Assembly: GCA_041492185.1 (NCBI GenBank)
Contig: JBGPWL010000010.1
Coordinates: 10,117 to 74,116, forward strand
DNA length: 64,000 nt
DNA from: Pyrinomonadaceae bacterium
GTDB taxonomy: Bacteria; Acidobacteriota; Blastocatellia; Pyrinomonadales; Pyrinomonadaceae
Direction of reading: 5' to 3'
A program made the position numbers and the translations under genes. Positions 1-64,000 of this stretch are shown here, piece by piece (within the stretch, counting starts at the first letter, position 1; the number at the start of each line of letters is the position of its first letter). The notes below the pieces were generated by a model. The model ran no database searches and had not been told where the DNA came from. It saw nothing but the letters and a program-made list of their open reading frames with translations.

Positions 1-127
1 TTATGTTCGTTTACAAAGTTGATGCCAATACAGAACTTCGTTTGCTGGTCCCTCATCATGCACAACAGTTCTTTGACTTGGCTTACAACCGCGCCTAAAA
101 ACTCATTCACTTCGCGAGGGCGACCCG

Positions 128-562
128 ATGACTCAAACCAAAGCAATAACGATCCGCTTCGATGCAGCCATTCCCCAATTCACAGTGCCGGACGTCGTGC
201 GGACAGCCGAATATTATCGCGACGTTCTCGGATTCCAAATAGCAGGTTACTGGGATGGAGAGAGCGTTAGCCTTGCACCAGATACTCCTCCGGTCTTTGG
301 GATCGTGTGGCGCGACAATGTTCAAGTGTTCTTCAGCCGCGCCGATCAGTCCGAAGTTCGCACGGGCCGGGCCGAAGGTGCTTATGACGCGGGCTTCCGC
401 ATCGTCGGAGTCGACGCCCTGGCGGCAGAGTTGCGCACGCGCGGCGCCAATATCCTTGATGGACCCGAGACCCGCGTTTACCAGCAGCGCGAGCTTGTGG
501 TCAGTGACTGCAATGGGTTGATCCTGTGTTTCGGGGAAGACACGAGTGGACGCGCCGCTTAG
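128..562 (+). CDS. VOC (glyoxalase/bleomycin-resistance) family protein
   Basis: 144-aa ORF; N-terminal motif FTVPDVVRTAEYYRDVLGF and overall length typical of vicinal-oxygen-chelate fold. Confidence 0.8.
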   Translation: MTQTKAITIRFDAAIPQFTVPDVVRTAEYYRDVLGFQIAGYWDGESVSLAPDTPPVFGIVWRDNVQVFFSRADQSEVRTGRAEGAYDAGFRIVGVDALAAELRTRGANILDGPETRVYQQRELVVSDCNGLILCFGEDTSGRAA

Positions 563-624
563 CCTCGTTGGATCTGATCGCGACTCGCGTTCGTCGCAAC
601 CGCTCTTTAGACCAGGGAACTACG

Positions 625-1014
625 ATGAAGGAAACAAGCAACCGATCCAACTTCACCCCTGAAGGCTGGCACACCGTTACTCCACGAATCGTGGTTCACG
701 ACGCAAAACGGCTTGTAGAGTTCCTCAGGCAAGTGTTCGGGGCAACGGGCGAATATCAGCAAGATCGTCCGGCCGTGATCACGATCGGCGATTCAATGGT
801 CATGATTAGCGATGCCGGAATTCGTAACCCGATAAGCGCCTTTCTGTACGTCTATGTCAGCGACACCGACGCAACGTATCGACGCGCCCTCGACAGCGGT
901 GCGTGCATTCTCGAAGAGCCGTTCGACACGCCGTACGGAGACCGTCGTTGCATGGTGGAAGACCAGTGGGGTAACACCTGGCAAATCGCTACACCTATGG
1001 GAGATCGCGATTAG
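625..1014 (+). CDS. VOC/glyoxalase family protein (PhnB-like)
   Basis: ORF 526..1014 trimmed to the internal ATG at 625 (MKETSNRS...); C-terminal YGDRRCMVEDQWGNTWQIA motif typical of this family. Confidence 0.75.
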   Translation: MKETSNRSNFTPEGWHTVTPRIVVHDAKRLVEFLRQVFGATGEYQQDRPAVITIGDSMVMISDAGIRNPISAFLYVYVSDTDATYRRALDSGACILEEPFDTPYGDRRCMVEDQWGNTWQIATPMGDRD

Positions 1015-1153
1015 CTAACATATCAACTCGGATGGCGTGTCGTGTCCTAAATCGAAAGGCAAAGAGGACACCACTGGATGGCGTGTGTACTTGTTCGATT
1101 TTCTGAATCACTATAGGGAGTGACTGAAAAGCATCGCGCGGCATTGATAACTG

Positions 1154-2131
1154 TTAGCCTTCTCCCGCTTCCTTTTCCCACCCCACCAATAACAGATACG
1201 AATACAACGCCACGCCGGTGAGTGCCGCGATGCTGTATTTGATCAAAGGATTGATCGGCGCGGGCGAGATGAAACCCTCGATGACGCCGGCGATAAAGAG
1301 CAGGACCGCCACTCCCAGCATCAAACGAACAGCCTGAAGCCCACGAGACTTGAGCGCGTCGGCGCGCGACAGATCTCCCGGCATCAGCATCGCAGTGCCA
1401 ATCAGCAGCCCTGCTCCTCCGCCAATGAAAATACAGGACAGTTCGATGACGCCGTGGCCTGCCATGAACGTCACGAGGTCATTGCCGAATCCGGCTCGAT
1501 AGGTCAGGGCGAGCACCGATGCGATGTTCGCGCCAAAGCGGGCCAGATAGAAAAGCGTGCCGGCGCCGAACGTCGCGCCCAGGGCAAACACGTAAATTGT
1601 CACGCGCACGTTATTTTGGATTATGAAACTCGAGCCCAACTGGTTTTCTTTGTTCAGTTCCTCCCACCAGTGCGTTTTCGTCTCGATGTAACGCTCGCGG
1701 AAGGCCGGGTCCACACCGGCCAACTCCGAGAATTCCGGATCGTGACTGGTGCCGACGAATCCGATCAGGCCAAACACCAAAAAGACGCCGAACGACACCG
1801 CGGTATAACGCCACGTCTCACGAAACGTCCGCGGAAAATCATGAGTAAAGAACCTGATGATGCGTCGCCACCCGTGCGCTTCGGCGCGGTAGATGCGGCC
1901 GTGCGCGCGAATCACCAGGCTGTTGAGATAATTGATCAGTCGCGGGTCACGCGATTCGGCGCGCGCTATAGCCAGGTCCGACGCCGTGCGGCGATAGATG
2001 CGCCCCAATTCGCGCACTTCTTCCCGCTGGAGTTTCCTAAGCGCAGTGCGATCGATGATTGAAAGCAGATCTTCGAGTCGCTGCCAGGCGCTCTTGCGTT
2101 CGTCTATGAAACGGTTATGAGCCATTGTCAA
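1154..2131 (-). CDS. SpoIIM-like (DUF95) integral membrane protein
   Basis: 325 aa; soluble N-terminal helical region (RLEDLL...RIYRRTASDLAIAR) followed by about 5 TM segments, as in stage II sporulation protein M family. Confidence 0.7.
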   Translation of the reverse strand: MTMAHNRFIDERKSAWQRLEDLLSIIDRTALRKLQREEVRELGRIYRRTASDLAIARAESRDPRLINYLNSLVIRAHGRIYRAEAHGWRRIIRFFTHDFPRTFRETWRYTAVSFGVFLVFGLIGFVGTSHDPEFSELAGVDPAFRERYIETKTHWWEELNKENQLGSSFIIQNNVRVTIYVFALGATFGAGTLFYLARFGANIASVLALTYRAGFGNDLVTFMAGHGVIELSCIFIGGGAGLLIGTAMLMPGDLSRADALKSRGLQAVRLMLGVAVLLFIAGVIEGFISPAPINPLIKYSIAALTGVALYSYLLLVGWEKEAGEG

Positions 2132-2146
2132 TTGCTGATCCGACTC

Positions 2147-2276
2147 TGTACTTGGTACTTTGTGCTTGGTACTTTGCGGTTAGTAGTCGTTAGTCTCCAA
2201 GGCTGAGAATAGAGAACAAAGAACAAAGTTCCAAGTTCAAAGTACAAAATCGGCAATCGGAAATCGCAAATCGGCA
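2147..2276. repeat. heptamer-repeat hairpin (CTTKGNN / CAAAGNN arms) followed by an AATCGSM x4 tandem array
   Basis: Arms 2147..2176 and 2217..2246 are imperfectly complementary; tandem aatcggc aatcgga aatcgca aatcggc abuts ATG 2277. Confidence 0.6.
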
Positions 2277-3185
2277 ATGTTAGTTGAGTGTGTACCAAAC
2301 TTTAGCGAAGGTCGCAAGACGGAAACGATCGCGCGACTGACCGAAGGGATTGAATCCGTCGAATCGGCGATGGTGCTGGATACGCACGTGGACGCCGATC
2401 ACAATCGTTCGGTCATTACTTTCGTCGCGTCGCCGGAGCAGGTGGTTGAGGCTGCGTTTCGCGCGGTCGCCACGGCGACAAAGCTGATCGATCTTCGTCA
2501 GCACACGGGAGCGCATCCGCGTATCGGCGCCACTGATGTCTTGCCCTTTGTTCCCGTGCGCGGAGTGACGATGAATCACTGCGTCGCGTTGGCGCACGCA
2601 GCCGGCGAACGCATCGCGCGCGAGCTTTCAATTCCCGTTTACTTTTACGAGCGCGCGGCGCTTCGTCCGGAGCGAACCAACCTGGCCAACGTTCGCAGCG
2701 GCGGTTTTGAGGAACTACGTGAGCAAATCTCCAATAATCTTAAGCGCGCGCCCGATTTGGGTCCGCTGAGCGTGCACGAAACCGCCGGAGCAATCGCCGT
2801 CGGCGCGCGCCCGTTCCTGATTGCTTTCAACATAAATCTTCGCACCAGCGATATTTCAGTTGCCCGAAAGATTGCGCGCGCAGTCAGGGCGCGCGACGGC
2901 GGGCTGCCCTGCGTGAAGGCGCTGGGCTTTGAACTGAAGTCGCGCGGGCTGGTGCAGGTGTCGATGAACCTGGTCGACTATGAAACCACCGGCATCAGTG
3001 AGGCTTACGATGCGGTTCGCAAACAAGCAGAGTCGTTCGGAGTAGAAATTGCAGGAGCGGAGATAGTGGGTTTGGTGCCTCAGGCTGCTCTCGACACGAG
3101 CGCTCCTTATTACCTGAAGCTCGAAAACTTCGCCGAAGATGCGATTATCGAGACGCGCCTGCGGGAACGCTTTGCGCGCGGTTGA
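2277..3185 (+). CDS. glutamate formimidoyltransferase
   Basis: 302 aa starting MLVECVPNFSEGR, the hallmark N-terminus of the formiminotransferase domain (FtcD N-terminal domain). Confidence 0.85.
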   Translation: MLVECVPNFSEGRKTETIARLTEGIESVESAMVLDTHVDADHNRSVITFVASPEQVVEAAFRAVATATKLIDLRQHTGAHPRIGATDVLPFVPVRGVTMNHCVALAHAAGERIARELSIPVYFYERAALRPERTNLANVRSGGFEELREQISNNLKRAPDLGPLSVHETAGAIAVGARPFLIAFNINLRTSDISVARKIARAVRARDGGLPCVKALGFELKSRGLVQVSMNLVDYETTGISEAYDAVRKQAESFGVEIAGAEIVGLVPQAALDTSAPYYLKLENFAEDAIIETRLRERFARG

Positions 3186-3268
3186 CGTTTCCAATCCTCC
3201 TCAGCTCGCGGTACACTTCTGCTAACCCCCCGCCATTGAAAACCAACAAGCTGGAAAGGAGTTGTGTT

Positions 3269-3763
3269 ATGCCAGCGACAAAGTTAAAGGAGTTTCTCGA
3301 TAGTCAGAACATCAAATACGTTACCATCAGCCACTCGTCAGCCTTCACCGCCCAGGAGGTAGCGGCGTCAGCGCACATCCCCGGTAAGGAGTTGGCGAAG
3401 ACGGTGGTGATCAAGTTTGGCGGCAAGCTAGCCATGGCCGTTCTGCCCGCTTCTTATAGAGTTGATCTCGAGCTGCTGAAACAAGTGACCGGCGCGCCGG
3501 ATGCCGACGTAGCGAGCGAACAGGAATTCAAAGGACTGTTTCCTGAATGCGAAACCGGCGCGATGCCGCCGTTCGGGAATCTTTATCAGATGGACGTCTT
3601 CGTGGACCAGCGCCTGAGAGAGGACGAGTCAATTGCTTTCAACGCAGGCTCACACACGGAGTTGATCAGGATGTCCTACAGAGATTTCGAGCGGCTGGTT
3701 AATCCGATCACCCTCAGATTCTCCGCCAGCCCGCACGTTGAGGCCAGAGTCTCCGGGGCATGA
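3269..3763 (+). CDS. YbaK/ProX-type aminoacyl-tRNA deacylase domain protein
   Basis: ORF 3182..3763 trimmed to ATG 3269; KTVVIK...AMAVLP...GAMPPFGN motifs typical of the YbaK/prolyl-tRNA editing domain. Confidence 0.7.
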   Translation: MPATKLKEFLDSQNIKYVTISHSSAFTAQEVAASAHIPGKELAKTVVIKFGGKLAMAVLPASYRVDLELLKQVTGAPDADVASEQEFKGLFPECETGAMPPFGNLYQMDVFVDQRLREDESIAFNAGSHTELIRMSYRDFERLVNPITLRFSASPHVEARVSGA

Positions 3764-3792
3764 CGCTTTGCGGACGTTTTGGAATATCGCGT

Positions 3793-5565
3793 TTACGATC
3801 CGAGCTTGATCACTTCGGCGCGGAGTCGAGCGTGACGCTGCATCAACCGTAAATACGTTGATTCATCCGCTCCTGCCTTGGCGCGAATGATTCGCACTAC
3901 GTCGCGCTTCTCGTCCCCGTTCCAGCGATTGAGATTAGGAATTAGCGCAAGGACCGAAGACAGATCGCGCAGCGCGCACAATTCTGACTGCTTCCAATCA
4001 GTTGCCCGCAAACCAAGCGCGCGACTCACCGTCCTGACCGAATCGCTGCGAATACTCTCTGCGTCGCCGGAAAACTCTTTCGCCATGCGCCGCTGGACCG
4101 CGAGACCCAGATTGCGCACCTGGAAACGATCCCAATCACCAGACTGCCTTTCGGGCAACTCGAATATCAGGTGACCTTCGGCAAGCTGGCGAAGAACTCT
4201 TGCTGAGGTGCGATACGCGGGGCGCGTCGCAATTTTTTTCTCTTCGTCGAGTGCAAGCTTCAGTAATTTCGGCTTCGTCGGTCGGAAACCAAGTTTGCGA
4301 TAGAACCAAAACGCGCCCGACTCGATTCCTTCTTCGTTCTCGTAGCCGATCTGGTACGGGTCGATCGTGAAAACCGTTACGCCAAGCAGACGGCGCAGGA
4401 TCGCCAGCGTCCGCGCGTAGATCCACGCGGTTTCACCTTCGCGGAAGCTGTAATAAAAATTGAACCCGCTCTCCAGGCGCTCGAAGATCGAAAGGCCTTC
4501 GAAGTAGCCGACCGGCACGCCATTCTTGAAAATGATCGCGGCGTGATAAGCGCGTAACGGCAAGCGCTGGTTCGGCGGCACGCCCATAAAAAACAGCTCC
4601 ACGCCGCGGCCAATGCTGGCGCGCAAAACTCGAGCGGGATCTCCGTGAGTGAAGCCGTAAAGCTCGCGATAACGAACAGTCGAAGTTTCGCGTGTCATGT
4701 CGAGAATACGCTTGCCTTGACCACGTGAGAGTTTCTTCAGTGGTGGCGTTGATGCTCGCAACTCATTAACAAGTGAAACATCTTTGCGGCGAATGAGCGG
4801 CTGCCGGTGATAAAAAATATTTCGCACCGGCAATCGCATGCCCGTGCGCGTTGCACGAAAGTCGGGCGTCCAGCGCACATAGAGTTGCTGCGATTCGTAA
4901 AGCTCGGCCTTCCCTTTTTCCGTCCCTGGCAACAATGCGAACCTGTCGATCAACCACGGAAGATCGCGCGCCTGACGCCCCTTTGCTTCATGCAGCCACT
5001 TCAAATAAGGCACGTTCGCTTCAACCGCAGCGTCCTCTTCGAGCAAAGGCAAGAACCTGGGCCACGTTGCCGCCAGACGATTCTCATCTTCAAACCAGTC
5101 CCAGTCGAAAGACACTTGGGTCGGGTGCTTATCCAACAGCCAGCGGACGATGTTGTAGGTGAAAGTGTCGGTGACTGAAGTTCCTGTTACGCCGGAGACT
5201 TCCGGATCGTCAAACGGGGAGAGGTCTGCGTCTTGCGCGCGCAGCAAGCGGACTCGCTCCGCGAAAGACGAGAGTTGCGATTCCGCGAGGCGAACTATTT
5301 GTGCACTCTGCGGGTACGCGCGCAGAAAAAGGAGAATTTCGTGAAAGCGAACCAGCGATTCAGCATCTTTGATCTTCAGCTTTGACAGACGAGTGAGTGT
5401 TCGTTCGACGGTTTCGCGCCCGCTGCCGCCGAATTGGCGTTTGGCTTCGTCAAGTTGGTCAAGAAGCTGATTGATTGTATTGGATGGCACGTGTAGATGA
5501 TCTGTCCTGATGCTCTGTGCCTCTGTGTCTCTGTGGCAAATGCTTCGGGCACGACGACGACTCAC
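3793..5565 (-). CDS. conserved hypothetical protein with GNAT-like segment
   Basis: 590-aa ORF; ...GAFWFYRKLGFRP resembles the GNAT acyl-CoA binding motif; the first ~25 codons lie in a CACAGAG repeat, so the true start may be GTG at 5490. Confidence 0.6.
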   Translation of the reverse strand: MSRRRARSICHRDTEAQSIRTDHLHVPSNTINQLLDQLDEAKRQFGGSGRETVERTLTRLSKLKIKDAESLVRFHEILLFLRAYPQSAQIVRLAESQLSSFAERVRLLRAQDADLSPFDDPEVSGVTGTSVTDTFTYNIVRWLLDKHPTQVSFDWDWFEDENRLAATWPRFLPLLEEDAAVEANVPYLKWLHEAKGRQARDLPWLIDRFALLPGTEKGKAELYESQQLYVRWTPDFRATRTGMRLPVRNIFYHRQPLIRRKDVSLVNELRASTPPLKKLSRGQGKRILDMTRETSTVRYRELYGFTHGDPARVLRASIGRGVELFFMGVPPNQRLPLRAYHAAIIFKNGVPVGYFEGLSIFERLESGFNFYYSFREGETAWIYARTLAILRRLLGVTVFTIDPYQIGYENEEGIESGAFWFYRKLGFRPTKPKLLKLALDEEKKIATRPAYRTSARVLRQLAEGHLIFELPERQSGDWDRFQVRNLGLAVQRRMAKEFSGDAESIRSDSVRTVSRALGLRATDWKQSELCALRDLSSVLALIPNLNRWNGDEKRDVVRIIRAKAGADESTYLRLMQRHARLRAEVIKLGS

Positions 5566-6584
5566 AAATGCTTACGGAAAAACGTCGCAACCTTCCAGGC
5601 ATCGAGAGCTTTCCACGGCAACTCGCCCGTGGTGTAGTGTCCGCACGGCAACCACACGACATCGAGATCCAGACCCAGCTCTCTGACATGAGCGATCACT
5701 TCGCGGGTCAACTCAATTGGAAAAGTTAGATCGTAGCGCGCGGCAATAAAGCGCATGGGCCGTCGATCCATCTCGAGCAGGCGGGGAATGAACGGCACCG
5801 GACTGATTGGCCTCCAGAACTCGCGCAGCTCGTCAACCGTCAGATGATTTTCAATCCCGGCGCGCACGTGTTGCGTCGAGATTCCCTGCCAGACCACATC
5901 GGCGACAAAGCCGGATACATGATTGAAAACGCCGACATCGATCGCTGAGTCGTGAGAGAACGCGAGAAAGGCGATGCACGATCCAATGCTCGTGCCCATG
6001 ATGCCGATACGCTCGTAGCCGTTACGATGCAACCAGCTAACGGCGGCGCGTGTGTCGAGCACTGCCTGTCGCATTGATTGAATCGTGCGGCCAATGTTTG
6101 GACTGACGAGGTGATCCGCGCGCTCAAGCTCAGGCGGCCTACGCTCTTCGTGATACGGCATCGTCAGACGCAGCGCGGAAATGCCGAGAAAGTTAAATAT
6201 GCGACACGCTTCGACGTGGCTGTCAGGTTGGGCATTCCACTGCGGCACGACGACAATCGCAGAACGCGGACGCGAGCCGCGCTTCGATTTCGCGGGAAAG
6301 TAGCGAGCGCGCGCAATGTTGTTCTCCGGCGAAGGCGTCTTGATCGTGCTTGTCCACGTAAGCTGATTCGCTTCCAATTTGAAGTCGCTGATTTCAGGCA
6401 GCGCGTAGAAAGCATCGCTGTGCAACATTGCTGCTTCGGTGTGCTGACGCAGCGCATCGCGCGGGTCGTCCCCGTTGACGTGATCGCTAATGAAGGAGAG
6501 CCCCCATTCGAAGGGGCGCACGACGCGGTTATTGTCCCGTTCGTGATGGGCGCGTTCGCGCGCGTGCATGAATGCTTTCCACAA
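5562..6584 (-). CDS. alpha/beta hydrolase
   Basis: 340 aa; nucleophile elbow G-T-S-I-G (IGIMGTSIGSCIA); late His in WLPCGHY. Confidence 0.75.
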   Translation of the reverse strand: MWKAFMHARERAHHERDNNRVVRPFEWGLSFISDHVNGDDPRDALRQHTEAAMLHSDAFYALPEISDFKLEANQLTWTSTIKTPSPENNIARARYFPAKSKRGSRPRSAIVVVPQWNAQPDSHVEACRIFNFLGISALRLTMPYHEERRPPELERADHLVSPNIGRTIQSMRQAVLDTRAAVSWLHRNGYERIGIMGTSIGSCIAFLAFSHDSAIDVGVFNHVSGFVADVVWQGISTQHVRAGIENHLTVDELREFWRPISPVPFIPRLLEMDRRPMRFIAARYDLTFPIELTREVIAHVRELGLDLDVVWLPCGHYTTGELPWKALDAWKVATFFRKHL

Positions 6585-6686
6585 ATTCGCTGTCCTCTTT
6601 CAAAAGAACCGGATTGCCGGAGGTAGGAATCCTAGAATAGATCGGGCAGGAAAGTAAAAGCTGCGCAAAATTTGGTGCGGGTTCAG

Positions 6687-6758
6687 TTTGAAAAGTGGCA
6701 CGGGCGTCCCGTGAATCACGCGCAAGATGCGCGTGCTACAAGCGGACTTAACCAGCAC
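6687..6758 (+). repeat. dispersed ~72-nt double-hairpin repeat, copy 1
   Basis: tttgaaaagtggcacgggcgtcccgtgaatcacgcgcaagatgcgcgtgctacaagcggacttaaccagcac; near-identical to the reverse complement of 39534..39609. Confidence 0.7.
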
Positions 6759-6915
6759 TCAAAATTTTCGAGCCCGCGAAGCGGACGGCAGAGGTTTCGA
6801 GAACGACTCCACCCCTACCGTTCGTTTCGCGGGCCCAGGCATTTCTGCCTCGTGACTCAAGCTATCCGGGAGCCAACCAGTTCGGCCAGTTAACTCCCTT
6901 CAAGTGGTTCGCCGA

Positions 6916-9189
6916 TTATCTCAGCGTCCGGGCCGTGGCAATATTCGAGTAAGCCGAGTTTCCGACGGCATTGAATGCGCGCACACGGTAGCGATATCTC
7001 GTGTTGCGGGCAAGTCCAGTGTTGTTGAAGGTGGTGACATTCGCGCCAACTTGAGCAATCTGCGCAAAGTTGGTGCAACTGCCGCCCTGGCAACGCTCGA
7101 TGTTAAAGCCGTCCTCATTATTCGAGTTGTCGGTCCAACTCAAATTAATTTGACTGATGGATACAGCCGTCGCCGTTAGATTGCTCGGAGCGGCTGGTAC
7201 CGTCTGAGTGGCTTGCGTAGTTGCCTCCGCAGTATTGGAATACCCTGAATCGCCGCCGCCGTTAGTGGCGCGCACGCGATAGCCATAGGTCGTGCTCGCT
7301 GTCAGCCCCGTATTGCTGTAGGTGGTGACATTCGCTCCGACTTGAGCAATCTCCGCAAAGTTTGAGCAACCGGCATTCTGACAACGCTCAATCTTGAACC
7401 CAGTCTCGTCAGTGGAATTATCCGTCCAGGCAAGATTGATCTGGCTGCTGGAAACAGCCGTTGCTGTCAGATTGCTCGGAGCATTCGGTGGTGGAGGCGG
7501 TGGCCCGCCACAACCCAGGAACTTGAACGAGCCGATGCGCGTGTGCCAGTTGAAGCTGCCATTTGAAGGTATGTACTCCTGCGTGTACCAGAAGGTGCAG
7601 TCGTCAACCGGGTCAATGGTCAGATCGCTGTAGTCTCCCCAACGGGTGAGCGTACCGGTTTGGCTTCCCGCGCCGGAAAAGAGCGTTGTTTCACCCTGAG
7701 TCAGCATGTTTACCGGGTCGGTAAAGAGCCGCCCAGCGTAACGGATCTGCGGATTGATCGATGCGCTCGACGCGCTATAACCGACGGCCAGATTTCCCTG
7801 CTGGTCCATCGCCGCACTGCCCATCCAGCGCCAGGTCGTGTCGGGTTGGTAAGTGCTCTCCTGGAATTTCGTCACCGGTCCTGAAGTCACGTTGCGCAGC
7901 TCGAACCAGCGTACCCCGGCCACGCCGCCCGAACTCACGGTGTAGTTCCCTACGACGGCTTCGTGGTCACCGAAGTTGCGATATGCCAAACGAAACATTA
8001 ACCGGTCGCCAATCCCGTCCACCCGGTTGGTCGTGCCCAATTGGGGCACACAACTGCGGGTGGCGGCGCACAGCAACGAAAAGCCTGCTGCGGCAGGGCT
8101 GGAGAAAAGCGTAAACGTCGAGTTCGCCGGCGTGACGAAGTCAACGTGGAAATGGAAAACCCGGTAGGCGCCGGTGCTCGGAAATTCCACGAACGTGGCC
8201 GGAGCACCCGCCGGTGGAAGAATCGAGCCGTCAAGGTCACCGGGAAGGTAGACATCTTCGTTGGGTCCTCCCGTGACTCCAGTAGTGATGAACGTGGCCG
8301 GTAGGCCGGAGAGCATCTTCGCGCGATCGAACGCGAACGGTTGCGGGCCGAGGAAGGCCGTGCCACCCGAGTTGAATACGTTCATGCTCATGTAATAAGC
8401 ATCGGGCCACACGCTCAGGTGCGGATAGTCGAAGAAGTTGGAACCCAGGTGAAAGTCATAGCGGTTATAGCTGCCGGTGGCATTGCTGCTGGTCGACACC
8501 GCGATGCATTCGTCTGTCGGGACGCTAACGCCTGCGAACTGCGTAATCACCCAGCGGTTGTCGATTTGGTCATAGAGCACGACCGGGTCCCCGCTACCAT
8601 TGTTTTGGCAAACGCCGCCAAAGCCACTCCAGAGCGTTGTGATGCCTGCAGGACCTAACTGCGACGCGCCCGTGGTCTTATTAAAAACCTGATAGCCTTC
8701 GTTGACTATTTGAACGTACTGCGTCGCACCCACCTCGCCATTGGTGTCGGGCGGCGCGCAGTTGCACGCCACACCAGGGAAGGCGACGCCTTCAAAGTTG
8801 AGCAGAGGGCTCGGCATGTTGGGCGCCAACAATTTCAACATGAGGCTGACGCTGGAGTCTTGAACGACCGGATCAGCGGTGTCCTTATGTTTCCTGGTGG
8901 CGGGCACCTTTGGATTTTCGTTAGCCTCGCGCTCGACTTTTTTTCCTATGGGCAACTGCTTCATATCACGCAGCGGCGGCGAGGTGTCGTTGTGCACCGA
9001 TGCGCCCACGATGACGCCGCTTTTTTGATCCTGGGTCGTACGAGGTGCAGGCGCCGGGGTTACCGAAATATTTTTATCTGCAGCCGATCCTCTGGGGCGC
9101 TTGGCCTCAATGATTCGCGGAAGCAGAGTTAGGGTGGCGAGCAGCAAAGTAGCCGCAAGTATGACGATCGAACTTGTCCGCATCTTCAT
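6916..9189 (-). CDS. secreted protein with two C-terminal fibronectin type III domains
   Basis: 757 aa; N-terminal signal peptide; two tandem ~92-aa FN3 units (PSNLTATAVS..SQINL.WTDNS...GF.IERC...YRVRA.N). Confidence 0.8.
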   Translation of the reverse strand: MKMRTSSIVILAATLLLATLTLLPRIIEAKRPRGSAADKNISVTPAPAPRTTQDQKSGVIVGASVHNDTSPPLRDMKQLPIGKKVEREANENPKVPATRKHKDTADPVVQDSSVSLMLKLLAPNMPSPLLNFEGVAFPGVACNCAPPDTNGEVGATQYVQIVNEGYQVFNKTTGASQLGPAGITTLWSGFGGVCQNNGSGDPVVLYDQIDNRWVITQFAGVSVPTDECIAVSTSSNATGSYNRYDFHLGSNFFDYPHLSVWPDAYYMSMNVFNSGGTAFLGPQPFAFDRAKMLSGLPATFITTGVTGGPNEDVYLPGDLDGSILPPAGAPATFVEFPSTGAYRVFHFHVDFVTPANSTFTLFSSPAAAGFSLLCAATRSCVPQLGTTNRVDGIGDRLMFRLAYRNFGDHEAVVGNYTVSSGGVAGVRWFELRNVTSGPVTKFQESTYQPDTTWRWMGSAAMDQQGNLAVGYSASSASINPQIRYAGRLFTDPVNMLTQGETTLFSGAGSQTGTLTRWGDYSDLTIDPVDDCTFWYTQEYIPSNGSFNWHTRIGSFKFLGCGGPPPPPPNAPSNLTATAVSSSQINLAWTDNSTDETGFKIERCQNAGCSNFAEIAQVGANVTTYSNTGLTASTTYGYRVRATNGGGDSGYSNTAEATTQATQTVPAAPSNLTATAVSISQINLSWTDNSNNEDGFNIERCQGGSCTNFAQIAQVGANVTTFNNTGLARNTRYRYRVRAFNAVGNSAYSNIATARTLR

Positions 9190-9344
9190 TTATTTTTCTC
9201 CAATTCGTTCAAGTGTCGGTTAAAAGCTATCGGGAGCAAATTTTGCGCTTGTGAGTAATCTATTCTGGGTGCTGGGATGATAAGTCCGCGTCCGATTAAA
9301 GGCAAGCATTTTTTGACTGGGTGTATTTTTTGACTGTGGAAACC

Positions 9345-10919
9345 CTAATCGCGCCGCTCAAAGAGACGCCGAATCATCTGCGGCAGGAGCAATGAACTGC
9401 GAATAATCGATCCGGTTGTGAAGTGTTTTGCGAATCCCCGGAAGAGTTTCCCGGCCAATGGCGTGTAACGAAACCACCACAGGTCCGGCAGGAAAGAAAA
9501 CCGGTTAACGTGAATGTGTTGGGCCGTCACCATCTCCAGCAACCCCATCCGCCCATGCGTTCTGCCATAGCCGCTGTCCTTCACGCCACCCCAGGGAGTC
9601 TGAGCCACCGCGTTTGTGTAAAGCACTTCGTTGACTGTGACGGTGCCGGCTTCGATGCGCTGGGCCAATCGCCGGCCGCGTGCGATGTCTTTGGTCCAAA
9701 CGCTTGCGGTTAGTCCGTATGCGCTGTCGTTTGCGAGCCGAAGCGCTTCCTCTTCTGTTTTGAAAGTCATCACCGGCAACACCGGGCCAAACGTTTCCTC
9801 GCGCATCACCTCCATGCTGTGGTCGACATTCGTCAGCACGGTTGGTTCATAAAAAAGGCCATTGAGATTCGCCGCGCGCCTGCCGCCAGTGAGCACGCGC
9901 GCCCCACGTCGGACAGCATCGTTGACGTGGTCTTCCACAATGCTCAATTGTTTTTCGCTGGACATCGGACCGACGTCCGTGTCGTCGCCCGTGCCGACGT
10001 TTTGCTTCAACGCGCGCGTCTCCGCGACAATGCGATCGATAAATTTTGGCGCGATCGATTCGTGCACGTAACAGCGTTCGACTGCAGCGCAGGCCTGGCC
10101 GGCATTTGCGAACGCGCCCCAAACCGCGCCGCGCGCCGCATTTTCCAGATCAGCATCCTCGAGCACGATCATGGGGTCCTTGCCGCCCAACTCCAGCACC
10201 ACGGGCGTCAAATGTTTTGCGGCAGCTTCGGCCACACGTTTGCCGGCGGCCACGCTGCCGGTGAACATGATCTTATCGACGCCCGCGTCCACTAACGCTG
10301 TGCCGGTCGAGCCGTCGCCGGTAACGATGTTGAGCAAGCCATCCGCCAACCCTGCGCGTTTGAAAATTTCTCCAATTTTCAGTCCGGTAAGTGACGTCAG
10401 TTCGCTCGGCTTGAGCACCACTGCACTGCCGGCCATCAGCGCCATGACGACCTCGGCCAGCGGTGTCGACCACGGAAAATTCCACGGCGAAATGATCCCG
10501 ATCACGCCGAGCGGCCTGTAGATAATTCGCGACGATCGGCCCATCAGACCGTATTGCCCGATGTCGATCTTCTGCGGGCGCAATAGTTTTTCAGTTGTAC
10601 GCGCGAAGTATTGCATCAGATCGAGCGTCGGTACGATCTCCATCGAGATCGCTTCCGAGACGGGCTTGCCGGTCTCGCGCGAGATCAGCGTGGCAATTTC
10701 GTCTACTTCGTCGAGCACAATCTGTCGGGCTTTAAGAATGAAACGTCCGCGCGCGCGAAACGGGCGAGCCGCCCAGGCAGGTTGTGCCGTGCGCGCCCGT
10801 GTCACGGCTCGCTCTACGTCTTCTCGAGAAGTTAGCGGAGCACGCCCAATCTCAGCGCCGGTGGCTGGATCGCGGGAAACGATCTCCGCATCAATAGTTT
10901 TGAAATCTGCGATCTGCAT
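9345..10919 (-). CDS. NAD(P)-dependent aldehyde dehydrogenase
   Basis: 524 aa; ELGGKDP and EETFGPVLPV motifs; catalytic Cys context GQACAAVERCYV. Confidence 0.9.
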   Translation of the reverse strand: MQIADFKTIDAEIVSRDPATGAEIGRAPLTSREDVERAVTRARTAQPAWAARPFRARGRFILKARQIVLDEVDEIATLISRETGKPVSEAISMEIVPTLDLMQYFARTTEKLLRPQKIDIGQYGLMGRSSRIIYRPLGVIGIISPWNFPWSTPLAEVVMALMAGSAVVLKPSELTSLTGLKIGEIFKRAGLADGLLNIVTGDGSTGTALVDAGVDKIMFTGSVAAGKRVAEAAAKHLTPVVLELGGKDPMIVLEDADLENAARGAVWGAFANAGQACAAVERCYVHESIAPKFIDRIVAETRALKQNVGTGDDTDVGPMSSEKQLSIVEDHVNDAVRRGARVLTGGRRAANLNGLFYEPTVLTNVDHSMEVMREETFGPVLPVMTFKTEEEALRLANDSAYGLTASVWTKDIARGRRLAQRIEAGTVTVNEVLYTNAVAQTPWGGVKDSGYGRTHGRMGLLEMVTAQHIHVNRFSFLPDLWWFRYTPLAGKLFRGFAKHFTTGSIIRSSLLLPQMIRRLFERRD

Positions 10920-10957
10920 AGAGTGTTTTCAATTATCACTCAAAGATCGTTTGAATT

Positions 10958-11025
10958 GTAGGGGCAAGGCTTGTCCTTGCCCGCCGTGGGCCGAAAAATC
11001 GGGCAGCCACGAGGGCTGCCCCTAC
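10958..11025. repeat. REP-like composite hairpin
   Basis: GTAGGGGCA...TGCCCCTAC outer stem enclosing GGCAAGG..CCTTGCC and GGGCAGCC..GGCTGCCC hairpins. Confidence 0.55.
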
Positions 11026-11095
11026 GGTCTCGGTTTCTCTCAAGTCATCGCCTCAGTTAGAATAGTCTCACACATCAGTGCAGAGGAGAATTCGT

Positions 11096-12388
11096 ATGAT
11101 CCGACCGCAACTCGCGGAATTCATGAAGCGCGTGGACCAGAAGTCTGTCGCCATCATTCCCGCCGCGCGCGAAGCAACGCGCTCAAACGACACGCAGTAT
11201 CGCTATCGACAGGATTCTGACTTCTTTTACCTGACCGGGTTCGAAGAGCCGGAGTCGATTGCCGTGATTGCGCCGGCGCACGAAAAGAAATACACGCTGT
11301 TCGTGCGGCCACGCGACCCGGAACAGGAAGTCTGGATTGGAAAACGCGCGGGCGTCGAGGGCGCCGTAAGTGAATTTGGCGCGGACGAAGCTTTTCCCGT
11401 CGCGGAGTTTGACGAAAAGCTGTTTGAAATCCTGGACGGCGCAAAGATTCTTTATTACCGGCTCGGCGTGCACGAAGATCTCGATCAAACGATCATCAAA
11501 AAGATTGCCGGCACAAGGATTCTGAATCGCAAGCCGATTGAGATGCCGCAGACGATCATCGACCCCGCGACAGTTGTCCATGAAATGCGCGTCATCAAAA
11601 CTCCGCAAGAGATTGAATTGATGCAACGTGCTGCCGATATCGCCGCCGAAGCTCACGTCGAAGCGATGAAAGCGGTGCGGCCGGGAATGAAAGAGTATGA
11701 AGTCGAAGCGCTGATCGAACAGATCTTTCGCCGCCATGGCGCGATTGGCCCATCTTACACGTCGATCGTTGGCGGCGGCGCAAACGCAACGGTGCTCCAC
11801 TACATCAGCAACAACGATCAGTTGCGTGACGGTGAACTGGTCCTGATTGATGCGGGCGCGGAATACAAAGGCTATGCGTCGGACATCACGCGTACTTTTC
11901 CGATCAACGGCAAGTATTCAAGGGCCCAGCGCGAGATCTATGACCTCGTGCTTGAAACGCAACTGTCGTGCGTCGAGATGGTGCGCCCGGGCACGACACA
12001 CGATGAACTCAAGAGCCATTCAATCGAGATGCTGACGGAAGGCATGGTTCGTCTCGGACTGTTGAAAGGCAAACCTGAGGAGTTGATCAAGGAAGAAGAG
12101 TACAAGCAGTTTTACATGCACGGTCTCGGTCATATGCTGGGCATCGACGTGCACGACGTGGGTCGTTACTATTTTGACAAGCAATCGCGCGCGCTTGAGC
12201 CCGGCGTGGTGATGACGGTCGAGCCCGGCATCTACATCTCGCCCAACACGAAAGACATTCCCGCACAATATCTCGGCATCGGAGTGCGTATCGAAGACGA
12301 TGTCTTGTGCACGAACAACGGCCCGCGCGTGCTCACCAGCAAAGTGCCGAAGCAGCCGGAAGAGATTGAATCGTTAATGGCTCGATAG
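11096..12388 (+). CDS. pepP: Xaa-Pro aminopeptidase (M24B)
   Basis: ORF from GTG 11078 trimmed to ATG 11096 (GAGGAG 6 nt upstream); M24 metal ligands in LIDAGAEYKGYASDITRT, HGLGHMLG, VEPGIY, IGVRIEDD. Confidence 0.9.
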   Translation: MIRPQLAEFMKRVDQKSVAIIPAAREATRSNDTQYRYRQDSDFFYLTGFEEPESIAVIAPAHEKKYTLFVRPRDPEQEVWIGKRAGVEGAVSEFGADEAFPVAEFDEKLFEILDGAKILYYRLGVHEDLDQTIIKKIAGTRILNRKPIEMPQTIIDPATVVHEMRVIKTPQEIELMQRAADIAAEAHVEAMKAVRPGMKEYEVEALIEQIFRRHGAIGPSYTSIVGGGANATVLHYISNNDQLRDGELVLIDAGAEYKGYASDITRTFPINGKYSRAQREIYDLVLETQLSCVEMVRPGTTHDELKSHSIEMLTEGMVRLGLLKGKPEELIKEEEYKQFYMHGLGHMLGIDVHDVGRYYFDKQSRALEPGVVMTVEPGIYISPNTKDIPAQYLGIGVRIEDDVLCTNNGPRVLTSKVPKQPEEIESLMAR

Positions 12389-12397
12389 GAACCACTA

Positions 12398-12425
12398 GGC
12401 AGGAAAATGCGGTATCGGTCCTGCC
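12398..12425. terminator. hairpin between convergent pepP and DHH genes
   Basis: GGCAGGA-14 nt-TCCTGCC 7-bp stem located between the two stop codons. Confidence 0.45.
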
Positions 12426-13402
12426 TACTGCTCCTGCCGACTGCTGCCTGTGGTTGACAGCTCCGCCACAATCTCGCGCATCGCCGTGCGGCCTTCCTCC
12501 ACCTCATCCGTTTTGAGCGAAACGGCGCCGACCACTGCATGCCCGCCGCCGCCGTAGCGTTCGCAAATCTTCGCGATGTTGTGAGTGCGCGGGCGGGGCG
12601 CCCAGGGGTTCGAGCCGACCGAGATCTTCGTGCGCTGTGGTCCGCGCGTAAGAGCAACCGAGTAGGTGGTTTCGGGATATAGATAGTAAGGAATGAATTT
12701 GTTGAAGCCTTCGTAGCCTTCATCGACGAGATCAAACTGCACCACGCCATTCGCAAAAGATGCCTTGCGCCGGATCGCTTCCAACGTCTCACGGTGTTGT
12801 TGAAGTATTGGACGAAAGCGACGCTGCACTTCTTCGCTCGTGGCCACCTCATCGAGAGACTTCGTGGTAAGATCGCGGATTATTTGTTCGATAAATTCAT
12901 CGTCCGGGTCAGCCTCGATAACTTGCATCAACTGCAACGCCGGCGCTTTAAGCTCGACGCACTGCGCGGCTGATTCATAAAGCGCGCCGTCAATGATGTG
13001 CGCCCAATGGATCAAGTCTTTCAGCGGCTCATCGTTAAAACTGAATCGCGAATGCGCGACATCGGCGATGAACTCCGTGCATGATTTGCGGGTCGCATCG
13101 AGAAACTTCTTGTCCGAGTTGTTAACGCGGAAATGCGCTTCATCCTGGGGAGTAAGAAACGCAGACTGGTGGTGATCGAACCACCAGGTCAGTTTTTCAG
13201 AAGGCGAATATTTGAAATCCACGATCGCATTCTCGTCGCCGTCAAACATCTCTTCGTCGAAGAGGTTGCCGGGTCGATGCAGCAATCCCGTGTAGTGGAC
13301 CTCCGCTTCGGTATTGATTCGTTCTTTGTAAAAGCGCGTGAAGGTCGCCGCCGAAGCAACACCATCGAAGCAGTGACCGTGATAAAGGAGCCGGAGTTTC
13401 AT
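12425..13402 (-). CDS. DHH/DHHA1 superfamily phosphoesterase
   Basis: 325 aa; N-terminal YHGHCFDGVASA and C-terminal GGGGHAVVGA (DHHA1 GGGH) motifs; the last ~10 codons lie in a CTGCCTA heptamer repeat. Confidence 0.6.
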   Translation of the reverse strand: MKLRLLYHGHCFDGVASAATFTRFYKERINTEAEVHYTGLLHRPGNLFDEEMFDGDENAIVDFKYSPSEKLTWWFDHHQSAFLTPQDEAHFRVNNSDKKFLDATRKSCTEFIADVAHSRFSFNDEPLKDLIHWAHIIDGALYESAAQCVELKAPALQLMQVIEADPDDEFIEQIIRDLTTKSLDEVATSEEVQRRFRPILQQHRETLEAIRRKASFANGVVQFDLVDEGYEGFNKFIPYYLYPETTYSVALTRGPQRTKISVGSNPWAPRPRTHNIAKICERYGGGGHAVVGAVSLKTDEVEEGRTAMREIVAELSTTGSSRQEQ

Positions 13403-13470
13403 TTAATCTTTCTGTTAACTAAGACTCAAGTGCGAATGAAAGCCCGCCATCTTAGCAACCGAAGACAGTT

Positions 13471-13630
13471 CCCGCAAAGGCGCAACGCGCGCAAAGAGCA
13501 AAGGGCAGAGAGCCAGGAAAGCGATGTGTTGCTCCGAACTTTGATGAGACGTTGTAAATGCGGTTGGGTCTTGCCGTTGGTCGTGAGGCTCTTTGCCCTT
13601 TGCGTCTTTGCGTCTTTGCGCCTTTGCGGG
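13471..13630. repeat. long inverted repeat built from CTTTGCG/CGCAAAG units
   Basis: Arms 13471..13513 and 13588..13630, 74-nt spacer; a shorter relative lies at 28653..28708. Confidence 0.6.
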
Positions 13631-13633
13631 AAA

Positions 13634-14248
13634 CTAATTCTTACAAGGGACGATCACCGCAGTGTTGCTCTTCAAACGATCGCCGATGAACTTGTCCACG
13701 TCCGCTTCGATCAATTCGCCATTGACGACCCAGGCTTTTTCCGTCAACACCTCGCCGCCCTTCGTACAGGCGCCTGGATCGAGAAAGATATTCCACGGTG
13801 AGCCCCACTTGCGAGTATCGCCGGTCAGTTGACGATAGCCATAGTGCGGGGTCTTCTCTCGATCGTCCCTGGTCTCCGATTCGGAGACAATGGGATAGGG
13901 AGGTCCAGAGGGTCCGAAGAAATTCTTTACATCGTCGCGTGAACCATATTCGCTCACGCCAATGATCTGAAAACCCTGGTCCTTATACTTGTCGTAGAGC
14001 TTCGCGGCGACCGGTGCTTCATTCTTCCAGTTGCCACACCACGGCGCGAAGTAAACCACCATCACCAGTTTCTTGCCCTGCATCAGCGAACGCAACTCGA
14101 CCGTCTCGTTGGTTTTGAGATCGGCAAGCTTCCAATTTTTGTAATTGACGGTTTTCTCCACGAGCGGCGAGTATTCGTGGCCGTCCTGCGCGCGCAACGC
14201 CGCAGGAGCGAGCATGAGCACAAATAAAATCAGCACTAACTTTTTCAT
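13634..14248 (-). CDS. secreted thioredoxin-fold (redoxin-like) protein, single-Cys active site
   Basis: ORF 13634..14428 trimmed to ATG 14248 (AGGAG upstream, signal peptide MKKLVLILFVLMLAPAALRA); active-site position reads WCGNW instead of WCxxC. Confidence 0.65.
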   Translation of the reverse strand: MKKLVLILFVLMLAPAALRAQDGHEYSPLVEKTVNYKNWKLADLKTNETVELRSLMQGKKLVMVVYFAPWCGNWKNEAPVAAKLYDKYKDQGFQIIGVSEYGSRDDVKNFFGPSGPPYPIVSESETRDDREKTPHYGYRQLTGDTRKWGSPWNIFLDPGACTKGGEVLTEKAWVVNGELIEADVDKFIGDRLKSNTAVIVPCKN

Positions 14249-14276
14249 TGCATTACTCCTAAACCAAATCAATCGA

Positions 14277-15509
14277 CTAACGATTCTGCGCAGTTGCCGG
14301 GGCCTCCGCCAGCAGCGGTTTGATCGCGGCTTCAAAATTCTCGCGCGATGTCTGTCCAATAAATTTCTGGCGAATACGGCCTTCGCGATCAAGCAAGTAA
14401 GTGACGGGCAAACCGGGACCATTACCAAACTTTTCGCCTATCTCTTCCGCGCCGCGGATAACGGTGTAATCCTGCTTCATGTCCTTTTGAAAACTGCGAA
14501 TAGCATCGGCAGTGTCCACGGGCGAGACCGAGGCGCCGACGACTGAAAAACCCTTCGCTCCAAGATCGCGCTGCATGTCATTGAATTCCGGAATCTCTGC
14601 CTGGCAAGGTTTACACCAGGTTGCCCAGAAATTCAGCAGCACCACTCGCCCCTTGAGCGACGCCAGATGAAACGACTGGCCATCGAGTGTTTGAAATTCA
14701 ACTTCAGGCGGAACCGGAAAATTGTTGTTCGCGGGAGGAGCGCTCGCGCTCACGGGCTGCTTAACTTTCAAGAAACCTTCCAGGTTCGGCAACATCGCGG
14801 CCAATCTTGAGCTTGCCAATAAAGTTGAGTAGCCGCTGGCAATCAACAGTCCGATCAAAATTAGAACGACGCCGGAAACGACCTCAACTTTGTGCAGATG
14901 TTTGCGAAACTTCGAATAGAAACCAAGGAACTTATTAATTCCGAGACCGGTAATGAGAAAAGGAACTGCGAGTCCAGCCGAATAAAACGTCGCCAGCACC
15001 GTACCCCCCTTCCAACCGCCGCTCGTTGCTGCCAACGCCATGATCCCTCCGAGGATTGGGCCAATGCAGGGAGTCCAGCCTGCGGCAAACGCGATGCCTA
15101 ACGTCAGCGACCCGAGCACGCCGCGCGGTTTCTCATTCGAAAACTGCCGCGTGTCTTTATATAAGTATTTGATCTTCAGTAGCCCGATCAGATGCAGTCC
15201 AAAAACTATGATGACCAGGCCGCCGGCAATTCGAATCCAGCGGTTGCTAAGAATCGATGAACCAACCAGACCAGCCGTTGCGCCCAGCGCGATAAAGATC
15301 ACCGACAGACCGATATTGAAGGCAATCGAGTTAATGACCACCGCGCGCATGGCAGTACTGCGGGAGGCGCCATCGCCCTTCAGGTGATCGATGCTGACTC
15401 CCGACATCAGAGAGAGATAGCCGGGAACCAAAGGCAGCACACACGGCGACAAAAAAGATAGCAGCCCGCCGGCAAAAGCAATCAGAATGTTGACCAAAGA
15501 TATTTGCAT
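14277..15509 (-). CDS. cytochrome c biogenesis CcdA/DsbD-type membrane domain fused to TlpA-like thioredoxin
   Basis: 410 aa; N-terminal multi-TM with LSPCVLPLVPGY and TPCIGPILG motifs; C-terminal FWATWCKPCQAE. Confidence 0.85.
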   Translation of the reverse strand: MQISLVNILIAFAGGLLSFLSPCVLPLVPGYLSLMSGVSIDHLKGDGASRSTAMRAVVINSIAFNIGLSVIFIALGATAGLVGSSILSNRWIRIAGGLVIIVFGLHLIGLLKIKYLYKDTRQFSNEKPRGVLGSLTLGIAFAAGWTPCIGPILGGIMALAATSGGWKGGTVLATFYSAGLAVPFLITGLGINKFLGFYSKFRKHLHKVEVVSGVVLILIGLLIASGYSTLLASSRLAAMLPNLEGFLKVKQPVSASAPPANNNFPVPPEVEFQTLDGQSFHLASLKGRVVLLNFWATWCKPCQAEIPEFNDMQRDLGAKGFSVVGASVSPVDTADAIRSFQKDMKQDYTVIRGAEEIGEKFGNGPGLPVTYLLDREGRIRQKFIGQTSRENFEAAIKPLLAEAPATAQNR

Positions 15510-15533
15510 TACTGGTAAGCTACGCGCGGCAGA

Positions 15534-15782
15534 TCACTTTTGCCTGGACTTTCCTTTTGACCGTTCGGGCAAAGCCGCGACTAACGCACGAAGAACAGTA
15601 TTCACCGATTCTGAAGTCTTGAAGACCCGCGACACCTCCGGGTCGAGAAGCACGACGACGCGTTCTTTACTTAGTCGTCCTGCAAACCGGTTAGGCTTAG
15701 CCTTACTGTAATCAAACTTATACTCCGCAAGCATATCTTTCGAAACCTGATTGCGAGATTTAGATACGGGCGTTTTCTTCAT
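15534..15782 (-). CDS. brnA: BrnA-type antitoxin
   Basis: 82 aa; ...YSKAKPNRFAGR... motif; immediately downstream of and overlapping a BrnT-like reading frame. Confidence 0.65.
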   Translation of the reverse strand: MKKTPVSKSRNQVSKDMLAEYKFDYSKAKPNRFAGRLSKERVVVLLDPEVSRVFKTSESVNTVLRALVAALPERSKGKSRQK

Positions 15783-16049
15783 AGTCTTGCCGTTCTCGCG
15801 CGTTAGCTAAACGCGCGCTGATTATGCGAATAATTTCGCCAGACCGCTCGGTGAAACAAACCAGAAGCAACCGGTTGTTTGCGGAATGTCCGATGATGAT
15901 CTCGCGCGTTCATCAACCGAATGTAGGTCATCATCGAATATCCTGGCCAATGGATCATCAAAGACTGTGGTCGCTTCATCAAAGCCGATCTCGTGCGCTA
16001 TTCGATTTGATCTGGCCTTTGCTTCATCCCATTCAAACCGGTAGCTCAT
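15760..16049 (-). pseudogene. brnT: BrnT (DUF497) toxin gene interrupted by a frameshift
   Basis: N-terminus FEWDEAKARSNRIAHEIGFDEATTVFDDP is BrnT-like up to ..DER (about 15900-15906, CGCGCG run). The BrnT-like C-terminus EIIIGHSANNRLLLVCFTERSGEIIRIISARLANARERQDYEE continues in another frame to TAA at 15760. Confidence 0.7.
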
Positions 16050-16165
16050 TCAAGTAATGTGACCCTTAGCGCTTAACGTTTAATCGTTGCAGAGAGGTAT
16101 TCCCTTGTCAATCGCCCACCTTGATTCGCTTGTACGCGCTCCGGTCCAATGACGTTCGACCGCGC

Positions 16166-16591
16166 CTACAGATGCTTACGCGTTTCTCGCGGGTCGCGGA
16201 CCGTGCGGGCATCCCGATCATACCCGCGAATTGTAATCGTGCTGGGCGCCTCGAGATCGCGTTTCGACGGCAGTCTTTTTTCGGCGGTCAAGCGGTAGAT
16301 TTGGTTGTCATTCGGAATGATTGGTTTCAATCCGCCCGCGCCCTTGTCATTCATAAAGCCTTGGAGTGAGTCGCCGACTTGCTTTAGTCGATTGTCGAGA
16401 TCGAGCTTGGTGAGCCTGTGACCCTGAAGATGGAAACAGACCTCGACTTCGAGTTTGTCGGTTTTTGAGTAGCGAACGCCTGCACGGCGTTGAGCTTTGG
16501 TGACCGCCGCATAAATAGCTTTGCGCCACGCTACGGAATCCGACATAAAGTTCGGTATTCGAGCAGTTAATTTCAAGCGGCGTTTCCGCAC
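16166..16591 (-). CDS. rusA: RusA-like Holliday junction resolvase
   Basis: 141 aa; DLDNRLKQVGDSL matches the RusA D-x-D-N-x-x-K-x-x-x-D catalytic motif; a later NDNQI acidic residue; start may be the internal ATG at 16546. Confidence 0.55.
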   Translation of the reverse strand: MRKRRLKLTARIPNFMSDSVAWRKAIYAAVTKAQRRAGVRYSKTDKLEVEVCFHLQGHRLTKLDLDNRLKQVGDSLQGFMNDKGAGGLKPIIPNDNQIYRLTAEKRLPSKRDLEAPSTITIRGYDRDARTVRDPRETRKHL

Positions 16592-16631
16592 AATCTAGAC
16601 TCCTTTGTTCAAGAGTAGCTGTGAACAAGTA

Positions 16632-17123
16632 TTAGCTCGCTCTTCTCCTTCTGAACCACAACGTCAGATTCAAGTAGATGCCCGACGCCGCTGAAAGGCA
16701 CGCCAGCGCCGAAAAGAGGATCAGCATCGTCACTTGCCAGCCTCCCGCAAAGAAGTAGAAATGCGCCTGCCGAAAATAACGAGTCAGGCGTCCGGGAGGC
16801 GGAGTTTTGATGACTGCGCCGGTCTCTGCGTCAATCAATAATGAATCCGCGCCCAGGCCGCCGATTGCCTGATAGACGGGACGGCCATCGCGCATCAGCA
16901 GAGTCAAGGCAGTCGTCGGCAGTTGCCTTCCCGCAAACTTACTCGCTCGCGCCAGCGCGTCGGCGGGCGTGATCACAACTCTCGCCGCATCGATCTTTTC
17001 AATCTTGCCGCCTTCGACCGCATTGGGCCAGGCGTATAGCAAGCCGCTCGACGCCCACGCGAGTACCGGCACCGCGATAATCAAACCCAGCCAGGTGTGC
17101 GAACGATAAATCAGTTTCCGCAT
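16632..17123 (-). CDS. PepSY-domain membrane protein
   Basis: 163 aa; N-terminal TM with SHTWLGLI motif, central PepSY-like segment, C-terminal TM. Confidence 0.55.
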   Translation of the reverse strand: MRKLIYRSHTWLGLIIAVPVLAWASSGLLYAWPNAVEGGKIEKIDAARVVITPADALARASKFAGRQLPTTALTLLMRDGRPVYQAIGGLGADSLLIDAETGAVIKTPPPGRLTRYFRQAHFYFFAGGWQVTMLILFSALACLSAASGIYLNLTLWFRRRRAS

Positions 17124-17154
17124 TCGCTAATGGAGACCAGTAAACGAGGCCCCA

Positions 17155-18519
17155 CTACCTCTTCTCCGTGTCGCCGCGTCTCCCTGTCGCCCTATCCGTC
17201 TTATCATCAGCCGGCTCTTCGATCAGTTTCTTGATCATTTTGCCGAGCGCCGTTGTTTCCGCGTCGCCGGCGCCGACGGCGATGAAGCGCACGTGGCCGC
17301 GACGGTCAATCAGAAACGACATCGGAATTGAAAACACGCCATAGTTCAGATCGTTGGCACTGGAATTTTCCACCGCAAAACCATACGGCAGGTGATTTTT
17401 CTTCTTGAAATCGCGCAAATAAGCCAGCTCTTCAACCGGAGTCAGGCTGCGACCGTCAGCCTGCCCGTAATAGTTTGTTACTCCGAGAATTACCAGTCCC
17501 TTATCTTTGTAACTATCGTGCCAGGTTCTTAGTTTCGGAAAAGTGATTCGGCACGGCCCGCACCACGTCGCCCAGAAATCCAACAGCACGACCCGACCGC
17601 GCAGATCCGCCAGCTTGGTCGGTGCTTGATCGATCCATTCTTTGGCAATAATGTCTGGCGGCGTGTTCGGTGCACCTGCGATGTCGTCGCGAGCGCGCGG
17701 ATCATTTGCCGGATCGATAGTCAAGAGCCTAAGCGTTGCCAGCTTATACAAATTGCCGGAGGGCAAGGACATCGCCAGCCGGCGCAGCTCCTCGGCGACG
17801 GCAACGGCCGCGTCCTTCCGCATCAACTTTAGATCGGCTTCGGTCAGAAACATCATCGCCTTCGCGAGCATGTCGTCGCGCTTAGGCGGATCGATCTTTT
17901 TCGTCGCCAACAACTTCGCCGCTTTGAACATCTCGGCAGCGTGCGGGGCCATCCGCTCGTAATCTTTCCGCGTGTAGAAAGCGTCCGCGACCAGTCGCTC
18001 CATGCCGTAGCGCTCCTGAGTGTTTTGCGAATCCTGTCGCGCGTAATCGGCGAGCGCGCTTTCGGCTTCCGGCATGAGGTTCTGCTTCACCGCGTGAGCG
18101 ACAATCACGCTGCGTGCGATCTGGGCGAACTCGACCACGGGCTTGTCTGCCAGGAAGCGCCGCATTGAATTGAGTGCAGGATCAGAATTATCTGCGAGGT
18201 GATAGAGCAGTCCTGCATAATAAAGATCGGTTCCCTTGAGTGATCCGCGCGCTGCGAGCGTCGCCGCATGTCGCGCCGCCAACTCTCTCTGTTCGCGCCG
18301 CGTGTTCTCTTCCAGCTTCGGATCGAACGGCAACTTCCGGGCGTTAAATTCTTCGTACTTCTTACTGATGTAGTTGTTCGCTTCGTCGTAGAGAACCTGG
18401 GCCGGGCGCGTGTCCGGCGGCGCTATTTCGGCTTTGACACGTCCCGATTGCGCCGGAGACTGCGAGCCGATCAGCAGCAGAGAGAAGAGAAGGAGTAAGT
18501 TTGAGGCAGAAAGTTTCAC
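17155..18519 (-). CDS. secreted TlpA-family thiol:disulfide oxidoreductase with N-terminal helical (TPR-like) domain
   Basis: 454 aa; signal peptide; FWATWCGPCRITFPKL active site; the C-terminal tail is encoded by repeat-like sequence. Confidence 0.8.
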   Translation of the reverse strand: MKLSASNLLLLFSLLLIGSQSPAQSGRVKAEIAPPDTRPAQVLYDEANNYISKKYEEFNARKLPFDPKLEENTRREQRELAARHAATLAARGSLKGTDLYYAGLLYHLADNSDPALNSMRRFLADKPVVEFAQIARSVIVAHAVKQNLMPEAESALADYARQDSQNTQERYGMERLVADAFYTRKDYERMAPHAAEMFKAAKLLATKKIDPPKRDDMLAKAMMFLTEADLKLMRKDAAVAVAEELRRLAMSLPSGNLYKLATLRLLTIDPANDPRARDDIAGAPNTPPDIIAKEWIDQAPTKLADLRGRVVLLDFWATWCGPCRITFPKLRTWHDSYKDKGLVILGVTNYYGQADGRSLTPVEELAYLRDFKKKNHLPYGFAVENSSANDLNYGVFSIPMSFLIDRRGHVRFIAVGAGDAETTALGKMIKKLIEEPADDKTDRATGRRGDTEKR

Positions 18520-18535
18520 GAAAATAATTTACTAA

Positions 18536-19696
18536 TTAATTGACACCAATCAACGCAAAGCGGTCCGGAGAAAATGGCCTAAGCAGATCCGAGAGGACAT
18601 TACCCGCAATCGCTTCCGCGATCAACTCGCCAGTGATTGCAGCCAGCAGGATACCGTTGCGATAGTGACCCGTCGCATAAAACAGTCCTTCAATTTCAGC
18701 ACAGGGGCCAAGCACCGGCAACCCGTCTTCCGCGCGCGGACGCAAACCCGCCCAGGTATCGATAATCGGCAAGCCAGCGATGCTGGGCGTGATCTCCAGC
18801 GCGTGCGACAAGATTGAGTGAAGCCCTTTTGCAGTCACATGCTTCGCAAAACCCACGTGTTCCGAGGTTGAGCCGGCCAACAAACGTCCGTCGACGCGCG
18901 GCACCAAATAACCGCGCGGACTGTAAAGCACATGATGCGCGAAACGCGGATTAGTTTCGAGGCAGACCATCTGGCCGCGCACCGGTTCGATGCGCACACG
19001 CGGCAGCGGCGCGTCTGCCACGGTGATGAAATTGGTCCAGGAGCCACTAGCCATAACCACGCTCGGTGCGCTCACAAAACTGCGCGTTGTTTCAACTCCT
19101 GCCACTCGCCCGTGTTCAATGCGCACGGATTCAACGCTCGTGTTCGTAATCATTTGAACACCGCGCTTTTCGTTTGCTGCAATTAGCCCGACGAGCAACC
19201 TGCGGTTCTCGACCTGGATGTCCAAAGGAAAGCGCAAAGCACCGCAAACATTTTCTGAGATGCAAGGCTCCAGCAGCCGCGCTTCTTCAGCGGTTAGTTT
19301 TTCGACAGCCAGCCCTGCGCGTGTTTGCCACTCGTAACGCTTTTCGATTTCCTCTTGATCGTGTTCGCTGAGTGCGAGATAGAGCGTGCCTGTTGTGTCG
19401 AGTTCAATGTCCGTGCCCGTCTCTTCGCGCAGCGCGGCAGCAAGAGCCGGATACAGGTCGCGGCTCTTGCAGGCTAAGCGGAAAAACTCGTCAGCGCGAT
19501 TGGCTTCTGCCTGCGGGCCAAGTATTCCACCAGCGGCATACGACGCTTCCGCGCCGAGCCTTGCCCGCTCAATAATCATCACGTCATTGATGCCGCGCAA
19601 CGACAACGCGCGAGCGATCGACAGGCCAATGACTCCGCCGCCGATGATTACGATGCTGGCGGTTTCGTTTGGTCCCAAGGTCTTGCTAACAGCCAT
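18536..19696 (-). CDS. thiO: FAD-dependent glycine oxidase (ThiO-like)
   Basis: 386 aa; Rossmann motif IVIIGGGVIGLSIARAL; DAO-family layout; C-terminal GHYRNGILLAP-like motif. Confidence 0.7.
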   Translation of the reverse strand: MAVSKTLGPNETASIVIIGGGVIGLSIARALSLRGINDVMIIERARLGAEASYAAGGILGPQAEANRADEFFRLACKSRDLYPALAAALREETGTDIELDTTGTLYLALSEHDQEEIEKRYEWQTRAGLAVEKLTAEEARLLEPCISENVCGALRFPLDIQVENRRLLVGLIAANEKRGVQMITNTSVESVRIEHGRVAGVETTRSFVSAPSVVMASGSWTNFITVADAPLPRVRIEPVRGQMVCLETNPRFAHHVLYSPRGYLVPRVDGRLLAGSTSEHVGFAKHVTAKGLHSILSHALEITPSIAGLPIIDTWAGLRPRAEDGLPVLGPCAEIEGLFYATGHYRNGILLAAITGELIAEAIAGNVLSDLLRPFSPDRFALIGVN

Positions 19697-19707
19697 ATTC
19701 AGAATGG

Positions 19708-19810
19708 TCAGTTGTCAGTTGTCAGTTGAAGTCTTATGCTTGGAACGCGTTGGATCGAAAGAGCACTAAATGAAGTTTTCTGCCTACTGCTCACTGCTTA
19801 CTGCCTACTG
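19708..19810. repeat. two heptamer tandem arrays (CAGTTGT x3; CTGCYTA x4) in the thiO-icd divergent region
   Basis: tcagttgtcagttgtcagttga (19708..19729) and ctgcctactgctcactgcttactgcctactg (19780..19810); CTGCCTA units recur at 12421..12453. Confidence 0.6.
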
Positions 19811-19816
19811 ATTTTT

Positions 19817-20815
19817 ATGCATACTATCACACTGATTCCGGGCGATGGCATTGGCCCCGAAGTCGCTTCCGCCGTCGTGCGCATCATCGAAGCTTCCGGC
19901 GTCGAGATAGAATGGGAAGAGCACATCGCCGGCCAACAAGCGCTGGACAAATTCGGATCGACGCTGCCTGATGAACTGCTCGAATCAATCAAGCGCAACA
20001 AGGTCGGGCTCAAAGGTCCTATCACGACGCCGGTCGGCAAGGGTTTCACTTCCGTCAACGTCGGCCTGCGCAAGGCTTTGGATCTTTACGCCAACCTGCG
20101 CCCGATCCGCGCGCTGCCAAACATTCCCTGCCGCAATCCGAATCTCGATCTGGTAGTCGTGCGCGAGAACACGGAGAGTCTTTATTCAGGCCTCGAGCAC
20201 GAAATTATTCCCGGCGTGGTTGAGAGTTTGAAGATCATTACCGAGAAGGCTTCGACGCGGATTGCGCGGTTCGCCTTTGAGTTTGCTCGCCGCGAAAAGC
20301 GCAAGAAGATCACCTGCACACATAAAGCGAACATCATGAAGATGTCGGATGGGCTCTTCCTGGAATGTTTCCGGAACGTGTCGCAGGACTATCCGGAAAT
20401 TGAATCCGCTGACATGATCATAGACAACGCGTCGATGCAGCTCGTCATGCGGCCCGAGCAATTTGATGTAGTGCTCTGTGAAAATCTCTATGGCGACATT
20501 GTTTCGGATCTGTGCGCCGGATTGATTGGCGGCCTCGGTCTGGTTCCCGGCGCGAACATCGGCGAAAAAGGCGCCGTGTTCGAAGCCGTGCACGGCTCAG
20601 CGCCCGACATTGCAGGCCTTGGCATCGCCAATCCTACCGCGCTGCTGCAATCCGCAATCTTGATGTTGCGGCACATCGGCGAACGCGCCGCTGCGGATAA
20701 GATCGAAGGCGCTATGCTGAAAGTCTTCGAAGAAGGCAAGGTCCGCACCCGCGACATCGGCGGCACGGCGACGACTGATGAGTTTGCTGATGGTATTATT
20801 GCGCAGATGGTTTGA
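19817..20815 (+). CDS. icd: NAD-dependent isocitrate dehydrogenase (isocitrate/isopropylmalate dehydrogenase family)
   Basis: ORF 19736..20815 trimmed to ATG 19817 (MHTITLIPGDGIGPEV); NLYGDIVSDLCAGLIGGLGL motif. Confidence 0.85.
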   Translation: MHTITLIPGDGIGPEVASAVVRIIEASGVEIEWEEHIAGQQALDKFGSTLPDELLESIKRNKVGLKGPITTPVGKGFTSVNVGLRKALDLYANLRPIRALPNIPCRNPNLDLVVVRENTESLYSGLEHEIIPGVVESLKIITEKASTRIARFAFEFARREKRKKITCTHKANIMKMSDGLFLECFRNVSQDYPEIESADMIIDNASMQLVMRPEQFDVVLCENLYGDIVSDLCAGLIGGLGLVPGANIGEKGAVFEAVHGSAPDIAGLGIANPTALLQSAILMLRHIGERAAADKIEGAMLKVFEEGKVRTRDIGGTATTDEFADGIIAQMV

Positions 20816-20855
20816 TTACGGGGCATAGCCGACCGTGAGGGAGTGGTGAGAAACC

Positions 20856-21305
20856 GTGAAATCAATATTTGACAAAACCGCATTTGACGAAATTCTCGCA
20901 CGGCTTGAGAAATTGCAGCCGACCGCCGAACGACAATGGGGAAAAATGTCGCCGGCTCAGATGCTCGAACATTGTGCTCGAGCCGTCGAGATGGCTACCG
21001 GGAGAAAACCGATGCAACAGGCATTTATCGGAAAAATGATTGGCTGGATATTTAAGAAAGGTTTTCTCAGCGAAAAGCCATTCCCGAAAAACTCTCCGAC
21101 CGCTCCTGATTTTATCATCAAAGATGAGCCCGATCTGGAGGCCACAAAAGCGAGACTGAAAGACTTGATTACGGAGTTTCATCAACTTGGCGAAGCCGGA
21201 ACCGACGGCAATATTCACGGCTTCTTTGGTAAACTATCCGGCGCCGAATGGGGTGTGACGCAATACAAACATCTGGATCATCATCTGCGGCAGTTTGATT
21301 GCTAA
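20856..21305 (+). CDS. DUF1569 (DinB-like) protein
   Basis: 149 aa from GTG; ...[13 protein letters not shown]... and C-terminal [11 protein letters not shown] motif characteristic of DUF1569. Confidence 0.75.
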
Positions 21306-21333
21306 TGTGTTTCGGATTAAAAGGAGTGTCTGC

Positions 21334-21798
21334 ATGATTACGATGAAGGTCAACGGCAAGACGGTTAAGGTCGATGTCGATCCGAGCACGCCTCTGCTCT
21401 GGGTGCTGCGGGACACATTGGGCCTGACAGGGACCAAGTACGGCTGTGGCATCGCGCAATGCGGTGCCTGCACGATCAATCTGGACGGCGCAGCCACCCG
21501 CTCGTGCATCAAGCGCGTCGCTGATGCCGCGGGCAAAGAGATCACAACCATCGAAGGTCTCTCGGCGGACCTCAGCCATCCTTTACAGAAGGCCTGGATG
21601 GAAATCGATGTGCCGCAGTGCGGCTATTGCCAGTCGGGACAGATCATGAGCGCGGCCGTACTGCTGGCGGGAAACTCAAAGCCAACCGACACCGACATTG
21701 ATGATGCGATGACCGGCAACATTTGCCGCTGTGGCACCTATCAGAGAATTCGCGAAGCGATTCATCATGCGGCCGAGATGAAAAGGAGTGCGAAATGA
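21334..21798 (+). CDS. (2Fe-2S)-binding small subunit of molybdenum hydroxylase (IorA-like)
   Basis: ATG 21334 preceded by AAGGAG; [11 protein letters not shown] and CRCGTY cluster motifs. Confidence 0.9.
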
Positions 21799-23930
21799 GC
21801 CCCCTGAAAGAAATGAAGCGACGAGATTTTTTGCGTGTGAGCGCGGCCGCTGGCGGTGGTTTACTCATTAGTTTTTGTTTACCGCTTGATGGTAAGGCCG
21901 CAATCTTTGGGGAAGCGGAAACGAACTTTGCCCCGAACGCCTTTCTACGCATCGGCACTGACGATCGCGTGACCCTAATCGTCGGCCAGTCTGAGATGGG
22001 TCAGGGAGTTTTGACCTCGCTGCCGATGCTGGTCGCGGAAGAACTTGAGGTTGACTTCTCAACCGTTCATTTTGAGCAGTCGCCTGCCGGTGCGGCCTAT
22101 TTCAATTCCAACTTTGGCGCGCAAATCACCGGCGGCAGCGCCAGCGTGAAGACCTTTTATGAACCGTTGCGAAAAGCCGGCGCGACGGCGCGCGAAATGC
22201 TGATCGCGGCGGCGGCGCAAACCTGGAACGTTCCGGCCAAGGATTGCAAAGCGGAACACGGCGCTGTCATTCACGTCGCCAGCGGAAAGCGTCTGCGATA
22301 CGGCGAGCTGGTCGAACAGGCCGCGAAGCTGACGCCTCCGGCAAACGCTCCGCTGAAGGATCCGAAAGATTTCAAATTGATCGGCAAGCCGGCTCGGCGG
22401 CTCGATAGTTCAGGAAAGGTGGACGGCTCGGCTGTCTTCGGCATCGACGTCAAACTGCCGGGAATGGTAACAGCAACCGTGCTGCGCTGTCCCGTGTTCG
22501 GCGGAAAGGTCGCCAGCTTCGATGACTCGAAAGCAAAAGCAGTGAGCGGCGTCCGGCGCGTCGTCCAGATTGATGCGGGCGTCGCCGTCGTGGCGGACAA
22601 TTTCTGGGCGGCAAAGAAAGGCCGCGACGCTTTGGAAGTTAAGTGGGACGAAGGCCCGCGCGCGAGCCAGACCAGCGAAGACATCACGCGCATGTTCGCC
22701 GCCGCGGTAGAAAAACCCGGCGCCGTCGCGCGCAAGGAAGGCGATGTTGACGCGGCGCTCAGTAAGGCCGCGAAGAAAATCGAAGCAGTGTACGAGGTTC
22801 CGTATCAGGCGCACGCCACGATGGAGCCGATGAACTGCACCGCTGACGTGCGCGCCGATGGTTGCGATGTTTGGGGCGGCATCCAGTCGCAGACCTGGTC
22901 GCAGGGTGCGGCCGCGAAAATTACCGGCCTGCCCGTGGAAAAGGTGAACATTCACACGACGATGTTGGGTGGTGGCTTTGGCCGTCGCGCCGAAACCGAT
23001 TTCGTGGTTGAGGCGGTCCAACTTTCCAAAGCCATGAGTGCGCCCGTGAAAGTGATCTGGACGCGCGAGGATGATATGCAGCACGACTTTTATCGTCCCG
23101 GCGCGTATCACAAGTTCGCGGCGGGGTTGGATGCCAGTGGCAACGTCATCGCGTGGCTGCATCGCACCTCGAGCGCGTCGATCTATGCGGCGCACGGTTT
23201 CGGCAATCCGACTGTGGATGGCGCGGCAGTGGAAGGCGCGAAAGAACTACCGTATGCGATCCCCAACTTGCAAGTTGAGTGGGCAAAACAAGAACCGGGC
23301 GTTCCCATTGGTTTCTGGCGATCAGTTGGCCACTCGCACACCGCATTTGCCACTGAATGTTTTCTCGATGAGTTAGCCGCGGCGGCGGGCAAGGACCCTT
23401 ACGAATTTCGGCGCGCCTTGCTTGAAAAATCGCCGCGACACAAGCGCGTGCTCGAACTCGCGGCGGCCAAAGGAAACTGGGGCAAGCCTCTGCCCAAAGG
23501 CCAGGGTCGCGGAATCGCCGTCGCGGAATCGTTTGACAGTTTCGTGGCGCAGGTGGCTGAGGTCACCGTTGGTGATGACGGCAGCGTGCGCGTGAATCGC
23601 GTGGTCTGCGCGATTGATTGTGGACCCATCGTCAACCCGGACACGATCGAAGCGCAGATGCAGAGCGGCATCGTCTATGGTTTGACGGCCGCGCTGAAAG
23701 GCGAGATCACAATCGAGGGCGGGCGCGTCAAGCAGCGCAACTTTAGTGATTATCAGATGCTGCGCGTCAAAGAGATGCCGCGCGTCGAGGTCTACATTGT
23801 CCCGAGCACAGACAAGATGGGCGGCGTCGGCGAGCCGGGCACGCCGCCGATCGCGCCCGCAGTGGTCAACGCGATCTTTGCGGCGACCGGGAAACGAATC
23901 AGGAAGCTGCCGGTTCGATTGGTTGCTTGA
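21795..23930 (+). CDS. molybdopterin-binding subunit of aldehyde/isoquinoline oxidoreductase (IorB-like), Tat-exported
   Basis: ATG 21795 overlaps the upstream stop (ATGA); twin-arginine signal [15 protein letters not shown]; xanthine dehydrogenase-family a/b hammerhead and Mo-binding layout. Confidence 0.9.
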
Positions 23931-23970
23931 TCCTCACTGCAGACCGAAGGGATTACTTACCGAAACCGCC

Positions 23971-24069
23971 ATGCTGAAGGTTTTCGAAGAAGGCCAAGTC
24001 CGCACGCGCGACATCGGCGGCACAGCGACGACGGCTGAGTTTGCGGATGCGATTATTGGGAAGATGTGA
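23971..24069 (+). pseudogene. orphan duplicate of the icd 3' end (last 32 codons)
   Basis: MLKVFEEGQVRTRDIGGTATTAEFADAIIGKM* versus the icd C-terminus MLKVFEEGKVRTRDIGGTATTDEFADGIIAQMV*; 83/96 nt identical by hand count. Confidence 0.8.
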
Positions 24070-24356
24070 GTTCGCAAGAAAGGCCGCGATGTAATCATCA
24101 CGTCCAGTTCGACTTATTCTTTTTTAGCAAGCGAAAGGTCTGAAAAAATGGTTCGAGGTCGATATTTTGACGACATTTGTAGAGCCAAGCCGAAGGCTTC
24201 CGTTGTAGTTTGGTTCTCATTGCCTAACTAGTCGAGGAAGTTAAGCATTGCTCGGAGCAAAAGTCTATGGTCGCAAAACCAGTTTCCCTTTGAGTCCACA
24301 TGGAATTGAAGTCTCTAACGAACGAAAAGTGTTAGAATGTCGCAGAGGTTTTACTT

Positions 24357-24638
24357 GTGAGTTCGCTTCTGACATCAGATCTGCCGACCGCGAACGACGA
24401 TCTCGTCGGGCGGGGACAGACTACGTATCGCGAAAGGCTGGCGTCTGTCCTTGAGCCTTCGCATACCGGCGAGTTTGTTGCTGTCGAGCCTGACTCAGGT
24501 CGGTACTTCCTGGGAAACACGGCGAGCGAGACGCTGGCGGCTGCTCACGCCGCGATGCCAAACAACCTGTTCTACCTCACGCGCGTTGGTCGAGAGACCG
24601 CGCACACCGTCGGCGGACATGCCACAAGAATCCGGTAA
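24357..24638 (+). CDS. small hypothetical protein, upstream partner of retropepsin-like protease
   Basis: 93-aa ORF from GTG; overlaps the downstream ORF by 20 nt; no family recognised. Confidence 0.5.
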   Translation: MSSLLTSDLPTANDDLVGRGQTTYRERLASVLEPSHTGEFVAVEPDSGRYFLGNTASETLAAAHAAMPNNLFYLTRVGRETAHTVGGHATRIR

Positions 24639-24984
24639 CGTCAACTCTCTTCGCGAAGCGTTAGTAGAAATACGCTTTGTGCGTGGCGATGCATGTAAGT
24701 GCGTCGTCGATACGGGCTTTGATGGCGCGCTGATGTTCCCGGTGTCTGTCGCCGAACGCCTGGATCTCCCCATAGTTGGGCGACTAGTTTTCGAGTTGGT
24801 CGGCGGCGCACGAATGAGTGCTGACGTGGCCTTGGGCGAGATCGAATGGCTGGGCGAACGCCGCAGCGTGGAAGTAATTTTGAGCGAAGGCAACGACGCA
24901 CTCATCGGCACAGAGATGTTTGAAGGTGCGAAGCTGGTTGTAGATTACGTCGACCGCGCGGTAATGATTTCGCGCCACGAATAG
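24619..24984 (+). CDS. clan AA (retropepsin-like) aspartic protease
   Basis: ORF 24451..24984 trimmed to ATG 24619; active-site VVDTGFDGALMFP (D-T-G) and LIGTEMF flap-like segment, as in bacterial/archaeal retropepsin-like family. Confidence 0.65.
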   Translation: MPQESGNVNSLREALVEIRFVRGDACKCVVDTGFDGALMFPVSVAERLDLPIVGRLVFELVGGARMSADVALGEIEWLGERRSVEVILSEGNDALIGTEMFEGAKLVVDYVDRAVMISRHE

Positions 24985-25001
24985 CGACGTCTAGCTGAAG
25001 G

Positions 25002-25766
25002 CTACCTCTTTTGCGCGACTATCAGCAGTCGCTGAGATCCTAACTTGAAAGTTTCCTCACCTAGCGAACCGTAGGACGCGAGAATCCCGAAACCAGCATC
25101 ACTGATGAGTCGAACGAGTTCGCTGTAGGTGTAGATGCGCTGTGAAGCGGGGCGCTTGTCTACTTTGCCGTCGCGAATGAAGGTGTACTCGGTGAACGTG
25201 CGGCCTTGTTCGTGATCGTAGCGGCTGTTTGAAAGAAAAGTTATGCCGGCGATTTCAAACCAGCGACGATCTTGAAACGCCGGCAGTAAGCATTCAGCGA
25301 CGGCGGGAGCGTCCAGGACAAAACGCGCGCCTGGTTTCATTACGCGGGCGACGGATTTCAGAAAGTCGGCATTGCCCTCGTCGTCGAGATAGCCAAAGCT
25401 GTTGCCGAAACAGAAACTCCCGTCGAATTCCGCAGTCCAGGGTAGATCGCGCATGTCGCGCTTGTGCCAATCAATCCTTAGATCGCGCTCGACAGATTTC
25501 GTCTTTGCTTCAGCGATAAACTCCGACGCGATGTCTACGCCGGTCAGATCGAAACCGCGCGCGGCAAGCTCGAGCGCAATGCGACCGTTGCCACAGGGAA
25601 CGTCGAGAATCTTTGCGCCTGCATCAAGCTGGAGCTGTTTCTGAATAAAATCAGCTTCCGCGCGCGTTTGTTCCTCGGTTACCGCCGCGCGCCAGAAATC
25701 GAGCGCGATGCCGTGAAAGAAATCTTCCCACCAGTTGGTTGACATGTTGGGTTCCTCGACTCGCAC
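25002..25766 (-). CDS. class I SAM-dependent methyltransferase
   Basis: 254 aa; motif I ILDVPCGNGRIALELA; alternative start at 25745. Confidence 0.8.
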   Translation of the reverse strand: MRVEEPNMSTNWWEDFFHGIALDFWRAAVTEEQTRAEADFIQKQLQLDAGAKILDVPCGNGRIALELAARGFDLTGVDIASEFIAEAKTKSVERDLRIDWHKRDMRDLPWTAEFDGSFCFGNSFGYLDDEGNADFLKSVARVMKPGARFVLDAPAVAECLLPAFQDRRWFEIAGITFLSNSRYDHEQGRTFTEYTFIRDGKVDKRPASQRIYTYSELVRLISDAGFGILASYGSLGEETFKLGSQRLLIVAQKR

Positions 25767-25915
25767 AAGCGATTGCGAATGGTGCTACAAAAAACAAATA
25801 AGCGATTTCCGAGCCCCGGAGTTGCGAAATGCTTATAGCACCGCGTCGCGATATAGAGAGAGCGTCGCAGGAGAAGGAAACCGTCTCAACTCTCTAAGCT
25901 ATAAATATTTCGCGC

Positions 25916-26347
25916 CTAACGGCGCTGCGTGCGAGACTTCGACGCGCGTTGTTTGCCTTGACGCGTTTTGTTTGTTGTGTCACCCGATACAAACTTGTCA
26001 GTCACCTTTTTCGGCAATTTCGCCAGCACCATCTCGTAAGAGTTCCTAATCAGACTCTTCAATTCCTTTTCCTTCAGCGCGTCAAAACGTTCGAGCGCGA
26101 CCCAGTGGTAGCGCGCGACGTAAGGCGCAGGCACGATTCCTTCCTGTTCGGTCAGCTCGGCGAATTTTTCCGGCGTACACTTGAACGACATGACGTGACC
26201 GTAAGAAGGATCGAGCACGAGTACCGCGAACATCTTTTCGCCAATGCAGAAAAGCAGATCGCTTACCCACTGCACGCGCTCTGTGGCGTGCGGCAGCGAA
26301 AGACAAAACTCCCGAACCGATTCTTGATCCATAGAAGTGTCCGACAA
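25916..26347 (-). CDS. MmcQ/YjbR family DNA-binding protein
   Basis: 143 aa; ...FCLSLPHATE...KMFAVL...APYVARYHWV... pattern typical of the YjbR fold. Confidence 0.7.
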   Translation of the reverse strand: MSDTSMDQESVREFCLSLPHATERVQWVSDLLFCIGEKMFAVLVLDPSYGHVMSFKCTPEKFAELTEQEGIVPAPYVARYHWVALERFDALKEKELKSLIRNSYEMVLAKLPKKVTDKFVSGDTTNKTRQGKQRASKSRTQRR

Positions 26348-26422
26348 ACTTCAGTTTGTCGCCGGTTTCGACAATTGAGGCCTTCCCAAGGCACGACAAA
26401 CTGTTCAGTTTGTCGGACCCGT

Positions 26423-27787
26423 CTACACTCCTTCAAGCACGAGCAACGCTGTCTGTCCACCGCCGGATGAAACATTGCTGAGAGAAGACGTCGACAGACG
26501 CACCAGCGCGCCCTCCACTTCATTGTGAAACAGAAAGGGATTGAAGTCGATATTCATCTCGACGGCTTGAACGGGATCGCCGAACATCGGGATGGGGACC
26601 TTGTCAATAAGCACGCGCTCCTGCACGACGTAGGGGCGTTCGAGCGCCAAAGCAATTGCTCGCCCCCAGTCTGTCGGATCTGTTTCCCACCCGATGACCA
26701 CGCCATGGCCACCATAATCATCGTTGGGCTTCAACACCAGACGTTCGCGTTCAGTTCTTAGAATCTCAAGCAGTTCACGCTCAACGCCTTCGAAACTAGT
26801 GACACCGCGACGGACGCGCCGGGTCCAGGGAATATGTTTGCGAATCGCCGCCACTTGTTCGTCTGTGAATAAATGTTCGTTGCGCGGCTCGCTAAGAAGC
26901 GCAAAGCCGGCTTTCTTGTGGGCCATCTTTGTGCGAAAGGAATTTGCCATGCAGACTTTGCGCTCAGCGTAAGCGCGTGCCAGCGGATGACCCTCGTCGC
27001 ACCGCTCGAGGAATTCGTGAATGACGACGCGTTTGTAAACAATGTCGATGCGAAAGTCGCCATTGGTCAACATGGTGGTCAGCACGGCTCCGTCAAACTC
27101 CAGCGCGCGCGGATCGGCGATGACGGTTGCGTAGCCTTCAGATTCAAAATACTGTTTTAGAATCTCAAATTCGCTCGCGGTCGCCACGCCATCCCAATCG
27201 ACAATCGCGATCTGCGGATGCTCTTTGTCGCCGCCCCACTCGCGATACGCCTCCAGCAATGAAGCGAGCAGGCGACGATGAGGTTCAGGCCGCCAATGTT
27301 CGTTGAGTAGCAGAAACTCTTTCATCTGCGGCAGTTCGAACAGGACTTTTTCCAGCTGCAACTGATCGCCAATGCCGGCTGGGCTCTCGGCGTTATATTC
27401 GAGAAACTGGAAACCGGATTCGCTGATGTAGGCATCAAGCCGGCTGGTGACGCATAGACGCGAATAACCGGGATCGATGCGCGCCATTGTTTCCTCCAAT
27501 TCGGTCAAGCCGAGTTCATGCAGCAGCGCGTCATCAACCAGCGCTCGCGCGACCAATGTTTCAAACGCCTCCGCAATCGTCTGCGCCGCTCGCGTGATTG
27601 CGTCATACTGCGAGCGTTGAAGAATGTGCGGACGAAGGAAGGGACAGGTGGGCCGATCGCCGTACGACAAGCCGAGTTCGCGTTGTTGGGCGAACGAACG
27701 CGCGAATAGATCGGAATCGATCGATGGATCGTTCAAGATCCGATCGTCGAGTGCCTGGATGATCCTTTGGGAGAATGGCTGCGACAT
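26423..27787 (-). CDS. ATP-grasp-like protein (circularly permuted type, tentative)
   Basis: 454-aa ORF; FLEYNAESPAGIG resembles the LExN..xPxG motif of circularly permuted ATP-grasp proteins; the functional call is tentative. Confidence 0.55.
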   Translation of the reverse strand: MSQPFSQRIIQALDDRILNDPSIDSDLFARSFAQQRELGLSYGDRPTCPFLRPHILQRSQYDAITRAAQTIAEAFETLVARALVDDALLHELGLTELEETMARIDPGYSRLCVTSRLDAYISESGFQFLEYNAESPAGIGDQLQLEKVLFELPQMKEFLLLNEHWRPEPHRRLLASLLEAYREWGGDKEHPQIAIVDWDGVATASEFEILKQYFESEGYATVIADPRALEFDGAVLTTMLTNGDFRIDIVYKRVVIHEFLERCDEGHPLARAYAERKVCMANSFRTKMAHKKAGFALLSEPRNEHLFTDEQVAAIRKHIPWTRRVRRGVTSFEGVERELLEILRTERERLVLKPNDDYGGHGVVIGWETDPTDWGRAIALALERPYVVQERVLIDKVPIPMFGDPVQAVEMNIDFNPFLFHNEVEGALVRLSTSSLSNVSSGGGQTALLVLEGV

Positions 27788-27815
27788 GTACTACAAACTA
27801 ACCAGCAAAGACGAG

Positions 27816-28003
27816 AGGCCCGAAGGGCCGTCATTCAATAGCCGCGTCCGTAAGGGCGCGGTACCGGTATTGAGAAGAACATATTGAGCGCCGAAGGTGC
27901 GCCACGATGTGTGCCGGCCCTACGGGCCTCAAAAACCAAATACTCTGGCATCTCAATCCACGCCCTTACGGACGTGGCTATTGAATGACAGCCCTTCGGG
28001 CCT
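27816..28003. mobile_element. MITE-like element, 188 bp with 43-bp terminal inverted repeats
   Basis: aggcccgaagggccgtcattcaatagccgcgtccgtaagggcg versus the reverse complement of 27961..28003, 41/43 by hand; several short GC hairpins inside; no ORF. Confidence 0.6.
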
Positions 28004-28029
28004 TAACACTTCATTCGGGCCTGGAGACT

Positions 28030-28506
28030 TCATTTAGGAGCCGGCGCGGGGCTCGCGTTGCCCATGTCCAGAATCACTTTCCACGTTCCGTCTTTTTGCC
28101 GGCGCCAAACGTTGACGTACTTGCCGTAACGCACGATCGGTTTTCCTTCGCCATCCATCGTGCGCAGTTCGTAAGTGCCCCAGGTCCAACCCAGGTCGCC
28201 GGATTTTGCGACCTCTGCCTTCTTCGGTTCCCAGGTGAGCACGTATCCCGAACCCATGCCGGCCAGGATGTCCTTCTTTCCGAAAATCGGATTCGCGCCC
28301 ACGGGCATTTGCATCGCATCGTCAGCCAGATAGATCGCAAACGCCGCCGCCACGCCCTTTTCAACCGACGCCCTGGCAAACTCGACGTCCGTTTTCAACA
28401 ACGCGTCCTGCCGCGAGTTTTTGCCGGCAGACTTCTGAGCTAACACAAGCGGAGTGGCTATGACGAGAGCGATCAGCGCGAACGAGATTGATGGAACTTT
28501 TTTCAT
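28030..28506 (-). CDS. secreted SnoaL/NTF2-like (DUF4440) protein
   Basis: 158 aa; signal peptide; ...GKYVNVWRRQKDGTWKVILD typical C-terminal motif of DUF4440. Confidence 0.7.
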   Translation of the reverse strand: MKKVPSISFALIALVIATPLVLAQKSAGKNSRQDALLKTDVEFARASVEKGVAAAFAIYLADDAMQMPVGANPIFGKKDILAGMGSGYVLTWEPKKAEVAKSGDLGWTWGTYELRTMDGEGKPIVRYGKYVNVWRRQKDGTWKVILDMGNASPAPAPK

Positions 28507-28652
28507 TGATGCTTCTCCAATGTGAACATGTGTTCAGGCGCGAACGAGGCTCTGATACTGACGAGTTCATTCTAGCACCGACAGTGAGGTACAATCACGA
28601 CCCTTTGAGTGGGGTAAGTCTTTGGTTCATCTTCTTTGCGGCTTAGGTAATC

Positions 28653-28708
28653 GCTTTGCGTCTTTGCGAACTGCAACCTTCTATGACAACGGTTTCGCGC
28701 AAAGACGC
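28653..28708. repeat. CTTTGCG-family hairpin, second locus
   Basis: gctttgcgtctttgcgaa ... ttcgcgcaaagacgc. Confidence 0.5.
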
Positions 28709-28797
28709 CAAGTGAAATCGTAAGGCGCAAAGATGAATTAAGACTAGCCGACAGAGATGCTGGTTTTAGTGAGAAACGAAAACGCAGTAACGCCGTC

Positions 28798-29877
28798 ATG
28801 AAGATCCGGATACTAGTGGATTTTGAAGCGTTTTGGACGAGTTTGTCGGAAGACATTCGCGCGGCAAAGCAGTATGCGTTTGTCGAAACGTTTTCGTTTG
28901 AAGGCGACCGCGTTGGCAAGATGCTCGCTGATCTGCTTGGCGCCAGCCAGGCGCACGACAGACGTGTTCTCGTTGATTCGTTTGCGAAGATTGTCCTGAG
29001 TGACCGGTTCTTGTATGCGCCTGCCAATCTGGTCAACGCGGACCTGCGACAGGAAGCAAAAGAGACGAAGCAACTCCACAAGAGCCTGCAGAACGCCGGC
29101 GTCGAGATCAAGCATGGAAATCCTTTTGGTCTTTCACCGCGCCGGTGTCTGACGCGCAATCACAAAAAGTTGATCGTGATCGACGATCGCGTCGCTTATA
29201 TCGGCGGGATGAACTTCAGCGAACACAACGCCGCCTGGCACGACATGATGCTGAGAATCGAAGACGACGACGTGGCTGCGTTTTTGCGAGACGACTTTCT
29301 CGCGTCGTGGGAAGGAAAGAGCCGCGCGCTCTCAAAGTCGTTTGCCGGAATTGATCTGCACACTCTCGACGGCCGCTCAAACGCTTCTGTCTTTGGCAAA
29401 GTTTTGCAGTTGATCGACGACGCGCAGACGTCGATCTTTGTGGAGAGCCCCTACATCACCTTTCCTTTCTACGATCATTTGCGCGAGGCTCGGCAGCGTG
29501 GCGTTTCAGTTACGATCGTTACGCCGCGGCGCAACAACTGGAGCTATTTTGCGGACTATGCCAGATGGGAATCAACGCGTTGCGGAATTGATTTGCGGCT
29601 TTCCGATCAAGGCATGAGCCACCTCAAAGCCATGCTGGTGGACGAGCGGCATTTGATCGTGGGCTCTTCAAACTTTGATTTATTGAGTTACCGCATTTAC
29701 CAGGAGATCCTCGCGATCATCACTGTTCCGGAAGTTGTCGCAGATTTTCGTGAAAAGGTTATGAGCGTCGACCTAAGAAATTCTCAGTGCGCCGAAGATC
29801 AAGAGCGAGAGCACGCAACCTGGTCCCGCTTGCGTGTGAAATTACTCAACAAAGGCCTGACGCTGCTGCTCGATTAG
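28798..29877 (+). CDS. phospholipase D / cardiolipin synthase-like protein (two HKD motifs)
   Basis: NHKKLIVIDDRVAYIGGMN and SHLKAMLVDERHLIVGSSN HxK(x)4D motifs. Confidence 0.8.
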   Translation: MKIRILVDFEAFWTSLSEDIRAAKQYAFVETFSFEGDRVGKMLADLLGASQAHDRRVLVDSFAKIVLSDRFLYAPANLVNADLRQEAKETKQLHKSLQNAGVEIKHGNPFGLSPRRCLTRNHKKLIVIDDRVAYIGGMNFSEHNAAWHDMMLRIEDDDVAAFLRDDFLASWEGKSRALSKSFAGIDLHTLDGRSNASVFGKVLQLIDDAQTSIFVESPYITFPFYDHLREARQRGVSVTIVTPRRNNWSYFADYARWESTRCGIDLRLSDQGMSHLKAMLVDERHLIVGSSNFDLLSYRIYQEILAIITVPEVVADFREKVMSVDLRNSQCAEDQEREHATWSRLRVKLLNKGLTLLLD

Positions 29878-29889
29878 CACGGCTGCGGC

Positions 29890-31257
29890 TCACTTCTTCA
29901 TCAACTCCAGCACCGCAGAGGTCATCGCTTTCACTCCCGCCCTCAGTGTCGGTTCAGGCACCGGCGCAAACACCGCCGAGTGAAGCGAAGGCATCGGCGT
30001 ACCGGTTTCTCTGCTCTGTTTGAGTTTCGTGGGATCGGCCGCGCCGAGCCAAAACATGGCCGCGGGAATCTGGTGGTCCAAACTGAAATAGCCAAAATCT
30101 TCGCTGCCCATGATCGGCGGCGTCTTTACGACGTTCTCCTGTCCCAGCGCTTTCACAAACACGCCGGCCAACTTTTCCGTGAGCGCCGGATCGTTATAGG
30201 TTGCCGTAGTAACTTCGGTGTCGCTGACCTTTACTATCGGCGCGCGATCATTCGGAATTCCCGCAGCCAGTGCGATTCCTTTCGTGATGCGTTCGATTGA
30301 AGCGAGCAGTTTTTGCCGCACTTCTTCTTTGTAAGCTCTGACCGTGAGCAACAGAGTCACTTCGTCGGGAATGATGTTGGATTTCGTCCCGCCGTGAATC
30401 GAGCCGACGGTCACCACTGCCGGATCAAGCGGCGAATTCTCGCGGCTCACGATCGTTTGCAGCGCCAGGATCACCTGAGCCGCTACAACGATCGGGTCCT
30501 TCGTTGACTCTGGTCTGGAGCCGTGACCGCCGATGCCGCGAACTTTGATCTCAACTGAAGTTGAACTCGCCAGCGCATAGCCGGGCGCATAACCAACTCT
30601 TCCGGCTTCGATATCGTTCGAGTCGTGTAGCGCGATCGCATAGTCGGGTTTGCCGAATCGAGCGTAGAGCCCGTCCTTCAGCATTGCTCTGGCGCCATCG
30701 ATCGTCTCTTCCGCGGGCTGGCCAATCAGAATAAGAGTTCCGCGCCACTGATCCTTTAGCGTTGCCAACATCTTCGCCGTGCCGAGCATTGTCGTGATGT
30801 GAATATCGTGTCCGCACGCATGCATGACGCCCACATCCTGGCGGGCTTCGTTCTTGGTTTTGACCGTGCTCGCGTATGGCAATCCGGTTTTCTCTTCTAC
30901 CGGCAGCGCGTCGAGATCGGTGCGCACCAGGACGGTCGGGCCCTCGCCATTCTTCATCACGGCCACAACGCCGTAGCCGGTCCACTCCGGTCGATCGTAC
31001 TTACCGACGTGTTCGGTAACTGTGTAGCCGAGCGCTCTTAGCTGGCCGGCAAAAAACGAAGACGTTTTCTCTTCATAATGCGAAAGCTCAGGCGCGGCGT
31101 GCAGCGTCTTGTAAGTTGCAACGAGCGACCCAATCTCGCGGTCGATCAAAGTGTCGAGCGATTGCTGAGCACTCGCGGTTGCGACAAAGAGACTCAAGCA
31201 AAAGAAGATTGTAAATAAGATTCTACGTTGCATTAGGGGAAGCTCCACATATTTCAT
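29890..31257 (-). CDS. secreted M20D-family amidohydrolase
   Basis: 455 aa; signal peptide; HACGHDIHITTMLG and GQPAEE metal-binding motifs. Confidence 0.85.
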   Translation of the reverse strand: MKYVELPLMQRRILFTIFFCLSLFVATASAQQSLDTLIDREIGSLVATYKTLHAAPELSHYEEKTSSFFAGQLRALGYTVTEHVGKYDRPEWTGYGVVAVMKNGEGPTVLVRTDLDALPVEEKTGLPYASTVKTKNEARQDVGVMHACGHDIHITTMLGTAKMLATLKDQWRGTLILIGQPAEETIDGARAMLKDGLYARFGKPDYAIALHDSNDIEAGRVGYAPGYALASSTSVEIKVRGIGGHGSRPESTKDPIVVAAQVILALQTIVSRENSPLDPAVVTVGSIHGGTKSNIIPDEVTLLLTVRAYKEEVRQKLLASIERITKGIALAAGIPNDRAPIVKVSDTEVTTATYNDPALTEKLAGVFVKALGQENVVKTPPIMGSEDFGYFSLDHQIPAAMFWLGAADPTKLKQSRETGTPMPSLHSAVFAPVPEPTLRAGVKAMTSAVLELMKK

Positions 31258-31272
31258 GGGAATTTCGATCTG

Positions 31273-31794
31273 CTATTTCACAAACACCCGCATCAATTCG
31301 CTGATGCGCGCGAGATGGTAATCGTCGTGTTCGGCCTGGAACAGTATCATATCTACTAAACGCATTTGCACGTTCAAGCGCGGGTGAAGCGCCGAGCGCG
31401 CAAACATTTCGGGCTCAAGTCCCTCAAGCCGCGCGACCACGCGCGTGCGCTGTTCTCGAAACGCGCGCAGGATTGACGCGACGGCCACGGCATTATGATC
31501 GGCTTCGTAAGTCTTCCGGTTCGACATGTCCGCCGCGTGCAGCGTGGCAACGCCGGCAACGTATTCCTCAATTCTTTGGATCACCAACGATTCAAGATCC
31601 AGCAGGTGGCCGGCGTTTTCCTGAATTGACCAGCGGTCACCGTCGCGGCGCGTCAGAACCTCGGCAGACAGCGAGCGAATGCGATCTTCAAGCCGCGCCG
31701 GCGTGCCGCGCACGCGTTCAATCATTTCTGGATAGAGTTCAACGAGAAAGTTGAAATCAAAACGCCGATCAGTCCATTTGATTCGTGCACTCAT
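31273..31794 (-). CDS. DinB family protein
   Basis: 173 aa; four-helix DinB-like pattern with His triad candidates (AGHLLD ... EHDDYHLARI). Confidence 0.65.
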   Translation of the reverse strand: MSARIKWTDRRFDFNFLVELYPEMIERVRGTPARLEDRIRSLSAEVLTRRDGDRWSIQENAGHLLDLESLVIQRIEEYVAGVATLHAADMSNRKTYEADHNAVAVASILRAFREQRTRVVARLEGLEPEMFARSALHPRLNVQMRLVDMILFQAEHDDYHLARISELMRVFVK

Positions 31795-31897
31795 GATTTG
31801 ACCTGGCGCCTAAAATCTTCCGCCACCGGCAACAAGTGTCGAAAGGTTTAGGCACGAGGTATCTGGTGATTGCGCTTCGTGCGAAAGGAACTCGGCG

Positions 31898-32353
31898 CTA
31901 AGCGCCCGCGGCAATGCCCTGTCTTACTTCTTCAATTGCCTTGTTGACAAACTCGATCGCCTTGGCGCGATGACCACCCTTGTCCGCCGTGGCCGAATCC
32001 AGGTTTCGTTTTGCGTTCAGCAAATGTTCGAGCGCGCTTCTCATGTGCGGCTGATCAGGGACTACTGATGATTCGGCAAAAATGTCCGTCACTGATTGCG
32101 CGTGGTTGTGCCGGCGATCGAAAGCAATCCCGCGATTTACCTCGGCGATAGCGGCGTTAACATATTCGATCGCGTTTGCGCGGCGGCCGCCTTTGTTGTG
32201 TTCCGCCACCTGCAGTTGTCCCCTGGCCTTTTGCAGGTCTTCACGCGCCGCTTTCATAAACGGCTGATCGGGCGCCGCTGCACTCGGATAGGCAAAAGCG
32301 ACTGCGCTCAGTAACAACGCCAGGATCAATAGAATAGTCTTCGTGCTCTTCAT
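31898..32353 (-). CDS. secreted protein with internal tandem duplication
   Basis: 151 aa; signal peptide; two ~60-aa units PDQP.M..A...L..A...L..A...KGG.RA.AIE.VN.AI.EV..GIA. Confidence 0.7.
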   Translation of the reverse strand: MKSTKTILLILALLLSAVAFAYPSAAAPDQPFMKAAREDLQKARGQLQVAEHNKGGRRANAIEYVNAAIAEVNRGIAFDRRHNHAQSVTDIFAESSVVPDQPHMRSALEHLLNAKRNLDSATADKGGHRAKAIEFVNKAIEEVRQGIAAGA

Positions 32354-32457
32354 AGAGTTCTCTCCAATTTGTTTTGATGGAAAATCAACGAGGTGATGTC
32401 CGTAAAACGCCGGTATCCTACACCGTTTGAGGCTGCGGCAACAAGACGTACCGGAAT

Positions 32458-33027
32458 TTACTCAACGGCTCCGCGCGACGGAACTTTCGTTTTGCCGTGC
32501 TGCCTCAGGTAATAGTCGTGAATGTAATTTTTCATCCCAATCTCCCACGGATGCATGCCGTACTGATTGGCTTCGGCCTTCGCGCGTTCGCTGGTCCAAC
32601 CGTCGTGCGCGATGCGATAGACTGCGATCACGGTGCCGGTGCGATCCTCTCCAAGCCGACAGTGAACAAAGACGGGTTGATTGTCCGAGTCGTTGATGAT
32701 CGACAACACGCGAGTGACTTGCTCGTCGGTTGGGCGGCCAGTTCGCTTGAAGGGCACGTTGAAGTAACGCAATCCGGCGGCGCGCGCCTCAGCTTCTTCG
32801 GCGCGAGCCTGATCGTTACTCTCACGCAGATTGACGACAGTGCGAATACCGAGTTGGGCCAAACGCTTGAGGCCGCCTCGGCGCGGCTGTGCGCCGCGAT
32901 AAAGCTGTGAGTTGACCTCGTGAAAGTTCGGCAGCTCTTTGTAAGACGTGTTCTGGGCGGCTGCCGAAAAGAAAAGAGAGACAGAAATAATAACGGCCGT
33001 TAAATAACGCGCGGCTCTTGTTTTCAT
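32458..33027 (-). CDS. secreted protein-tyrosine/dual-specificity phosphatase
   Basis: 189 aa; signal peptide; P-loop VHCRLGEDRTG (C-x5-R). Confidence 0.8.
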   Translation of the reverse strand: MKTRAARYLTAVIISVSLFFSAAAQNTSYKELPNFHEVNSQLYRGAQPRRGGLKRLAQLGIRTVVNLRESNDQARAEEAEARAAGLRYFNVPFKRTGRPTDEQVTRVLSIINDSDNQPVFVHCRLGEDRTGTVIAVYRIAHDGWTSERAKAEANQYGMHPWEIGMKNYIHDYYLRQHGKTKVPSRGAVE

Positions 33028-33215
33028 GTCCGACAGTTTACTACGACGATTTCAAGCAGCCGAAGTCTTCCGCACAACAAACTTTGCTGCCTCAAGCCCC
33101 GTAAGAAACCAGCCGATGACGATCGCGCCCAGTTGCATCAGCAGGTACGCGTTGCTAAAGCTCCACCAGGTCCATTCATCAACGTGGCCGCCCACGAAAA
33201 TGAGCACGCCGGAGA

Positions 33216-33641
33216 TCAGGACACTTGCTCTTCCTTTTCCTCCGACAAACTGAACCAGTTGCCCGAGTTGTCTTTCATCACCGTGGCAGTACCCCATGAC
33301 TGCACGCTGGGCGGTCCTTTGAATTCGACGCCGCGTGCCTTTAACGCTTCATAAGTCTTCCGGCAGTCTTTGGTTTCGAACACCCCCCCGCCCAGAACGC
33401 CCTTGTCGACCAGCGATCGCAGTTGCGCGGCGGATTCTTCGTCCAGCATCATGCCCGCTTTTGGCTCCATCAGAATGATCTCAAAGCCGGGCTGGTCCTT
33501 AATTCTCATCGTGAGCCAGCGATAGTCTTCGCCGACCATGGCATCGGTATCGACTTCAAATCCCAACTTATCTCGATAGAACTCGAGCGCCTCCTGCTGG
33601 TTCTTCACCCAGATCAAAGCGTGCGACATTTTTGTAATCAT
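33216..33641 (-). CDS. VOC/glyoxalase family protein
   Basis: 141 aa; ...HALIWVKNQQEALEFYRDKLGFEV... VOC N-terminal motif. Confidence 0.8.
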   Translation of the reverse strand: MITKMSHALIWVKNQQEALEFYRDKLGFEVDTDAMVGEDYRWLTMRIKDQPGFEIILMEPKAGMMLDEESAAQLRSLVDKGVLGGGVFETKDCRKTYEALKARGVEFKGPPSVQSWGTATVMKDNSGNWFSLSEEKEEQVS

Positions 33642-33767
33642 TGTATCTCCACTCCTTCGTCAGGTTTTGAAAAGGAGCATAAGAAGTTTCGGGAAAACTC
33701 GCTTCTCGAAAATTGCGGTATTGATCCGATTCACCCGCGGTGGCGGGCAGGCATAGCCGATCGTCCA

Positions 33768-34217
33768 CTAACGCGGGCCGCTGCCGTCCAGTCCGTACAT
33801 GTAAAGAAAACAACCCGGTACCTTGCGCAGCGACTGCAGTTCGCGCTTTCGATAACTGGCCGGCGCGTCGCCGACACATCTTCGGAAAAGCGAGCTGAAC
33901 GATCCTGGACTTTGGAAGCCCACTTCAAAGCACACATCCGTCACGCTCAGCCGGCGGGAGCGGAGCAGCACCTTCGCCCTTTCGATTCGACGCTGAATCA
34001 GGTACTGGTGCGGTGTTTTGTTGAAGGCCTGGCGGAACAATCGCAGGAAATGATAACGAGAGAAACACGCCTGGCTCGACATCTGGTCCAGGTCGAGCGG
34101 ATGATCGTAACAGTGATCGATGAATTCGCGCGCGCGGCATAAGCGCCGATAGACTTCAGTGCCGAGCAGTTGATCCGCCATGGCTTCTGTCTTCTCCGCT
34201 AAATATTTGGTTCCCAA
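33768..34217 (-). CDS. short AraC/XylS-family regulator (HTH domain only, MarA/SoxS-like size)
   Basis: 149 aa; two HTH units (FSRYHFLRLFRQAFNKTPHQY, VCFEVGFQSPGSFSSLFRR); alternative start at 34181 would remove the overlap with the upstream gene. Confidence 0.75.
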   Translation of the reverse strand: MGTKYLAEKTEAMADQLLGTEVYRRLCRAREFIDHCYDHPLDLDQMSSQACFSRYHFLRLFRQAFNKTPHQYLIQRRIERAKVLLRSRRLSVTDVCFEVGFQSPGSFSSLFRRCVGDAPASYRKRELQSLRKVPGCFLYMYGLDGSGPR

Positions 34218-34834
34218 ATCTCGCGCAGGTCGAGAATAAAGCCCGGCAACTCAGGGTCGCCAGAAATCTCCAACGGATTGTCCATGATTTCGACGCTGCG
34301 GCCGGGCCGGTAAATGTGCACCTGCCTCGTCTCGGGATTAATCAGCCAGCCAAGCCTCACACCATTCTGAATGTACTCATCCATCTTTTCCTGTACGTCT
34401 TCAAAAACGTCTGTTGGCGATTTCAGCTCGATCGCGAAATCAGGAGGCAGCGGTAAAAACTTTTGCTTCTGTTCAGGCGTCAACTCCGCAAGACGCGTGC
34501 GCACCACCCAGGCCGCATCCGGAGATCGATCCGCCCCGTTTGGCAGCTTGAATCCGGTTGAAGAATCAAACGCCGCGCCCGAGCCATCACGCTTCGTCCA
34601 GTTGTGCACTTGGGCCGTAATATCCGAATTACGGTTGCCTGTTTCTCCCCCAGTTGGCGGCATAACGATGAGGTCTCCTTCCGCAGTGCGTTCCAGTCGC
34701 AAGTCACGGTTAATCTGGCAGAGGTGGAAGAACTGGTCGTCGGTCAACTCAACGGCAGGACGCAAGTGAAGCATCCACGGCGATACCCGTCTGGGTGGCT
34801 CGATGATGGGAGGTTCTATGATCGCCTGACTCAT
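34199..34834 (-). CDS. Uma2 (DUF820) family endonuclease
   Basis: 211 aa; ...RLERTAEGDLIVMPP...PDAAWV...PDFAIEL.SP.D... restriction-endonuclease-like motifs of the Uma2 family; AGGAGG upstream. Confidence 0.75.
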   Translation of the reverse strand: MSQAIIEPPIIEPPRRVSPWMLHLRPAVELTDDQFFHLCQINRDLRLERTAEGDLIVMPPTGGETGNRNSDITAQVHNWTKRDGSGAAFDSSTGFKLPNGADRSPDAAWVVRTRLAELTPEQKQKFLPLPPDFAIELKSPTDVFEDVQEKMDEYIQNGVRLGWLINPETRQVHIYRPGRSVEIMDNPLEISGDPELPGFILDLREIWEPNI

Positions 34835-34894
34835 GCGCCTTCTTTCCTCCTGACGCGCGGCATTCTAACACAGGCCTTACGGCCGTCAGCAGTA

Positions 34895-35003
34895 TCAATG
34901 CGGTGGTTGAGGTCCATCGGCGTAATAACTCCCCCCGGGTTGTGCCGACGGCGCTCTTGAACGCCGCGATGAACGCGCTCGTGCTGTCATAGCCGACAGC
35001 CAC
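34895..35003 (-). pseudogene. C-terminal remnant of an AraC-type regulator
   Basis: VAVGYDSTSAFIAAFKSAVGTT... equals the last HTH helix of AraC proteins; there is no N-terminal part and the frame breaks at a G6 run. Confidence 0.4.
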
Positions 35004-35050
35004 GTTTCACGCTATGCTCATGGAAAATGAATTAGCTAAGGAGCGAGCCA

Positions 35051-35446
35051 ATGCCCAACAACGTGAAGCATTTTGCAATTAGCGCTGATGACGTGCCGCG
35101 TGCGCGCAAGTTTTACGAACAGACTTTCGGCTGGCAATTCACGCCCTGGGGACCGCCGGGCTTTTATCTCATTCGCACGGGAACAAAAGACGATCCCGGC
35201 GTGCATGGCGCGCTGCAGGGACGCCGAGAGATTGTCGCCGGCAAACCCATGTTTGGTTTTGAGTGCACGATCGGCGTTGACTCGATCGATGACACTGTAG
35301 CCGCGATCGAAGCCAACGGTGGAAAGATCGTCATGCCCAAATTCACGATACCAACTGTCGGCACGCTGATCTTTTTTGAAGACACGGAGGGAACGGTCAT
35401 CGGCGCGATGGAGTATGACGAAAGCTACAACTTCGAAGCGGATTAG
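35051..35446 (+). CDS. VOC/glyoxalase family protein
   Basis: 131 aa; VKHFAISADDVPRARKFYEQTFGW motif; AAGGAG upstream. Confidence 0.8.
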   Translation: MPNNVKHFAISADDVPRARKFYEQTFGWQFTPWGPPGFYLIRTGTKDDPGVHGALQGRREIVAGKPMFGFECTIGVDSIDDTVAAIEANGGKIVMPKFTIPTVGTLIFFEDTEGTVIGAMEYDESYNFEAD

Positions 35447-35524
35447 TCGCGCCTGGGAGCGCGGACATGCGGGGTCCCCGGCGGGGCAGCCCCGCTGGGG
35501 TGCTCGTCCTGTCCGCATCTTCTC

Positions 35525-36505
35525 TTAAGGCTTTGCCGGCAGCGGCTTGCTCAATACGCCTGAGATCAATTCATTCAGACCGGGATCACCCTCGTGACGA
35601 AACTTGTAGAGCACGGTCAATCGGTTTAGCGAGGTCGCTTTGCTCTGCGCGTTCTTTGGATCGTCGCCCGCGGCGGCAACGGCGCGCGCATAAGCATCGA
35701 TGATGCGATCGATCACTTGATTCAATTTCTCGATCGCCTGCTTGCTCTCAGGCGCGTCGGGCTTGCCCGCAAAGTTCTTTTGGTAGTCGGCGGACATTTT
35801 CGCGTAAGGGCCCGTCTCGTACGCCACCGCCAGCACGTAGTAAGTTCCGGGCAGTTTCTTGAGTTCGCTTTCCAACTGCGCGGCTTTGATCAGATTCTCA
35901 ATCGCTTCGTTGGGTGCGCTCTTCAAACTCAGCAGGCCAACGGTGTAATAAAGATAAGCAAGCGTGTCGTCCTTGCCTTTGAAGGGCCCCCAGTTCTCCG
36001 GCACTTTGCCGCCTTCGATGAACTCGAGCGCCTTCTTCGCATAACCCATCGCTTCGGCATTAAAATTTTCATTCCGCGCGGTCGCTGCCAGATAGCCGGC
36101 GTTCCCCAATGCGATCAAGCTGTCGAGATGATCCGCGTCGTCCGCCATCACCCGCTTGCCGAGCTTGAACGCCTCAACAAAGTTCCGCTCTTCGTAAACC
36201 AGTTGCCGCAGTTGGCCCTGGCGGAGTTCGATTTCATAACCCACAACAAAGTTTTGCACGTACTTCGAAATATCATCGTTGTCCTTCGCGTAGCGCTGCA
36301 AATATGCTTTGGCGGTTTCGTACGCGACCGGCTTGTTGGTCTTGTAGTTGTTGACAAACTTCGTATAGAGATTGACCTTGACCTCGTCATCGGTCTCCTG
36401 CACCGTTTGCGTCTTCGCCGGTGGCTGAGCACGAACCGCAAAACTCGTCAGCGAAAATACAATCGCGCCACTTGCCAATAATTGAATCAAACCCCTGATG
36501 CGCAT
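35525..36505 (-). CDS. secreted helical-repeat (TPR-like) protein
   Basis: 326 aa; signal peptide; helical repeat composition; no specific family recognised. Confidence 0.6.
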   Translation of the reverse strand: MRIRGLIQLLASGAIVFSLTSFAVRAQPPAKTQTVQETDDEVKVNLYTKFVNNYKTNKPVAYETAKAYLQRYAKDNDDISKYVQNFVVGYEIELRQGQLRQLVYEERNFVEAFKLGKRVMADDADHLDSLIALGNAGYLAATARNENFNAEAMGYAKKALEFIEGGKVPENWGPFKGKDDTLAYLYYTVGLLSLKSAPNEAIENLIKAAQLESELKKLPGTYYVLAVAYETGPYAKMSADYQKNFAGKPDAPESKQAIEKLNQVIDRIIDAYARAVAAAGDDPKNAQSKATSLNRLTVLYKFRHEGDPGLNELISGVLSKPLPAKP

Positions 36506-36690
36506 AAGTCCTCCAAACGATTTCCCTGGATGCCTCGCCTTGAGCGCTAACTACTATACCAAAGGCCCGGGCTTCAGCGAATCTTAGTTGTTGTTCGGCG
36601 GAAACAGGTTGCTGACTGGTCCCTTAAGGTTTTTGCAAGTCTTGAGGTTATAATTCATTTTGTTAATGCGAACAAGAAAACAAGGGAGCT

Positions 36691-38730
36691 TTGATGTCGA
36701 CAAATAGAGCCACCAAGCGGCTTGATCGTCTGCGGTTTGTAGGCCGGATACTTTTTCTTACCGAAGACACGACGCTCATTCGCCGACAGTTGCAAGGCGA
36801 GGATCTGGAAGCAGAGCTGACGAAGAAACTCCTGGCCGGTGAGTTGCCGTTGATGAACAACATTTCAACCGACGAGATCACGCCGGGATGGGTGTGCTTC
36901 CATTACGACGAAACGCTCTCGCAGTACGTTTACGTCGGGATGCGCGAAGGCGCGGTGCAAAAAGATGAAGTGAAGAACGGCGGATTTGCGGTCGTCGTTT
37001 CCGGTTTATCCAAAGGCTGCGGATCGTCGCGCGAGACAGCGCCGTATTCGGAAAAGTGGGCGGGCATTCAGCTCGTCATTGCCCAGAGCATCGAAAAGAT
37101 CTACGGACAGAACTCGCAGAACATTGGACTGTTGACCTCAACCGATTTCGGTTTGATTGAACGTATCCGCGGCGGCGAAGAGATTCCGCTGGAAGAATTC
37201 ACGACGGGCCTCGATCCGATCTCGAAAGCAATCGTGGAATACGGCGGGCTCTTTAACTACAACAAAGCTCGGCTCGCCGGAGAAGTCTCGCCACCCTTGT
37301 CAGTACCACCTGCGTCAGCGGGTGGGTCGCGTCGCCCGATGACGATTGTCGAAAAGATCATCGCCAAACACGCCTTTGTTACCGCAGGCAAGATCGGCGT
37401 CGAAGCAGTGAAACCTGGCGATGCTTTGTTCGCGATAGCGGACGTCCGTTTTTCGCACGAGTACGTCACGCCGATGGCTGAAGCGCTCTTGAAACAGGCG
37501 CTCGGTCCTGAAGCGCGTGTGACGGAACCTGAATCCGTTTTCGCATTTCGCGATCATTTGACGTTCCTGAGCCGTGTGATGTCGCAGAAGCATCGCGACA
37601 TGGGACTGTTGGAAAAGGCCGAAGGACTCGCGACCACGCAGGAAACTTTCACGAACGCACAGGGCATCAAGCTCTACGGCGAAAACCCCGAAGGCGGCTC
37701 GGAAGCAATTTGCCACAATGCGGTGGTGGAAGATCTCGCCCTGCCCGGACAAATAGTGATCGGAACGGATTCGCACACATGCATGGCCGGCGTGCTGGGG
37801 TGCTTTGCGTTCGGCGTCGGCGCAACCGACATGGCCAACGCCTGGTACACGAAAGACATTCGCATTCGTGTTCCCGAAACTGTTCGTTACGTTTTCAAAG
37901 GTCACAAACGCGCGGATGTCGCCGCAAAAGATGTCATGCTTTACATCCTCGCTTCGGATTACATGAAGACGAGCAAAGGCATCGGCAAGGTGCTCGAGTT
38001 CGCCGGCGATGATTTGAAGAACTGGCCGATGGACGAGCGCGCAACGCTCACGAACATGGCTGTTGAGGCCGGAGGGACGACGGGGATTATCGAGCCTGAC
38101 GAGCAGACAGTTGAATACATCGTGCGCATGCGCTGCCTCGACGCGAACGAGGTGCGCAAAGGATTCACCCACAGCGATCCGGATGCCGAATATGCAGCGA
38201 CGTTTGAAATCGATCTCGATGAGATTCGTCCGATGGTGGCGCTGCCCGGCGATCCCCGCAACGGCATTCCGATCGATGAGTTGTCAGAGGAAGTAAAGAT
38301 CGACGCAGCCTACGGCGGCTCGTGCACCGGCGGTAAGATGGCCGACATGGACATGTACGCCGAGGTCTTACAAAACGCGCTCGCGCAGGGGAAACGCGTC
38401 GCGCCCGGAGTCCATCTTTATCTGCAGTTTGGTTCGAAGAAGATCAAACAGTACGCTCGCGAACGCGGCTACATCGAAATCTTCGAACGCGCCGGCGCCG
38501 AATTGATCGATCCCAGTTGCGGCGCGTGCATCAACGCCGGCCCTGGCGCTTCCAAGACCGCAGAGACCGTTACGGTGAGCGCGCAGAACCGAAACTTCCC
38601 CGGCCGCAGCGGCCCCGGCAAACTCTACCTCGCGTCTCCGTACGTCGTCGCGGCTTCAGCCATCGCCGGCAAGATCGTCGAGCCTTATGAGTTTTTGCAC
38701 CAGCCGGTGGAAGAACTGTTACCTGCTTAG
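36691..38730 (+). CDS. aconitase-family hydro-lyase with N-terminal swivel (LeuD-like) domain
   Basis: 679 aa; N-terminal GCGSSRETAPYS...VIAQSIEKIYGQNSQNIGLL (LeuD-like), then IGTDSHT, GSCTGG, CGACIN Fe-S/catalytic motifs. Confidence 0.8.
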   Translation: MMSTNRATKRLDRLRFVGRILFLTEDTTLIRRQLQGEDLEAELTKKLLAGELPLMNNISTDEITPGWVCFHYDETLSQYVYVGMREGAVQKDEVKNGGFAVVVSGLSKGCGSSRETAPYSEKWAGIQLVIAQSIEKIYGQNSQNIGLLTSTDFGLIERIRGGEEIPLEEFTTGLDPISKAIVEYGGLFNYNKARLAGEVSPPLSVPPASAGGSRRPMTIVEKIIAKHAFVTAGKIGVEAVKPGDALFAIADVRFSHEYVTPMAEALLKQALGPEARVTEPESVFAFRDHLTFLSRVMSQKHRDMGLLEKAEGLATTQETFTNAQGIKLYGENPEGGSEAICHNAVVEDLALPGQIVIGTDSHTCMAGVLGCFAFGVGATDMANAWYTKDIRIRVPETVRYVFKGHKRADVAAKDVMLYILASDYMKTSKGIGKVLEFAGDDLKNWPMDERATLTNMAVEAGGTTGIIEPDEQTVEYIVRMRCLDANEVRKGFTHSDPDAEYAATFEIDLDEIRPMVALPGDPRNGIPIDELSEEVKIDAAYGGSCTGGKMADMDMYAEVLQNALAQGKRVAPGVHLYLQFGSKKIKQYARERGYIEIFERAGAELIDPSCGACINAGPGASKTAETVTVSAQNRNFPGRSGPGKLYLASPYVVAASAIAGKIVEPYEFLHQPVEELLPA

Positions 38731-38788
38731 GGGCCTGGGGCATGAACGCGATACGTTATCAGATTGAGTACGGCCATACCGCGCTTGA

Positions 38789-39052
38789 AGACTTGGGCCC
38801 TGCTTCGCGCCCATCGCCCGCACAAACTTTGCTTTCGATTTGGGAGGAGTGATTGAACTCTATCCTACGAAGCGAACGATCATTCGCTTCGACGCAGGTG
38901 ACACCATCATTCGTTTGGGCGCGCGCAACATAGCTGCGACACAGGTGCCGGCGCCGGGCAGTTTAGCTCCGATTCGCCTGGTTGTGATCCCGGCATCGGC
39001 CGAAACCACGCACAACTTTCAGGGCAGCATTGGTGTTGGCTTTCGCTTCTGA
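38789..39052 (+). pseudogene. C-terminal fragment of an outer-membrane beta-barrel protein
   Basis: Open frame without signal peptide; alternating beta-strand pattern ending ...GSIGVGFRF* (terminal Phe typical of OMPs). Confidence 0.35.
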
Positions 39053-39053
39053 G

Positions 39054-39419
39054 TTACCGATTATTTGCTTTCACCGCGTTGTTGATTAGTTTCACGGCCG
39101 TCTCGGGATCTTCCACTTCGATCACCAGTTTGTGATAGCGCTCGTGATCCAGCTCCACGACGATCGTCTTTTCCGGATGACGGACGTCCCAAAACACTAA
39201 ACCGCCATCCTGGTAGAATGTACCCGCGCGAAAAATGTTCGGGAGACCGGCGCCGCCTAACTTGATTCCCTGAAACCAGCCCATCGCCGGATCGGGATCA
39301 ACATGCGCGCCGTTGATGTGCGCCAGCGGAATCTCCAGACGACTGCGCAAAGACCACAACTGGTCCCAGCCCTGCACTTCAAAAACTGCTTTGTCGCCTT
39401 CGATACTGATTTCAATCAT
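39054..39419 (-). CDS. hypothetical protein
   Basis: ORF 39054..39674 trimmed to ATG 39419 because the upstream 85 codons are encoded by a dispersed repeat copy. Confidence 0.55.
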   Translation of the reverse strand: MIEISIEGDKAVFEVQGWDQLWSLRSRLEIPLAHINGAHVDPDPAMGWFQGIKLGGAGLPNIFRAGTFYQDGGLVFWDVRHPEKTIVVELDHERYHKLVIEVEDPETAVKLINNAVKANNR

Positions 39420-39533
39420 TTGAAACGCCTCCGCAGAGTGGAAGAATTGTTCGTACGATAGCACAGGTTTCTCGACGCAGGCATTATCCTCCTGAAATGC
39501 GTTCGACACTCCACCTCGCAAGCGCAACCCCTG

Positions 39534-39609
39534 GTGCTGGTTCAGTTCGCTTGTGGCACGCGCATCTTGCGCGTGATTCACGGGCGGGACGCCCGTGCCA
39601 CTTTTCAAA
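39534..39609 (-). repeat. dispersed ~72-nt double-hairpin repeat, copy 2
   Basis: Reverse complement tttgaaaagtggcacgggcgtcccgcccgtgaatcacgcgcaagatgcgcgtgccacaagcgaactgaaccagcac. Confidence 0.7.
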
Positions 39610-39697
39610 TGAACCAGCACCCAACCCCTCGTTGGCTTGGACATTCGACGGCGAGGCGATGGATAATGCGTCAAATCAATTTACGAGGAGATAACTT

Positions 39698-40651
39698 ATG
39701 ATTCCCAGTAAACGTTTCAGCGTTTCCCTACTCGCATTCTTTTTCCTTTGCGTGGCGCAATACGCGTCCGCGCAGCAGCCACCGCTGGCAATCAAGCCGC
39801 TGCGGCCCAGCCAGAAGGCGAGCGTGATGCAGACCGTCGGCGTCACCGACATCACCATTACCTACAGTCGGCCGCCCGTGAAAGGGCGGACAATTTTCGC
39901 GGATGCTCCCGCCACAATGGAGGCGCGCGCCAAGGGCGAGGCCACTCTCGACAATCAGAACGAACGTAAGGCCGGCGAACCCATCGTTCCCTATAACCAC
40001 GTGTGGCGTGCCGGCGCGAACGAAGCGACGATGTTTCAGGTCACCGATGATGTCTTAGTCAACGGACAACCGTTAAAGGCCGGCACCTATAGCATGCACG
40101 CCATACCCGGTAAGGAAGAGTGGACAATCATCTTCAATAGCGATGCCGGGCAGTGGGGCAGCTTTACTTATGACTCGGCGAAGGACGTGCTGCGCGTCAA
40201 GACGAAGCCGCAGATGGTAAACGACAACCAGGAATGGCTGATATACAGTTTCGATCCGGTCACTGATAATTCCGCCACCGTCAATCTTCGCTGGGAGAAA
40301 GTTCGCGTTCCGTTTACCGTCGAAGTCAAAGACGTCAAGGCGGCCTGGCGCGCCAGGGCTGATGCGCTCATTGCCGCCAATCCAACTAACGAAGTTCTTC
40401 CGCTTCAGGTAGCGAACACTTACGCCCGCGACAAGAATTGGGATGAAGCACTAAAATTTGTTGACCAATCCATCAAAGTCAAAGAGACGTTCGCGAATCT
40501 TTCCGCCAAAGCCAACATCCTTTGGGGAGCGGGCAAGAAAGAAGAAGCGCTGACGGTTGCCGATGCGGCCATCGCGAAAGGCAAGGCCGACAAAGTTAAC
40601 ACGACGACCTTCGAAAAACGCGTTGCCGACATGAAAGCTGGCAAGATGTAA
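39698..40651 (+). CDS. secreted DUF2911 protein with C-terminal TPR-like region
   Basis: 317 aa; signal peptide; ITYSRPPVKGR...VWRAGANEAT...AGTYSMHAIP motifs typical of DUF2911. Confidence 0.75.
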   Translation: MIPSKRFSVSLLAFFFLCVAQYASAQQPPLAIKPLRPSQKASVMQTVGVTDITITYSRPPVKGRTIFADAPATMEARAKGEATLDNQNERKAGEPIVPYNHVWRAGANEATMFQVTDDVLVNGQPLKAGTYSMHAIPGKEEWTIIFNSDAGQWGSFTYDSAKDVLRVKTKPQMVNDNQEWLIYSFDPVTDNSATVNLRWEKVRVPFTVEVKDVKAAWRARADALIAANPTNEVLPLQVANTYARDKNWDEALKFVDQSIKVKETFANLSAKANILWGAGKKEEALTVADAAIAKGKADKVNTTTFEKRVADMKAGKM

Positions 40652-40672
40652 GCGTGAATTAGAAATTCTCTC

Positions 40673-41249
40673 GTGAAGGTTACGCATTTTCGATCGCCGA
40701 CCGCTTTCCGAGAGTGGCTGGAGCAGCATCACAAAACCGCGCAGGAACTGTGGGTCGGCTTTTACAAGAAGGGCTCAGGCAAGCCGAGCCTCACCTGGCC
40801 CGAGTCCGTTGCTGAAGCCCTTTGCTTCGGGTGGATCGACGGCATTCGCAAACGCGTCGATGAAGAGAGCTACACGATCCGCTTCTCCGCGAAAGCGCAC
40901 CAGCACGTGGAGTTCCGTCAATATCAAACTCGCGCAACAACTGATCGAACAAGGCCTGATGCAACCCGCTGGCCTCGAGGCATTCAAAGCCCGACGCGAG
41001 AATCGCTCCGGCATTTATGCTTACGAACAGCGCAGTGAAAACCTCCCCGAGCGTTACGCGAGCAAATTCAAGAAGCACAAACTCGCGTGGCAATTCTTTC
41101 AATCGCAACCAGCCTGGTATCGCAAGACCGCTATGTGGCACATCGTCAGCGCGAAGAAAGAAGAGACGCGACTGAAGCGATTGGAAAAATTGATCGAAGA
41201 CTCCGCCGCAGGACGATCAGTTCAGCAACTTGCGCGCAAGCCGAGGTAG
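40673..41249 (+). pseudogene. YdeI/OmpD-associated family gene with a frameshift
   Basis: ORF 40673.. reads ...GWIDGIRKRVDEESYTIRF; the family continuation PRKRTSTWSSVNIKLAQQLIEQGLM... runs in the +1 frame (ORF 40809..41249); break near 40884-40888. Confidence 0.65.
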
Positions 41250-41336
41250 AAAATCTCGAACCTATCACGAGTAGGAACGGAGACTCAAACGCGCTCGGCG
41301 TGGAATGTCGACCGACTTGTCGCCTGCCGAAGCTCA

Positions 41337-44300
41337 TCACTGCCTCGGCCGCTTGCCCCAAGTTGGCGATGGCGGTTCCTTCGTAGCGCGATCGACTGGA
41401 TGTTCTTTCAGCATGCGCATTGCTTCCTGCACCGCGCGTTCGAGTTGCGGATCGCGTCCGGCGACTACGTCTTTAGGCCAGTTCTCGACGTCGATGTCGG
41501 GTGCGACGCCTTCATTCTCAACCGCCCATCTGTTATCGCGCGCGAAGAAGCCGCCGCGTGGCGCGATCATCGATCCTCCATCAACAAATGTAGGCGTGTC
41601 GGCCGTATGAACGAGTCCGCCCCAGGTTCGTTTGCCGACCAGCAAACCGATCTTTCGGTACCTGAACATGTAAGGCATCAAGTCGCCACCCGAACCCGCC
41701 ATCTCGTTAATGATCATTACCTTCGGACCCCAGATGCCCGCTGCCGGACTCGTGAACGGATAACGATCGCCGGCGACGTTGTTGAAGTAACCATCGAAAT
41801 CGCGTTGCAGCACGTCGATGATGTAGTCGGCTGCTGAGCCACCGCCGTTGTAACGTTCATCGATGATCGCGCCCGTCTTGTCCTGCTGCGAAAAGTAATA
41901 ACGATTGAAGCTCGAATAGCCCGGCTGCCCCGTATTCGGCAGATAGACATAAGCGAGTTGTCCGCCAGAGAGTTTTTCAACCAGGCGACGGTTTGACTCG
42001 ACCCACGCGCGCGTGCGCAGACCCTGTTCGTTCGCGACCGGCACCACGACGACATGGCGCGCGCCCTCCATCGTCGGCTTGTCGTTGACGGTCACCGAAG
42101 TTTGTCGATTCGCCGTGCCATCAAGCAAGCGATAAATGTTGTCGGGCGCTTTCAGCTCGACGCCATTGATCGCAAGAATGTAATCGCCGATGTTTACGTT
42201 TGCGCCGGGCACCGCAAGCGGCGAACGAAGATCAGGATTCCAATTTTCGTTGTCATAAATCCTCGTGACTTTGTAACGGCCATTTTCAATCGCGAAGTCC
42301 GCGCCCAGCAATCCTCCTATCACCGGAGGAACATCCGGCATATCCCCGCCGCGCACGTACGAGTGCCCGATCGCAATCTCAGAACCCATCATGTCGATCA
42401 AATAATTCAGATCGGCGCGATGCATTGCGTACGGCAACATCGCGCCGTACATCTCTTTGTCCTTCACCCAATCCGTCCCGTGCAGGTTCGGCACATAGAG
42501 ATAGTCGCGCTGGTTGCGCCAACCTTCGTTGAAGATCTGTTTGAACTCCTCTTTCGGATCGAGATACATACGCAAAGTGAACGTGAGCCTGCCGCTCCCG
42601 GGCTGTGGCGGAGTTCGATCTGCATCAACTATGTAAAGCGAAGGCGCCGGAGGCCGGCCACTAAAAACCACCAAAACGCCGCCGCCGCCGCCGCCGGCCG
42701 CACGATAGACGAGTTTGTGACCATCGGCGCTCACGTCAAAGCTTGCGACTCCGGTGACAAATGTCGCAGCCTTCCGATCGCTGAGCCGATAGCGGATCAA
42801 TTCATTACCACCACCGCCGCCACCAGCTCCGCCCCCGCCCTGACCGGGACGACCAGCTTCGAGATAAAAGACGATGCCGTCAGCGCCAGCCGACAACGCC
42901 GAGTACTGTCGCTCAGGCACGCCGGGCACCGAGATAATTCGGTGCGACAACTCATCAAAATCGATCTGAACATTTACCGGCGGACGCGGCCTGCGCGCGG
43001 GCTGATCCGCTTGCGGTTCGGGTTGAGGGGTTTCGGCGCCTTCGCCCGCACCGGGCCGGCCTCCACGCACAGCACCACCGCCGCCGGGAACAGGACTCGG
43101 CGCGCTCCCGACGCCTTTGTCCTCATCACTCTCGGGCAGTAACGGACTGGCATCGCCTTTCTTCAGCACCGCAAGGTACAAACCGAAATTCTCGTCGTGA
43201 TCGTAAGAGGTCATGTCGAGCCACTGCGAACGCAAACCAAAATCAGTCGAGGCGAGAAACCAGAGGTACTTGCCGCTCGCATCCCAGGCCGGCCACACTG
43301 CATCAGCAAGTCCGTCGGTGACTTGCTTTGTTTCTCCGGTCTCAACGTTGCTCACAAAGATGGCGTGATACATCGATCTCAAACGGCTCGAGTACGCCAC
43401 CCATTTCGAGTCGGGACTCCAAACCGGATTGAGCGTGCGCTGTGGCACCATCCACGGATCGCTGCCGACGACTTTCGCCTGGCCGCTCGCAACGTCAAGC
43501 ACCCAGACATGCAGGTTCGTGTCCGTGAAAACGATCTTCTTCGAATCAGGCGACCACGAAGGCGTGTAGTAATGCGTCGGATGATCAAGCACGATCTCGC
43601 GCGGCGGTGTCAGCCCATCCTGCGCTTCGATGTAGAGACGATACTCGCCTGACTTGTCGCTGAAGTATGAAATCCATTTTCCATCCGGCGACCAAGCTGG
43701 ATCGCGTTCGGCCGAGCTGCCTGAATTAGTGAGGTTGCGCACGTCTCCCTTCTCAGCCGGGATGGTAAATATCTCGCCGCGCGCCTCGACGACGACGCGC
43801 TTGCCTGTGGGTGAGAGCGCCATGTTCGTCATCCGGTTTGTCACGTCCTCCCATTTCGGCATCATCCACGGGAAATCGCCTGCGGCCGTGATGTTGACGA
43901 CATGTTCTCTGCCGGTCCTGGGATCCAGCTCGTGAATGTAACCGGCTTGCTCGAACACAACGGCGCCTTCGCCCGAATCGATTGTCTTGACGTCGAAATC
44001 AGTGAACCTCGTCACTTGCGTCAGTTTCTTCGACTTCGTCTGATAGGACCACACATTAGCAACGCCGTCGCGATCGGAAATGAAATAGACAGCATCGTCC
44101 ACCCAAACGGGATCCATGTCTTTCGAGTCGGTCCACGGCGGCGATACAAGTTCGTAAGTTTTGAGATCGACGATCCAGATCGGGCGGTTCTGTCCGCCGC
44201 GATAGTTGCGACGCTCCTCGTCCCACGAGTTGTTCATCCGGTAGGCGATATGAGTTCCGTCCGTCGAGATCTTGCCCTGGTAACCACGAGGCAGCGGCAT

Positions 44301-44789
44301 CGGTTCCTCAACGCCACCAGCCGCAGGGACGGTCCAAAATCGCGGCGCGCCGCTCGGCGTCCACGTCGCGCGGGCCGATGAAAACAAAATCGCTTTGCCG
44401 TCAGGCGTCCAGCCCTGCACTTGATCGGCGCCGGGATGCCAGGTAAGTCGGCGCGGCTCGCCGCCGTCAGCCGCGACGACGTACACGTCCATGTTGCCGG
44501 CGTACTCGCCGCTGAACGCGATCCATTTTCCGTCGGGCGAGAAATGCGGATTCGTCGTCTGGCCCTGGAAGCTTGTAAGCCGCCGCGCAGAGCCGCCGGC
44601 GCGCGGGACGACGAAAATGTTGTTCGCGTAAGCAAACCCGATCTGCGTAGCGCTCACGGTTGGCGTGCGCAATAGCCGCGTCTGCCCGTTCGGCGTTTGA
44701 GCGCTTACCGACACGAGAGCGCCGATCAATAAACCAAATAGAATGAAAGTGCGGCAGCAATGCTCCGCTGAAAAAGTTCGTGTAGACAT
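41337..44789 (-). CDS. tricorn protease homolog (PD40/WD40 beta-propellers + S41 peptidase domain)
   Basis: 1150 aa; signal peptide; repeated SPDGKWIA.. PD40 motifs; PDZ/S41 C-terminal region; Gly-rich low-complexity inserts. Confidence 0.85.
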   Translation of the reverse strand: MSTRTFSAEHCCRTFILFGLLIGALVSVSAQTPNGQTRLLRTPTVSATQIGFAYANNIFVVPRAGGSARRLTSFQGQTTNPHFSPDGKWIAFSGEYAGNMDVYVVAADGGEPRRLTWHPGADQVQGWTPDGKAILFSSARATWTPSGAPRFWTVPAAGGVEEPMPLPRGYQGKISTDGTHIAYRMNNSWDEERRNYRGGQNRPIWIVDLKTYELVSPPWTDSKDMDPVWVDDAVYFISDRDGVANVWSYQTKSKKLTQVTRFTDFDVKTIDSGEGAVVFEQAGYIHELDPRTGREHVVNITAAGDFPWMMPKWEDVTNRMTNMALSPTGKRVVVEARGEIFTIPAEKGDVRNLTNSGSSAERDPAWSPDGKWISYFSDKSGEYRLYIEAQDGLTPPREIVLDHPTHYYTPSWSPDSKKIVFTDTNLHVWVLDVASGQAKVVGSDPWMVPQRTLNPVWSPDSKWVAYSSRLRSMYHAIFVSNVETGETKQVTDGLADAVWPAWDASGKYLWFLASTDFGLRSQWLDMTSYDHDENFGLYLAVLKKGDASPLLPESDEDKGVGSAPSPVPGGGGAVRGGRPGAGEGAETPQPEPQADQPARRPRPPVNVQIDFDELSHRIISVPGVPERQYSALSAGADGIVFYLEAGRPGQGGGGAGGGGGGNELIRYRLSDRKAATFVTGVASFDVSADGHKLVYRAAGGGGGGVLVVFSGRPPAPSLYIVDADRTPPQPGSGRLTFTLRMYLDPKEEFKQIFNEGWRNQRDYLYVPNLHGTDWVKDKEMYGAMLPYAMHRADLNYLIDMMGSEIAIGHSYVRGGDMPDVPPVIGGLLGADFAIENGRYKVTRIYDNENWNPDLRSPLAVPGANVNIGDYILAINGVELKAPDNIYRLLDGTANRQTSVTVNDKPTMEGARHVVVVPVANEQGLRTRAWVESNRRLVEKLSGGQLAYVYLPNTGQPGYSSFNRYYFSQQDKTGAIIDERYNGGGSAADYIIDVLQRDFDGYFNNVAGDRYPFTSPAAGIWGPKVMIINEMAGSGGDLMPYMFRYRKIGLLVGKRTWGGLVHTADTPTFVDGGSMIAPRGGFFARDNRWAVENEGVAPDIDVENWPKDVVAGRDPQLERAVQEAMRMLKEHPVDRATKEPPSPTWGKRPRQ

Positions 44790-44906
44790 TTGTTTTTCCT
44801 CCAGGAAGGAGACCGATGAATTGCGTGCGTGCCCCTTTTAGCATGAAGCTCATTGAGGAGCAAAGTTTTCTATGCGTTTTCTGGGCCGGCGGCCGCCGAA
44901 CAGATC

Positions 44907-44959
44907 CATATGTAAAGTTAGGCCGCCAACTTTACATATGCGAAACTATATGTAAAGTT
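44907..44959. promoter_or_regulatory. perfect 13-bp inverted repeat CATATGTAAAGTT-N8-AACTTTACATATG plus a third direct copy
   Basis: Read directly; lies in the divergent region between the tricorn-like gene (ATG 44789) and the CYTH gene (ATG 44974). Confidence 0.5.
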
Positions 44960-44973
44960 CCCGCTGGACGAAG

Positions 44974-45561
44974 ATGGGCGTTGCAAAACTAACAGACCAG
45001 AATACCGTCGTGCCTGACAGCAAGTACGCACGCTTCGAGCGCGAGCGACGCTACCTTTTGCGGGATTTGCCCGAAGGGTTGACGCGCGCCGATTATCATT
45101 TGCAGATCACCGACAACTACATCACCGGCACGCGGCTGCGGATTCGCAAGGTGCGCGATCCGCGCACCAACAAATGGACGGTGAAGTTTACCCAGAAGTT
45201 TGCGCCTAATCCGCAAAATTTGTCGCGCACTGTAATCACGAACATCTATCTCGATGCGCAGGAGGCGGAGACGCTGGCAATCTTCGAGGCAAATGAGATT
45301 CGCAAGAACCGTTATTCTTTTGAATTTGAAGGCCGAAAGTTTTCGATTGACATGTTTCTCGGCGACCTGTTTGGGCTGGTGCTGGCGGAACTGAGTTTTG
45401 AGGCGGATGAAGAACTCGAGAGTTTTCCAAAGCCGCCCTTTGCGCTCGCCGACGTCACAAACAATGAAGTGTTCACCGGCGGCAGCCTCTGTCATTCGAC
45501 GTTTGAAGATATTCGCAACGAGATTATGAAAAGCGCGATCGTTGAGATAACGGGCGTATAG
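44974..45561 (+). CDS. CYTH domain protein
   Basis: 195 aa; N-terminal FERERRYLL (ExExK-like) and beta-barrel-type pattern of the CYTH/triphosphate tunnel family. Confidence 0.6.
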   Translation: MGVAKLTDQNTVVPDSKYARFERERRYLLRDLPEGLTRADYHLQITDNYITGTRLRIRKVRDPRTNKWTVKFTQKFAPNPQNLSRTVITNIYLDAQEAETLAIFEANEIRKNRYSFEFEGRKFSIDMFLGDLFGLVLAELSFEADEELESFPKPPFALADVTNNEVFTGGSLCHSTFEDIRNEIMKSAIVEITGV

Positions 45562-45629
45562 AGTACAAGCTTCAGCTTGGCTTTTCCGGTCGCGAACTAC
45601 CAGGCTAAAGCTTGAACTCTAAGCGCCTG
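45561..45629. repeat. REP-like hairpin element, copy A
   Basis: gagtacaagcttcagcttgg ... ccaggctaaagcttgaactc; its 3' 31 nt match 46932..46962 at 29/31. Confidence 0.6.
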
Positions 45630-45703
45630 ACGGATTGACGCGTTCGAGCGCCGTCAAGAATTAGTTGTCATTTACTTTCCGGCGCACACTTGAGATAAGC
45701 AGA

Positions 45704-46870
45704 ATGAACTTCAAAAAGCTCGTCATCCCCATGGCTCTAACGATCGCGCTGGCAATTGCTTTCGCCTGCCGGAAAAACAAGACAACCAACGCCCCAGCTA
45801 ACGCAACTGCTACTCCCGAAGCGTCACGTCAGCCCGAAGTCACCGCAGTTCCGGGAACTTATTTCAAAGGCTCGATCGGTACCTCAACCGATCTACAAAT
45901 GAAACTCGTTCGCGATGGCGAGAAACTGACAGGCAGCTACTTCTACCGAAAAGTCGGCGCGAAAATCGATCTCAAAGGAACCATCGACAAAGAAGGCAAC
46001 GTGACGCTTGAAGAGTTTGGCGCCGGTGGCAAACAGACCGGCGTCTTCAAAGGTCTTTGGAAAACTGACAACGAAGACGGACGCGCCAGCATCGCCGGTA
46101 ACTGGTCAAAGCCCGGCGGAGAAAGTAAGACGGCGTTCTCGCTGCACGAGGAACCAATTAGTTTCACCGGCGCGACGGAGATCGTGGCAAAGCAGATCAA
46201 GGAAGCAAACAAGAAGCTGAATTACACGATCGATGTCGAGTATCCGGAAGTGACCGGAGCGACCGATAATCGCTTCGCGAAGTTCAATCAGGAAGCGAAG
46301 GACCTGGTCACGAAACAGGTCGCCGCATTTAAAAAAGCGCAGGCCGACGCGGCGAAGTTTGCGGCCCAAGCGAAGTCGCCACCGGAGACGCCGACCCTGT
46401 CGAGCATGGCGAGCGATCTCAGTGGCGGTTACACGATCGCCATCGCGAATGACAATCTGATTAGCGTTCAATACGACCTTGGTGGCTATTCCGCCGGCGC
46501 AGCGCATAACAATTCAAGCTCATACGCGCTCAACTACGACGTGAAAGCGGACAAGGTGCTGAAGCTCGCTGAAATTTTCAAGCCCGACGCGAAATACCTG
46601 CAAGCAATCTCGGCTTACTGCATCAGCGATCTGAAAAAGCAGTCGAAGAAAAACGGGAACTCCCTGCCGGACGACATGATTCAGGTGGGCGCGGCGCCGA
46701 AGGTTCAGAATTACAAAAGTTGGACGGTGAGCAAAAAAGGTTTGGCGATAACTTTTGACGCGTACCAGGTTGGGCCTTACGTCGCCGGGCCGCAAAGCGT
46801 ACTCATCCCTTACGCGGCGCTAAAGGATCTGATTAAGCCCGACGGTCCGATTGGCGCTTTCGCGAAATAA
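45704..46870 (+). CDS. lipoprotein with DUF3298/DUF4163-like domain
   Basis: ORF 45665.. trimmed to ATG 45704; lipobox ...AIAFAC; ...YPEVTGATDNRFAKFNQEAK... resembles the RsiV/PdaC-type domain. Confidence 0.6.
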   Translation: MNFKKLVIPMALTIALAIAFACRKNKTTNAPANATATPEASRQPEVTAVPGTYFKGSIGTSTDLQMKLVRDGEKLTGSYFYRKVGAKIDLKGTIDKEGNVTLEEFGAGGKQTGVFKGLWKTDNEDGRASIAGNWSKPGGESKTAFSLHEEPISFTGATEIVAKQIKEANKKLNYTIDVEYPEVTGATDNRFAKFNQEAKDLVTKQVAAFKKAQADAAKFAAQAKSPPETPTLSSMASDLSGGYTIAIANDNLISVQYDLGGYSAGAAHNNSSSYALNYDVKADKVLKLAEIFKPDAKYLQAISAYCISDLKKQSKKNGNSLPDDMIQVGAAPKVQNYKSWTVSKKGLAITFDAYQVGPYVAGPQSVLIPYAALKDLIKPDGPIGAFAK

Positions 46871-46893
46871 GGTTGCAGGGCGACAGGCGTTTC

Positions 46894-46962
46894 GGAGTTC
46901 GACCTTTAGGTTGCTGGTTGGAGAGTCGAAAACCAAGCTAAAGCTTGAACTCTCAGCGCCTG
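46894..46962. repeat. REP-like hairpin element, copy B
   Basis: gagttcgacctttaggttgctgg ... ccaagctaaagcttgaactc. Confidence 0.6.
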
Positions 46963-46981
46963 TAAACGCAACGCTTGCTTT

Positions 46982-47200
46982 ATGAATAAGCTGGTGGGAA
47001 TAAGTGTAGTTGTCGGCGGCGCTTGTCTGATTCTCGTCGGGCTGTTGATCTATTTAGGCGGCTTTAATTGGTTTGGCCGCTTGCCTGGGGACATCCGCTA
47101 CGAAAGCGCGCGCACGCAAGTTTACGTTCCCATCGTCTCGATGCTTTTGGTATCGCTGGCGCTAAGTCTGATCTTCTATTTGATTCGGCGGTTCTTCTAA
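46982..47200 (+). CDS. DUF2905 small membrane protein
   Basis: 72 aa; ...FGRLPGDIRYE...VYVPIVSMLLVSL... hallmark of DUF2905. Confidence 0.8.
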   Translation: MNKLVGISVVVGGACLILVGLLIYLGGFNWFGRLPGDIRYESARTQVYVPIVSMLLVSLALSLIFYLIRRFF

Positions 47201-47222
47201 GCTCACACGACTTCCGGCGCTC
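47197..47222 (+). repeat. 26-nt direct repeat, left copy (island boundary candidate)
   Basis: ctaagctcacacgacttccggcgctc; 24/26 identical to 56788..56813; overlaps the DUF2905 stop codon. Confidence 0.65.
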
Positions 47223-47310
47223 AAATCGCCGGGATGCTCCTTAACAGCAGCGCCAATACCGCGATCTGATTCAATTGTTTCTACGTCGGCAGAGCTTTCT
47301 TTGTATTCGC

Positions 47311-47460
47311 TTATGCCATGCGCCGGCGATTGAAAAGATTTATCACCAGAATCACGAGCGCAACTACGAGCAACAAGTGAATCAGGTTCGTGGTGACAAA
47401 GCCGCCAAGAAACCCAAGCATCCACAGCACCAACAACACTACTAGAATTGTCCACAACAT
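47311..47460 (-). CDS. lmo0937-family small membrane protein (49 aa; below the ORF-track cutoff)
   Basis: Hand translation MLWTILVVLLVLWMLGFLGGFVTTNLIHLLLVVALVILVINLFNRRRMA*; AGGAG 8 nt upstream of the ATG. Confidence 0.65.
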   Translation of the reverse strand: MLWTILVVLLVLWMLGFLGGFVTTNLIHLLLVVALVILVINLFNRRRMA

Positions 47461-47543
47461 GATCGTCTCTCCTTAATCAAACTCCATCTGACCTTCTGAA
47501 TCTCCTTGAGACCCTTGTGTAAAGCTAGTGTGGGCTCCGGCCG

Positions 47544-47564
47544 CTGGGGCCGTCTGTGCGCTGG
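47544..47564. promoter_or_regulatory. Crp-box 1 (tctgtgcgctggagcacatat), upstream of crp paralog 1
   Basis: TGTG-N8-CACA palindrome; centre about 144 nt upstream of ATG 47698; overlaps a perfect 14-bp palindrome AGCACATATGTGCT (47556..47569) that adds a third half-site. Confidence 0.6.
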
Positions 47565-47697
47565 AGCACATATGTGCTAACATTTGTGTTCAGGCCATTA
47601 GCGTTGTCGTTGCCTCTGACGAAAACTCTTTACATCGCGGAAGAGTCCGAAATCCGTTCTGGCTTTTTCAGCGGCGGCGGCGGCATGGAGGGTTCAC

Positions 47698-48411
47698 ATG
47701 TCTGTCTCAATAAACCCTGTTCCCCCAAGGGGAAACCGCTTGCTCGGGAAACTTCCGGACGAGGAGTATGAACGCCTGCTGCCAAAACTTCAGGAAGTCT
47801 CTTTTTCCCTCGGTGAAGTTGTATATGAATTCGGCGGACATTTGGATTATGTCTTTTTCCCTACAACAGCAATCGTCTCTCTGCTCTACACCATGGAAAA
47901 CGGCACGAGCGCCGAAATGGGCTTGACGGGTAACGATGGTGTGGTGGGGATTGCCCTCTTCATGGGCGGAGGCACCATGCCCAACCGTGCCGTCGTGCAG
48001 AGTGCCGGCAGGGCCCTGAGGATGAAGGCAAAGGTGCTGCAAGATGAATTCGCGATGGGCGGCAAATTCCAACACTGGCTGCTGCGCTACACGCAAGCAC
48101 TCATTACCCAAATCTCACAGACAGCCGTTTGCAACCGGCTGCACTCGGTTGAAGAGCAACTTTGCCGCTGGCTGTTGTTAAGCCACGACCGGGTTCCGTC
48201 GGACGAGTTGATCATGACGCAGGAACTGATCGCCGATATGTTGGGTGTCCGCCGCGAAGGCGTGACCGTGGCCGCCGGTCGCTTGCAAGATGTTGGAGCG
48301 ATTAGCTACGTCCGCGGCCACATCAAGATTCTCGACCGCCAAAAATTGGAAGAAACCGTCTGCGAATGTTACCGAGTTGTCAAAAACGAGTTTGACCGCT
48401 TGCTCGGATAG
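47698..48411 (+). CDS. Crp/Fnr family transcriptional regulator (paralog 1)
   Basis: 237 aa; cNMP-binding-type beta-roll plus C-terminal HTH (ELIADMLGVRREGVTVAAGRLQ). Confidence 0.85.
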   Translation: MSVSINPVPPRGNRLLGKLPDEEYERLLPKLQEVSFSLGEVVYEFGGHLDYVFFPTTAIVSLLYTMENGTSAEMGLTGNDGVVGIALFMGGGTMPNRAVVQSAGRALRMKAKVLQDEFAMGGKFQHWLLRYTQALITQISQTAVCNRLHSVEEQLCRWLLLSHDRVPSDELIMTQELIADMLGVRREGVTVAAGRLQDVGAISYVRGHIKILDRQKLEETVCECYRVVKNEFDRLLG

Positions 48412-48418
48412 ATACCAA

Positions 48419-48513
48419 GGCAAAAGTAAAAAGGTAAAAGGCAAAAAGGAAGGGCGAATCAATCAACGGGCCGTTGGTTGTCGCCCTTCTCACTTTTCCT
48501 TTCTACTTTTGCC
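48419..48513 (+). terminator. long imperfect hairpin just after the crp paralog 1 stop
   Basis: Arms ggcaaaagta...gaagggcga / tcgcccttc...tacttttgcc built from A-rich heptamer-like units; inner hairpin CAACGG-GC-CGTTG. Confidence 0.45.
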
Positions 48514-48702
48514 CTGCTTCCAATGTGCGATAACGCAAGGACACTCGCTCTTTCGAGTGGTATAGTCTCAGGACGGCTGATGATGAACCGTTGCGTTATC
48601 AAGAGCGTGGGGCCGCGGAAGGATTAACAGCGAAACAACAGGGTGTGGTTGCTGCATTTTGCGTTTCGGCTAGACGCCCTCTAACGCGTTAGGAAACAAC
48701 TT

Positions 48703-49188
48703 ATGAAACTAACAAACATGGCTGCACTCTTCGCTCTGATAGTTATGATCTGTAGCGCGCCAATCGTCGCACAACGCACGACCCGACCTTCCGCGGCGGT
48801 TCGATCTCCTGAAGTCGTGCTTAGAGAATTCTACAAGTGGTATATCCATGCCGGGAGCCATGACATAGATCCACTCAAGACCGACAAGGCTACTTTTAGG
48901 AAGTACGTCAGCGCGAGGTTCATTCGTGAAATTGAAAGAAACGAAAGACTGCCCGAAGGTGAAGGTTTCGATGCAGATTATTTTCTGCAAACGCAAGACC
49001 CGCTTCCCTCTTCCGATGCAAACAATGAAGCGGAGTGGCTAAAGAGTATCTCGGTATCGAGAGTCGCAGTCAAAGGAACAACAGCCACGGCGATTGTCAC
49101 TTTTTTCGCTGGGTATCCGAAGGTGAAGGTGAGCCTCATACAAGAAGGTGGCGTCTGGAAGATTAATCACGTAGCGGACGCACACTGA
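48703..49188 (+). CDS. secreted DUF3828-like protein
   Basis: 161 aa; signal peptide; ...LREFYKWYI...FDADYFLQTQD... pattern of DUF3828. Confidence 0.6.
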   Translation: MKLTNMAALFALIVMICSAPIVAQRTTRPSAAVRSPEVVLREFYKWYIHAGSHDIDPLKTDKATFRKYVSARFIREIERNERLPEGEGFDADYFLQTQDPLPSSDANNEAEWLKSISVSRVAVKGTTATAIVTFFAGYPKVKVSLIQEGGVWKINHVADAH

Positions 49189-49289
49189 TACGAATCCTTG
49201 CTGGTCAATGAGTCCTGATAAATTCAGCTATGCGGCAGATCATTTCACTGCGGGTTGGTGAATTGCATAATTCGGAAAGGAAAAGATTC

Positions 49290-49757
49290 ATGAAGAATGT
49301 GCTTATGTTCGTTATGCCTTTAGTATTCCTTTGCACACCTTCACTGGCATCACCTTCGCAGAACCAGGACACCACCGTTATTGATAAGTTCATCTCGAAG
49401 CAGGCCACTCAGGAAGGCGGCGACGAGGACGCAGAAGCGAGAAAGGTGGCGGAGGGGGACCTCAACCGCGATGGCACCTCCGACCTCGCAGTCTTATACA
49501 CGATTGAGGGTCAGAACGGGACAAACAACTATGTGCAATACCTGGCCGTATTCGTTCGAGTCAAAGGGCGCCTTCTTCCAGTTACACACGCCGCAGTTGG
49601 CGGCAAGTCTTATCGGGCGGTTGAGCTGGAGTCAATCAGCAACAGCGTAATCCTGTTAAAGACACTTAAGTATGCAGCGAAGGACGCGGCGTGCTGCCCG
49701 AGCAAGAAAGGGACGGCTCGATACGCGCTGGTCAACCGCAGGCTCAAGGAGCTATAG
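49290..49757 (+). CDS. secreted hypothetical protein
   Basis: ORF 49230.. trimmed to ATG 49290; signal peptide MKNVLMFVMPLVFLCTPSLA; DLNRDGTSDLAV (FG-GAP-like) segment. Confidence 0.6.
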   Translation: MKNVLMFVMPLVFLCTPSLASPSQNQDTTVIDKFISKQATQEGGDEDAEARKVAEGDLNRDGTSDLAVLYTIEGQNGTNNYVQYLAVFVRVKGRLLPVTHAAVGGKSYRAVELESISNSVILLKTLKYAAKDAACCPSKKGTARYALVNRRLKEL

Positions 49758-49954
49758 GGTCCGTTCCCCAGCCACAACGAGTCATGAGACCGGGAATCCT
49801 GTCAATCGAGCGCAGAGGAACGACGGTGACGATGGCGTCATCGCGCGCAGGAAGTTGGCGACCATCGTTCTGGTGAGAAGAAGCAACACGATTTATCCGT
49901 ATCATCGACAAGATGCCAAAAGCATCAGGCGACGGTAGTGGAATTCTTACTGAC

Positions 49955-50671
49955 CTACTCAGGCAGAAAGCTATCGTATTCCTCTTTGGTGATTCTGTAG
50001 CATTGACAGACGATCGCCTCCAGCTTTGCCGGCTGGAGGATCGTAAGGATGCCGCGACTGTAGCTAATCAATTTCTCACGTTGTAGATTGCCAGCAGCTT
50101 TGTTTACGCCTTCGCGTCGCACGCCCAGCATGCTGGACAAGAATTCCTGGGTGAGGCGAAACTTCTCCGCTTCCATCCCGTCGCGGGTCGTCAGCAGCCA
50201 CCGTGCCAAGCGGGCATCTATTGAGTGGAAGCGGTTGCACACAGCTGCTTGGGCTGTTTGCGTCAATCGTGAGTGCGTGTATCGTCGCAGCAGGCGCGGC
50301 AACCCTCCTCCGTTTTCGCATTCCTTTCGTAAGGCCGTCGCCTTCATTCTCAGGGCCACACCCGCACCTTGCACGACGGCGCGATTACGTGATGTCTTTA
50401 CGCCCATGAATACGGGGAGGCCGACCATACCCTCGCGGCCCACCATGCCAACCTCGAGATTGGTTCCCTCGCCTTCAGTTGCGAGCAGAGACACAACGCC
50501 ACTCGTCGGGAAATAGACGTGCCGGATGATGTCGCCCGGTTCGTATACGGCTGACCCAAAAGTCAGGTTTGTCAGCTCCAACTTAGTGAGCAGATGCTGA
50601 TATTCCTTTCTGGGCAGTTTGGCGAGAAGCCGATTGGAAACCGGCACCGATCGATTTGTGGCTGGAAGCAT
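49955..50671 (-). CDS. Crp/Fnr family transcriptional regulator (paralog 2)
   Basis: ORF 49955..50743 trimmed to ATG 50671 so the N-terminus (MLPATNRSVPVSNRLLAKLP) aligns with paralog 1 (MSVSINPVPPRGNRLLGKLP); HTH MLGVRREGVNKAAGNLQ. Confidence 0.85.
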   Translation of the reverse strand: MLPATNRSVPVSNRLLAKLPRKEYQHLLTKLELTNLTFGSAVYEPGDIIRHVYFPTSGVVSLLATEGEGTNLEVGMVGREGMVGLPVFMGVKTSRNRAVVQGAGVALRMKATALRKECENGGGLPRLLRRYTHSRLTQTAQAAVCNRFHSIDARLARWLLTTRDGMEAEKFRLTQEFLSSMLGVRREGVNKAAGNLQREKLISYSRGILTILQPAKLEAIVCQCYRITKEEYDSFLPE

Positions 50672-50811
50672 CGAGGGTTTTCCTTCTTCCGGTTGCTTGG
50701 CGCCAAGACAACAAACGGCACAAGAATGGGGTTGCCAGCCCAATCCAAGTGTCTAAAGATGATTTGTCTAACGAACGCTGCGGTATGTATACGACCCAAA
50801 GGCCTGGGCCG

Positions 50812-50832
50812 TATGTGCGCTAGCGCGCATAT
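50812..50832. promoter_or_regulatory. Crp-box 2 (tatgtgcgctagcgcgcatat), upstream of crp paralog 2
   Basis: Centre about 151 nt upstream of ATG 50671 (minus strand); followed by the GCGCATATGCGC palindrome, giving a third half-site as in box 1. Confidence 0.6.
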
Positions 50833-50903
50833 GCGCACTTTTCACAAACCAAACAAGGGCGGTCTCTTTGGTCTGGTTGGAACCTACATCAACGGGTGTG
50901 TTG

Positions 50904-51170
50904 TTACCTCAGGCCGAAACCCCTCCGGCGAAAGAGCGCGTGATAGACGATCAAAAACACTACGGCGCCCGTCACGGCGACGAGCAGGCTATAGAGATTC
51001 AGACCTGTCACACCAGTTGCTCCAAACAGATTGAATAGAAAGCCGCCGACGATCGCACCGACAACTCCTAAGAGGACGTCGCGAACCAGGCCTTCACCCG
51101 TCTTGTTAACAATCTTGCTTCCGATGTAACCAGCGACCAGACCGAGCACGATCCAGGCGACAAAAGACAT
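50904..51170 (-). CDS. GlsB/YeaQ/YmgE family stress-response membrane protein
   Basis: ORF trimmed to ATG 51170; MSFVAWIVLGLVAGYIGSKIV...LLGVVGAIVGGFLF typical of transglycosylase-associated (YeaQ) family. Confidence 0.8.
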   Translation of the reverse strand: MSFVAWIVLGLVAGYIGSKIVNKTGEGLVRDVLLGVVGAIVGGFLFNLFGATGVTGLNLYSLLVAVTGAVVFLIVYHALFRRRGFGLR

Positions 51171-51384
51171 CGCTGAACTTTCCTGCCGGTTGGATATCAA
51201 CATACCGAACTGTGTTACCTCGATGATTGACATTTCACTTCTCCTTCTTTTTTGAGTTCTCTAGTCGTCTCTTGGAAAACATCAGACGGCACAAGAAGGA
51301 GGTTGCTGGCCTGATCCGCAGTGTCGATAGGTGATTTGTCTAAAGAACGACTGAAGCGAAGGATACAACTCAAAAGAACGGCGG

Positions 51385-51405
51385 TCTGTGCGCTAGAACA
51401 CATAT
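51385..51405. promoter_or_regulatory. Crp-box 3 (tctgtgcgctagaacacatat)
   Basis: In the divergent region between the glsB-like gene (minus) and the Gly/Arg/His-rich gene (plus). Confidence 0.55.
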
Positions 51406-51499
51406 AGAGGAAGTGAGGAAAGAAACGGGAGCATCCTCTCAGCCAGGCAGGCGGTCGTACTCGTCTTAAGCGTTTCGCTCGCGATTTATCCTCGCCCCA

Positions 51500-51520
51500 A
51501 TATGTGTGTTAGCGCACATA
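51500..51520. promoter_or_regulatory. Crp-box 4 (atatgtgtgttagcgcacata)
   Basis: Centre 54 nt upstream of ATG 51564; TAGAGT -10-like hexamer starts ~31 nt downstream of the centre (class II-like geometry). Confidence 0.6.
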
Positions 51521-51563
51521 CACCTCAAGCCGCAGGGATTAGAGTCAGCGCCAAGGAGTGAAT

Positions 51564-51842
51564 ATGAAACGAAAAACAATGCAGCTTTTGATGGGGACAG
51601 CGATGGCAATATCCTTAGCGTGTGCCTCGCTGGATGTGATCGCTCAACAGAATGTCAATTCCAGTAAAGGGCAGATGAAGGAAGGCGGCAGAGAGGTTGG
51701 CAGAGCCGGTCGAGGCGTGGGGCGACATGTGAAGCATGGCCGGATAGTGCGCGGTGGCAAACACTTTGGACGACACATGGGGCGTGCCGGTAGGCACTTC
51801 GGCCGCGGGACCAAGCATGCCGTCAAGCATGCAATATCCTAA
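51564..51842 (+). CDS. small secreted Gly/Arg/His-rich basic protein
   Basis: ATG 51564 with AAGGAG upstream; signal peptide, then repeated G-R-x-x-G-R-H units. Confidence 0.6.
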   Translation: MKRKTMQLLMGTAMAISLACASLDVIAQQNVNSSKGQMKEGGREVGRAGRGVGRHVKHGRIVRGGKHFGRHMGRAGRHFGRGTKHAVKHAIS

Positions 51843-52025
51843 GACGAACTTCCTTTCATAACTGAGTGCTGTTACATCTGTGTTGATTGCTCTCAGAGAC
51901 CACTCTTGCGTCAGAAATCGGCAATGGCAGTCGACCGCCTGTGCGCACATAAAGCAGAAATGAAGCAGTACGTTTAATAACGCTTCTTTGACGACCCTGG
52001 GAACCCACAGCCCGTCTTGTTTCTA

Positions 52026-52046
52026 TATGTGCGCAAACGCACATAC
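52026..52046. promoter_or_regulatory. Crp-box 5 (tatgtgcgcaaacgcacatac)
   Basis: 73 nt upstream of a 25-codon ORF (52109..52186) that has an AGGAGG Shine-Dalgarno. Confidence 0.55.
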
Positions 52047-52289
52047 ACGACACTTTAATCGGTCTAAGGTAGCGCCCATTAGTGACATCCCGTAATCAGG
52101 AGGCGACCATGCCAAAGCCTGACGTAGATGGCGTGGTAGCAAGGATCACGCAATTCGTTTTTCCTGCGGAGCGCGTCGCTGCTTAGTCAATCCGCGCTGG
52201 ATGTGGAAGTCAACAACTGTCCGCTTCCAACACCTCCCCTCCCGCGCCAACTGCGCAACGAAGATGCTCAAAAACATTTAGAATGATCT

Positions 52290-52310
52290 ATATGTGTGTT
52301 AGAGCACATA
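52290..52310. promoter_or_regulatory. Crp-box 6 (atatgtgtgttagagcacata)
   Basis: About 228 nt upstream of ATG 52528 (R/D/N-rich protein). Confidence 0.55.
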
Positions 52311-52527
52311 CAAACGCTCGCGGGTAGTTTATGTTGCCGTACTGGCAATTTACTGTGAAAGCATACCAGGCAGTCTCGGATTCAGAGATACATTTGATTG
52401 CGCTCTGATGCTGGCGGCGAACGCGTCGGGCAGAAGAGACACAGGTGATTGAAGCGCGGGTTTCAGCGAGATTCAAACCCACCCTTCGCAAGGTCGAGTT
52501 GCATGTACCTGCAACAAGGAGTTGGTT

Positions 52528-53298
52528 ATGAAAAGAAATCAATGGCTAGGCAGAATCGGGATCGCCGCGCTGGCGTTTTTGCTGCTGCTTGGCGCGGGAA
52601 TCGTCTTGAGCACGACAGCTCGGGCTCAAAATCAAGATGATCGTGATGCCCAAAGCCGTCGGGATCAAAACAACCGTGATCGCAACGATCAATATCGCCG
52701 CGACCGCAACTGGGATCAGTACGGCAACTACGGCGGCTCTGTCGAGTTGCGCGAAACCGCTCTGAACGCTGGCTACAACGAAGGTATCAGGGAAGGCAGC
52801 AATGATCGCCAGAACGGGAGGCACTCTAACTATCGAGACTCTAGTGCCTACCGGAACGCCACGAAAGACTACCGCTCACGTCTCGGCGACCGCGAGTTGT
52901 ACCGCCGATACTTCCGTGACGCATTCGAGAGCGGATACAACGCCGACGGTTATGACCAGGACAGTCGCGATCGAGACAACCGTGATCGTGATCGAAACAA
53001 CCGTGACCGCAACAACAACGGCGACCGAAATCGCCGCGGCCGCAACTGGGACGGCTACTCCAACTACGGCGGCTCCTTCGAGCTTCGCCAAACGGCACTG
53101 AACGCGGGCTACAACGAAGGCATCAAGGAAGGTCGCAAGGACCGCAATCGGCGCAACCGCTCTGATTACCGTGACAAGGGCGCCTACCAGAAAGCCACGC
53201 AAGACTACAGCTCAAGGCTCGGCGACCGCGAGCTATACCGACGTTACTACCAAGAGGCCTACCCTAATGGTTATGACGCCGGCATCAATGGTTACTAG
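52528..53298 (+). CDS. secreted Arg/Asp/Asn-rich protein with internal duplication
   Basis: ATG 52528 with AAGGAG 5 nt upstream; signal/TM; two ~95-aa units (NWD.Y.NYGGS.ELR.TALNAGYNEGI.EG...YR...AY..AT.DY.SRLGDRELYRRY). Confidence 0.7.
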   Translation: MKRNQWLGRIGIAALAFLLLLGAGIVLSTTARAQNQDDRDAQSRRDQNNRDRNDQYRRDRNWDQYGNYGGSVELRETALNAGYNEGIREGSNDRQNGRHSNYRDSSAYRNATKDYRSRLGDRELYRRYFRDAFESGYNADGYDQDSRDRDNRDRDRNNRDRNNNGDRNRRGRNWDGYSNYGGSFELRQTALNAGYNEGIKEGRKDRNRRNRSDYRDKGAYQKATQDYSSRLGDRELYRRYYQEAYPNGYDAGINGY

Positions 53299-53392
53299 AA
53301 GTTTCTTGAAGGCCCTCACCTCTTTTCAAGTCTTCGTTTTCGAATCCAGCTTGCGCTTCGCGGCGCATGCATTCAAAGGAAGTCAGTAAGAA

Positions 53393-53620
53393 GTGAACAC
53401 AAAGACATCAGTCAGACTCATCAAAAAAGGGGAACGCAAAGGGCGAAAGATCCGAGCTAAGGTCCAACATCGAACTGGCCCAAAACAGTGGTCCACAGCA
53501 GTTCGCTCGTGGGTCGTTGAGTCTCAAGAACGCGATCGCAGCGAATCGCTCCCAGCTTTCGACAGTTTGTTCGAGGATGCACTGACGCCGCCGGAACGCG
53601 CAGATGGAAGCGTTGTCTAG
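53393..53620 (+). CDS. small basic hypothetical protein
   Basis: 75-aa ORF from GTG; no family recognised. Confidence 0.4.
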   Translation: MNTKTSVRLIKKGERKGRKIRAKVQHRTGPKQWSTAVRSWVVESQERDRSESLPAFDSLFEDALTPPERADGSVV

Positions 53621-53681
53621 CGATCAACGAACGGCAACGCTCAAACGATTGGAGAGGGCTACACTCGCCCAAAGGAGAAAT

Positions 53682-53876
53682 ATGACACCAGCTAAACCAG
53701 GAGTGGTCAAAGACGAGCTGACAACCCATGACCGAACGCAGGCGGCGATAGAGGCTTATCGGGCCAAGTCCGATGAACGAACTAGCCCGGGACCAAATCC
53801 GGTTCGTGAGAGGCGGTATCTCGACGTGGATGGAGTTCTCGCGCGCTCGTCGTTGCCAGAAGCGTTAAGGCTATAG
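53682..53876 (+). CDS. small hypothetical protein
   Basis: ORF 53604.. trimmed to ATG 53682, which has AAGGAG 5 nt upstream. Confidence 0.45.
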   Translation: MTPAKPGVVKDELTTHDRTQAAIEAYRAKSDERTSPGPNPVRERRYLDVDGVLARSSLPEALRL

Positions 53877-54026
53877 TCACATATTGGACAAGTACTACCT
53901 TCCCGCCAGAGTTGGCGTGAAGCCCCCGGCATGGTGGTGTCCTGATTTATTTCTCTGTGCGATCTCCGCGTCCCCTGTGTCTTGTGGTGAGTGGTTATGG
54001 ATGATCCCGGAGTTCAGATTCGCTGA

Positions 54027-54425
54027 TCAGTGTCCGACCGGGATCCGTTGAAAGCGTGTCTTGCCTTCCACATCTTCCCATGAGATGTCGAGCACATAAG
54101 GACAAGCCTTGCCTGTGATGATCTTGAGTCGTTCCAACTGATCGTGATCGATCTCGCTCGGTCTGCCATTGATCCAGGTTCGGTGGGCCAGGACTGCTCG
54201 CTCTTTGGGTAGGATGGCTTTTACCGCGTCGAATCGAATGTGAGCTTGTGACGGCCCTCCGCCGAAAGTTTCTTCATCTTTCAGGAAGATAGTTAGAATC
54301 TCCATCGACTTAAGGGTTTGGTCACCGGTGTTCGTCAACTCTAAGAGAACCTTCGGTCCGGTATCGATTAATCTGAAGCTGAGAGGTTTGGCTGTATTGC
54401 TATTGTTGCTCATAGTCTTTGTCAC
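54027..54425 (-). CDS. hypothetical protein co-directional with the receiver-domain gene
   Basis: 132-aa ORF 45 nt downstream of the receiver gene; no family recognised. Confidence 0.55.
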   Translation of the reverse strand: MTKTMSNNSNTAKPLSFRLIDTGPKVLLELTNTGDQTLKSMEILTIFLKDEETFGGGPSQAHIRFDAVKAILPKERAVLAHRTWINGRPSEIDHDQLERLKIITGKACPYVLDISWEDVEGKTRFQRIPVGH

Positions 54426-54439
54426 GCTTGTCCGAAACC

Positions 54440-54510
54440 ACCTGCGGTAGCGGGTGGGTAATTGTCATCACTACGCGGCCAGCGGAGCAAAACCACCCGC
54501 TACCGCAGGT
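54440..54510 (-). repeat. perfect 18-bp inverted repeat straddling the receiver-gene stop codon
   Basis: acctgcggtagcgggtgg (54440..54457) and ccacccgctaccgcaggt (54493..54510), 35-nt spacer. Confidence 0.6.
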
Positions 54511-54902
54511 AGTTCCGTCTTTAGCAGCAGGCGAGTGATAAGATTTCTCAACTGGTTGAAGTTGTCGGGGCGAGTGACATGTACATTTCGACCGATGGCG
54601 ACTTCATCACCTTCGCCGACCTCTGCAACGCAAAAGAGCACAACTGGCACACTCTCTCCCAGGCCCGCGCGTTCGCGGATACGGCACGCGGTAACTATTA
54701 TGTCGGCTAGTATGCCGGGTAAACTCACGAGAATCAGATCGGGACGCCTGCGTAGTGCGCTCGTGATTGCGCTGGGTTCATCTCTCATTGCCTCCACACG
54801 GTAACCGTCCACTTTGAGCAATTTCTCAATGCCGTCGCGAGTCTCCTCGACATCCTCCACTACCAGGATGATCAGGGCCGTGTCATTTTCTATGTTCATC
54901 AA
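54471..54902 (-). CDS. stand-alone receiver (REC) domain protein lacking the phospho-acceptor Asp
   Basis: ILVVEDVEETR (beta1 acidic pair) is present, but the beta3 position reads PDLILVSLPG (Ser where Asp is expected); K-P-F position reads RPDNF. Confidence 0.65.
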   Translation of the reverse strand: MMNIENDTALIILVVEDVEETRDGIEKLLKVDGYRVEAMRDEPSAITSALRRRPDLILVSLPGILADIIVTACRIRERAGLGESVPVVLFCVAEVGEGDEVAIGRNVHVTRPDNFNQLRNLITRLLLKTELPAVAGGFAPLAA

Positions 54903-54995
54903 ACGCTTTCTTGTTCGCTTACGGCCAGGTTTTGTTTATCTTCGAGTACATGACCACTAGCGAACCTTTAACAATAGCGACAACTAAGCGGCTTG

Positions 54996-55016
54996 TCCGT
55001 GCGCCAGCGCACATAT
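54996..55016. promoter_or_regulatory. Crp-box 7 (tccgtgcgccagcgcacatat)
   Basis: In the divergent region between the receiver-domain gene (about 104 nt to its ATG) and the Met-rich protein gene. Confidence 0.55.
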
Positions 55017-55036
55017 TGCCTAACTTTTCGGCGTGA

Positions 55037-55114
55037 GATCGATAAATCCCAATCATAAGCGGCCTAGCGCACAGACGGCGCCGCGTGCTTAGCCTAACCT
55101 TGTGTTCTGTCAGC
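55037..55114 (+). repeat. 78-nt direct repeat, copy A
   Basis: 68/78 identical, ungapped, to 56253..56330 (hand count). Confidence 0.7.
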
Positions 55115-55224
55115 AAAGGAATCCGAGGCTAAGACCACTAAAATAGTCAAAGATTCGTTAACTTTTTCGAGGATCTGAAGGCGGAATTCCGCTCTGAAAA
55201 ATGAAGAGGGAGAAAGGTGAGAAT

Positions 55225-55830
55225 ATGAAAATAAACACACGCGCTCTGTTTTTAGCTATAGCCATTATGCTGATCGTATCAATTCCGTCCGTCGCATGGG
55301 CGCAACACAAGCACGGTGGACAGAAAAAGGCGGGCATGTCGGGCATGAAGATGGACATGCCAATGATGATGATGAAATCGCCGCATCACAAGTTGATGAT
55401 GGCCTACATGAAGAGCATGTCTACGTTCGCTACAACACTTCGTGATCAGGCAATGAAGCCAGAAGCCATGGACGTTGAAGTTGCGCGCGCAACTGTCGCG
55501 GAGCTGAGACACAATCTCGATGCGATGGAAGCTCTCCACCAAAAACACATGCAGTCGATGAGCGCAGAGATGCAATCAAAGATGAAGACGATGATGGAGA
55601 AGATGGATAAGAACGGCGCGAAGCTAAAGGATCAGGTGACCGCGCTCGAGACCGATGTGCAAGCCGATAAGCCAGACTCTGCGCAAGTGACGGCACATGC
55701 CAACGCTCTGCTAAAGCATCTCGGAATGATGTCGAAGATGCATGGTGGCAGCAAAGCAGGGAAGAAGAAGATGGCGATGAAGAAGGGTATGAAGATGGAT
55801 CCCAAGATGGACATGAAGAAGAAGATGTAA
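55225..55830 (+). CDS. secreted Met/His/Lys-rich protein
   Basis: ORF 55201.. trimmed to ATG 55225; signal peptide; MKMDMPMMMMKSPHHKLMMAYMKSM and C-terminal KKKMAMKKGMKMDPKMDMKKKM. Confidence 0.7.
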   Translation: MKINTRALFLAIAIMLIVSIPSVAWAQHKHGGQKKAGMSGMKMDMPMMMMKSPHHKLMMAYMKSMSTFATTLRDQAMKPEAMDVEVARATVAELRHNLDAMEALHQKHMQSMSAEMQSKMKTMMEKMDKNGAKLKDQVTALETDVQADKPDSAQVTAHANALLKHLGMMSKMHGGSKAGKKKMAMKKGMKMDPKMDMKKKM

Positions 55831-55943
55831 TCGTTCCCGTGTAGTTGTTGGCTGTTGTTCTGGAAATAGGTTTGGTAATGCACCCGCTGTGTCGTGATCT
55901 AATGCGCGCGGCGGAAGCAATTCCAAATAGGAGGTAAGAATTC

Positions 55944-56198
55944 ATGCCTGAGACAAATCGAACCCGGGTGGCACTGGGTGCAATCATCGTGGTGGTGCTC
56001 ATAGTTTCGCTCCTCTCTTGGAGCGGGATGATGGGCGGTTTGGGTTGGACGAATATGAGCGGCGGGATGATGGGCGGATGGGGCTCGAATGCGAACCCCG
56101 GCAGGTCTGTGCTGACGATCGGCGTTTGGGTACTTATCGTCGTCGGCATCGGAGGGATTATCCTTTGGGCCATTCGTAAGCCCGGCGTACACCGATGA
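55944..56198 (+). CDS. small two-TM membrane protein with Gly/Met-rich loop
   Basis: 84 aa; AGGAGG 8 nt upstream; loop SGMMGGLGWTNMSGGMMGGWG between two TM helices. Confidence 0.65.
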   Translation: MPETNRTRVALGAIIVVVLIVSLLSWSGMMGGLGWTNMSGGMMGGWGSNANPGRSVLTIGVWVLIVVGIGGIILWAIRKPGVHR

Positions 56199-56252
56199 TG
56201 CAAGGTGTGCGATCGTCTTCATGCCCCATGTCTCCTGTGAATTCCGGTACGC

Positions 56253-56330
56253 GATCGATTAATCCAACTCATAAGCGGCCTAGTGCACAGACGGCTCCGC
56301 AGGCTTAGCCTAACCTTCTGTTCTGGCAGG
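56253..56330 (+). repeat. 78-nt direct repeat, copy B
   Basis: Ends 10 nt before ATG 56340. Confidence 0.7.
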
Positions 56331-56339
56331 ACCGACCTT

Positions 56340-56684
56340 ATGAAACTTGTCTTTGTAATCATTGTCTTAGAGAACCTGGTCATTGCTTTGATATTGGCGG
56401 CGGTTTTTGCGCATTCCTGGAGGCGGAAATTCAACTTGCAGCGCCCATTCTCATTGATTGATGCCGGCGACACTCCATCCATCCACTTGGCGACACCGGC
56501 CCTGTTTGATCCGGTACGTTGGACACGACTAAATCCATGGCTGCTCGAAGGCCAACCTGATGACCGGACACCGATGATCGGTTCTGATGGTGAGATCAGC
56601 GGATCAGCATCGGCGCGCCGGTCGTCAGCGAGGCGGTTTCATCAGATTAACTACAAAGCATGGTCAAAAGAGCGGCACAACTGA
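56340..56684 (+). CDS. hypothetical membrane-anchored protein
   Basis: ORF 56283.. trimmed to ATG 56340 because the upstream codons lie in a 78-nt non-coding repeat; N-terminal TM MKLVFVIIVLENLVIALILAAVF. Confidence 0.5.
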   Translation: MKLVFVIIVLENLVIALILAAVFAHSWRRKFNLQRPFSLIDAGDTPSIHLATPALFDPVRWTRLNPWLLEGQPDDRTPMIGSDGEISGSASARRSSARRFHQINYKAWSKERHN

Positions 56685-56787
56685 GAAGTAATCGAAGCGG
56701 TGAAGAAACGGTAGGGTAATCATCAGCATGACTAGTGGCGGATAAGATTAGGTCTTACGCGAGTCTGCGTTTCGATGGGCGGTCCTG

Positions 56788-56813
56788 CTAAGCTCACATC
56801 ACTTCCGGCGCTC
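56788..56813 (+). repeat. 26-nt direct repeat, right copy (island boundary candidate)
   Basis: ctaagctcacatcacttccggcgctc; overlaps the stop codon and last 6 codons of the MFS gene (minus strand). Confidence 0.65.
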
Positions 56814-58059
56814 CACCATCCGAATATTCTCCCGCGTGCGCGCGCGCGAAATAAACGCCGAGCAGAAAAGCTGCCAGCATGATCCCCGCCGCGGTCCAGA
56901 ACGTTGCGAAGATCGAATGGTCGCTCATGTTATGAAAAGCTCCGTCAAAACCTTTGGCAGCAACCGCGCTGTAGATCAAGATCGCCTGCACTGACGGTCC
57001 AACGGCCCGCGCCAAACTCGCCACCGATTGCGTGACGCCCAGCACCACGCCCTGTTCGGCTTCGCTCACGCTTTTTGATGCGAGGCTCGTCAACGATGGC
57101 GTTGCCAGCGAGTTGCCCACCGCGAACGCGCCGCCGACCGCAAGCAGCGTCAGCAATCCAGTGTGCGCTCCGGTAAAAGGAATCAGGAACAGACTCAGAG
57201 AAAACAGCGACGCGCCGATTAGCACCAGCGGCAATTCGCCAAATCGTCTCACCAATTTTCCGATCAGCCCGCCCTGAATCATCGCGCCAATTATTCCGAC
57301 GTACGCAAACAGGTAACCCGTGTGCGCCGCGTCATAGCCAAACCGGAACATCGTGAAGAGGGAGAACGTGGTTGTCATTATCGAGAACGCGACGATGAAT
57401 AAAAAGTAGATCGTGAGCACAAATCCGAGTTTCGGCTGTTTGAGAGATCTGACAACCTCTTTCCAGTCACGACCACCGGCGGCAGAAACGCGCGCGGGAT
57501 GATCCGGCGTCACGGTTTCGGGCAGAGTGAAATAAAGCAGAATGGCATTTGCAAACGCCAGACCGGCAGCAAAAAAGAACGGCACGCCGATGCCCCAATG
57601 ACTGAGCACGCCGCCAATCGCCGGACCAAAAACGAAGCCGAGACCAAACGCGGCGCCTACCAAACCCATGCCCTTCGCGCGATCCGCTTTTGTAGTCGAG
57701 TCGGCGATGTAGGCTTGCGCGGTTGAAATGTTGCCGCCGGTGATACCGTCCAGGATGCGGCCGACAAAGAGCATCCACAGCGTCGTCGCAAAGCCGAGAA
57801 TCAGAAACGAGATGCCCGTGCCGATGATGCTAACGAGCAGCACCGGACGCCGCCCATGTTTATCTGAAAGCCTTCCCAGGATGGGAGCGAAGATCAACTG
57901 CATGACGGAGTAGGAAGCAAAGAGCAATCCTACGTCGCGCGGCGTGGCATTGAACCTCGTGCCTTCGACGTAGAACGGCAGCACGGGCATGACGATGCCA
58001 AACCCGACCAGGTCGATAAAGATCGTGATGAAGATGACCAGTAGCGGCGAACGCTTCAT
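56794..58059 (-). CDS. MFS transporter (TetA/drug-efflux-like, 12 TM)
   Basis: 421 aa; motif A-like GRLSDKHGRRPVLL; 12 predicted hydrophobic segments. Confidence 0.85.
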   Translation of the reverse strand: MKRSPLLVIFITIFIDLVGFGIVMPVLPFYVEGTRFNATPRDVGLLFASYSVMQLIFAPILGRLSDKHGRRPVLLVSIIGTGISFLILGFATTLWMLFVGRILDGITGGNISTAQAYIADSTTKADRAKGMGLVGAAFGLGFVFGPAIGGVLSHWGIGVPFFFAAGLAFANAILLYFTLPETVTPDHPARVSAAGGRDWKEVVRSLKQPKLGFVLTIYFLFIVAFSIMTTTFSLFTMFRFGYDAAHTGYLFAYVGIIGAMIQGGLIGKLVRRFGELPLVLIGASLFSLSLFLIPFTGAHTGLLTLLAVGGAFAVGNSLATPSLTSLASKSVSEAEQGVVLGVTQSVASLARAVGPSVQAILIYSAVAAKGFDGAFHNMSDHSIFATFWTAAGIMLAAFLLGVYFARAHAGEYSDGGAPEVM

Positions 58060-58202
58060 GGGATCAATGACAAGTCATTAATGATCAGAGCGTCAAAATA
58101 TTAGATTATCTCTCGCGAAATGTCGCGCGCTTTTCGCGTTCGTAGTAACATGCCCACTCTTGAGCCCCCTTCACATCAATTAGACGAGAAGGACCAACGA
58201 CC

Positions 58203-60095
58203 ATGCGGCGAAAATATTTGTCTGCGTTCAGCCTGCTAATTCTGACAATTGTCTGCACGCGCTCGGCGGCGGCGCAAAACCGTAAGCAGGATGGTGGGCA
58301 AGCGATCGCTTTCACGGTTTCGATGCCGAAGCCTCACACACATTTGCTCGAAGTTGAAATCCATGTAAAGCGAGGATTGAGGGCGTGGCCGAAGGAAGAT
58401 GTCCTCATAATGCCGGTGTGGACGCCAGGCTCGTATCTGGTTCGTGAGTTTGAACGCCACGTTCAGGACTTCGCCGCGACCGACGCATCCGGCCAGCCAC
58501 TGCAATGGGAAAAGATCGACAAAAATTCCTGGCGCGTGAAGACGAACCTCATGCCAGAGTGGCGCGTGACCTACCGCGTTTACGCGAACGAGCTTTCGGT
58601 CCGAACAAATGAATTGAATTCAGATCACGCCTTCTGGAACAACGCCGCTTTGCTGATGTACTTGCAAGGTTTTCTGGAAGAGCCGTCAACGCTGCAAATT
58701 CTTGCGCCGCAACCGTGGAAGGTGGCCACCGGACTGCCGGTGGAGCCGGGCGCGAAGAACACTTTCCGCGCGGAAAACTTTGACGTGCTCTACGATTCGC
58801 CGGTTGAAGTCAGCAACTTCAAGACGCTCGCCTTTGAAGTAAAGGGAGTGCCGCATCGCATCGTCATTGACGGCGAGGGAAATTACGACGCCGAAAAAAT
58901 GCGCGCCGACGTGAAAAAGATCGTTGAGACGGAAAGTGCGATAATGGGCGGCGAAATTCCCTATCACGATTACACCTTCATCCTGCATTTGAGAGCGAAT
59001 GCCGGCGGTGGTCTTGAGCACTTGAACTCAACGGCGCTCGGCTATCCTCGCTTCGGTTTTCATGCTGCGAGAAGCGGAGGATCGAATTCTGCTTCGCCCT
59101 TCGCCGGACAGTCGGAGCGTGACTACAACGGATTTCTGTCGCTGGTCGCGCATGAATTTTTTCATCTCTGGAACGTGAAGCGCATTCGCCCCGACGCGCT
59201 CGGACCTTTTGATTACACCAAAGAGAATTACACAAAAGTGCTTTGGGTTGCCGAAGGAATCACCGACTACTACGCGGACATCGCGCTGCGTCGCGCCGGT
59301 TTAGTTTCAGACGGAGACTTTCTTGCCGGCGAGGCCAGCGCTATCCAGAGTTTGCAGAACACGCCCGGCCGGCTCGAGCAAAGCGCCGAAGAATCGAGTT
59401 TCGATACCTGGGTCAAGTTTTATCGCCAGGACGAAAATTCGACCAACTCGCAGATTTCTTATTACGATAAAGGCGCGCTGCTGGGCTTGTTACTCGACCT
59501 GGAAATTCGCAAACGGAGCAACGGCGCAAAGTCGTTGGACGACGTGATGCGCTATCTCTACACGGAATTTTTCAAGCAGAAACGCAACTATGGACCGGAT
59601 GATTTTCAGAAGGCTTGCGAGTTGATGGCCGGCTCGAGCCTCGAAAAGTTTTTTGCCAGTTACGTTCGTGGTCGCGAAGAGCTCGACTACAACGCCGCGT
59701 TGGCCGTTGCGGGTCTGCGCCTCGACACTGGTGAGGCCGCAAGACCGCAGGCTTATCTTGGCGCGGACCTGGCCCAGGAAGGTGATCGGCTGATGGTCAG
59801 ACGAGTTTACGCAGGATCGCCGGCTTACGAGCAGGGTTTGAATACAGGGGATCAGATCGTGGCTTTGAACAACATGCGGGTGAACAAGAATTTCTTCGAC
59901 GCGCGTTTGGAAGAAAAGCATCCGGGCGATCCTGTAAGCCTGACGATATTTCGCACAGACGATCTGAGTACGCTGCTAATCAAACTCGGCGCCCGGTCCT
60001 ATGCGCCCTATCGCATCATCCCAGTCGCGCAGCCGACCGACGAACAGAAGCGCAATTATCAAGCGTGGCTCGGCGCACCATTTGAAACAAAGTAG
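58203..60095 (+). CDS. secreted M61 glycyl aminopeptidase with C-terminal PDZ domain
   Basis: 630 aa; signal peptide; HEFFHLWNVKRIRP (HExxH) and a PDZ-like C-terminal part. Confidence 0.85.
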   Translation: MRRKYLSAFSLLILTIVCTRSAAAQNRKQDGGQAIAFTVSMPKPHTHLLEVEIHVKRGLRAWPKEDVLIMPVWTPGSYLVREFERHVQDFAATDASGQPLQWEKIDKNSWRVKTNLMPEWRVTYRVYANELSVRTNELNSDHAFWNNAALLMYLQGFLEEPSTLQILAPQPWKVATGLPVEPGAKNTFRAENFDVLYDSPVEVSNFKTLAFEVKGVPHRIVIDGEGNYDAEKMRADVKKIVETESAIMGGEIPYHDYTFILHLRANAGGGLEHLNSTALGYPRFGFHAARSGGSNSASPFAGQSERDYNGFLSLVAHEFFHLWNVKRIRPDALGPFDYTKENYTKVLWVAEGITDYYADIALRRAGLVSDGDFLAGEASAIQSLQNTPGRLEQSAEESSFDTWVKFYRQDENSTNSQISYYDKGALLGLLLDLEIRKRSNGAKSLDDVMRYLYTEFFKQKRNYGPDDFQKACELMAGSSLEKFFASYVRGREELDYNAALAVAGLRLDTGEAARPQAYLGADLAQEGDRLMVRRVYAGSPAYEQGLNTGDQIVALNNMRVNKNFFDARLEEKHPGDPVSLTIFRTDDLSTLLIKLGARSYAPYRIIPVAQPTDEQKRNYQAWLGAPFETK

Positions 60096-60107
60096 GTTTG
60101 AAGGAAG

Positions 60108-60881
60108 ATGGAACTTCAACATATCAAGTTCGAGATCGACGATCGCGTGGCGCGCATCACTCTCGCTCGGCCGCCGCTTAATATCCTGAACATCGAGATG
60201 ATGCAGGAGATTGGATTGGCGCTCGACGATCTCGTCAGCCATCGCGAAGTGGTGGCGATCGTTTTCGACGCCCCACCGGATGCGCGCGCCTTCAGCGCCG
60301 GCGTCGCGGTCGAAGAGCACGTTGAGGAAACAATCTATCAGATGCTCGATTCGTTCCACGCCATCTTTCGCACCTTGACGCAACTCGCAAAGCCGACGAT
60401 TGCCGTGGTTGATGGCGCAGCGCTGGGTGGCGGATGCGAACTGGTGGCGGGCTGCGATATTGTCATCGCGAGCGATCGCGCGCGGTTCGGCCAACCAGAG
60501 ATCAAGCTCGGCGTGTTTCCGCCGGTGGCTTGCGTGCTGTTGCCACTGATCATCGGCGACAAACGCGCGCGCGAACTCGTGTTGACTGGTGAGATGATTG
60601 ACGCTCCTGAAGCCGCGCGTCTTGGCCTGGTGAATTACGTCGTGCAGGCCGACCGTTTGCAGCAAAAGACGGAAGAGATACTATCGAAGCTGCGCGAGTT
60701 CTCCGGCGTCGCGTTGGAAGCAACTCGGCGCGCGCTCGACCTGGGCCGCGGGCGTTCGCTCGATAGCGTGCTGGCCGAAATAGAGGACATGTATCTGAAC
60801 GAGCTGATGAAGACCGAAGATGCCAACGAAGGCATTAAGTCGTTTATGGAAAAGCGAAAGCCGGCGTGGCGGAACCGGTAA
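60108..60881 (+). CDS. enoyl-CoA hydratase/isomerase family protein
   Basis: 257 aa; crotonase motifs FSAGVAVEE and VDGAALGGGCELVAGCDI. Confidence 0.85.
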   Translation: MELQHIKFEIDDRVARITLARPPLNILNIEMMQEIGLALDDLVSHREVVAIVFDAPPDARAFSAGVAVEEHVEETIYQMLDSFHAIFRTLTQLAKPTIAVVDGAALGGGCELVAGCDIVIASDRARFGQPEIKLGVFPPVACVLLPLIIGDKRARELVLTGEMIDAPEAARLGLVNYVVQADRLQQKTEEILSKLREFSGVALEATRRALDLGRGRSLDSVLAEIEDMYLNELMKTEDANEGIKSFMEKRKPAWRNR

Positions 60882-60883
60882 AA

Positions 60884-61364
60884 TTTTCCATTTATCATTT
60901 GACATTTTTCATTTGTCATTTGAAGGCACGACACCCCGCTTGTATGGAAAAAGTAGCAGTAGCGCGAGTCGCTCAATCGCAAGCAGACGAACTTGAGGAA
61001 CGCTTGATTGACTTTGCAGTACGCATCGTCAAGCTTTCGGCCGGTCTGCCGAAAAATCCCGCCGGGAAGCATGTCGCTGGACAGGTTTTGCGATCCGGGA
61101 CGTCTCCCGCGCCGAATTATGGCGAAGCGAGAGGAGCTGAAAGCCATGCCGATTTCGTTCACAAGCTGCGTATCGTTCTTAAGGAGTTGAATGAGACATC
61201 TATCTGGCTGCGAGTAATTGAACGCAGTCAGATTCTAAAGAAGGAACTCCTTGCGGACATTATTGAGGAAAACCGGGAACTGTGCAGGATTTTCATTGCA
61301 TCACTAAAAACCGCTCGTGCTGGAAAAAATGATAAATGAGAAATGTCAAATGACAAATGGAAAA
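60884..61364 (+). mobile_element. inverted-repeat-flanked four-helix-bundle gene cassette
   Basis: Left arm 60884..60922 and right arm 61327..61364 are reverse complements (35/38 by hand); both are made of NCATTTN heptamers. Confidence 0.55.
60944..61339 (+). CDS. four-helix-bundle protein (23S rRNA IVS protein / Avd-like family)
   Basis: ORF 60866.. trimmed to ATG 60944; ...RLIDFAVRIVKL...GKHVAGQVLRSGTSPAPNYGEA...FVHKLRIVLKELNETSIWLRV... hallmark of the TIGR02436-type family. Confidence 0.8.
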   Translation: MEKVAVARVAQSQADELEERLIDFAVRIVKLSAGLPKNPAGKHVAGQVLRSGTSPAPNYGEARGAESHADFVHKLRIVLKELNETSIWLRVIERSQILKKELLADIIEENRELCRIFIASLKTARAGKNDK

Positions 61365-62252
61365 TGGCTTCAGTCCTGGAGCCGTCGTCTCTTTGTCCTG
61401 CTCGTCGCGCTCGCGCTCCTCGTTCCCGCATTCGGCGTACTGGCCCAAAGGCGAAAGCAAAGCGGATCGCATCCGAGCCGCCCGCGTGAAACTCTAACCG
61501 TCGAAGAGCGCGAACTAGTCGAGGAAGCGATTGACGTTGTCTGTTCCGAAAGAGCGCGCGACGACAAAGGCAGCGCGCCCATTGACGATATGCAGAAGCG
61601 CCCGTCGCTGCCGTTGCGCGCCCCCGAAGTAATCGCGGGCGCAGAGCGCGCCCAACGCCTTCTGGGTCCGGCCAAGAGCCTTGTCATAGTCGCGCTGCGC
61701 CGTCTCTCGGATGAATACAAAATCAGCAGCGACCGGTATCACGCCGCAAGAATCAGCCGGGCGATCGCGCGCGTGCAGGCCGTCAATCGTGTCAGGCCGG
61801 ACGTTGAAGCGCGCGATAACGCGTCTGTCTATCTCAAGAGCCCGCACGCGATCACCTTCGGCACAATTTTTCTGGCGGGTCTGCCTTCCGACGAAGGGAT
61901 GCTCAGCGTGCTGGCGCATGAATTGGTCCACATCGCCGATGGCGACACGGACACTTTGCGACGGCTGTTTCAGGCCGTCGGTAATCGCGCTTCAAGGTTG
62001 ACCGGGTTGCGCATACGCGACCAACGCGCCGAGGAATTGACCTGCGATCTGGTGGGCGAAGTAGCCGCGCAGTCGCTCATTTCCAGCACGCCTAACTATG
62101 AACCGGTGCCGCGGCGACTGGCGCGATCCCTCGAACACAATTGCGTGGACGAAGACGAAGCCGACGAGGATCATCTTTCCCCGCGAAACACCATTCGCGC
62201 GCTGCTGGCTCTCGATCCCGCGCTCAGACGGGGGCTGGTTTACGGCAAGTAG
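61350..62252 (+). CDS. putative secreted zinc metalloprotease (HExxH)
   Basis: ORF 61317..; signal-like N-terminus; LAHELVHIADGD motif; all candidate ATGs (61317/61329/61350) lie inside the right inverted repeat of the upstream cassette. Confidence 0.55.
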   Translation: MTNGKWLQSWSRRLFVLLVALALLVPAFGVLAQRRKQSGSHPSRPRETLTVEERELVEEAIDVVCSERARDDKGSAPIDDMQKRPSLPLRAPEVIAGAERAQRLLGPAKSLVIVALRRLSDEYKISSDRYHAARISRAIARVQAVNRVRPDVEARDNASVYLKSPHAITFGTIFLAGLPSDEGMLSVLAHELVHIADGDTDTLRRLFQAVGNRASRLTGLRIRDQRAEELTCDLVGEVAAQSLISSTPNYEPVPRRLARSLEHNCVDEDEADEDHLSPRNTIRALLALDPALRRGLVYGK

Positions 62253-62268
62253 GAGCGCATTTGTGAGG

Positions 62269-62931
62269 CTAGTAGTATTCATTGGACTCTGCGCAAAGTA
62301 CATCCGCCTCTTCCTTCGCGAGGTGATGTTGCAGAGAAGTGTATAGACTTGAATCGCCTTGCTCCCACTTCCGCGCTATCGCGTAGGCACAGTAGTCTGC
62401 CACCTGGAGCCAGAGATTCGACGCGCTTGCGTGATGATAAACGTGAAAGGGGAATCCGTCGGGAAGTTCGGCCCGGCACGCGATCTTTATTGCCTTCTCA
62501 GTCAATTCCCGGTTGCACTGCCCCGGAAAGCGATCCGTATAAACCAGAAGATTGTGAGCATGCTCCCTGATTGGACCTCGTAACACTAAGCTCAAAGGCA
62601 TTGTTGCGAATCTGGAGTAGAAACTGCCCAAATGCTCGCGATCCTTAGGGGGCACCTTGTTCTTCTGCACCACCACGGCAGCAAATTTCCAGTCTGGGTA
62701 TGAGAGTATCTTGCTGATAACGAGTTGGCGAATGCGCCCATGATCACTGCTCGCGTGGAACTTCTCGATGTTTGAACCTTGCTTCAGCAGTCGAAACCTG
62801 AGCAATTGGAGTTGGATCGCTAAGGGTAGCGGATTGTATGTCCAGACAGCAGCGAACAAGTAGTATCGACTTCCGCGCGGCGAAAAATTGAGATCGCCCG
62901 ACTCATCTAGGTGAAGATGAAGAGTGCTCAT
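62269..62931 (-). CDS. DUF3800 domain protein
   Basis: 220 aa; N-terminal HLDESGD motif characteristic of DUF3800. Confidence 0.7.
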   Translation of the reverse strand: MSTLHLHLDESGDLNFSPRGSRYYLFAAVWTYNPLPLAIQLQLLRFRLLKQGSNIEKFHASSDHGRIRQLVISKILSYPDWKFAAVVVQKNKVPPKDREHLGSFYSRFATMPLSLVLRGPIREHAHNLLVYTDRFPGQCNRELTEKAIKIACRAELPDGFPFHVYHHASASNLWLQVADYCAYAIARKWEQGDSSLYTSLQHHLAKEEADVLCAESNEYY

Positions 62932-62957
62932 CGCCTAAAGCTCGGCGGAAAAAGCGA

Positions 62958-63010
62958 CCTCCCCGCCTAGCCTTTTGGCTGACCCCATTGGGGTCTTTTC
63001 AGCGGGGAGG
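62958..63010. repeat. nested hairpin element
   Basis: CCTCCCCGC ... GACCCC-att-GGGGTC-tttt ... GCGGGGAGG. Confidence 0.45.
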
Positions 63011-63196
63011 AACCTTTAGAGTTTGCCGAATAATCGGCTTTACCTGACCGCAAGTGTACTTCAACGACCTTCCGACCGCAAGGTCTGGCCTCCCATATCC
63101 ATCGTTTTGCAAGACAAAGCGGGTGAGACTGTAAGCCCTGGGCTAAAGATCGCACGGAGGTTGCGTGCCGAAATTAGGATCAGGATCAGCATTGCG

Positions 63197-63226
63197 TTGA
63201 CAACGGGAACTACGTCTTCCTATGAT
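63197..63226 (+). promoter_or_regulatory. sigma70-like promoter candidate (TTGACA-18 nt-TATGAT)
   Basis: Hexamers read directly; the -10 ends 11 nt before ATG 63238, which implies a very short or absent leader. Confidence 0.35.
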
Positions 63227-63237
63227 CGCCCCGTCAC

Positions 63238-64000
63238 ATGTTGCACACATCACTCCGACACAATCACTTGCCAACGAAACATAAATCGAAATCGAAAGTC
63301 GAGCGGAACGCCGGCACGCGAGTCTCAATCAAAACCACCGCAATCATATTTCTAATCGCGATCGCTTCCGGCTGTCACCGCAAAGTGGAGCGCGACGACG
63401 TGCGCCCGTTGGTGATGCACGACGTGCCGGCAAACCGGCTGGCGTATCGCTTTGAAGGCGACACCGGATTGCCCTCAGAGATCAAGATCCAGGACACGGC
63501 CGAGCAACTGGAGACGATTCGAAACGACTTCAAGACTAATCGCAAAGCCGAGGCGTTGCTTCGCACGGTAACCTCGCCGGATGGCCAGCGCGCGCTCGCG
63601 CTTTATGCAACGGGTGAGGAATCGAACGAGGCTTTTCGTATCGACATTTATTCTTCGGACGGAAAATTCCTGCGAAACGTCACGCCGCCGGGGCTCTCTT
63701 GCGTATTTCCGGAAACCGTGGCCTGGGCGCCTAACGGCAACTCCATCGCATTCATCGCGCGCCGCAACCCACAACCGACGCCCTCTCCGACACCGCTTGA
63801 CGAGGTCGAGCCAGTGACACCGTCGAGTTTGCCCACTCCGATCCCCTCACCATCGGTGGCGCCGGCGTTCGCCCCGCTGCAGATGTTCGAGACCGAACAG
63901 ATATACATCTGCAATCGCGACGGCTATGAACTGAAGCCGCTCACTAAGCGCGAGGGCTTGATCTATTTTTGTCTTTCGTGGGCGCCGGACAGTCATGCGC
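63238..64000 (+). CDS. lipoprotein with PD40/TolB-like repeats (partial, runs off the window)
   Basis: Hand-translated open frame with no stop before the window end; lipobox ...FLIAIASGC; ...SPDGQRALA..., ...WAPNGNSIAFIA..., ...WAPDSHA PD40-type motifs; Pro-rich linker. Confidence 0.7.
   Translation, partial: MLHTSLRHNHLPTKHKSKSKVERNAGTRVSIKTTAIIFLIAIASGCHRKVERDDVRPLVMHDVPANRLAYRFEGDTGLPSEIKIQDTAEQLETIRNDFKTNRKAEALLRTVTSPDGQRALALYATGEESNEAFRIDIYSSDGKFLRNVTPPGLSCVFPETVAWAPNGNSIAFIARRNPQPTPSPTPLDEVEPVTPSSLPTPIPSPSVAPAFAPLQMFETEQIYICNRDGYELKPLTKREGLIYFCLSWAPDSHA

Follow-up and report, generated by a model that had tools for sequence, protein, structure and literature searches.

The window, a 64,000-nt stretch of DNA from the metagenome contig (L081) of an uncultured soil Pyrinomonadaceae bacterium (Acidobacteriota), contains an intact icd gene for an NAD-dependent isocitrate dehydrogenase (IDH), followed by a DUF1569/DinB_2-family gene, the two subunit genes of an IorAB-type molybdenum hydroxylase, and a second copy of the icd 3' end (Table 1). 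The start of icd was assigned to the ATG at 19817 by homologues, the open reading frame itself opening earlier, at 19736. The encoded protein is 80-94% identical to those of relatives, the closest homologue (94%) being the IDH of L094. We found that an insert of ~3.26 kb, comprising the replacement tail of icd, DUF1569, IorA, and IorB, lies between icd and its ancestral neighbour orf93. The initial annotation had placed a DUF1569 gene and a two-gene molybdenum hydroxylase between the two copies, which Pfam confirmed; DUF1569, Fer2_2, and MoCoBD are the only Pfam domains in the bracketed segment.

Table 1. Features at and downstream of icd (positions are those of the window)
Feature	Position	Strand	Basis or remark
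icd, intact, encoding a 332-aa NAD-dependent isocitrate dehydrogenase	19817-20815	+	Pfam Iso_dh 5.7e-108; NCBIfam TIGR00175 444.6 bits, above cut-off
Tail copy 1, 3' end that icd now uses (106-nt repeat 20704-20809, last codon, and stop)	20704-20815	+	
DUF1569/DinB_2-family gene, 40 nt past the icd stop	20856-21305	+	Pfam PF07606, PF12867
Small 2Fe-2S subunit (IorA-type) of molybdenum hydroxylase, 28 nt past DUF1569	21334-21798	+	Pfam Fer2_2/Fer2 (PF01799/PF00111); NCBIfam
IorB-type molybdopterin-binding large subunit	21795-23930	+	Pfam MoCoBD_1/2 (PF02738/PF20256); NCBIfam
Junction spacer, IorB stop to tail', no icd homology; illegitimate or element-end joint	23931-23960	.	
Tail', putatively displaced icd 3' fragment, last 35 codons and stop, in frame, undecayed	23961-24069	+	
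Intergenic DNA belonging with tail'	24070-24356	.	Sequence comparison; no Rfam match
orf93, ancestral right-hand neighbour of icd	24357-24638	+	Homologue follows icd in L094, L108
orf121, clan AA aspartic protease-like, likewise an ancestral right-hand neighbour of icd	24619-24984	+	TIGR03698 E = 1.5e-12, below family cut-off
YjbR	25916-26347	-	Pfam; conserved right-hand landmark
Circularly permuted ATP-grasp gene	26423-27787	-	Pfam; conserved right-hand landmark

The DUF1569 and IorAB genes are oriented as icd, and the spacings along icd, DUF1569, IorA, IorB, and tail' are 40, 28, -4, and 30 nt, the negative value being the overlap of IorB with IorA, so that the intergenic DNA totals less than 100 nt. 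No recognisable terminator lies between icd and IorB, and the promoter and terminator scans gave counts at the level of shuffled sequence. Because of the shared orientation, the tiny gaps, and the lack of a recognisable terminator, the inserted genes are probably read through from icd. The N-terminus of IorB carries a twin-arginine motif (RRDFL) that was read in the sequence, the NCBIfam TAT-signal model scoring just under its cut-off. A -10-like motif, TGTTAGAAT, is located just upstream of orf93, and the same motif occurs between icd and orf93 in L094. An Rfam search of 19500-25200 returned no match, and the REP-like motif of L084, L083, and L091 is not present in the window.

The two icd 3' ends

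The duplication of the icd 3' end described in the initial annotation is real, and the homology begins 10 nt upstream of where it had been placed, at 20704 and 23961. The two copies form an ungapped direct repeat of 106 nt (20704-20809 and 23961-24066) with 90/106 identical positions (85%), for which the chance expectation in 64 kb is ~5e-22; the earlier hand count of 83/96 identities proved exact over 20714-20809 against 23971-24066. Identity between the tails is unbroken for at most 17 nt (20750-20766). Outside the repeat, the matches in register fall to chance, with 11 in ~40 nt upstream and 6 in ~40 nt downstream. The left edge of the repeat is sharp and lies within coding sequence, the homology beginning abruptly at 23961, and the 30-nt spacer in front of it agrees with icd genes in register at 4-8/30 positions, which is the chance level, and shows no similarity to the sequence that follows IorB in L083/L084.

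Tail' translates in frame as ETAMLKVFEEGQVRTRDIGGTATTAEFADAIIGKM* and ends at its own natural stop codon, and icd itself remains intact despite the bracketing repeats. Tail' is presumably non-functional, and no Shine-Dalgarno-like sequence was seen when the sequence before its ATG was read by eye. JGI gene calling gives 23971-24069, within tail', as a 32-aa ORF, which annotators should be warned to regard as a pseudogene fragment. Tail copy 1 bears an "ADGII" signature that also occurs in the IDHs P0332/P0351 (30/31 identical). The tails differ by 7 nonsynonymous and 9 synonymous changes, giving a dN/dS of 0.19 (P = 0.005 against neutrality) at a dS of ~0.5, and the variant residues of tail' all occur in functional IDH tails. 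Because of the low dN/dS, the family-typical residues, and the natural stop position, the two tails appear to be orthologous ends that evolved apart under purifying selection, each in a functional gene of its own lineage, and came together only recently.

A phylogenetic comparison intended to identify one tail as native and the other as foreign, as the initial annotation had envisaged, was rejected: 106 nt contain too little signal, each tail being 82-85% identical in nucleotides to all close relatives and 26-30/31 residues matching many IDHs. Among 167 related loci containing an icd tail, a second tail was found only in the window's own contig, and there was no second tail-bearing insertion. 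The duplication is thus not a feature shared with close relatives, which the initial annotation had named as an outcome that would speak against integration; likewise, no icd homology precedes the second copy, as the tail of a decayed icd paralogue would lead one to expect.

Gene order in relatives and signs of mobility

Empty sites were observed in several relatives. In L094, icd is followed by 91 nt and then by an orf93 homologue (79.7% nucleotide identity), and L108 has the order icd-orf93-orf121-SNase-YjbR, its orf121 homologue being 75% identical; L106 and L101 are also empty sites and carry other small inserts. Relatives in which icd is directly followed by the sequence to the right of the second copy, which had been suggested as a check, are therefore at hand, and judged by gene order the DUF1569-IorAB segment is an insertion relative to the empty site. 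YjbR and the ATP-grasp gene occur as a pair 0.7-7 kb downstream of icd in L006, L085, L092, L106, and L121, and YjbR alone is found downstream of icd in L002, L010, L099, L100, L105, and L108. The icd-YjbR interval is a variable hotspot in Pyrinomonadaceae, where small sets of genes occur, including SNase, P820, an OMP-like gene, VapBC, a RadC/HsdS islet, DUF1569, and IorAB.

DUF1569 directly follows icd in four lineages (L085, L092, L089/L090, and L176/L177), in each of them free of a duplication and with four different right-hand contexts, every one of which is also known without DUF1569. The identities of these DUF1569 proteins (80-90%) track those of the IDHs, and relatives of the gene at 87-92% identity have SNase, the OMP-like gene, P820, or a truncated IorA as the next gene. 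The junction of DUF1569, spacer, and the IorA 5' end is shared with L091 at 91.65% nucleotide identity, where no icd precedes it. IorA is 84% identical to the L083 protein; the nearest homologues of IorB are 85% identical (P0001, L083/L084) and there lie downstream of icd, and the IorB homologues of 85% and 79% identity are preceded by an ECF sigma gene or an unrelated gene. On these comparisons, the cargo units DUF1569 and IorAB are ordinary residents of the icd neighbourhood in relatives. A search for a donor carrying icd-DUF1569-IorA-IorB in full was negative.

A three-taxon breakpoint analysis (window, L094, and L089) revealed that icd is a mosaic, its allegiance switching between L094 and L089 in runs of at least 20 informative sites (best breakpoint P = 1e-4); in this analysis the gene has several switches, whereas a simple model predicts a single crossover. 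In L083 and L084, the downstream regions are 99.5% identical, but the icd tails only 87%, and the islet after icd differs; this shows that the family undergoes recombination anchored in icd. The closest relative by the left-flank genes, L118 (DAO 79%, TlpA 74%), has a contig that ends inside icd, at the equivalent of 20679.

Integrase, phage, and transposase domains were not found in the insert, in the 10 kb on either side, or in the 20-25 further large ORFs scanned elsewhere in the window. A search of 50,697 phage records gave no match, and a degenerate icd-tail pattern had 0 matches in 2.9 million viral contigs. Similarity to plasmids or chromids was confined to distant IorAB homologues, with 64-67% nucleotide identity among the matches listed. 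No conserved end motif was seen around DUF1569 when the flanks of the different contexts were read. In addition, the ends of four metagenome contigs unrelated to one another fall 0-25 nt short of the repeat edge, two of them exactly at 20703, which hints at a recurrent breakpoint that a random illegitimate joint does not predict.

Origin of the displaced 3' end

We favour, with a probability of about 0.6, the reading that the locus is the scar of a recombination event that displaced the 3' end of the gene, being anchored in icd on one side and closed by an illegitimate joint on the far side. Two alternative Pyrinomonadaceae gene orders would have recombined, namely icd-orf93-orf121-...-YjbR, as in L094 and L108, and icd-DUF1569(-IorAB). 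DNA from a related bacterium would have paired with the chromosome via the conserved icd sequence, the icd side being resolved by homologous recombination and the far side being joined without homology at 23960/23961. Such a process would be homology-facilitated illegitimate recombination (HFIR), the process invoked for the displacement of C-termini at rhs and T6SS effector loci, and would need no integrase. As a result, icd would end in the 3' end that arrived with DUF1569-IorAB, and the last 35 codons of the other lineage would be stranded 3.26 kb downstream, before the original neighbour orf93.

Several traits of HFIR can be recognised at the locus. The homologous anchor is icd, mosaic with respect to L094 and L089; the joint at 23960/23961 is the junction without extended homology; and tail', with its dN/dS of 0.19, represents an orthologous and formerly functional 3' end. 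As to the origin of the incoming genes, four related lineages have icd-DUF1569 and L083/L084 have IorAB downstream of icd, but the search recovered no genome with the full order. The incoming DNA was most likely tail1-DUF1569-IorAB; the mirror polarity, with tail'-orf93-orf121 incoming and a right-hand anchor, would produce an identical structure and may apply instead. Composition does not discriminate between the polarities, as DUF1569 is the one outlier (GC3 of 0.50, z = -2.5 relative to the genes of the window). IorAB (z = +1.0 to +1.4) is typical of the window, as expected for a donor of the same family, and orf93 and orf121 are typical too. HFIR and displaced 3' regions as its footprint have been described (PMC5361080, PMC3240628), and the rarity of HFIR where it was measured (PMC5361080) counts against this reading, as do the negative donor search and the contig ends clustered at the repeat edge.

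The initial annotation had instead proposed a site-specific element resembling e14 or phage 21, now a decayed islet or a cargo-only remnant. In such a reading, a small islet with its own icd 3' end would have been integrated into the icd 3' region by a tyrosine or serine recombinase, since lost or acting in trans, and the remnant would be flanked by attL and attR. The insertion relative to an empty site and the undecayed orthologous tail' agree with that proposal, but nothing was found that indicates a site-specific element, and we consider it unlikely. The architecture of e14, in which the gene stays intact with a replaced 3' end and a pseudo-end lies on the far side (PMC6379469, PMC13626634), is matched, and empty sites occur in relatives. 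The sharp left homology boundary, the contigs ending at or near 20703, the atypical GC3 of DUF1569, and the four right-hand contexts known both with and without it also fit, and the 17-nt identical run could serve as a crossover core. However, no integrase, excisionase, or phage gene was detected in any of the scanned ORFs; the gaps of 40, 28, -4, and 30 nt leave no room for integrase remnants; the other icd-DUF1569 loci all lack a displaced tail; neither the viral contigs nor the phage records yielded a match; an end motif was not seen around DUF1569; and the cargo genes are at home in this neighbourhood in relatives. It is quite improbable, in our estimate, that 20703/20704 is a recurrent site-specific docking point for DUF1569-led cassettes that lack an integrase, carry their own 36-codon icd end, and are inserted and removed by a recombinase encoded elsewhere. 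If true, such a system would be integron-like, but would attach at a housekeeping gene's 3' end, and would explain DUF1569 in four contexts, the many small inserts, and the contigs breaking at the boundary.

An origin in situ, by tandem duplication of the icd end or by decay of a second icd paralogue to its last 35 codons, would suit a direct repeat in the same orientation within a rearrangement-prone region. This origin is very improbable and already largely refuted, since the icd homology stops at 23961, neutral decay at a dS of ~0.5 predicts many more amino-acid or stop changes than the 7 nonsynonymous ones, the differences in tail' are residues of functional IDHs, no relative has two icd tails, and orf93 stands directly after a complete icd in relatives. 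An assembly artefact in which the metagenome contig fuses two strains within the icd tail is hardly credible. The right junction, IorB-tail'-orf93, was found in L081 only, an independent MAG contig (L082) stopping inside IorB; yet L082 reproduces icd-DUF1569-IorA-IorB at 99.985% identity, and a mis-join needs shared sequence on both sides, while the 30 nt to the left of tail' are unlike icd and no identical run exceeds 17 nt.

Comparison with known systems

Read as a one-sided recombination scar, the locus would offer a clean, datable footprint of operon-sized ordinary metabolism moving between related uncultured soil Acidobacteriota, with a conserved housekeeping gene serving as the recombination handle. 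It also illustrates that a duplicated gene end alone is not evidence for a phage-like integrase element, given that one-sided homologous recombination yields the same picture. The practical value is modest and consists in drawing attention to the 3' flank of icd as a place where Pyrinomonadaceae genomes vary.

Displacement of 3' ends by HFIR at rhs loci was reportedly proposed by Jackson et al. in 2009. As in the displacements at rhs and T6SS loci, the incoming DNA here would be anchored in conserved upstream coding sequence, a new 3' part and new downstream genes would be installed, and the old 3' fragment with its genes would be kept as an orphan, with related donor and recipient and no integrase. 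C-terminal displacement was described in the T6SS effector-immunity arrays of Vibrio cholerae (Kirchberger et al. 2017, PMC5361080), and HFIR in E. coli (PMC3240628). In contrast to these systems, in which the gene is a polymorphic toxin with variable C-termini, the host gene here encodes a housekeeping enzyme of the TCA cycle, and its tails are nearly equivalent; moreover, there is a single displacement instead of an array, and the cargo consists of a DinB-like protein and a molybdenum hydroxylase.

Integration of e14 and phage 21 into the E. coli icd gene is said to have been reported by Hill, Gray, and Brody in 1989. The present locus resembles these cases in that the host gene is isocitrate dehydrogenase, the insert brings a functional 3' end that differs slightly from the original one, the latter is kept as a far-side pseudogene (icdC-like), and a deletion from repeat to repeat would leave the gene chimeric but functional. 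Compared with e14 and phage 21, as summarised in PMC6379469 and PMC13626634, the insert here has no integrase, excisionase, or phage gene, its size is 3.26 kb against about 15 kb, and its cargo consists of normal chromosomal neighbours of icd in relatives. The duplicated stretch of 106-109 nt at 85% identity differs as well, and the host gene encodes a 332-aa NAD-IDH (TIGR00175) instead of the 416-aa NADP-IDH of E. coli. The variable small gene sets between icd and YjbR and the mosaic icd alleles are those of hotspots flanked by core genes, whose islets are exchanged through homologous recombination in the flanks, but the ordinary double crossover of such hotspots leaves no duplicated gene end, whereas one non-homologous joint is required here. 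The locus adds a further case to a kind of scar that was already known.

The duplicated icd tail and the genes around it

The 3' end of icd is present twice: positions 20704-20809 (copy 1, the tail now ending icd) and 23961-24066 (copy 2, a displaced fragment) align without gaps, with 90 of the 106 nt identical, and the expected chance occurrence of such a repeat in the whole window is about 5e-22. This bears out the duplication reported in the initial annotation, whose identity of 83/96 is exactly reproduced by a recount over its own span. The flanks of the repeat, compared in register, show chance-level identity. Judged against about 40 related icd genes, homology to icd begins at 23961, within about 2 nt on either side, and the 30 nt preceding this position match icd at 4-8 of 30 positions. 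The reading frame of copy 2 is open from Glu-Thr-Ala-Met through to a stop codon, and some functional isocitrate dehydrogenases (IDHs) end at the same position (IIGKM and the stop, as in P0291). Copy 1 opens with CGAAGG (20704-20709), and the same hexamer occurs in the spacer preceding copy 2 (23946-23951), a match that could be fortuitous (about 0.6%) or left behind by the joining event.

Between the two copies lie three genes of ordinary metabolism, and the successive gaps across the insert are 40, 28, -4, and 30 nt. At 0.50, the GC3 of the DUF1569 gene is lower than that of any other gene listed for the 16-30 kb region (window-wide mean 0.63, z = -2.5), while those of IorA (0.71) and IorB (0.69) are on the high side. 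To the right of copy 2, orf93 has no family match, and orf121 matches TIGR03698 with E = 1.5e-12, short of the family cut-off. In the related locus L108, both stand next to icd as a conserved pair, and an orf93 homologue is also found in L094. Further to the right, a 46-nt inverted repeat (27816-27861 and 27958-28003, 93% complementary, arms 96 nt apart) is located in the intergenic DNA between the ATP-grasp gene and a DUF4440 gene and may represent a miniature element or form a hairpin.

The nearest named relatives of the window are Pyrinomonadaceae MAGs (Acidobacteriota, Blastocatellia). The JGI metagenome contig Ga0534149_0000067 is identical to the window, and contig JBGQEP010000011.1 of MAG GCA_041496485.1 is 99.985% identical. 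The latter contig, which is independent of the window and belongs to the same species, ends within IorB at ~23174 in window terms; hence, the right junction, from IorB through copy 2 to orf93, is known from a single assembly.

Features of the icd locus and ends of related contigs, in window coordinates
Feature	Position	Strand	Remarks
TlpA-like thiol-disulfide oxidoreductase	17155-18519	minus	
FAD oxidase, DAO family	18536-19696	minus	
icd, NAD-dependent isocitrate dehydrogenase	19817-20815		332 aa; TIGR00175, score above cut-off
End of contig L118, WNGK01002234.1	20679		window-equivalent
End of contig L120, WNFR01052269.1	20690		window-equivalent
End of contig L116, WNGK01066165.1	20703		window-equivalent
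End of contig L119, Ga0137364_10023078	20703		window-equivalent
DUF1569/DinB_2 gene	20856-21305		
IorA-type 2Fe-2S subunit	21334-21798		
IorB-type molybdopterin subunit	21795-23930		twin-arginine motif
Spacer			30 nt, between IorB and icd tail fragment
icd tail fragment (copy 2)	23961-24069		
Intergenic DNA			287 nt, between icd tail fragment and orf93
orf93	24357-24638		
orf121, clan AA aspartic protease-like	24619-24984		overlaps orf93
Methyltransferase	25002-25766	minus	
YjbR	25916-26347	minus	
Circularly permuted ATP-grasp gene	26423-27787	minus	

The icd neighbourhood in relatives

In L094, the closest locus found (IDH 94% identical), the icd stop is followed by 91 nt and then a 93-aa gene with 79.7% nucleotide identity to orf93, and the TGTTAGAAT motif immediately 5' of orf93 is common to both. 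The order in L108 is DAO-icd-orf93-orf121-SNase-YjbR; L101 has icd, 3.4 kb, and orf93-SNase; and L106 has icd, a VapBC-like pair, orf93, and, further on, YjbR-ATP-grasp. These icd-orf93 orders indicate that copy 2 adjoins genes that ancestrally came after a complete icd. The initial annotation had proposed a segment inserted next to icd, with a displaced native-type icd tail at its far side; both proposals hold, and L094 and L108 provide the empty sites. The VapBC-like pair of L106 (1415-2241; AbrB/SpoVT antitoxin and PIN, assigned by reading the translation) adds another small insertion to this hotspot. In many relatives, YjbR recurs as the right landmark 0.7-7 kb 3' of icd, whether or not the ATP-grasp gene accompanies it.

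The DUF1569 gene lies directly 3' of icd (gaps of about 30-61 nt) in L085, L092, L089/L090, and L176/L177, where it is followed by P820-HHH_3-YjbR-ATP-grasp (L085, L092), SNase (L089/L090), or an OMP-like gene (L176/L177); a displaced icd tail is absent from all of these loci. With IorAB in the window, icd-DUF1569 thus has four right-hand contexts. The other three also occur without DUF1569, and without any scar: P820 in L104, L105, L107, L111, and L114; SNase in L006 and L097; and the OMP-like gene in L084, L093, and L102. This presence and absence beside icd implies that the gene was repeatedly lost, or repeatedly gained, at a single position. DUF1569 identities (80-90%) track IDH identities. 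The closest IorA and IorB (84% and 85%) are those of L083/L084, which lie a few kb 3' of icd on the far side of a divergent ECF sigma gene. A 1.45-kb contig, L091, with no icd upstream, is 91.65% identical to 20845-21358, a stretch that runs from DUF1569 across the 28-nt spacer to nt 25 of IorA; since it has the same junction, the DUF1569-IorA junction is older than the window's species. On these comparisons, the cargo genes are residents of the same icd neighbourhood in relatives. A REP-like repeat (core ACGGTCGGGCTACTGCCCC) occurs in L091 (1356-1454), where it abuts the truncated IorA, in L084 (423-457), and in L083 (5873-5907 and 9030-9069), and is not found in the window.

The window icd itself switches allegiance in long runs of informative sites: nt 181-360 side with L089, nt 361-660 with L094, and nt 661-900 mostly with L089 (best breakpoint P = 1e-4). 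From the OMP-like gene onward, L083 and L084 share 99.5% identity, but the identity between their icd tails is only 87%. The DNA after icd also differs, with 325 nt in L084 (181-505) and a 4.2-kb islet in L083 (846-5061; RadC, HsdR_N, an HsdS fragment, and DUF2293, without an integrase), which indicates that islet and icd end were exchanged jointly. Judging from these sequences, icd-anchored recombination is evident in the window's bacterial family.

Origin of the displaced tail

Over 35 codons, the two copies differ by nine synonymous and seven nonsynonymous changes (dS 0.50, dN 0.093, dN/dS 0.19; nonsynonymous deficit P = 0.005). Among 120 close homologues, functional IDH tails contain every one of the residues that distinguish copy 2 (T, Q, A, A, G, K). 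Several of them represent the family consensus, whereas copy 1 has the rarer ADGII variant, as in P0332/P0351. We infer that the tails are orthologous icd ends of different lineages, recently brought together. Copy 2 can largely be ruled out as the product of an old duplication in situ or the remnant of a decayed paralogue, because decay at dS of about 0.5 would leave far more damage, no icd homology exists upstream of copy 2, and none of 167 related loci has a second icd tail.

The initial annotation had ascribed the arrangement to a site-specific element integrated into icd, as with e14 and phage 21. A phage-like integrase mechanism finds no support: nothing resembling an integrase, excisionase, transposase, or phage protein turned up in the insert, within 10 kb on either side (precomputed Pfam), or among another 20 large window ORFs. 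Phage records gave no match to the locus, viral contigs gave no hit to the conserved icd tail motif, and plasmid and chromid records gave distant IorAB homologues only (64-67% identity among the matches listed). In addition, Rfam gave no match, and no terminator or promoter signals rose above background. The locus is better explained as a recombination scar that formed independently of an integrase. The locus has the structure expected from one-sided homologous recombination plus one illegitimate joint (homology-facilitated illegitimate recombination, HFIR). A relative's DNA with icd-DUF1569-IorAB would have paired within icd; its far end, 30 nt beyond IorB, would have been ligated into the recipient icd at codon 296, stranding the recipient's last 35 icd codons ahead of orf93. 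The mirror event, with copy 2, orf93, and orf121 incoming and anchored on the right, would give the same final map; neither polarity is favoured by the two tails, which stand equally far from every relative, or by composition, in which DUF1569 alone is an outlier.

A recurrent boundary, with a site-specific cassette at the icd end, has a low probability, at which it is retained because two observations point to it together: DUF1569 comes and goes beside icd in several contexts, and contig ends cluster at the repeat edge. Four metagenome contigs from different Pyrinomonadaceae lineages end within icd 0-25 nt 5' of the left edge, L116 and L119 on the exact base before it, a coincidence estimated at about 1e-3 to 1e-4 in a list that admitted only contigs cut after about residue 250. 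Such breaks may also reflect strain-level structural variation from that point, or conserved k-mers breaking assemblies.

Although the locus looks much like e14 [PMC6379469, PMC13626634], the integrase and phage genes that define the e14 family were looked for here and not found in the sequences scanned. HFIR is the process suggested to displace C-termini in rhs loci and in T6SS effector arrays [PMC5361080, PMC3240628], and the recombination scar at icd, in an uncultured acidobacterium, would be a new instance of this known type of event.

Follow-up and report, generated by a model that had tools for sequence, protein, structure and literature searches.

A lineage-specific 9.57-kb insertion of a native Crp/Fnr gene cluster between duplicated gene 3' ends in a Pyrinomonadaceae genome

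The DUF2905-MFS locus and its direct repeats

The window analysed in this study, a 64-kb stretch of DNA from a Pyrinomonadaceae MAG, contains a DUF2905 gene and a gene for a DHA1-type MFS transporter, in convergent orientation and separated by a block of small genes (Table 1). Both are well represented in the family: the DUF2905 orthologue keeps its place beside DUF3298 in about 30 relatives, and homologues of the transporter share 75-94.5% identity with it. The enclosed block codes for two Crp/Fnr-family regulators, Crp1 and Crp2, together with small membrane, secreted and hypothetical proteins. Five exact TGTG-N8-CACA palindromes are found in the window and all of them are enclosed, in agreement with the initial annotation, which had placed everything carrying Crp boxes between two copies of a repeat. 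The DUF5670 gene is divergent from Crp1, and this pair is conserved in relatives. A 97-aa ORF overlapping the left repeat (47162-47455) was discarded as spurious, the real gene there being that for DUF5670 (47311..47460).

The repeat described previously was recovered by a search of the window as two 26-nt copies in direct orientation, CTAAGCTCACACGACTTCCGGCGCTC (47197-47222, plus strand) and CTAAGCTCACATCACTTCCGGCGCTC (56788-56813, plus strand), identical at 24/26 positions and sharing uninterrupted identical blocks of 11 and 13 nt. The weaker similarity reported to the left of the 26-mer is real: X-drop extension yielded a repeat of 36 nt at 89% identity (47187-47222 and 56778-56813), beyond which a 12/18 match continues leftward to approximately 47179 and 56770. 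Visual inspection of the 26-mer revealed no clear palindromic stem. The search for copies covered the 64-kb window, related loci totalling 2.1 Mb and the JGI collection of metagenome contigs. Only the two copies were found in the window, at both ≤3 and ≤6 mismatches, while shuffles of the window gave an expectation of 0 at ≤3 mismatches and the chance of any 24/26 pair among some 2x10^9 position pairs was, by our own estimate, about 1e-3. No further copy occurred in the related loci at ≤5 mismatches, and the 26-mer was absent from the JGI contigs.

Each copy overlaps the 3' end of one flanking gene, as had been noted. The left copy overlaps, at its left-hand end, the last codon and the stop codon (TAA, 47198-47200) of the DUF2905 gene, and the right copy contains the last five codons of the MFS gene (APEVM-stop) together with its minus-strand stop codon (TGA, 56794-56796).

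Table 1. Features of the locus (positions in the 64-kb window)
Feature	Position	Strand	Remarks
DUF2905 gene	46982..47200	+	72 aa, intact; Pfam PF11146, E = 1.4e-18
Left repeat copy	47197..47222	+	DUF2905 stop TAA inside; identical in 5 independent contigs
MFS C-terminus fossil	47203..47222	-	(G)APEVV-stop in MFS frame; left repeat copy; in no long ORF
Inserted block	47223..56787	.	9,565 bp, 15 genes; all Crp-type palindromes of the window inside
DUF5670 / lmo0937-family small membrane protein	47311..47460	-	49 aa, first gene of insert; Pfam PF18919 (2.5e-11), NCBIfam NF033488
Crp/Fnr-family regulator Crp1	47698..48411	+	237 aa; Pfam HTH_Crp_2 and cNMP_binding
DUF3828 protein	48703-49188	+	
Putative lipoprotein	49230-49757	+	175 aa
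Second Crp/Fnr-family regulator, Crp2	49955..50743	-	
Transglycosylase-associated (GlsB/YeaQ/YmgE-type) small membrane stress protein	50904..51233	-	Pfam PF04226, E = 2.2e-11
p94, small hypothetical protein	51558-51842	+	
rep258, internally repeated hypothetical protein	52522-53298	+	258 aa
p75, small hypothetical protein	53393-53620	+	
p90, small hypothetical protein	53604-53876	+	
132-aa hypothetical protein and single-domain response regulator	54027..54902	-	response regulator 143 aa
Met/Lys-rich secreted protein	55201-55830	+	
84-aa membrane protein	55944-56198	+	
114-aa hypothetical protein	56340-56684	+	last gene of insert
Decayed fossil of last ~6 DUF2905 codons and stop	56770..56791	+	right end of insert; 16/22 in register, ungapped
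Right repeat copy	56788..56813	+	MFS stop and last codons (minus strand) inside; identical in 3 independent contigs
DHA1-type MFS transporter gene	56794..58059	-	421 aa, intact, ending ...GGAPEVM-stop; Pfam MFS_1, E = 6.8e-63

A lineage-specific insertion that duplicated two convergent gene 3' ends

The empty site that the initial annotation had proposed to look for in related genomes exists. In the two closest relatives found (L181 and L182), the DUF2905 gene is directly convergent with the MFS gene and the junction is present as a single copy. Bases 1269-1508 of L181 align with positions 46982-47222 of the window and its bases 1474-1579 with positions 56778-56884, 35 nt of L181 aligning to both repeat copies. 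More distant empty sites were identified in L098-L100 and in about 27 GTDB species; homology of L098 to the window breaks off at 47196 and is restored from 56786 onward, and in L004 it restarts at 56791. These breakpoints of synteny, defined independently of the repeat, coincide to the base with its two copies. Across 80 loci of GTDB species, the MFS gene is followed by the DUF2905, DUF3298 and p195 neighbours, with M61 upstream where in range, and none carries island genes between the MFS gene and these left-hand neighbours. With these included, about 90 Pyrinomonadaceae loci besides L181 and L182 share the flanking order, and block genes were found at the DUF2905/MFS site in none of them. 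Given the single-copy empty site and the approximately 90 loci without the block, the 9,565 bp constitute a lineage-specific insertion with target duplication: the repeats represent the 3' ends of the two convergent genes in duplicate, and neither flanking gene was damaged. The right junction was identical in three contigs from independent assemblies and the left one in five contigs from five samples, the integrated state being present in 8/8 assembled junction contigs, and a chimeric origin is thereby dismissed.

As a result of the duplication, a fossil of the opposite gene's end is found at each border of the block. The closest MFS relatives end in ...AEVV, so the left fossil keeps the ancestral valine, whereas the live MFS gene now ends in methionine. 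The right fossil is nearer to the DUF2905 end of the window itself than to the spacer of L098. It has accumulated 6/18 differences against 2/22 in the left one, a contrast that does not reach significance on this small number of sites; unequal decay would nevertheless be unexpected if both fossils had been neutral since one event, and it counts against a single-event insertion. The two repeat copies match each other at 24/26 positions, the closest relative at about 22/26 and L098 at about 15/26, the junction being poorly conserved and highly variable within the family. Two copies closest to each other at so variable a junction fit a duplication in situ, and a target so poorly conserved among relatives would make a poor dedicated site for an integrase.

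Base composition and native cargo of the block

The enclosed DNA had been judged by eye to be lower in GC, and a comparison of GC and k-mer composition with the flanks had been suggested. Both deviate: the GC content of the block is 52.7% vs 55.7% in the rest of the window, where no non-overlapping segment of equal length is as low (minimum 54.2%), and no other segment of the window deviates more in tetranucleotide usage. Coding GC is 53.6% in the block and 56.4% in the flanking genes, with GC3 values of 61.3 and 66.3, respectively. The deficit is modest, and non-coding DNA, which makes up 31% of the block and has a GC content of 50.7%, accounts for part of it.

The genes carried by the block form a cluster that is native to the family and widespread in it, and are probably not of foreign origin. 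Hundreds of Pyrinomonadaceae proteins share 86-92% identity with Crp1 and are usually encoded next to groESL elsewhere, and a recurrent set formed by the DUF5670-Crp1 pair, the p132-response regulator pair, p133, Crp2 and rep258 is found at these other loci of relatives. Crp2 homologues (56-72% identical) lie within the Crp1 clusters, as do homologues of rep258 and p75; the 132-aa protein and its response regulator are conserved as a pair beside Crp1 in many relatives; and homologues of the last gene (114 aa) are present in several clusters, in two of which (L110 and L147) they lie at the end of the mapped cluster genes farthest from DUF5670. At the nucleotide level, no segment of the block exceeds about 85% identity to its best match, a level comparable to that of the flanks. 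The groESL-side clusters thus share with the window cluster the same families, partly in the same order (DUF5670-Crp1, Crp2, rep258, p75, p132-response regulator, p133), and, in the relative L169, the same type of palindromic box (repeat AGGTCTGTGCGCTAACACACATA). In contrast to them, the window copy has no groESL and sits in an otherwise conserved and unrelated neighbourhood, and it is bracketed by duplicated target sequence, comparable repeats having been found around the same cluster in none of 23 relatives. We found no published description of Crp/Fnr-regulated Pyrinomonadaceae stress clusters beside groESL.

Origin of the insertion

The domain searches of all ORFs tested (Pfam, PHROGs, NCBIfam) bore out the initial observation that no integrase or transposase is visible inside the block, and likewise detected no phage domain. 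No excisionase, relaxase or other mobility-gene remnant, no Cas1 and no tRNA were found in it, and the largest unassigned gap in its gene map is 679 nt. Mobility genes are absent from the block. Terminal inverted repeats are also missing, the best inverted match between the ends being 7 nt, below the shuffle mean. Remnants of an ICE or IME were found neither in the block nor, among the loci retrieved, at this site in relatives.

We consider a one-off illegitimate insertion that duplicated its target in place to be the most likely cause (probability about 0.6), rather than the action of a dedicated site-specific recombinase. In a single event, a copy of the Crp/Fnr-controlled stress cluster native to the family, 9.57 kb long and including both regulators with their palindromic boxes and some 13 small target genes, would have entered between the stop codons of the DUF2905 and DHA1 MFS genes, probably moved or copied within the same genome or from a related one. 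Candidate routes may include capture at a staggered break or by microhomology, or a template switch during replication that re-entered some 26-44 nt upstream. Illegitimate and microhomology-mediated insertions are likewise one-off and need no element-encoded enzyme, they may show short imperfect homology at the junction (at the right joint of the block, TTT(C)GAT..GGCGG), and they can duplicate or delete recipient sequence at the joint. Such events are documented, among them homology-facilitated and double illegitimate recombination in naturally transformable bacteria and template-switch insertions, usually with short patches or an anchoring homologous arm, and the SPDIR work reportedly concerns microindels; a clean insertion as large as 9.6 kb accompanied by a duplication of 26-44 nt is not known to have been described. 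A target duplication of this size is unusually long for bacterial illegitimate insertion and typical for an att core. The near-perfect 26 nt, sharply bounded on the right and more degenerate in their extension to the left, are also att-like and count against an illegitimate event, as does the fact that no donor locus was identified.

The att-like features would fit the main rival, a decayed CIME-like island, which we regard as considerably less probable. According to it, a tyrosine or serine recombinase would have inserted a circle whose attP mimicked the DUF2905/MFS junction, and the two 26-mers would be attL and attR; the recombinase would later have been lost or would act in trans, and excision may persist. 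CIMEs are by definition elements that have lost their integration and transfer genes and kept attL and attR (PMC5704250), and the window block resembles them in encoding no recombinase. Like 3'-end genomic islands and their decayed derivatives (CIMEs and 'anchored' islands), it is a discrete multi-gene segment of slightly lower GC, absent from relatives, which leave a clean one-copy empty site (L181/L182), and it is flanked by direct repeats (24/26) that duplicate two gene 3' ends, restore both reading frames and keep the targets intact; the length of the repeat, its sharp right edge and its degenerate extension on one side are also as expected of an att core. Against this reading, the block holds no integrase or remnant of one (Pfam, PHROGs, NCBIfam), excisionase, relaxase or other mobility remnant, and its gene map leaves no room for one. 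No element with these genes was found at the junction in about 90 related loci, no cognate element occupies the site or carries the repeat in any relative, and neither an ICE/IME derivation nor a cognate element of the same att specificity emerged from the loci retrieved. Homologous clusters in the 23 relatives have no comparable bracketing repeats. Nor is there a shared or conserved att site (about 90 loci, a variable junction, the 26-mer absent from 2.1 Mb): whereas 3'-end islands target a conserved tRNA or gene end and carry accessory or foreign cargo, here a poorly conserved convergent-gene junction received the family's own conserved regulon, and the attP copy would need to have matched the junction of this very lineage almost perfectly. 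The earlier proposal of a mobile island consequently stands in part: the block is inserted and its repeats duplicate convergent 3' ends, but it lacks a recombinase, tRNA and inverted ends, its cargo is native, and no sign was found that it is or ever was a mobile element brought in by site-specific recombination. The duplicated 3' ends, taken then as the classic signature of site-specific integration, are indeed present, but a one-off insertion with duplication in situ leaves the same trace.

Insertion by a transposon or IS with target-site duplication was rejected. The inserts of IS elements, transposons and casposons are likewise flanked by a direct target duplication, typically of 2-15 nt and thus far shorter than the 26-44 nt of the window, and in contrast to them the block has no terminal inverted repeats (inverted match of 7 nt), transposase or Cas1.

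A multi-step or homology-driven origin, through either a tandem duplication with one end in the junction and a later deletion of the intervening DNA or a Campbell-type single crossover by RecA of a junction-bearing circle, appears improbable. Both routes would produce what is seen, direct repeats that stem from the junction of the lineage itself, and two Crp1 clusters some 33 kb apart on one contig (L169/L170) indicate that duplication of the cluster occurs in the family. Two or three events would be needed instead of one, however, and within the window no second copy of the cluster was found on either side, over 47 kb leftward and 7 kb rightward. For the Campbell route, the identical blocks of 11 and 13 nt are shorter than RecA usually requires to recombine efficiently, and it is hard to see how a circle would have gained a copy of the junction.

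It is very unlikely that the block was ancestral at the site and lost in relatives by recombination between the repeats: such a deletion would restore exactly the empty-site sequence of L181/L182, but the block is missing from all of the approximately 90 related loci, every outgroup included, their diverse junctions and spacers would demand very many independent precise losses, and their cluster sits elsewhere, typically beside groESL. Equally implausible is a dispersed REP-like repeat, chance match or assembly artefact, as the many, usually palindromic copies of a REP are not found in the sequences searched, the coding ends of two genes fully account for the 26-mer, its copies match independent synteny breakpoints to the base, and both junctions recur in independent assemblies.

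The repeats are insertion scars and not a REP element, and the insertion is limited to the lineage of one soil acidobacterium. Under the preferred one-off event, the junction would have been duplicated in place, 26 nt of it remaining nearly intact and about 36-44 nt traceable, so that each flanking gene kept its native last codons and stop, with a non-functional fossil of the other gene's end just inside each border (APEVV-stop on the left, a decayed RRFF-stop-like sequence on the right). Were the block to be excised, the circle junction would consist of its right end, the 26-mer and its left end (...GGGCGGTCCTGCTAAGCTCACANNACTTCCGGCGCTCAAATCGCCGGG...); without machinery of its own, the block probably now behaves as ordinary chromosome.

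Border repeats and the empty insertion site

The Crp/Fnr stress cluster of the window lies in a 9,565-bp block enclosed by two 26-nt sequences, CTAAGCTCACACGACTTCCGGCGCTC on the left and CTAAGCTCACATCACTTCCGGCGCTC on the right, which, as reported in the initial annotation, overlap gene 3' ends and are identical at 24 of 26 positions in direct orientation. Only these two sites are found in the window when up to 3 mismatches are allowed (shuffled sequences gave none), and the same two alone at up to 6. The left copy contains the TAA stop of the DUF2905 gene (Pfam E = 1.4e-18), and a DHA1-type MFS transporter gene on the minus strand has its TGA stop and five terminal codons (APEVM*) within the right one. 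Translated in that gene's frame, the left copy gives APEVV*, which belongs to no ORF and is a fossil, i.e. a non-functional copy, of the MFS C-terminus; a decayed image of the terminal DUF2905 codons adjoins the right copy on its left. X-drop extension lengthened the repeat to 36 nt at 89% identity, with weaker similarity (12/18) out to about 47179 and 56770, and the longest unbroken identical stretches are 11 and 13 nt, 9.6 kb apart. The earlier statement that the Crp boxes all lie between the repeats also holds, five of the five exact TGTG-N8-CACA palindromes of the window being inside. A search for a terminator or promoter role of the repeats gave nothing above shuffles, and no terminator-like hairpin is evident at either island border.

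Features of the block, its borders and other repeats of the window
Feature	Position	Strand	Remark
DUF2905 gene	46982-47200	plus	left flank
Left 26-mer	47197-47222		extended: 47187-47222
Block	47223-56787		
DUF5670/lmo0937-family membrane protein	47311-47460	minus	49 aa; first gene inside left border
Crp1			next after DUF5670 gene; Crp/Fnr-family regulator
DUF3828 protein			after Crp1
Putative lipoprotein			after DUF3828 protein
Crp2			after putative lipoprotein; Crp/Fnr-family regulator
Transglycosylase-associated small membrane protein			after Crp2
Several small hypothetical proteins			after transglycosylase-associated protein
132-aa protein and single-domain response regulator			after small hypothetical proteins
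Met/Lys-rich secreted protein			after preceding pair
Two further small proteins			right-hand end of gene order
Right 26-mer	56788-56813		extended: 56778-56813
MFS stop codon	56794-56796	minus	TGA
DHA1-type MFS transporter gene	56794-58059	minus	right flank
97-aa ORF	47162-47455	minus	rejected
258-aa secreted protein	52522-53298		Asp/Arg/Asn-rich
Its internal duplication	52686-52945 / 53022-53281		~260 nt, 74%
Upstream duplication, 88 nt	55026-55113 / 56242-56329		84%
Upstream duplication, two modules	50705-50777 / 51276-51349		~40 and 30 nt, 79-87%
Region of 23S_rRNA_IVP / four-helix-bundle gene	60866-61365		PF05635
Its inverted repeats	60883-60921 / 61327-61365		39 nt, 92% complementary
~76-nt sequence, inverted copies	6687-6758 / 39533-39621		94-100% complementary
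46-nt inverted-repeat pair	27816-28003		93% complementary, 96 nt between

The window was placed in the Pyrinomonadaceae (Acidobacteriota) by its MFS protein, which also occurs on a contig of the MAG GCA_041496485.1. A profile search over one genome per GTDB species yielded 80 loci, onto which the window proteins were mapped. In most of them MFS is followed by its DUF2905, DUF3298 and p195 neighbours with a tricorn-like protease beyond, and an M61 peptidase lies upstream of MFS where in range. Between MFS and the genes to its left, island genes are absent from all 80 loci; a near-full-length DUF2905 gene is convergent with MFS in 27, with a stop-to-stop gap of at most 121 nt in 14 of the 27.

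Closer relatives were taken from 90% protein clusters. In L098-L100 (MFS 94.5% identical) the two genes converge across a 30-nt spacer, and BLAST homology between L098 and the window halts at 47196 and restarts at 56786. The closest relatives found, two short ENA contigs (L181 and L182) with 85-91% nucleotide identity to the window flanks, carry the empty site exactly as predicted, ...CGGCGGTTCTTTTAGCTCACGC(T/C)ACTTCCGGAGCTCCTCCATCCGAATATTC..., with a single junction copy and one base between the DUF2905 and MFS stops, which confirms the empty site anticipated in the initial annotation. Bases 1269-1508 of L181 align to window positions 46982-47222 and bases 1474-1579 to 56778-56884; the two alignments share 35 nt of L181, whose one junction thus matches each copy in the window over that length, and this directly evidences the target duplication. 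The right junction is present in three independent contigs and the left in five contigs from five samples, all identical in sequence, so that the insertion is not an assembly artefact. It arose after this lineage and that of L181/L182 had parted (nucleotide divergence 10-15%) and, as all eight junction contigs carry it, before the sampled population diversified.

The spot downstream of MFS varies across the family. One lineage (L084-L087, 11273-12835) has an Emfourin and M4 peptidase pair in place of DUF2905, L026/L029 (11250-15800) carry there, between CTGACTT/CTGACTC heptamer arrays, a 4.5-kb block of different gene content that includes an NRAMP-like transporter, and DUF2905 is missing altogether in L004/L094 and L088. 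A stretch of L004, GCTAAGTCAGATC, was initially read as a DUF2905 remnant; L098 shows it to be spacer sequence downstream of MFS. When comparable target duplications were sought around other inserts at this junction, L026/L029 alone scored, through the CTGACTT heptamer arrays and not through gene ends. In several relatives (L007, L008, L027 and L060) the short DUF2905-MFS spacer holds one or two hairpin copies of a palindrome of the type GTAGGACAGGCATTCCTGCCTGTCC, which may serve the family as a bidirectional terminator or may be REP-like.

Further repeats occur elsewhere in the window. A 23S_rRNA_IVP gene (JGI annotation of the same DNA) is flanked by A/T-rich inverted repeats, its 5' end overlapping the left arm, and the homology of L004 and L098 to the window breaks at about 60878 and restarts near 61386-61401; the segment resembles a second, small lineage-specific insertion some 4 kb away from the island. 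The two inverted copies of the ~76-nt sequence are 33 kb apart, and the one at 39533-39621 also belongs to a local palindrome; the sequence may represent a repeat dispersed in this genome. An inverted-repeat pair of 46 nt was also recorded. Rfam gave no convincing match within 44-60 kb, its sole match (mir-3179, 28.5 bits vs a gathering score of 90) being noise outside the island.

Gene content, composition and origin of the block

The gene nearest the left border encodes the 49-aa DUF5670 protein. A 97-aa ORF over the left repeat was at first taken as a possible gene; it has no family match, and it is spurious, as it matches relatives solely in a frame other than that of their annotated gene. 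Assemblies of the same DNA differ at this point (window 47162-47460; L184 591-884): one JGI assembly calls the 97-aa ORF, overlapping the DUF2905 stop, and others call the DUF5670 gene instead. The 258-aa secreted protein is internally duplicated and has homologues 56-70% identical in the Crp1 clusters of relatives. Upstream regions are also duplicated within the island, Crp-box half-sites included, and the Crp regulon seems to have grown by copying of promoter modules.

The lower GC noted by eye in the initial annotation was borne out on computation, the effect being modest: the block has 52.7% GC vs 55.7% in the rest of the window, no same-size non-overlapping segment of the window is as low (minimum 54.2%), and in tetranucleotide usage it is the strongest outlier of the window. 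Non-coding DNA makes up 31% of the block at 50.7% GC, and coding GC is 53.6% (GC3 61.3%) in block genes vs 56.4% (GC3 66.3%) in flanking genes. The composition signal is modest and partly structural.

The cargo is native to the family and probably not foreign. Hundreds of Pyrinomonadaceae proteins share 86-92% identity with Crp1, a higher conservation than that of the flanking MFS (75-89% identical to homologues outside its own 90% cluster). In relatives, the DUF5670-Crp1 pair also clusters with homologues of Crp2, the 258-aa protein, the small island protein p75, the 132-aa protein-response regulator pair and the last island gene, usually beside groES-groEL and in other genomic neighbourhoods. 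Two relatives, L110 and L147, share the end genes of the window's arrangement: the cluster starts with DUF5670, and the last of its mapped genes is homologous to the last island gene. Nothing points to a recent donor, the highest nucleotide identity of any locus to any island segment being about 85%, comparable to the 75-91% for the flanks against relatives. One contig (JADMIO013028590.1; L169 and L170) has two Crp1 genes with about 85% identity apiece to that of the window; they lie about 33 kb apart in opposite orientation, and a separate response regulator and 132-aa protein (p132) neighbour each of them, showing that cluster duplication occurs in the family. A literature search for this regulon or island in the Pyrinomonadaceae and Blastocatellia brought up nothing relevant.

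Mode of insertion

Two classes of explanation were weighed for a block flanked by a duplicated target, namely site-specific integration and a one-off illegitimate insertion. We favour the latter, with duplication of the target in place, at a probability of about 0.6. A single illegitimate event would have inserted the block while duplicating its target, possibly when a staggered break was repaired, through microhomology-mediated capture, or when a replication template switch re-entered about 26-44 nt upstream. Such an event needs no element-encoded functions, which counts in its favour, and native cargo fits it. In-place duplication also accounts for the origin of both copies in the lineage's own junction (they match each other at 24/26 positions, the nearest relative at about 22/26 and L098 at about 15/26) and for the left fossil still having the ancestral ...EVV* ending of MFS, which the closest relatives share, the live gene having since changed to ...EVM*. 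The weak point is the unusual length of the duplication.

Alternatively, a circle whose attP mimicked the junction could have integrated site-specifically and later lost its recombinase, leaving a state like that of a cis-mobilizable element (CIME; defined in PMC5704250). The repeat length, the sharp right edge of the repeat and the restoration of both reading frames fit this, but several observations make it rather unlikely. No island ORF matches integrase, transposase, excisionase, relaxase or phage families, extending the earlier remark that neither integrase nor transposase is visible, and no mobility remnant was seen. There are no tRNA genes in the window. No related element occupies this site among about 90 loci, and the homologous Crp1 clusters of 23 relatives have no comparable bracketing direct repeats, the few 23-31-nt matches around them including a Crp box. 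Within 2.1 Mb of related loci the 26-mer does not occur, and the target is among the least conserved stretches nearby, with C-termini and spacers that vary between nearly all species; given the identities between copies and relatives, attP would need to match the junction of this single lineage.

We give a very low probability to the reading in which the Crp/Fnr stress cluster is a 'regulon cassette' able to relocate. Its movement would depend on a recombination system, trans-acting or not yet recognised, that leaves long target duplications of 26-44 nt, preserves convergent gene ends and needs no element-encoded integrase; if true, this would explain the differing position of the cluster among family members. 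Small weight is given to two-step duplication/deletion or Campbell-type routes, and to a block ancestral at the site with many losses in relatives. The same applies to the 26-mers being REP sequences, chance or artefact: across the window, the 2.1 Mb of related loci and a pattern scan of metagenome contigs, the 26-mer lacks the further copies that define a REP element, the scan itself giving zero matches and missing even the source contig, in a collection evidently without the source sample.

Classification and consequences

Structurally, the block is a genomic island in the broad sense, being lineage-specific, flanked by direct repeats and matched by an empty site in relatives. It differs from an integrase-type island or CIME in having no recombinase, cognate element or conserved target; the mobile, site-specifically integrated island proposed in the initial annotation is only partly supported, in that the insertion, its repeats and the empty site stand. 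It differs from a transposon in lacking a transposase and inverted repeats, which were not found at the two island ends, and in its too long duplication. It is best classed as a native gene cluster that was inserted with target duplication and is not mobile.

As the junction was duplicated, both convergent genes kept their own terminal codons and stops, and DUF2905 and MFS would each now face island DNA and no longer one another. Identical blocks of 11 and 13 nt at such a distance offer little basis for spontaneous deletion, and the block is therefore expected to be stable. The junction sequences for excision testing are ...TTTCGATGGGCGGTCCTGCTAAGCTCACA[NN]ACTTCCGGCGCTCAAATCGCCGGGATGC... for a putative circle and ...CGGCGGTTCTTCTAAGCTCACA[NN]ACTTCCGGCGCTCCACCATCCGAATATTC... 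for a restored empty site.

For island prediction, our results advise caution: a native, non-mobile insertion can show both direct repeats at gene 3' ends and a GC dip, and the two are insufficient to call an integrative element. A new mechanism would be implied only in the very unlikely case that the long duplication is the signature of an unrecognised recombination system. The exact limits now set for the Crp-box regulon block are useful for the study of that regulon. In a soil phylum that has been little studied, the block constitutes a clean, fully bracketed case of a whole regulon, two regulators with their operator boxes and targets, reaching a new chromosomal address as one unit, with the empty site still present in sister lineages and with dated fossils of the ends of both target genes.

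Follow-up and report, generated by a model that had tools for sequence, protein, structure and literature searches.

A recurrent palindromic box with a fixed promoter geometry beside two Crp/Fnr paralogues of a soil acidobacterium: the probable operator of a small stress-type regulon

In a 9-kb stretch of DNA from an uncultured acidobacterium of soil, a 22-bp palindrome occurs nine to ten times, each copy being built into the same promoter design. The palindrome probably serves as operator for a dimeric member of the Crp1/Crp2 subfamily, which would act as a class II activator of a small stress-type regulon, and the boxes are most likely read by the two Crp/Fnr regulators encoded next to them. 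That the boxes exist, that they are non-random and conserved, that they have a set orientation and distance with respect to a -10 element, and that they occur together and covary with the regulator is shown by computation; the regulon is real. The proposal of the first-pass annotation, that a CRP-type palindrome and the adjacent paralogues make up a compact, partly autoregulated regulon, is backed by four independent computations: fixed spacing between box and -10, conservation of the box at orthologous promoters, recovery of the regulator by a motif-only search, and covariation between a recognition residue and the box sequence. We infer activation rather than repression, as well as the transcription starts, the assignment of paralogues to boxes and the inducing signal. 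The earlier label of "stress, desiccation or dormancy" was based on gene content alone; the physiological role may lie in general, desiccation, freezing or osmotic stress.

The analysed DNA, a contiguous stretch of 64 kb (the window), contains seven full copies of ATATGTGCGCTAGCGCACATAT when searched as a 21-mer with at most three mismatches (match starts 47553, 50811/12, 51385, 51500/01, 52025/26, 52290 and 54996), compared with a chance expectation of 0.00 in 100 shuffles. The repeat unit is an even 22-bp palindrome starting at 47552, 50811, 51384, 51500, 52025, 52290 and 54995. All seven sites listed in the first-pass annotation were found, the first of them at 47552/47553, some 9 nt to the right of the 47544 given there, the remainder shifted by 1 nt at most; the TGTG-N8-CACA core ascribed to them is perfect in only five, the 50811 box having CGCA and the 54995 box CGTG. 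In a weight-matrix scan of the window the seven full boxes scored 28-34 bits, with 14.4 bits for the site ranking next; no further full copy was found in the 64 kb, therefore the earlier statement to this effect stands. A total of seven was nevertheless too low, because there are also two variant boxes, ATAAGCGGCCTAG(C/T)GCACAGAC, at 55055 and 56271, plus a weak box at 48521, which bring the number to nine to ten. All boxes are confined to 47.5-56.3 kb of the window, the other 55 kb being devoid of copies, and every site is intergenic by the ORF map, as had been claimed. Duplications cover some segments of promoter plus leader: 88 nt at 55026/56242, and about 130 nt at 50705/51276.

Box 1 (47552..47573, ATATGTGCTCCAGCGCACAGAC on the minus strand) is common to crp1 and to a divergent gene for a 49-aa DUF5670 small membrane protein (47311..47460, minus strand; PF18919, E 2.5e-11), towards which it points. 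There is no good -10 at the canonical offset of this box in the window; the -10-like hexamer on the DUF5670 side is CACACT (47532-47527, minus strand), 19 nt past the box, and orthologous promoters have TAGTCT, CACACT or CATTCT at this position. On the plus strand TAACAT (47578-47583) follows only 4 nt past the box, and this arrangement of a box with a near hexamer is kept in seven of eight box-bearing crp1-type upstream regions. The first-pass annotation placed the boxes of the two Crp paralogues alike; this did not hold, as box 1 lies at about -27.5 for crp1 and the geometry at crp2 is different. Crp1 (237 aa, 47698..48411, plus strand; PF13545 and PF00027) is followed by the weak box CAATGTGCGATAACGCAAGGAC (48521..48542, plus strand, 12.7 bits), which has TATAGT at the correct 18-nt spacing (48561-48566, also flagged by the sigma-70 scan) and lies upstream of a DUF3828 gene (48703-49188) and an ORF (49290-49757); we assign it to the regulon tentatively.

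Crp2, a 237-aa paralogue with 49% identity to Crp1 and the same two domains (PF13545 and PF00027; 49955..50668, minus strand), is preceded by box 2 (50811..50832, minus strand), which points to it and has TATACA at 50791-50786; orthologues of the Crp2 type have TAyTyA 18 nt past the box, or TCTGAT/TCTCAT in two cases. The conserved transcribed leader of crp2 (50705..50790, minus strand) is paralogous to the glsB leader (51276-51362), and leaders of the crp2 type are common to ten promoters with non-homologous downstream genes; a search of this leader for a covariation-supported fold found none. Box 3 (51384..51405, minus strand; TATCCT at 51365-51360) points to glsB, which codes for a GlsB/YeaQ/YmgE-type membrane protein (50904..51233, minus strand; PF04226, E 2e-11). 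On the plus strand box 4 (51500..51521; TAGAGT at 51540-51545) serves a Gly/Arg/His-rich secreted peptide (51564-51842), and box 6 (52290..52311; TATGTT at 52330-52335) precedes a leader some 185 nt long, which is conserved in L013, L028 and L006, and then the gene of an R/D/N-rich secreted protein (52528-53298) with a 260-nt internal duplication. Box 7 (54995..55016, minus strand; TATTGT at 54976-54971) drives a receiver gene (54471-54902) and probably also a 132-aa ORF (54027-54425). The match of the receiver to PF00072 stays below threshold; as read from its sequence, the protein has DLILVS in place of the phospho-acceptor Asp. The earlier descriptions of the neighbouring genes, including GlsB, the Asp-less receiver and the duplicated R/D/N-rich protein, proved correct, and a receiver does adjoin box 7; at box 5 (52025..52046, plus strand; TAAGGT at 52065-52070) the target is only a 25-codon receiver-gene remnant (52110-52187) with a terminator-like hairpin at 52131-52151. 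Variant box 8 (ATAAGCGGCCTAGCGCACAGAC, 55055..55076, plus strand; TAACCT at 55095-55100) precedes the gene of a Met-rich protein (55201-55830) and possibly drives ORF 55944-56198 as well; variant box 9 (ATAAGCGGCCTAGTGCACAGAC, 56271..56292, plus strand; TAACCT at 56311-56316) precedes ORF 56340-56684, and its version of the box is present in the orthologous promoters of L004, L005 and L009.

The -10-like hexamers noticed in the first-pass annotation are real, yet they are not restricted to three boxes at about 25-31 nt: TAnnnT starts exactly 18 nt past the oriented 22-mer in seven of nine boxes of the window, and the remaining two fit 1 nt later. Related and unrelated genomes together supplied 211 boxes, and in 84 of these TAnnnT occurs at offset 18 (47/114 in Acidobacteriota, 37/97 in other phyla), whereas most other offsets have it in 0-3 boxes, the exceptions being offset 19 (10 and 4 in Acidobacteriota and other phyla, respectively), offset 13 with a minor peak (10 and 5) and offset 24 (5). 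The same count revealed no TAnnnT peak on the opposite side of the box. The boxes are thus directional, and with the 18-nt distance the centre of the box comes to lie near -41.5, as in the class II geometry of CRP, FNR and NtcA. The box overlaps a poor -35 (CAGACg, 3/6), which lies at its proximal end and retains the GAC of TTGACA with a 17-nt spacer. Only 33% of 213 boxes fall inside gene-proxy ORFs, compared with 83% base coverage (binomial p = 3e-57).

In related genomes the pairings of box and gene recur: the box is found upstream of crp1 in eight of nine related loci, and repeatedly upstream of crp2-type genes, receivers, DUF5670 genes (again in L033, L042 and L123), genes of R/D/N-rich homologues (again in L006 and L013) and desaturase genes. 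The commonest partner is a receiver, with 13 orthologous promoters sharing downstream sequence and a receiver-like downstream gene at 31 of 213 boxes. Pfam content, counted over 150 downstream genes, comprised Response_reg (18), HTH_Crp_2 (11), FA_desaturase (8), BON (4), Ice_binding and Gly-zipper (3 each), and Cpn60, DUF2171, YtxH and DUF5670 (2 each); Asp-less receivers, Crp paralogues, fatty-acid desaturases, BON, CsbD, YtxH, GlsB and ice-binding-like proteins are recurrent. A scan of public genomes by DNA pattern only yielded at least 119 stretches, at least 43 of them from Acidobacteriota, and at least 15 non-acidobacterial stretches of 8 kb or less around the motif match encode strong Crp1-subfamily homologues (190-410 bits); the motif thus leads back to the same regulator subfamily in Proteobacteria. 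The annotated neighbourhoods in Burkholderia, Ralstonia, Methylomagnum and P. aeruginosa pKLC102 contain CsbD, DUF3309, glycine-zipper, desaturase, KGG and YsnF genes, and in several bacterial phyla the subfamily is found next to genes of similar small stress proteins.

Crp1 and Crp2 are members of a large Crp/Fnr subfamily with the helix LGVRREGV, whose GVRREGV, already seen in both paralogues by the first-pass annotation, aligns with R180/E181 of CRP in a profile alignment. CRP R180-E181 read the box position that changes between the GTG and GTA variants (PMC11253593). In a sample of 91 loci picked by protein only, Glu at the CRP-E181 position went with 13 GTG..CAC boxes and one GTA..TAC box, Ser with none and 11, respectively (Fisher p = 2.7e-6, an association with few independent lineages behind it because the Ser type is largely from Burkholderiaceae). 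The few Ala- and Pro-type loci have GTA boxes too, and Ser-, Ala- and Val-type relatives of Crp1 use GTA-N8-TAC. The AlphaFold2 model of Crp1 has a mean pLDDT of 94.4. The residues of the cAMP pocket have not been conserved (E72 is I/L; T127/S128 are S/A and Q), which makes cAMP or cGMP an unlikely effector; the effector is probably something other than cAMP. The invariant residues of the subfamily, Cys145 and His149 at the hinge and Cys222 and Cys224 in the C-terminal extension (CECY in Crp1), could take part in a metal or redox site. No study of the Crp1/Crp2 subfamily turned up in a search of the literature.

In the mechanism that we propose, the Arg-Glu pair starting the recognition helix would read GTG in each half-site, and at nine promoters of the island the dimer would sit with the predicted transcription start about 41.5 bp downstream of the box centre, and would recruit RNA polymerase as do CRP at galP1, FNR, or NtcA at GTA-N8-TAC promoters. 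The position at about -41.5, the poor -35 and the TAnnnT 18 nt away make class II activation the most likely mode. The predicted targets would be small stress-type proteins, in the membrane or secreted (DUF5670, GlsB, the Gly/Arg/His-rich peptide, the R/D/N-rich protein, Met-rich proteins), the Asp-less receiver and the paralogue Crp2. The crp1 box, being nearer its -10, suggests autorepression of crp1, so that the circuit may have two tiers, with crp2 and the regulon activated.

Could the same regulators be repressors, which block the -35 until a signal releases them? A palindrome overlapping a partially preserved -35 could equally be a repressor operator, and the crp1 box is at a typical repressing position. 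Repressors, however, tolerate variable operator positions, whereas the spacing between box and -10 is exact to the nucleotide across phyla, as expected from stereospecific activation; the -35 is as poor as those of activator-dependent promoters, and Crp/Fnr proteins centred at -41.5, where characterised, are activators. General repression is therefore unlikely. An alternative sigma factor, recognizing the proximal half and TAnnnT as its -35/-10 pair in place of any dimeric regulator, would account for the fixed -10 spacing and for the better conservation of the proximal half (GCGCACAGAC). This reading is very improbable: the reverse complement of the proximal half is conserved on the distal side as well, the shift from GTG to GTA affects both halves at once (24 of the 29 counted boxes of pure Glu- or Ser-type loci are symmetric), which fits a dimer, and no sigma-factor gene was found in the island.

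We give similarly little weight to an unlinked transcription factor that binds the box and has the Crp paralogues only as members of its regulon. It would accommodate the variant boxes, whose distal half, AAGCGGCC, is at odds with a GTG read by Arg-Glu; such distal halves are seen again in related genomes, and the search near the variant boxes turned up no regulator whose helix is altered. Nevertheless, the box covaries with the residue exactly at the position equivalent to CRP E181, and matches to the DNA motif alone lead to the Crp regulator in several phyla. That the palindrome, GC-rich and present in many intergenic copies, some of them in duplicated promoter-plus-leader segments, is a REP- or MITE-like repeat with no regulatory role and only coincidental Crp adjacency is largely refuted, and we regard it as the least probable explanation. 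The -10 is directional and at a fixed distance, the boxes are always upstream of genes and never between convergent ones, the same design adjoins the same regulator subfamily in unrelated phyla, the box covaries with the recognition residue, and the rest of the window has no copy. An operator of the adjacent Crp/Fnr regulators thus remains the preferred reading.

It is instructive to compare this system with characterized ones. The TGTG-N8-CACA core, the -41.5 position and the Arg-Glu pair resemble class II promoters of E. coli CRP (TGTGA-N6-TCACA; PMC11253593), but the cAMP pocket residues are changed, R185 is not retained, CGC takes the place of A in the inner half-site, and identity is about 15-19%. 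Thermus thermophilus SdrP and Deinococcus radiodurans DdrI are cAMP-independent CRP-family regulators of stress-related genes (PMC11253593), and in these respects similar; they form a separate subfamily (the SdrP structure 2zcw is a profile match with E 1.4e-7 only), lack the Cys/His signature, have other targets and are limited to the Deinococcus-Thermus phylum. FNR, a [4Fe-4S] oxygen sensor, is likewise a Crp/Fnr class II activator with conserved cysteines, but its sensor cysteines are N-terminal plus C122, in contrast to the candidate metal or redox residues C145/H149 at the hinge and C222/C224 in the C-terminal extension, and the box is not TTGAT-N4-ATCAA. The closest solved structures are those of Corynebacterium GlxR and M. 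tuberculosis CRP (profile E 6e-16; TM-score 0.75 to Crp1), which share 19% identity, bind cAMP and have no C-terminal extension. Cyanobacterial promoters activated by NtcA have GTA-N8-TAC centred at -41.5 and a TAN3T -10, with no -35. The promoter geometry is identical to that described here, as are the use of a Crp/Fnr dimer and a 14-bp core of the form GTx-N8-xAC; NtcA is also the best, though weak, NCBIfam match of Crp2 and is among the PDB profile matches. Unlike NtcA, the regulators of the window score 32.7 bits against a cut-off of 245, there is no sign of 2-oxoglutarate or PipX, and they have a C-terminal CxC extension, keep the Glu and are predicted to read GTG, in a regulon of stress proteins instead of nitrogen assimilation.

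The palindrome described in the first-pass annotation is indeed present in seven copies: the 21-mer TATGTGCGCTAGCGCACATAT was matched seven times in the window when up to three mismatches were allowed, and not once in 100 dinucleotide-preserving shuffles. In its proper register the box is an even 22-bp palindrome, ATATGTGCGCTAGCGCACATAT, and the copies start at 47552, 50811, 51384, 51500, 52025, 52290 and 54995; six of the positions originally assigned were correct, whereas the first (47544) was about 9 nt off. The TGTG-N8-CACA core, ascribed earlier to all seven boxes, is perfect in five of them (0.6 expected). A weight matrix derived from these boxes gave them 28-34 bits in a scan of the window and the next best site, at 55055, only 14.4 bits, thus the 64 kb contain no further full copy, as had been stated. 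The site at 55055 and another one at 56271 represent a conserved variant of the box, ATAAGCGGCCTAG(C/T)GCACAGAC, and a weak candidate for a tenth box was found at 48521. Every box is intergenic, in agreement between the first-pass annotation and the ORF map of the window. The entire box island is flanked by a 36-nt direct repeat (47187-47222 and 56778-56813, 32/36 identical), which has no third copy in the 64 kb, and whose right copy forms the 3' end of an MFS transporter gene (56794-58059, minus strand). The repeat may have arisen as an att-like duplication or may mark where the island ends, although an integrase was not seen.

The boxes are oriented and lie at a fixed distance from a -10-like hexamer. 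If they are written to read 5'-ATATGTG...GCACA(G/T)AC-3', a gene start is found downstream in the oriented direction for all nine boxes, and in seven of the nine a TAnnnT hexamer starts exactly 18 nt past the 22-mer (TATCCT for box 51384, TAGAGT for 51500, TAAGGT for 52025, TATGTT for 52290, TATTGT for 54995, and TAACCT for both 55055 and 56271). At the crp2 box (50811) and, on the DUF5670 side, at box 1 (47552), the corresponding hexamers TATACA and CACACT start one nucleotide later. The -10-like hexamers noted previously about 25-31 nt after the centre of three boxes were real, but the spacing is exact and holds for seven of nine boxes. All gathered loci together gave 213 boxes scoring 18 bits or more. 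The flank sufficed for the spacing test in 211, and TAnnnT occupied offset 18 in 84 of these, 47 of 114 in Acidobacteriota and 37 of 97 in other phyla. Elsewhere the counts were mostly 0-3; higher ones were seen at offset 19, next to the main peak (10 and 4), at offset 13, where there is a minor peak (10 and 5), and at offset 24 (5). No TAnnnT peak was seen on the side of the box opposite the -10. If the hexamer is the -10 element (positions -12 to -7), the box would be centred at -41.5 relative to the putative transcription start, as in NtcA promoters and class II promoters of CRP and FNR. The -35 position falls on the final five box bases and the base after them (CAGACg or CAGACc), which agree with TTGACA in GAC only. 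A site near -41.5, a weak -35 overlapped by it and a fixed distance to the -10 fit the description of class II activator-dependent promoters. The boxes avoid coding sequence: in the gathered loci 33% of them fall within gene-proxy ORFs, although 83% of the bases belong to such ORFs (p = 3e-57).

The box island encodes two regulators, Crp1 (47698-48411) and Crp2 (49955-50668, minus strand), which are 49% identical and consist of an N-terminal cNMP-binding-like beta-barrel (PF00027, 30.9 bits in Crp1 and 33.9 bits in Crp2) and a C-terminal winged helix-turn-helix (HTH_Crp_2, PF13545, 55.5 and 57.3 bits, respectively), all scores being above the cut-offs. With a profile, GlxR, M. tuberculosis CRP and NtcA were detected (E values of 1e-16 to 1e-12), and the AlphaFold2 model of Crp1 (mean pLDDT 94.4, pTM 0.89) was matched by Foldseek to M. 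tuberculosis CRP and GlxR (TM-score 0.75, E 1e-13, 19% identity). When Crp1 was compared with the PDB by phmmer nothing was matched, and NCBIfam holds no family for Crp1. Assignment as a strict cAMP receptor protein was rejected on the residues which contact cAMP in CRP (their roles, and those of the recognition residues, are described in PMC11253593): E72, R82/S83 and T127/S128 are not conserved, the profile alignment showing I/L for E72, P/R for R82, N for S83, S/A for T127 and Q for S128. FNR was rejected on the absence of the N-terminal cysteine cluster (the translated Crp1 has no Cys in residues 1-140) and on the core, which is TGTG-N8-CACA and not TTGAT-N4-ATCAA. NtcA was rejected as well: on the NtcA equivalog model TIGR03697 Crp2 scored 32.7 bits against a cut-off of 244.95 and Crp1 gave no match, and the boxes of the window are GTG..CAC, not GTA-N8-TAC. 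The domain, profile, fold and residue tests therefore show that Crp1 and Crp2 are members of the Crp/Fnr superfamily, and are not cAMP receptors, FNR or NtcA. Both have the GVRREGV sequence at the recognition-helix position as reported earlier, and in the profile alignment its Arg-Glu pair coincides with R180/E181 of CRP. This alignment and the covariation of residue and box described below support, in silico, the prediction that the first residues of the recognition helix make the contact with the palindrome.

The source organism belongs to the Pyrinomonadaceae: a protein of assembly GCA_041496485.1 is 100% identical to Crp1, and the 120 best homologues listed are 86-92% identical, some of them named as Pyrinomonadaceae. 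At E <= 1e-30 the subfamily comprises 3,722 clusters (50% identity). Its members are found in Proteobacteria as well as Acidobacteriota, and genomes of Treponemataceae and Rectinemataceae also have the box design. The LGVRREGV helix and a C-terminal CxCY motif are conserved from Acidobacteriota to Proteobacteria; CxC[YFW] was present in 108 of 123 representatives with the helix. In an alignment of 43 diverse members C145, H149, C222 and C224 (Crp1 numbering) are invariant, and R185 and R186, both in the shared helix, nearly so. Two of the invariant Cys/His residues sit where the long central helix ends, the other two where a C-terminal helix, absent from CRP, begins. These four residues may form a metal or redox site, and the Cys3-His signature is a candidate for a new sensor module.

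In addition to adjacency, the regulators are connected with the boxes by orthologous conservation, by a scan with the motif only and by covariation of residue and box. The box and its gene set recur in related genomes, a check proposed at the outset: the box was found at the same place in eight of nine crp1-type upstream regions, and it also precedes genes of the crp2 type and those for Asp-less receivers, DUF5670, R/D/N-rich proteins and desaturases. A scan by motif only, with TATGTGYGYNNNCGCACRKAC against one genome per species (185,579 species), yielded at least 119 stretches; among the matches listed 43 were from Acidobacteriota, while numerous Beta- and Gammaproteobacteria and a few Treponemataceae were among the others. 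In at least 15 non-acidobacterial stretches (e.g. in Roseateles, Variovorax, Methyloglobulus, Sideroxydans, Pseudidiomarina, Planctobacterium and Halioglobus) a gene for a strong Crp1-subfamily homologue (190-410 bits) was located within a stretch of at most 8 kb around the box match, and TAnnnT stood at +18 in 28 of 80 non-acidobacterial matches among those listed.

Searches of Burkholderia and Pseudomonas plasmids with the weight matrix and with TGTG-N8-CACA found almost nothing, because the boxes there, as read from the intergenic DNA, are of GTAC type. The plasmid-borne homologues of Burkholderia, Ralstonia and Cupriavidus have LGVRRSGV, with Ser for Glu, and GTACG-N4-CGTAC(C/A)GAC sites adjoin the two Burkholderia genes; this strict pattern was not found in the Ralstonia and Cupriavidus loci. 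The GTAC-type boxes led to a test of covariation between residue and box, for which 80 metagenome loci selected by protein similarity alone were used together with other protein-selected loci. Loci with only Glu-type regulators had 13 GTG..CAC boxes and one GTA..TAC box, loci with only Ser-type regulators none and 11, respectively (Fisher p = 2.7e-6, the Ser type being largely one clade and thus representing few independent events). GTA boxes were also seen at loci of the Ala and Pro types, and loci with Glu and Val paralogues at times have hybrid GTG/GTA boxes (L135 and L202, anecdotal). In CRP the covarying position sets the preference for base pair 7; NtcA, a reader of GTA, has Val at this position. 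The pairing of Glu with GTG and of Ser with GTA is an example in nature of the CRP recognition code.

Palindromes of the REP or MITE type occur in many dispersed copies, without a fixed relation to promoters and often between convergent genes, whereas the copies of this box, in the window and in the gathered loci, are clustered, oriented and coupled to promoters; this, the co-occurrence with the regulator across phyla and the covariation of residue and box contradict a repetitive element. The covariation also contradicts the idea that the box is read by an unlinked regulator. A sigma-factor promoter working without a dimeric regulator does not explain the observations, as it leaves over the symmetric distal half of the box and the joint change of both halves. 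Repression rather than activation by the regulators at the box is less favoured, the nucleotide-exact spacing and the weak -35 both speaking for activation.

Activation from the box probably applies to crp2, because its box has class II geometry. The arrangement is different at crp1: in the window and in six of seven other box-bearing crp1-type upstream regions TAnnnT (TAACAT, TATGCT, TATGTT or TATTCT) follows just 4 nt past the box, which is thus at about -27.5 relative to the putative -10, a position suggesting that crp1 is autorepressed. In the window the crp1 box also faces the divergent DUF5670 promoter. Genes of the Crp1 and Crp2 types occur together in five other Pyrinomonadaceae loci, and regulator pairs were found in five loci of Proteobacteria. 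The DUF5670-box-crp1 layout was also seen on a 2.5-kb contig labelled Nitrospirales (JBBRRL010000480), with a Crp1 homologue of 410 bits; this is probably a wrongly binned Pyrinomonadaceae contig.

In the variant box, ATAAGCGG(C/T)CTAGCGCACAGAC, the altered half is always distal to the -10. It has at least ten copies in Acidobacteriota loci, among them 55055-55076 and 56271-56292 in the window, and 7999 in L004, 6697 in L005, 18741 in L006 and 9780 in L009 (all four gathered for comparison). RREGV is kept in all subfamily regulators near variant boxes, and the altered half is not explained by a change of the helix. The two window copies, each with its -10, are parts of an 88-nt direct repeat (55026-55113 and 56242-56329, 84% identical), which precedes two unrelated genes, that of a Met-rich protein and the ORF at 56340. 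At ten promoters the box is followed by a leader of about 70 nt (TCGACA...GGCCAGCAACCTCCTTCTTGTGCCG) ahead of non-homologous genes; its copies are at 50705-50790 and 51276-51362 in the window (minus strand) and in seven gathered loci. The anti-Shine-Dalgarno stretch of the leader is a perfect complement of the glsB ribosome-binding site, and the pairing is inconsistent across members. RNAalifold gave -0.94 kcal/mol for the 70-nt leader of the ten promoters and no compensatory pairs, leaving a structured riboswitch or RNA thermometer unsupported. Downstream of box 5 (52025) there is only a 25-codon ORF (52110-52187), whose product resembles the last 25 residues of a canonical receiver that is box-regulated in locus L116 (44% identity, E 2e-5); the ORF is therefore the remnant of a gene with its promoter retained. 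The stretch past box 5 (52047-52190) has a terminator-like hairpin at 52131-52151; that the putative box-5 transcript is a small RNA was rejected, the receiver-gene remnant being the better explanation. Since an Rfam search of 46500-57500 with an E-value threshold found nothing, no known RNA family explains either the conserved leaders or this transcript.

The genes linked to boxes in the window are, besides crp2 and glsB, DUF5670 (47311-47460), a Gly/Arg/His-rich peptide with a signal peptide (51564-51842), an internally duplicated R/D/N-rich secreted protein (52528-53298), a receiver (54471-54902) together with a 132-aa ORF, the Met-rich protein (55201-55830), the ORF at 56340-56684 and possibly a DUF3828 gene (48703). 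The receiver, described before as Asp-less, scored 26.2 bits with PF00072, below the cut-off of 30.2, and its sequence PDLILVSLPG indeed has Ser where the phospho-acceptor Asp is expected at the end of beta-3. Among 150 genes downstream of boxes in all loci, the Pfam tally gave Response_reg (18), HTH_Crp_2 (11), FA_desaturase (8), BON (4), Ice_binding and Gly-zipper_YMGG (3 each), and Cpn60, DUF2171, YtxH and DUF5670 (2 each). The annotated neighbourhoods of homologues in B. multivorans, R. solanacearum, Methylomagnum, Cupriavidus and P. aeruginosa pKLC102 contain genes for CsbD, DUF3309, DUF3096, glycine-zipper 2TM, fatty-acid desaturase, KGG and YsnF/AvaK proteins, stomatin, manganese catalase, and glucoamylase or GH94. 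Judged from annotation, the gene content is consistent with a role under general or osmotic stress, desiccation or freezing. RRM-domain proteins were rejected as members of the regulon, as their genes in L005 and L009 are not directly preceded by a box. The box design was seen in four loci of Treponemataceae and Rectinemataceae; in three of these, divergent boxes come in pairs about 50 bp apart, one box driving an ice-binding-like (DUF3494) secreted protein and its partner a protein of the YtxH or CsbD type.

Our literature search found no paper on the Crp1/Crp2 subfamily, the box or the regulon, and there was no sign of the subfamily in the family-wide CRP/FNR surveys, as far as the term-searched text of PMC3590769 and the consulted portion of PMC12531629 are concerned. 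Failing the CRP, FNR and NtcA tests and having no publication that we could find, Crp1 and Crp2 therefore represent an uncharacterised subfamily of Crp/Fnr. Homologues 61-64% identical to Crp1 are present on plasmids or genomic islands of well-studied Proteobacteria (P. aeruginosa pKLC102, 93782-94501; a B. multivorans plasmid; R. solanacearum pRsT78), surrounded by CsbD, DUF3309, glycine-zipper, desaturase and GH94/glucoamylase genes, which suggests a horizontally mobile stress module. A joint reading, which we consider rather unlikely as a whole, is that the subfamily acts as a master activator, horizontally mobile and so far unrecognised, whose conserved regulon serves survival without growth, for example under desiccation, freezing or osmotic stress. 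The regulon would include hydrophilin-like small proteins, desaturases, ice-binding-like, BON, CsbD, YtxH and GlsB proteins; the signal would be sensed not by a nucleotide but by a subfamily-specific Cys3-His metal or redox site linking the hinge to the C-terminal extension; and paralogues differing in Glu, Ser, Val or Ala would heterodimerise and read hybrid GTG/GTA or variant boxes. If this is true, heterodimers of differing residue would provide a combinatorial promoter code.

Acidobacteriota, Pyrinomonadaceae among them, are abundant soil bacteria and rarely cultured, and to our knowledge almost nothing has been described of their transcriptional regulation. The locus offers a candidate regulator-operator pair, a list of target families and a rule for the promoters (box, 18 nt, TAnnnT). 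The prediction is directly testable, because the same subfamily and promoter design are present in tractable bacteria (Burkholderia, Ralstonia, Cupriavidus, P. aeruginosa pKLC102), where the annotation says only 'Crp/Fnr family transcriptional regulator'. Many members of the regulon are uncharacterised small proteins recurring in general-stress and desiccation gene sets, and a common regulator would give a handle on the timing of their production. With respect to known systems, the promoters of the window appear to work like those of NtcA, CRP and FNR at class II sites. In their predicted independence of cAMP and in the stress-type genes that they would control, Crp1 and Crp2 are similar to SdrP and DdrI, which are cAMP-independent Crp-family regulators of stress genes (PMC11253593).
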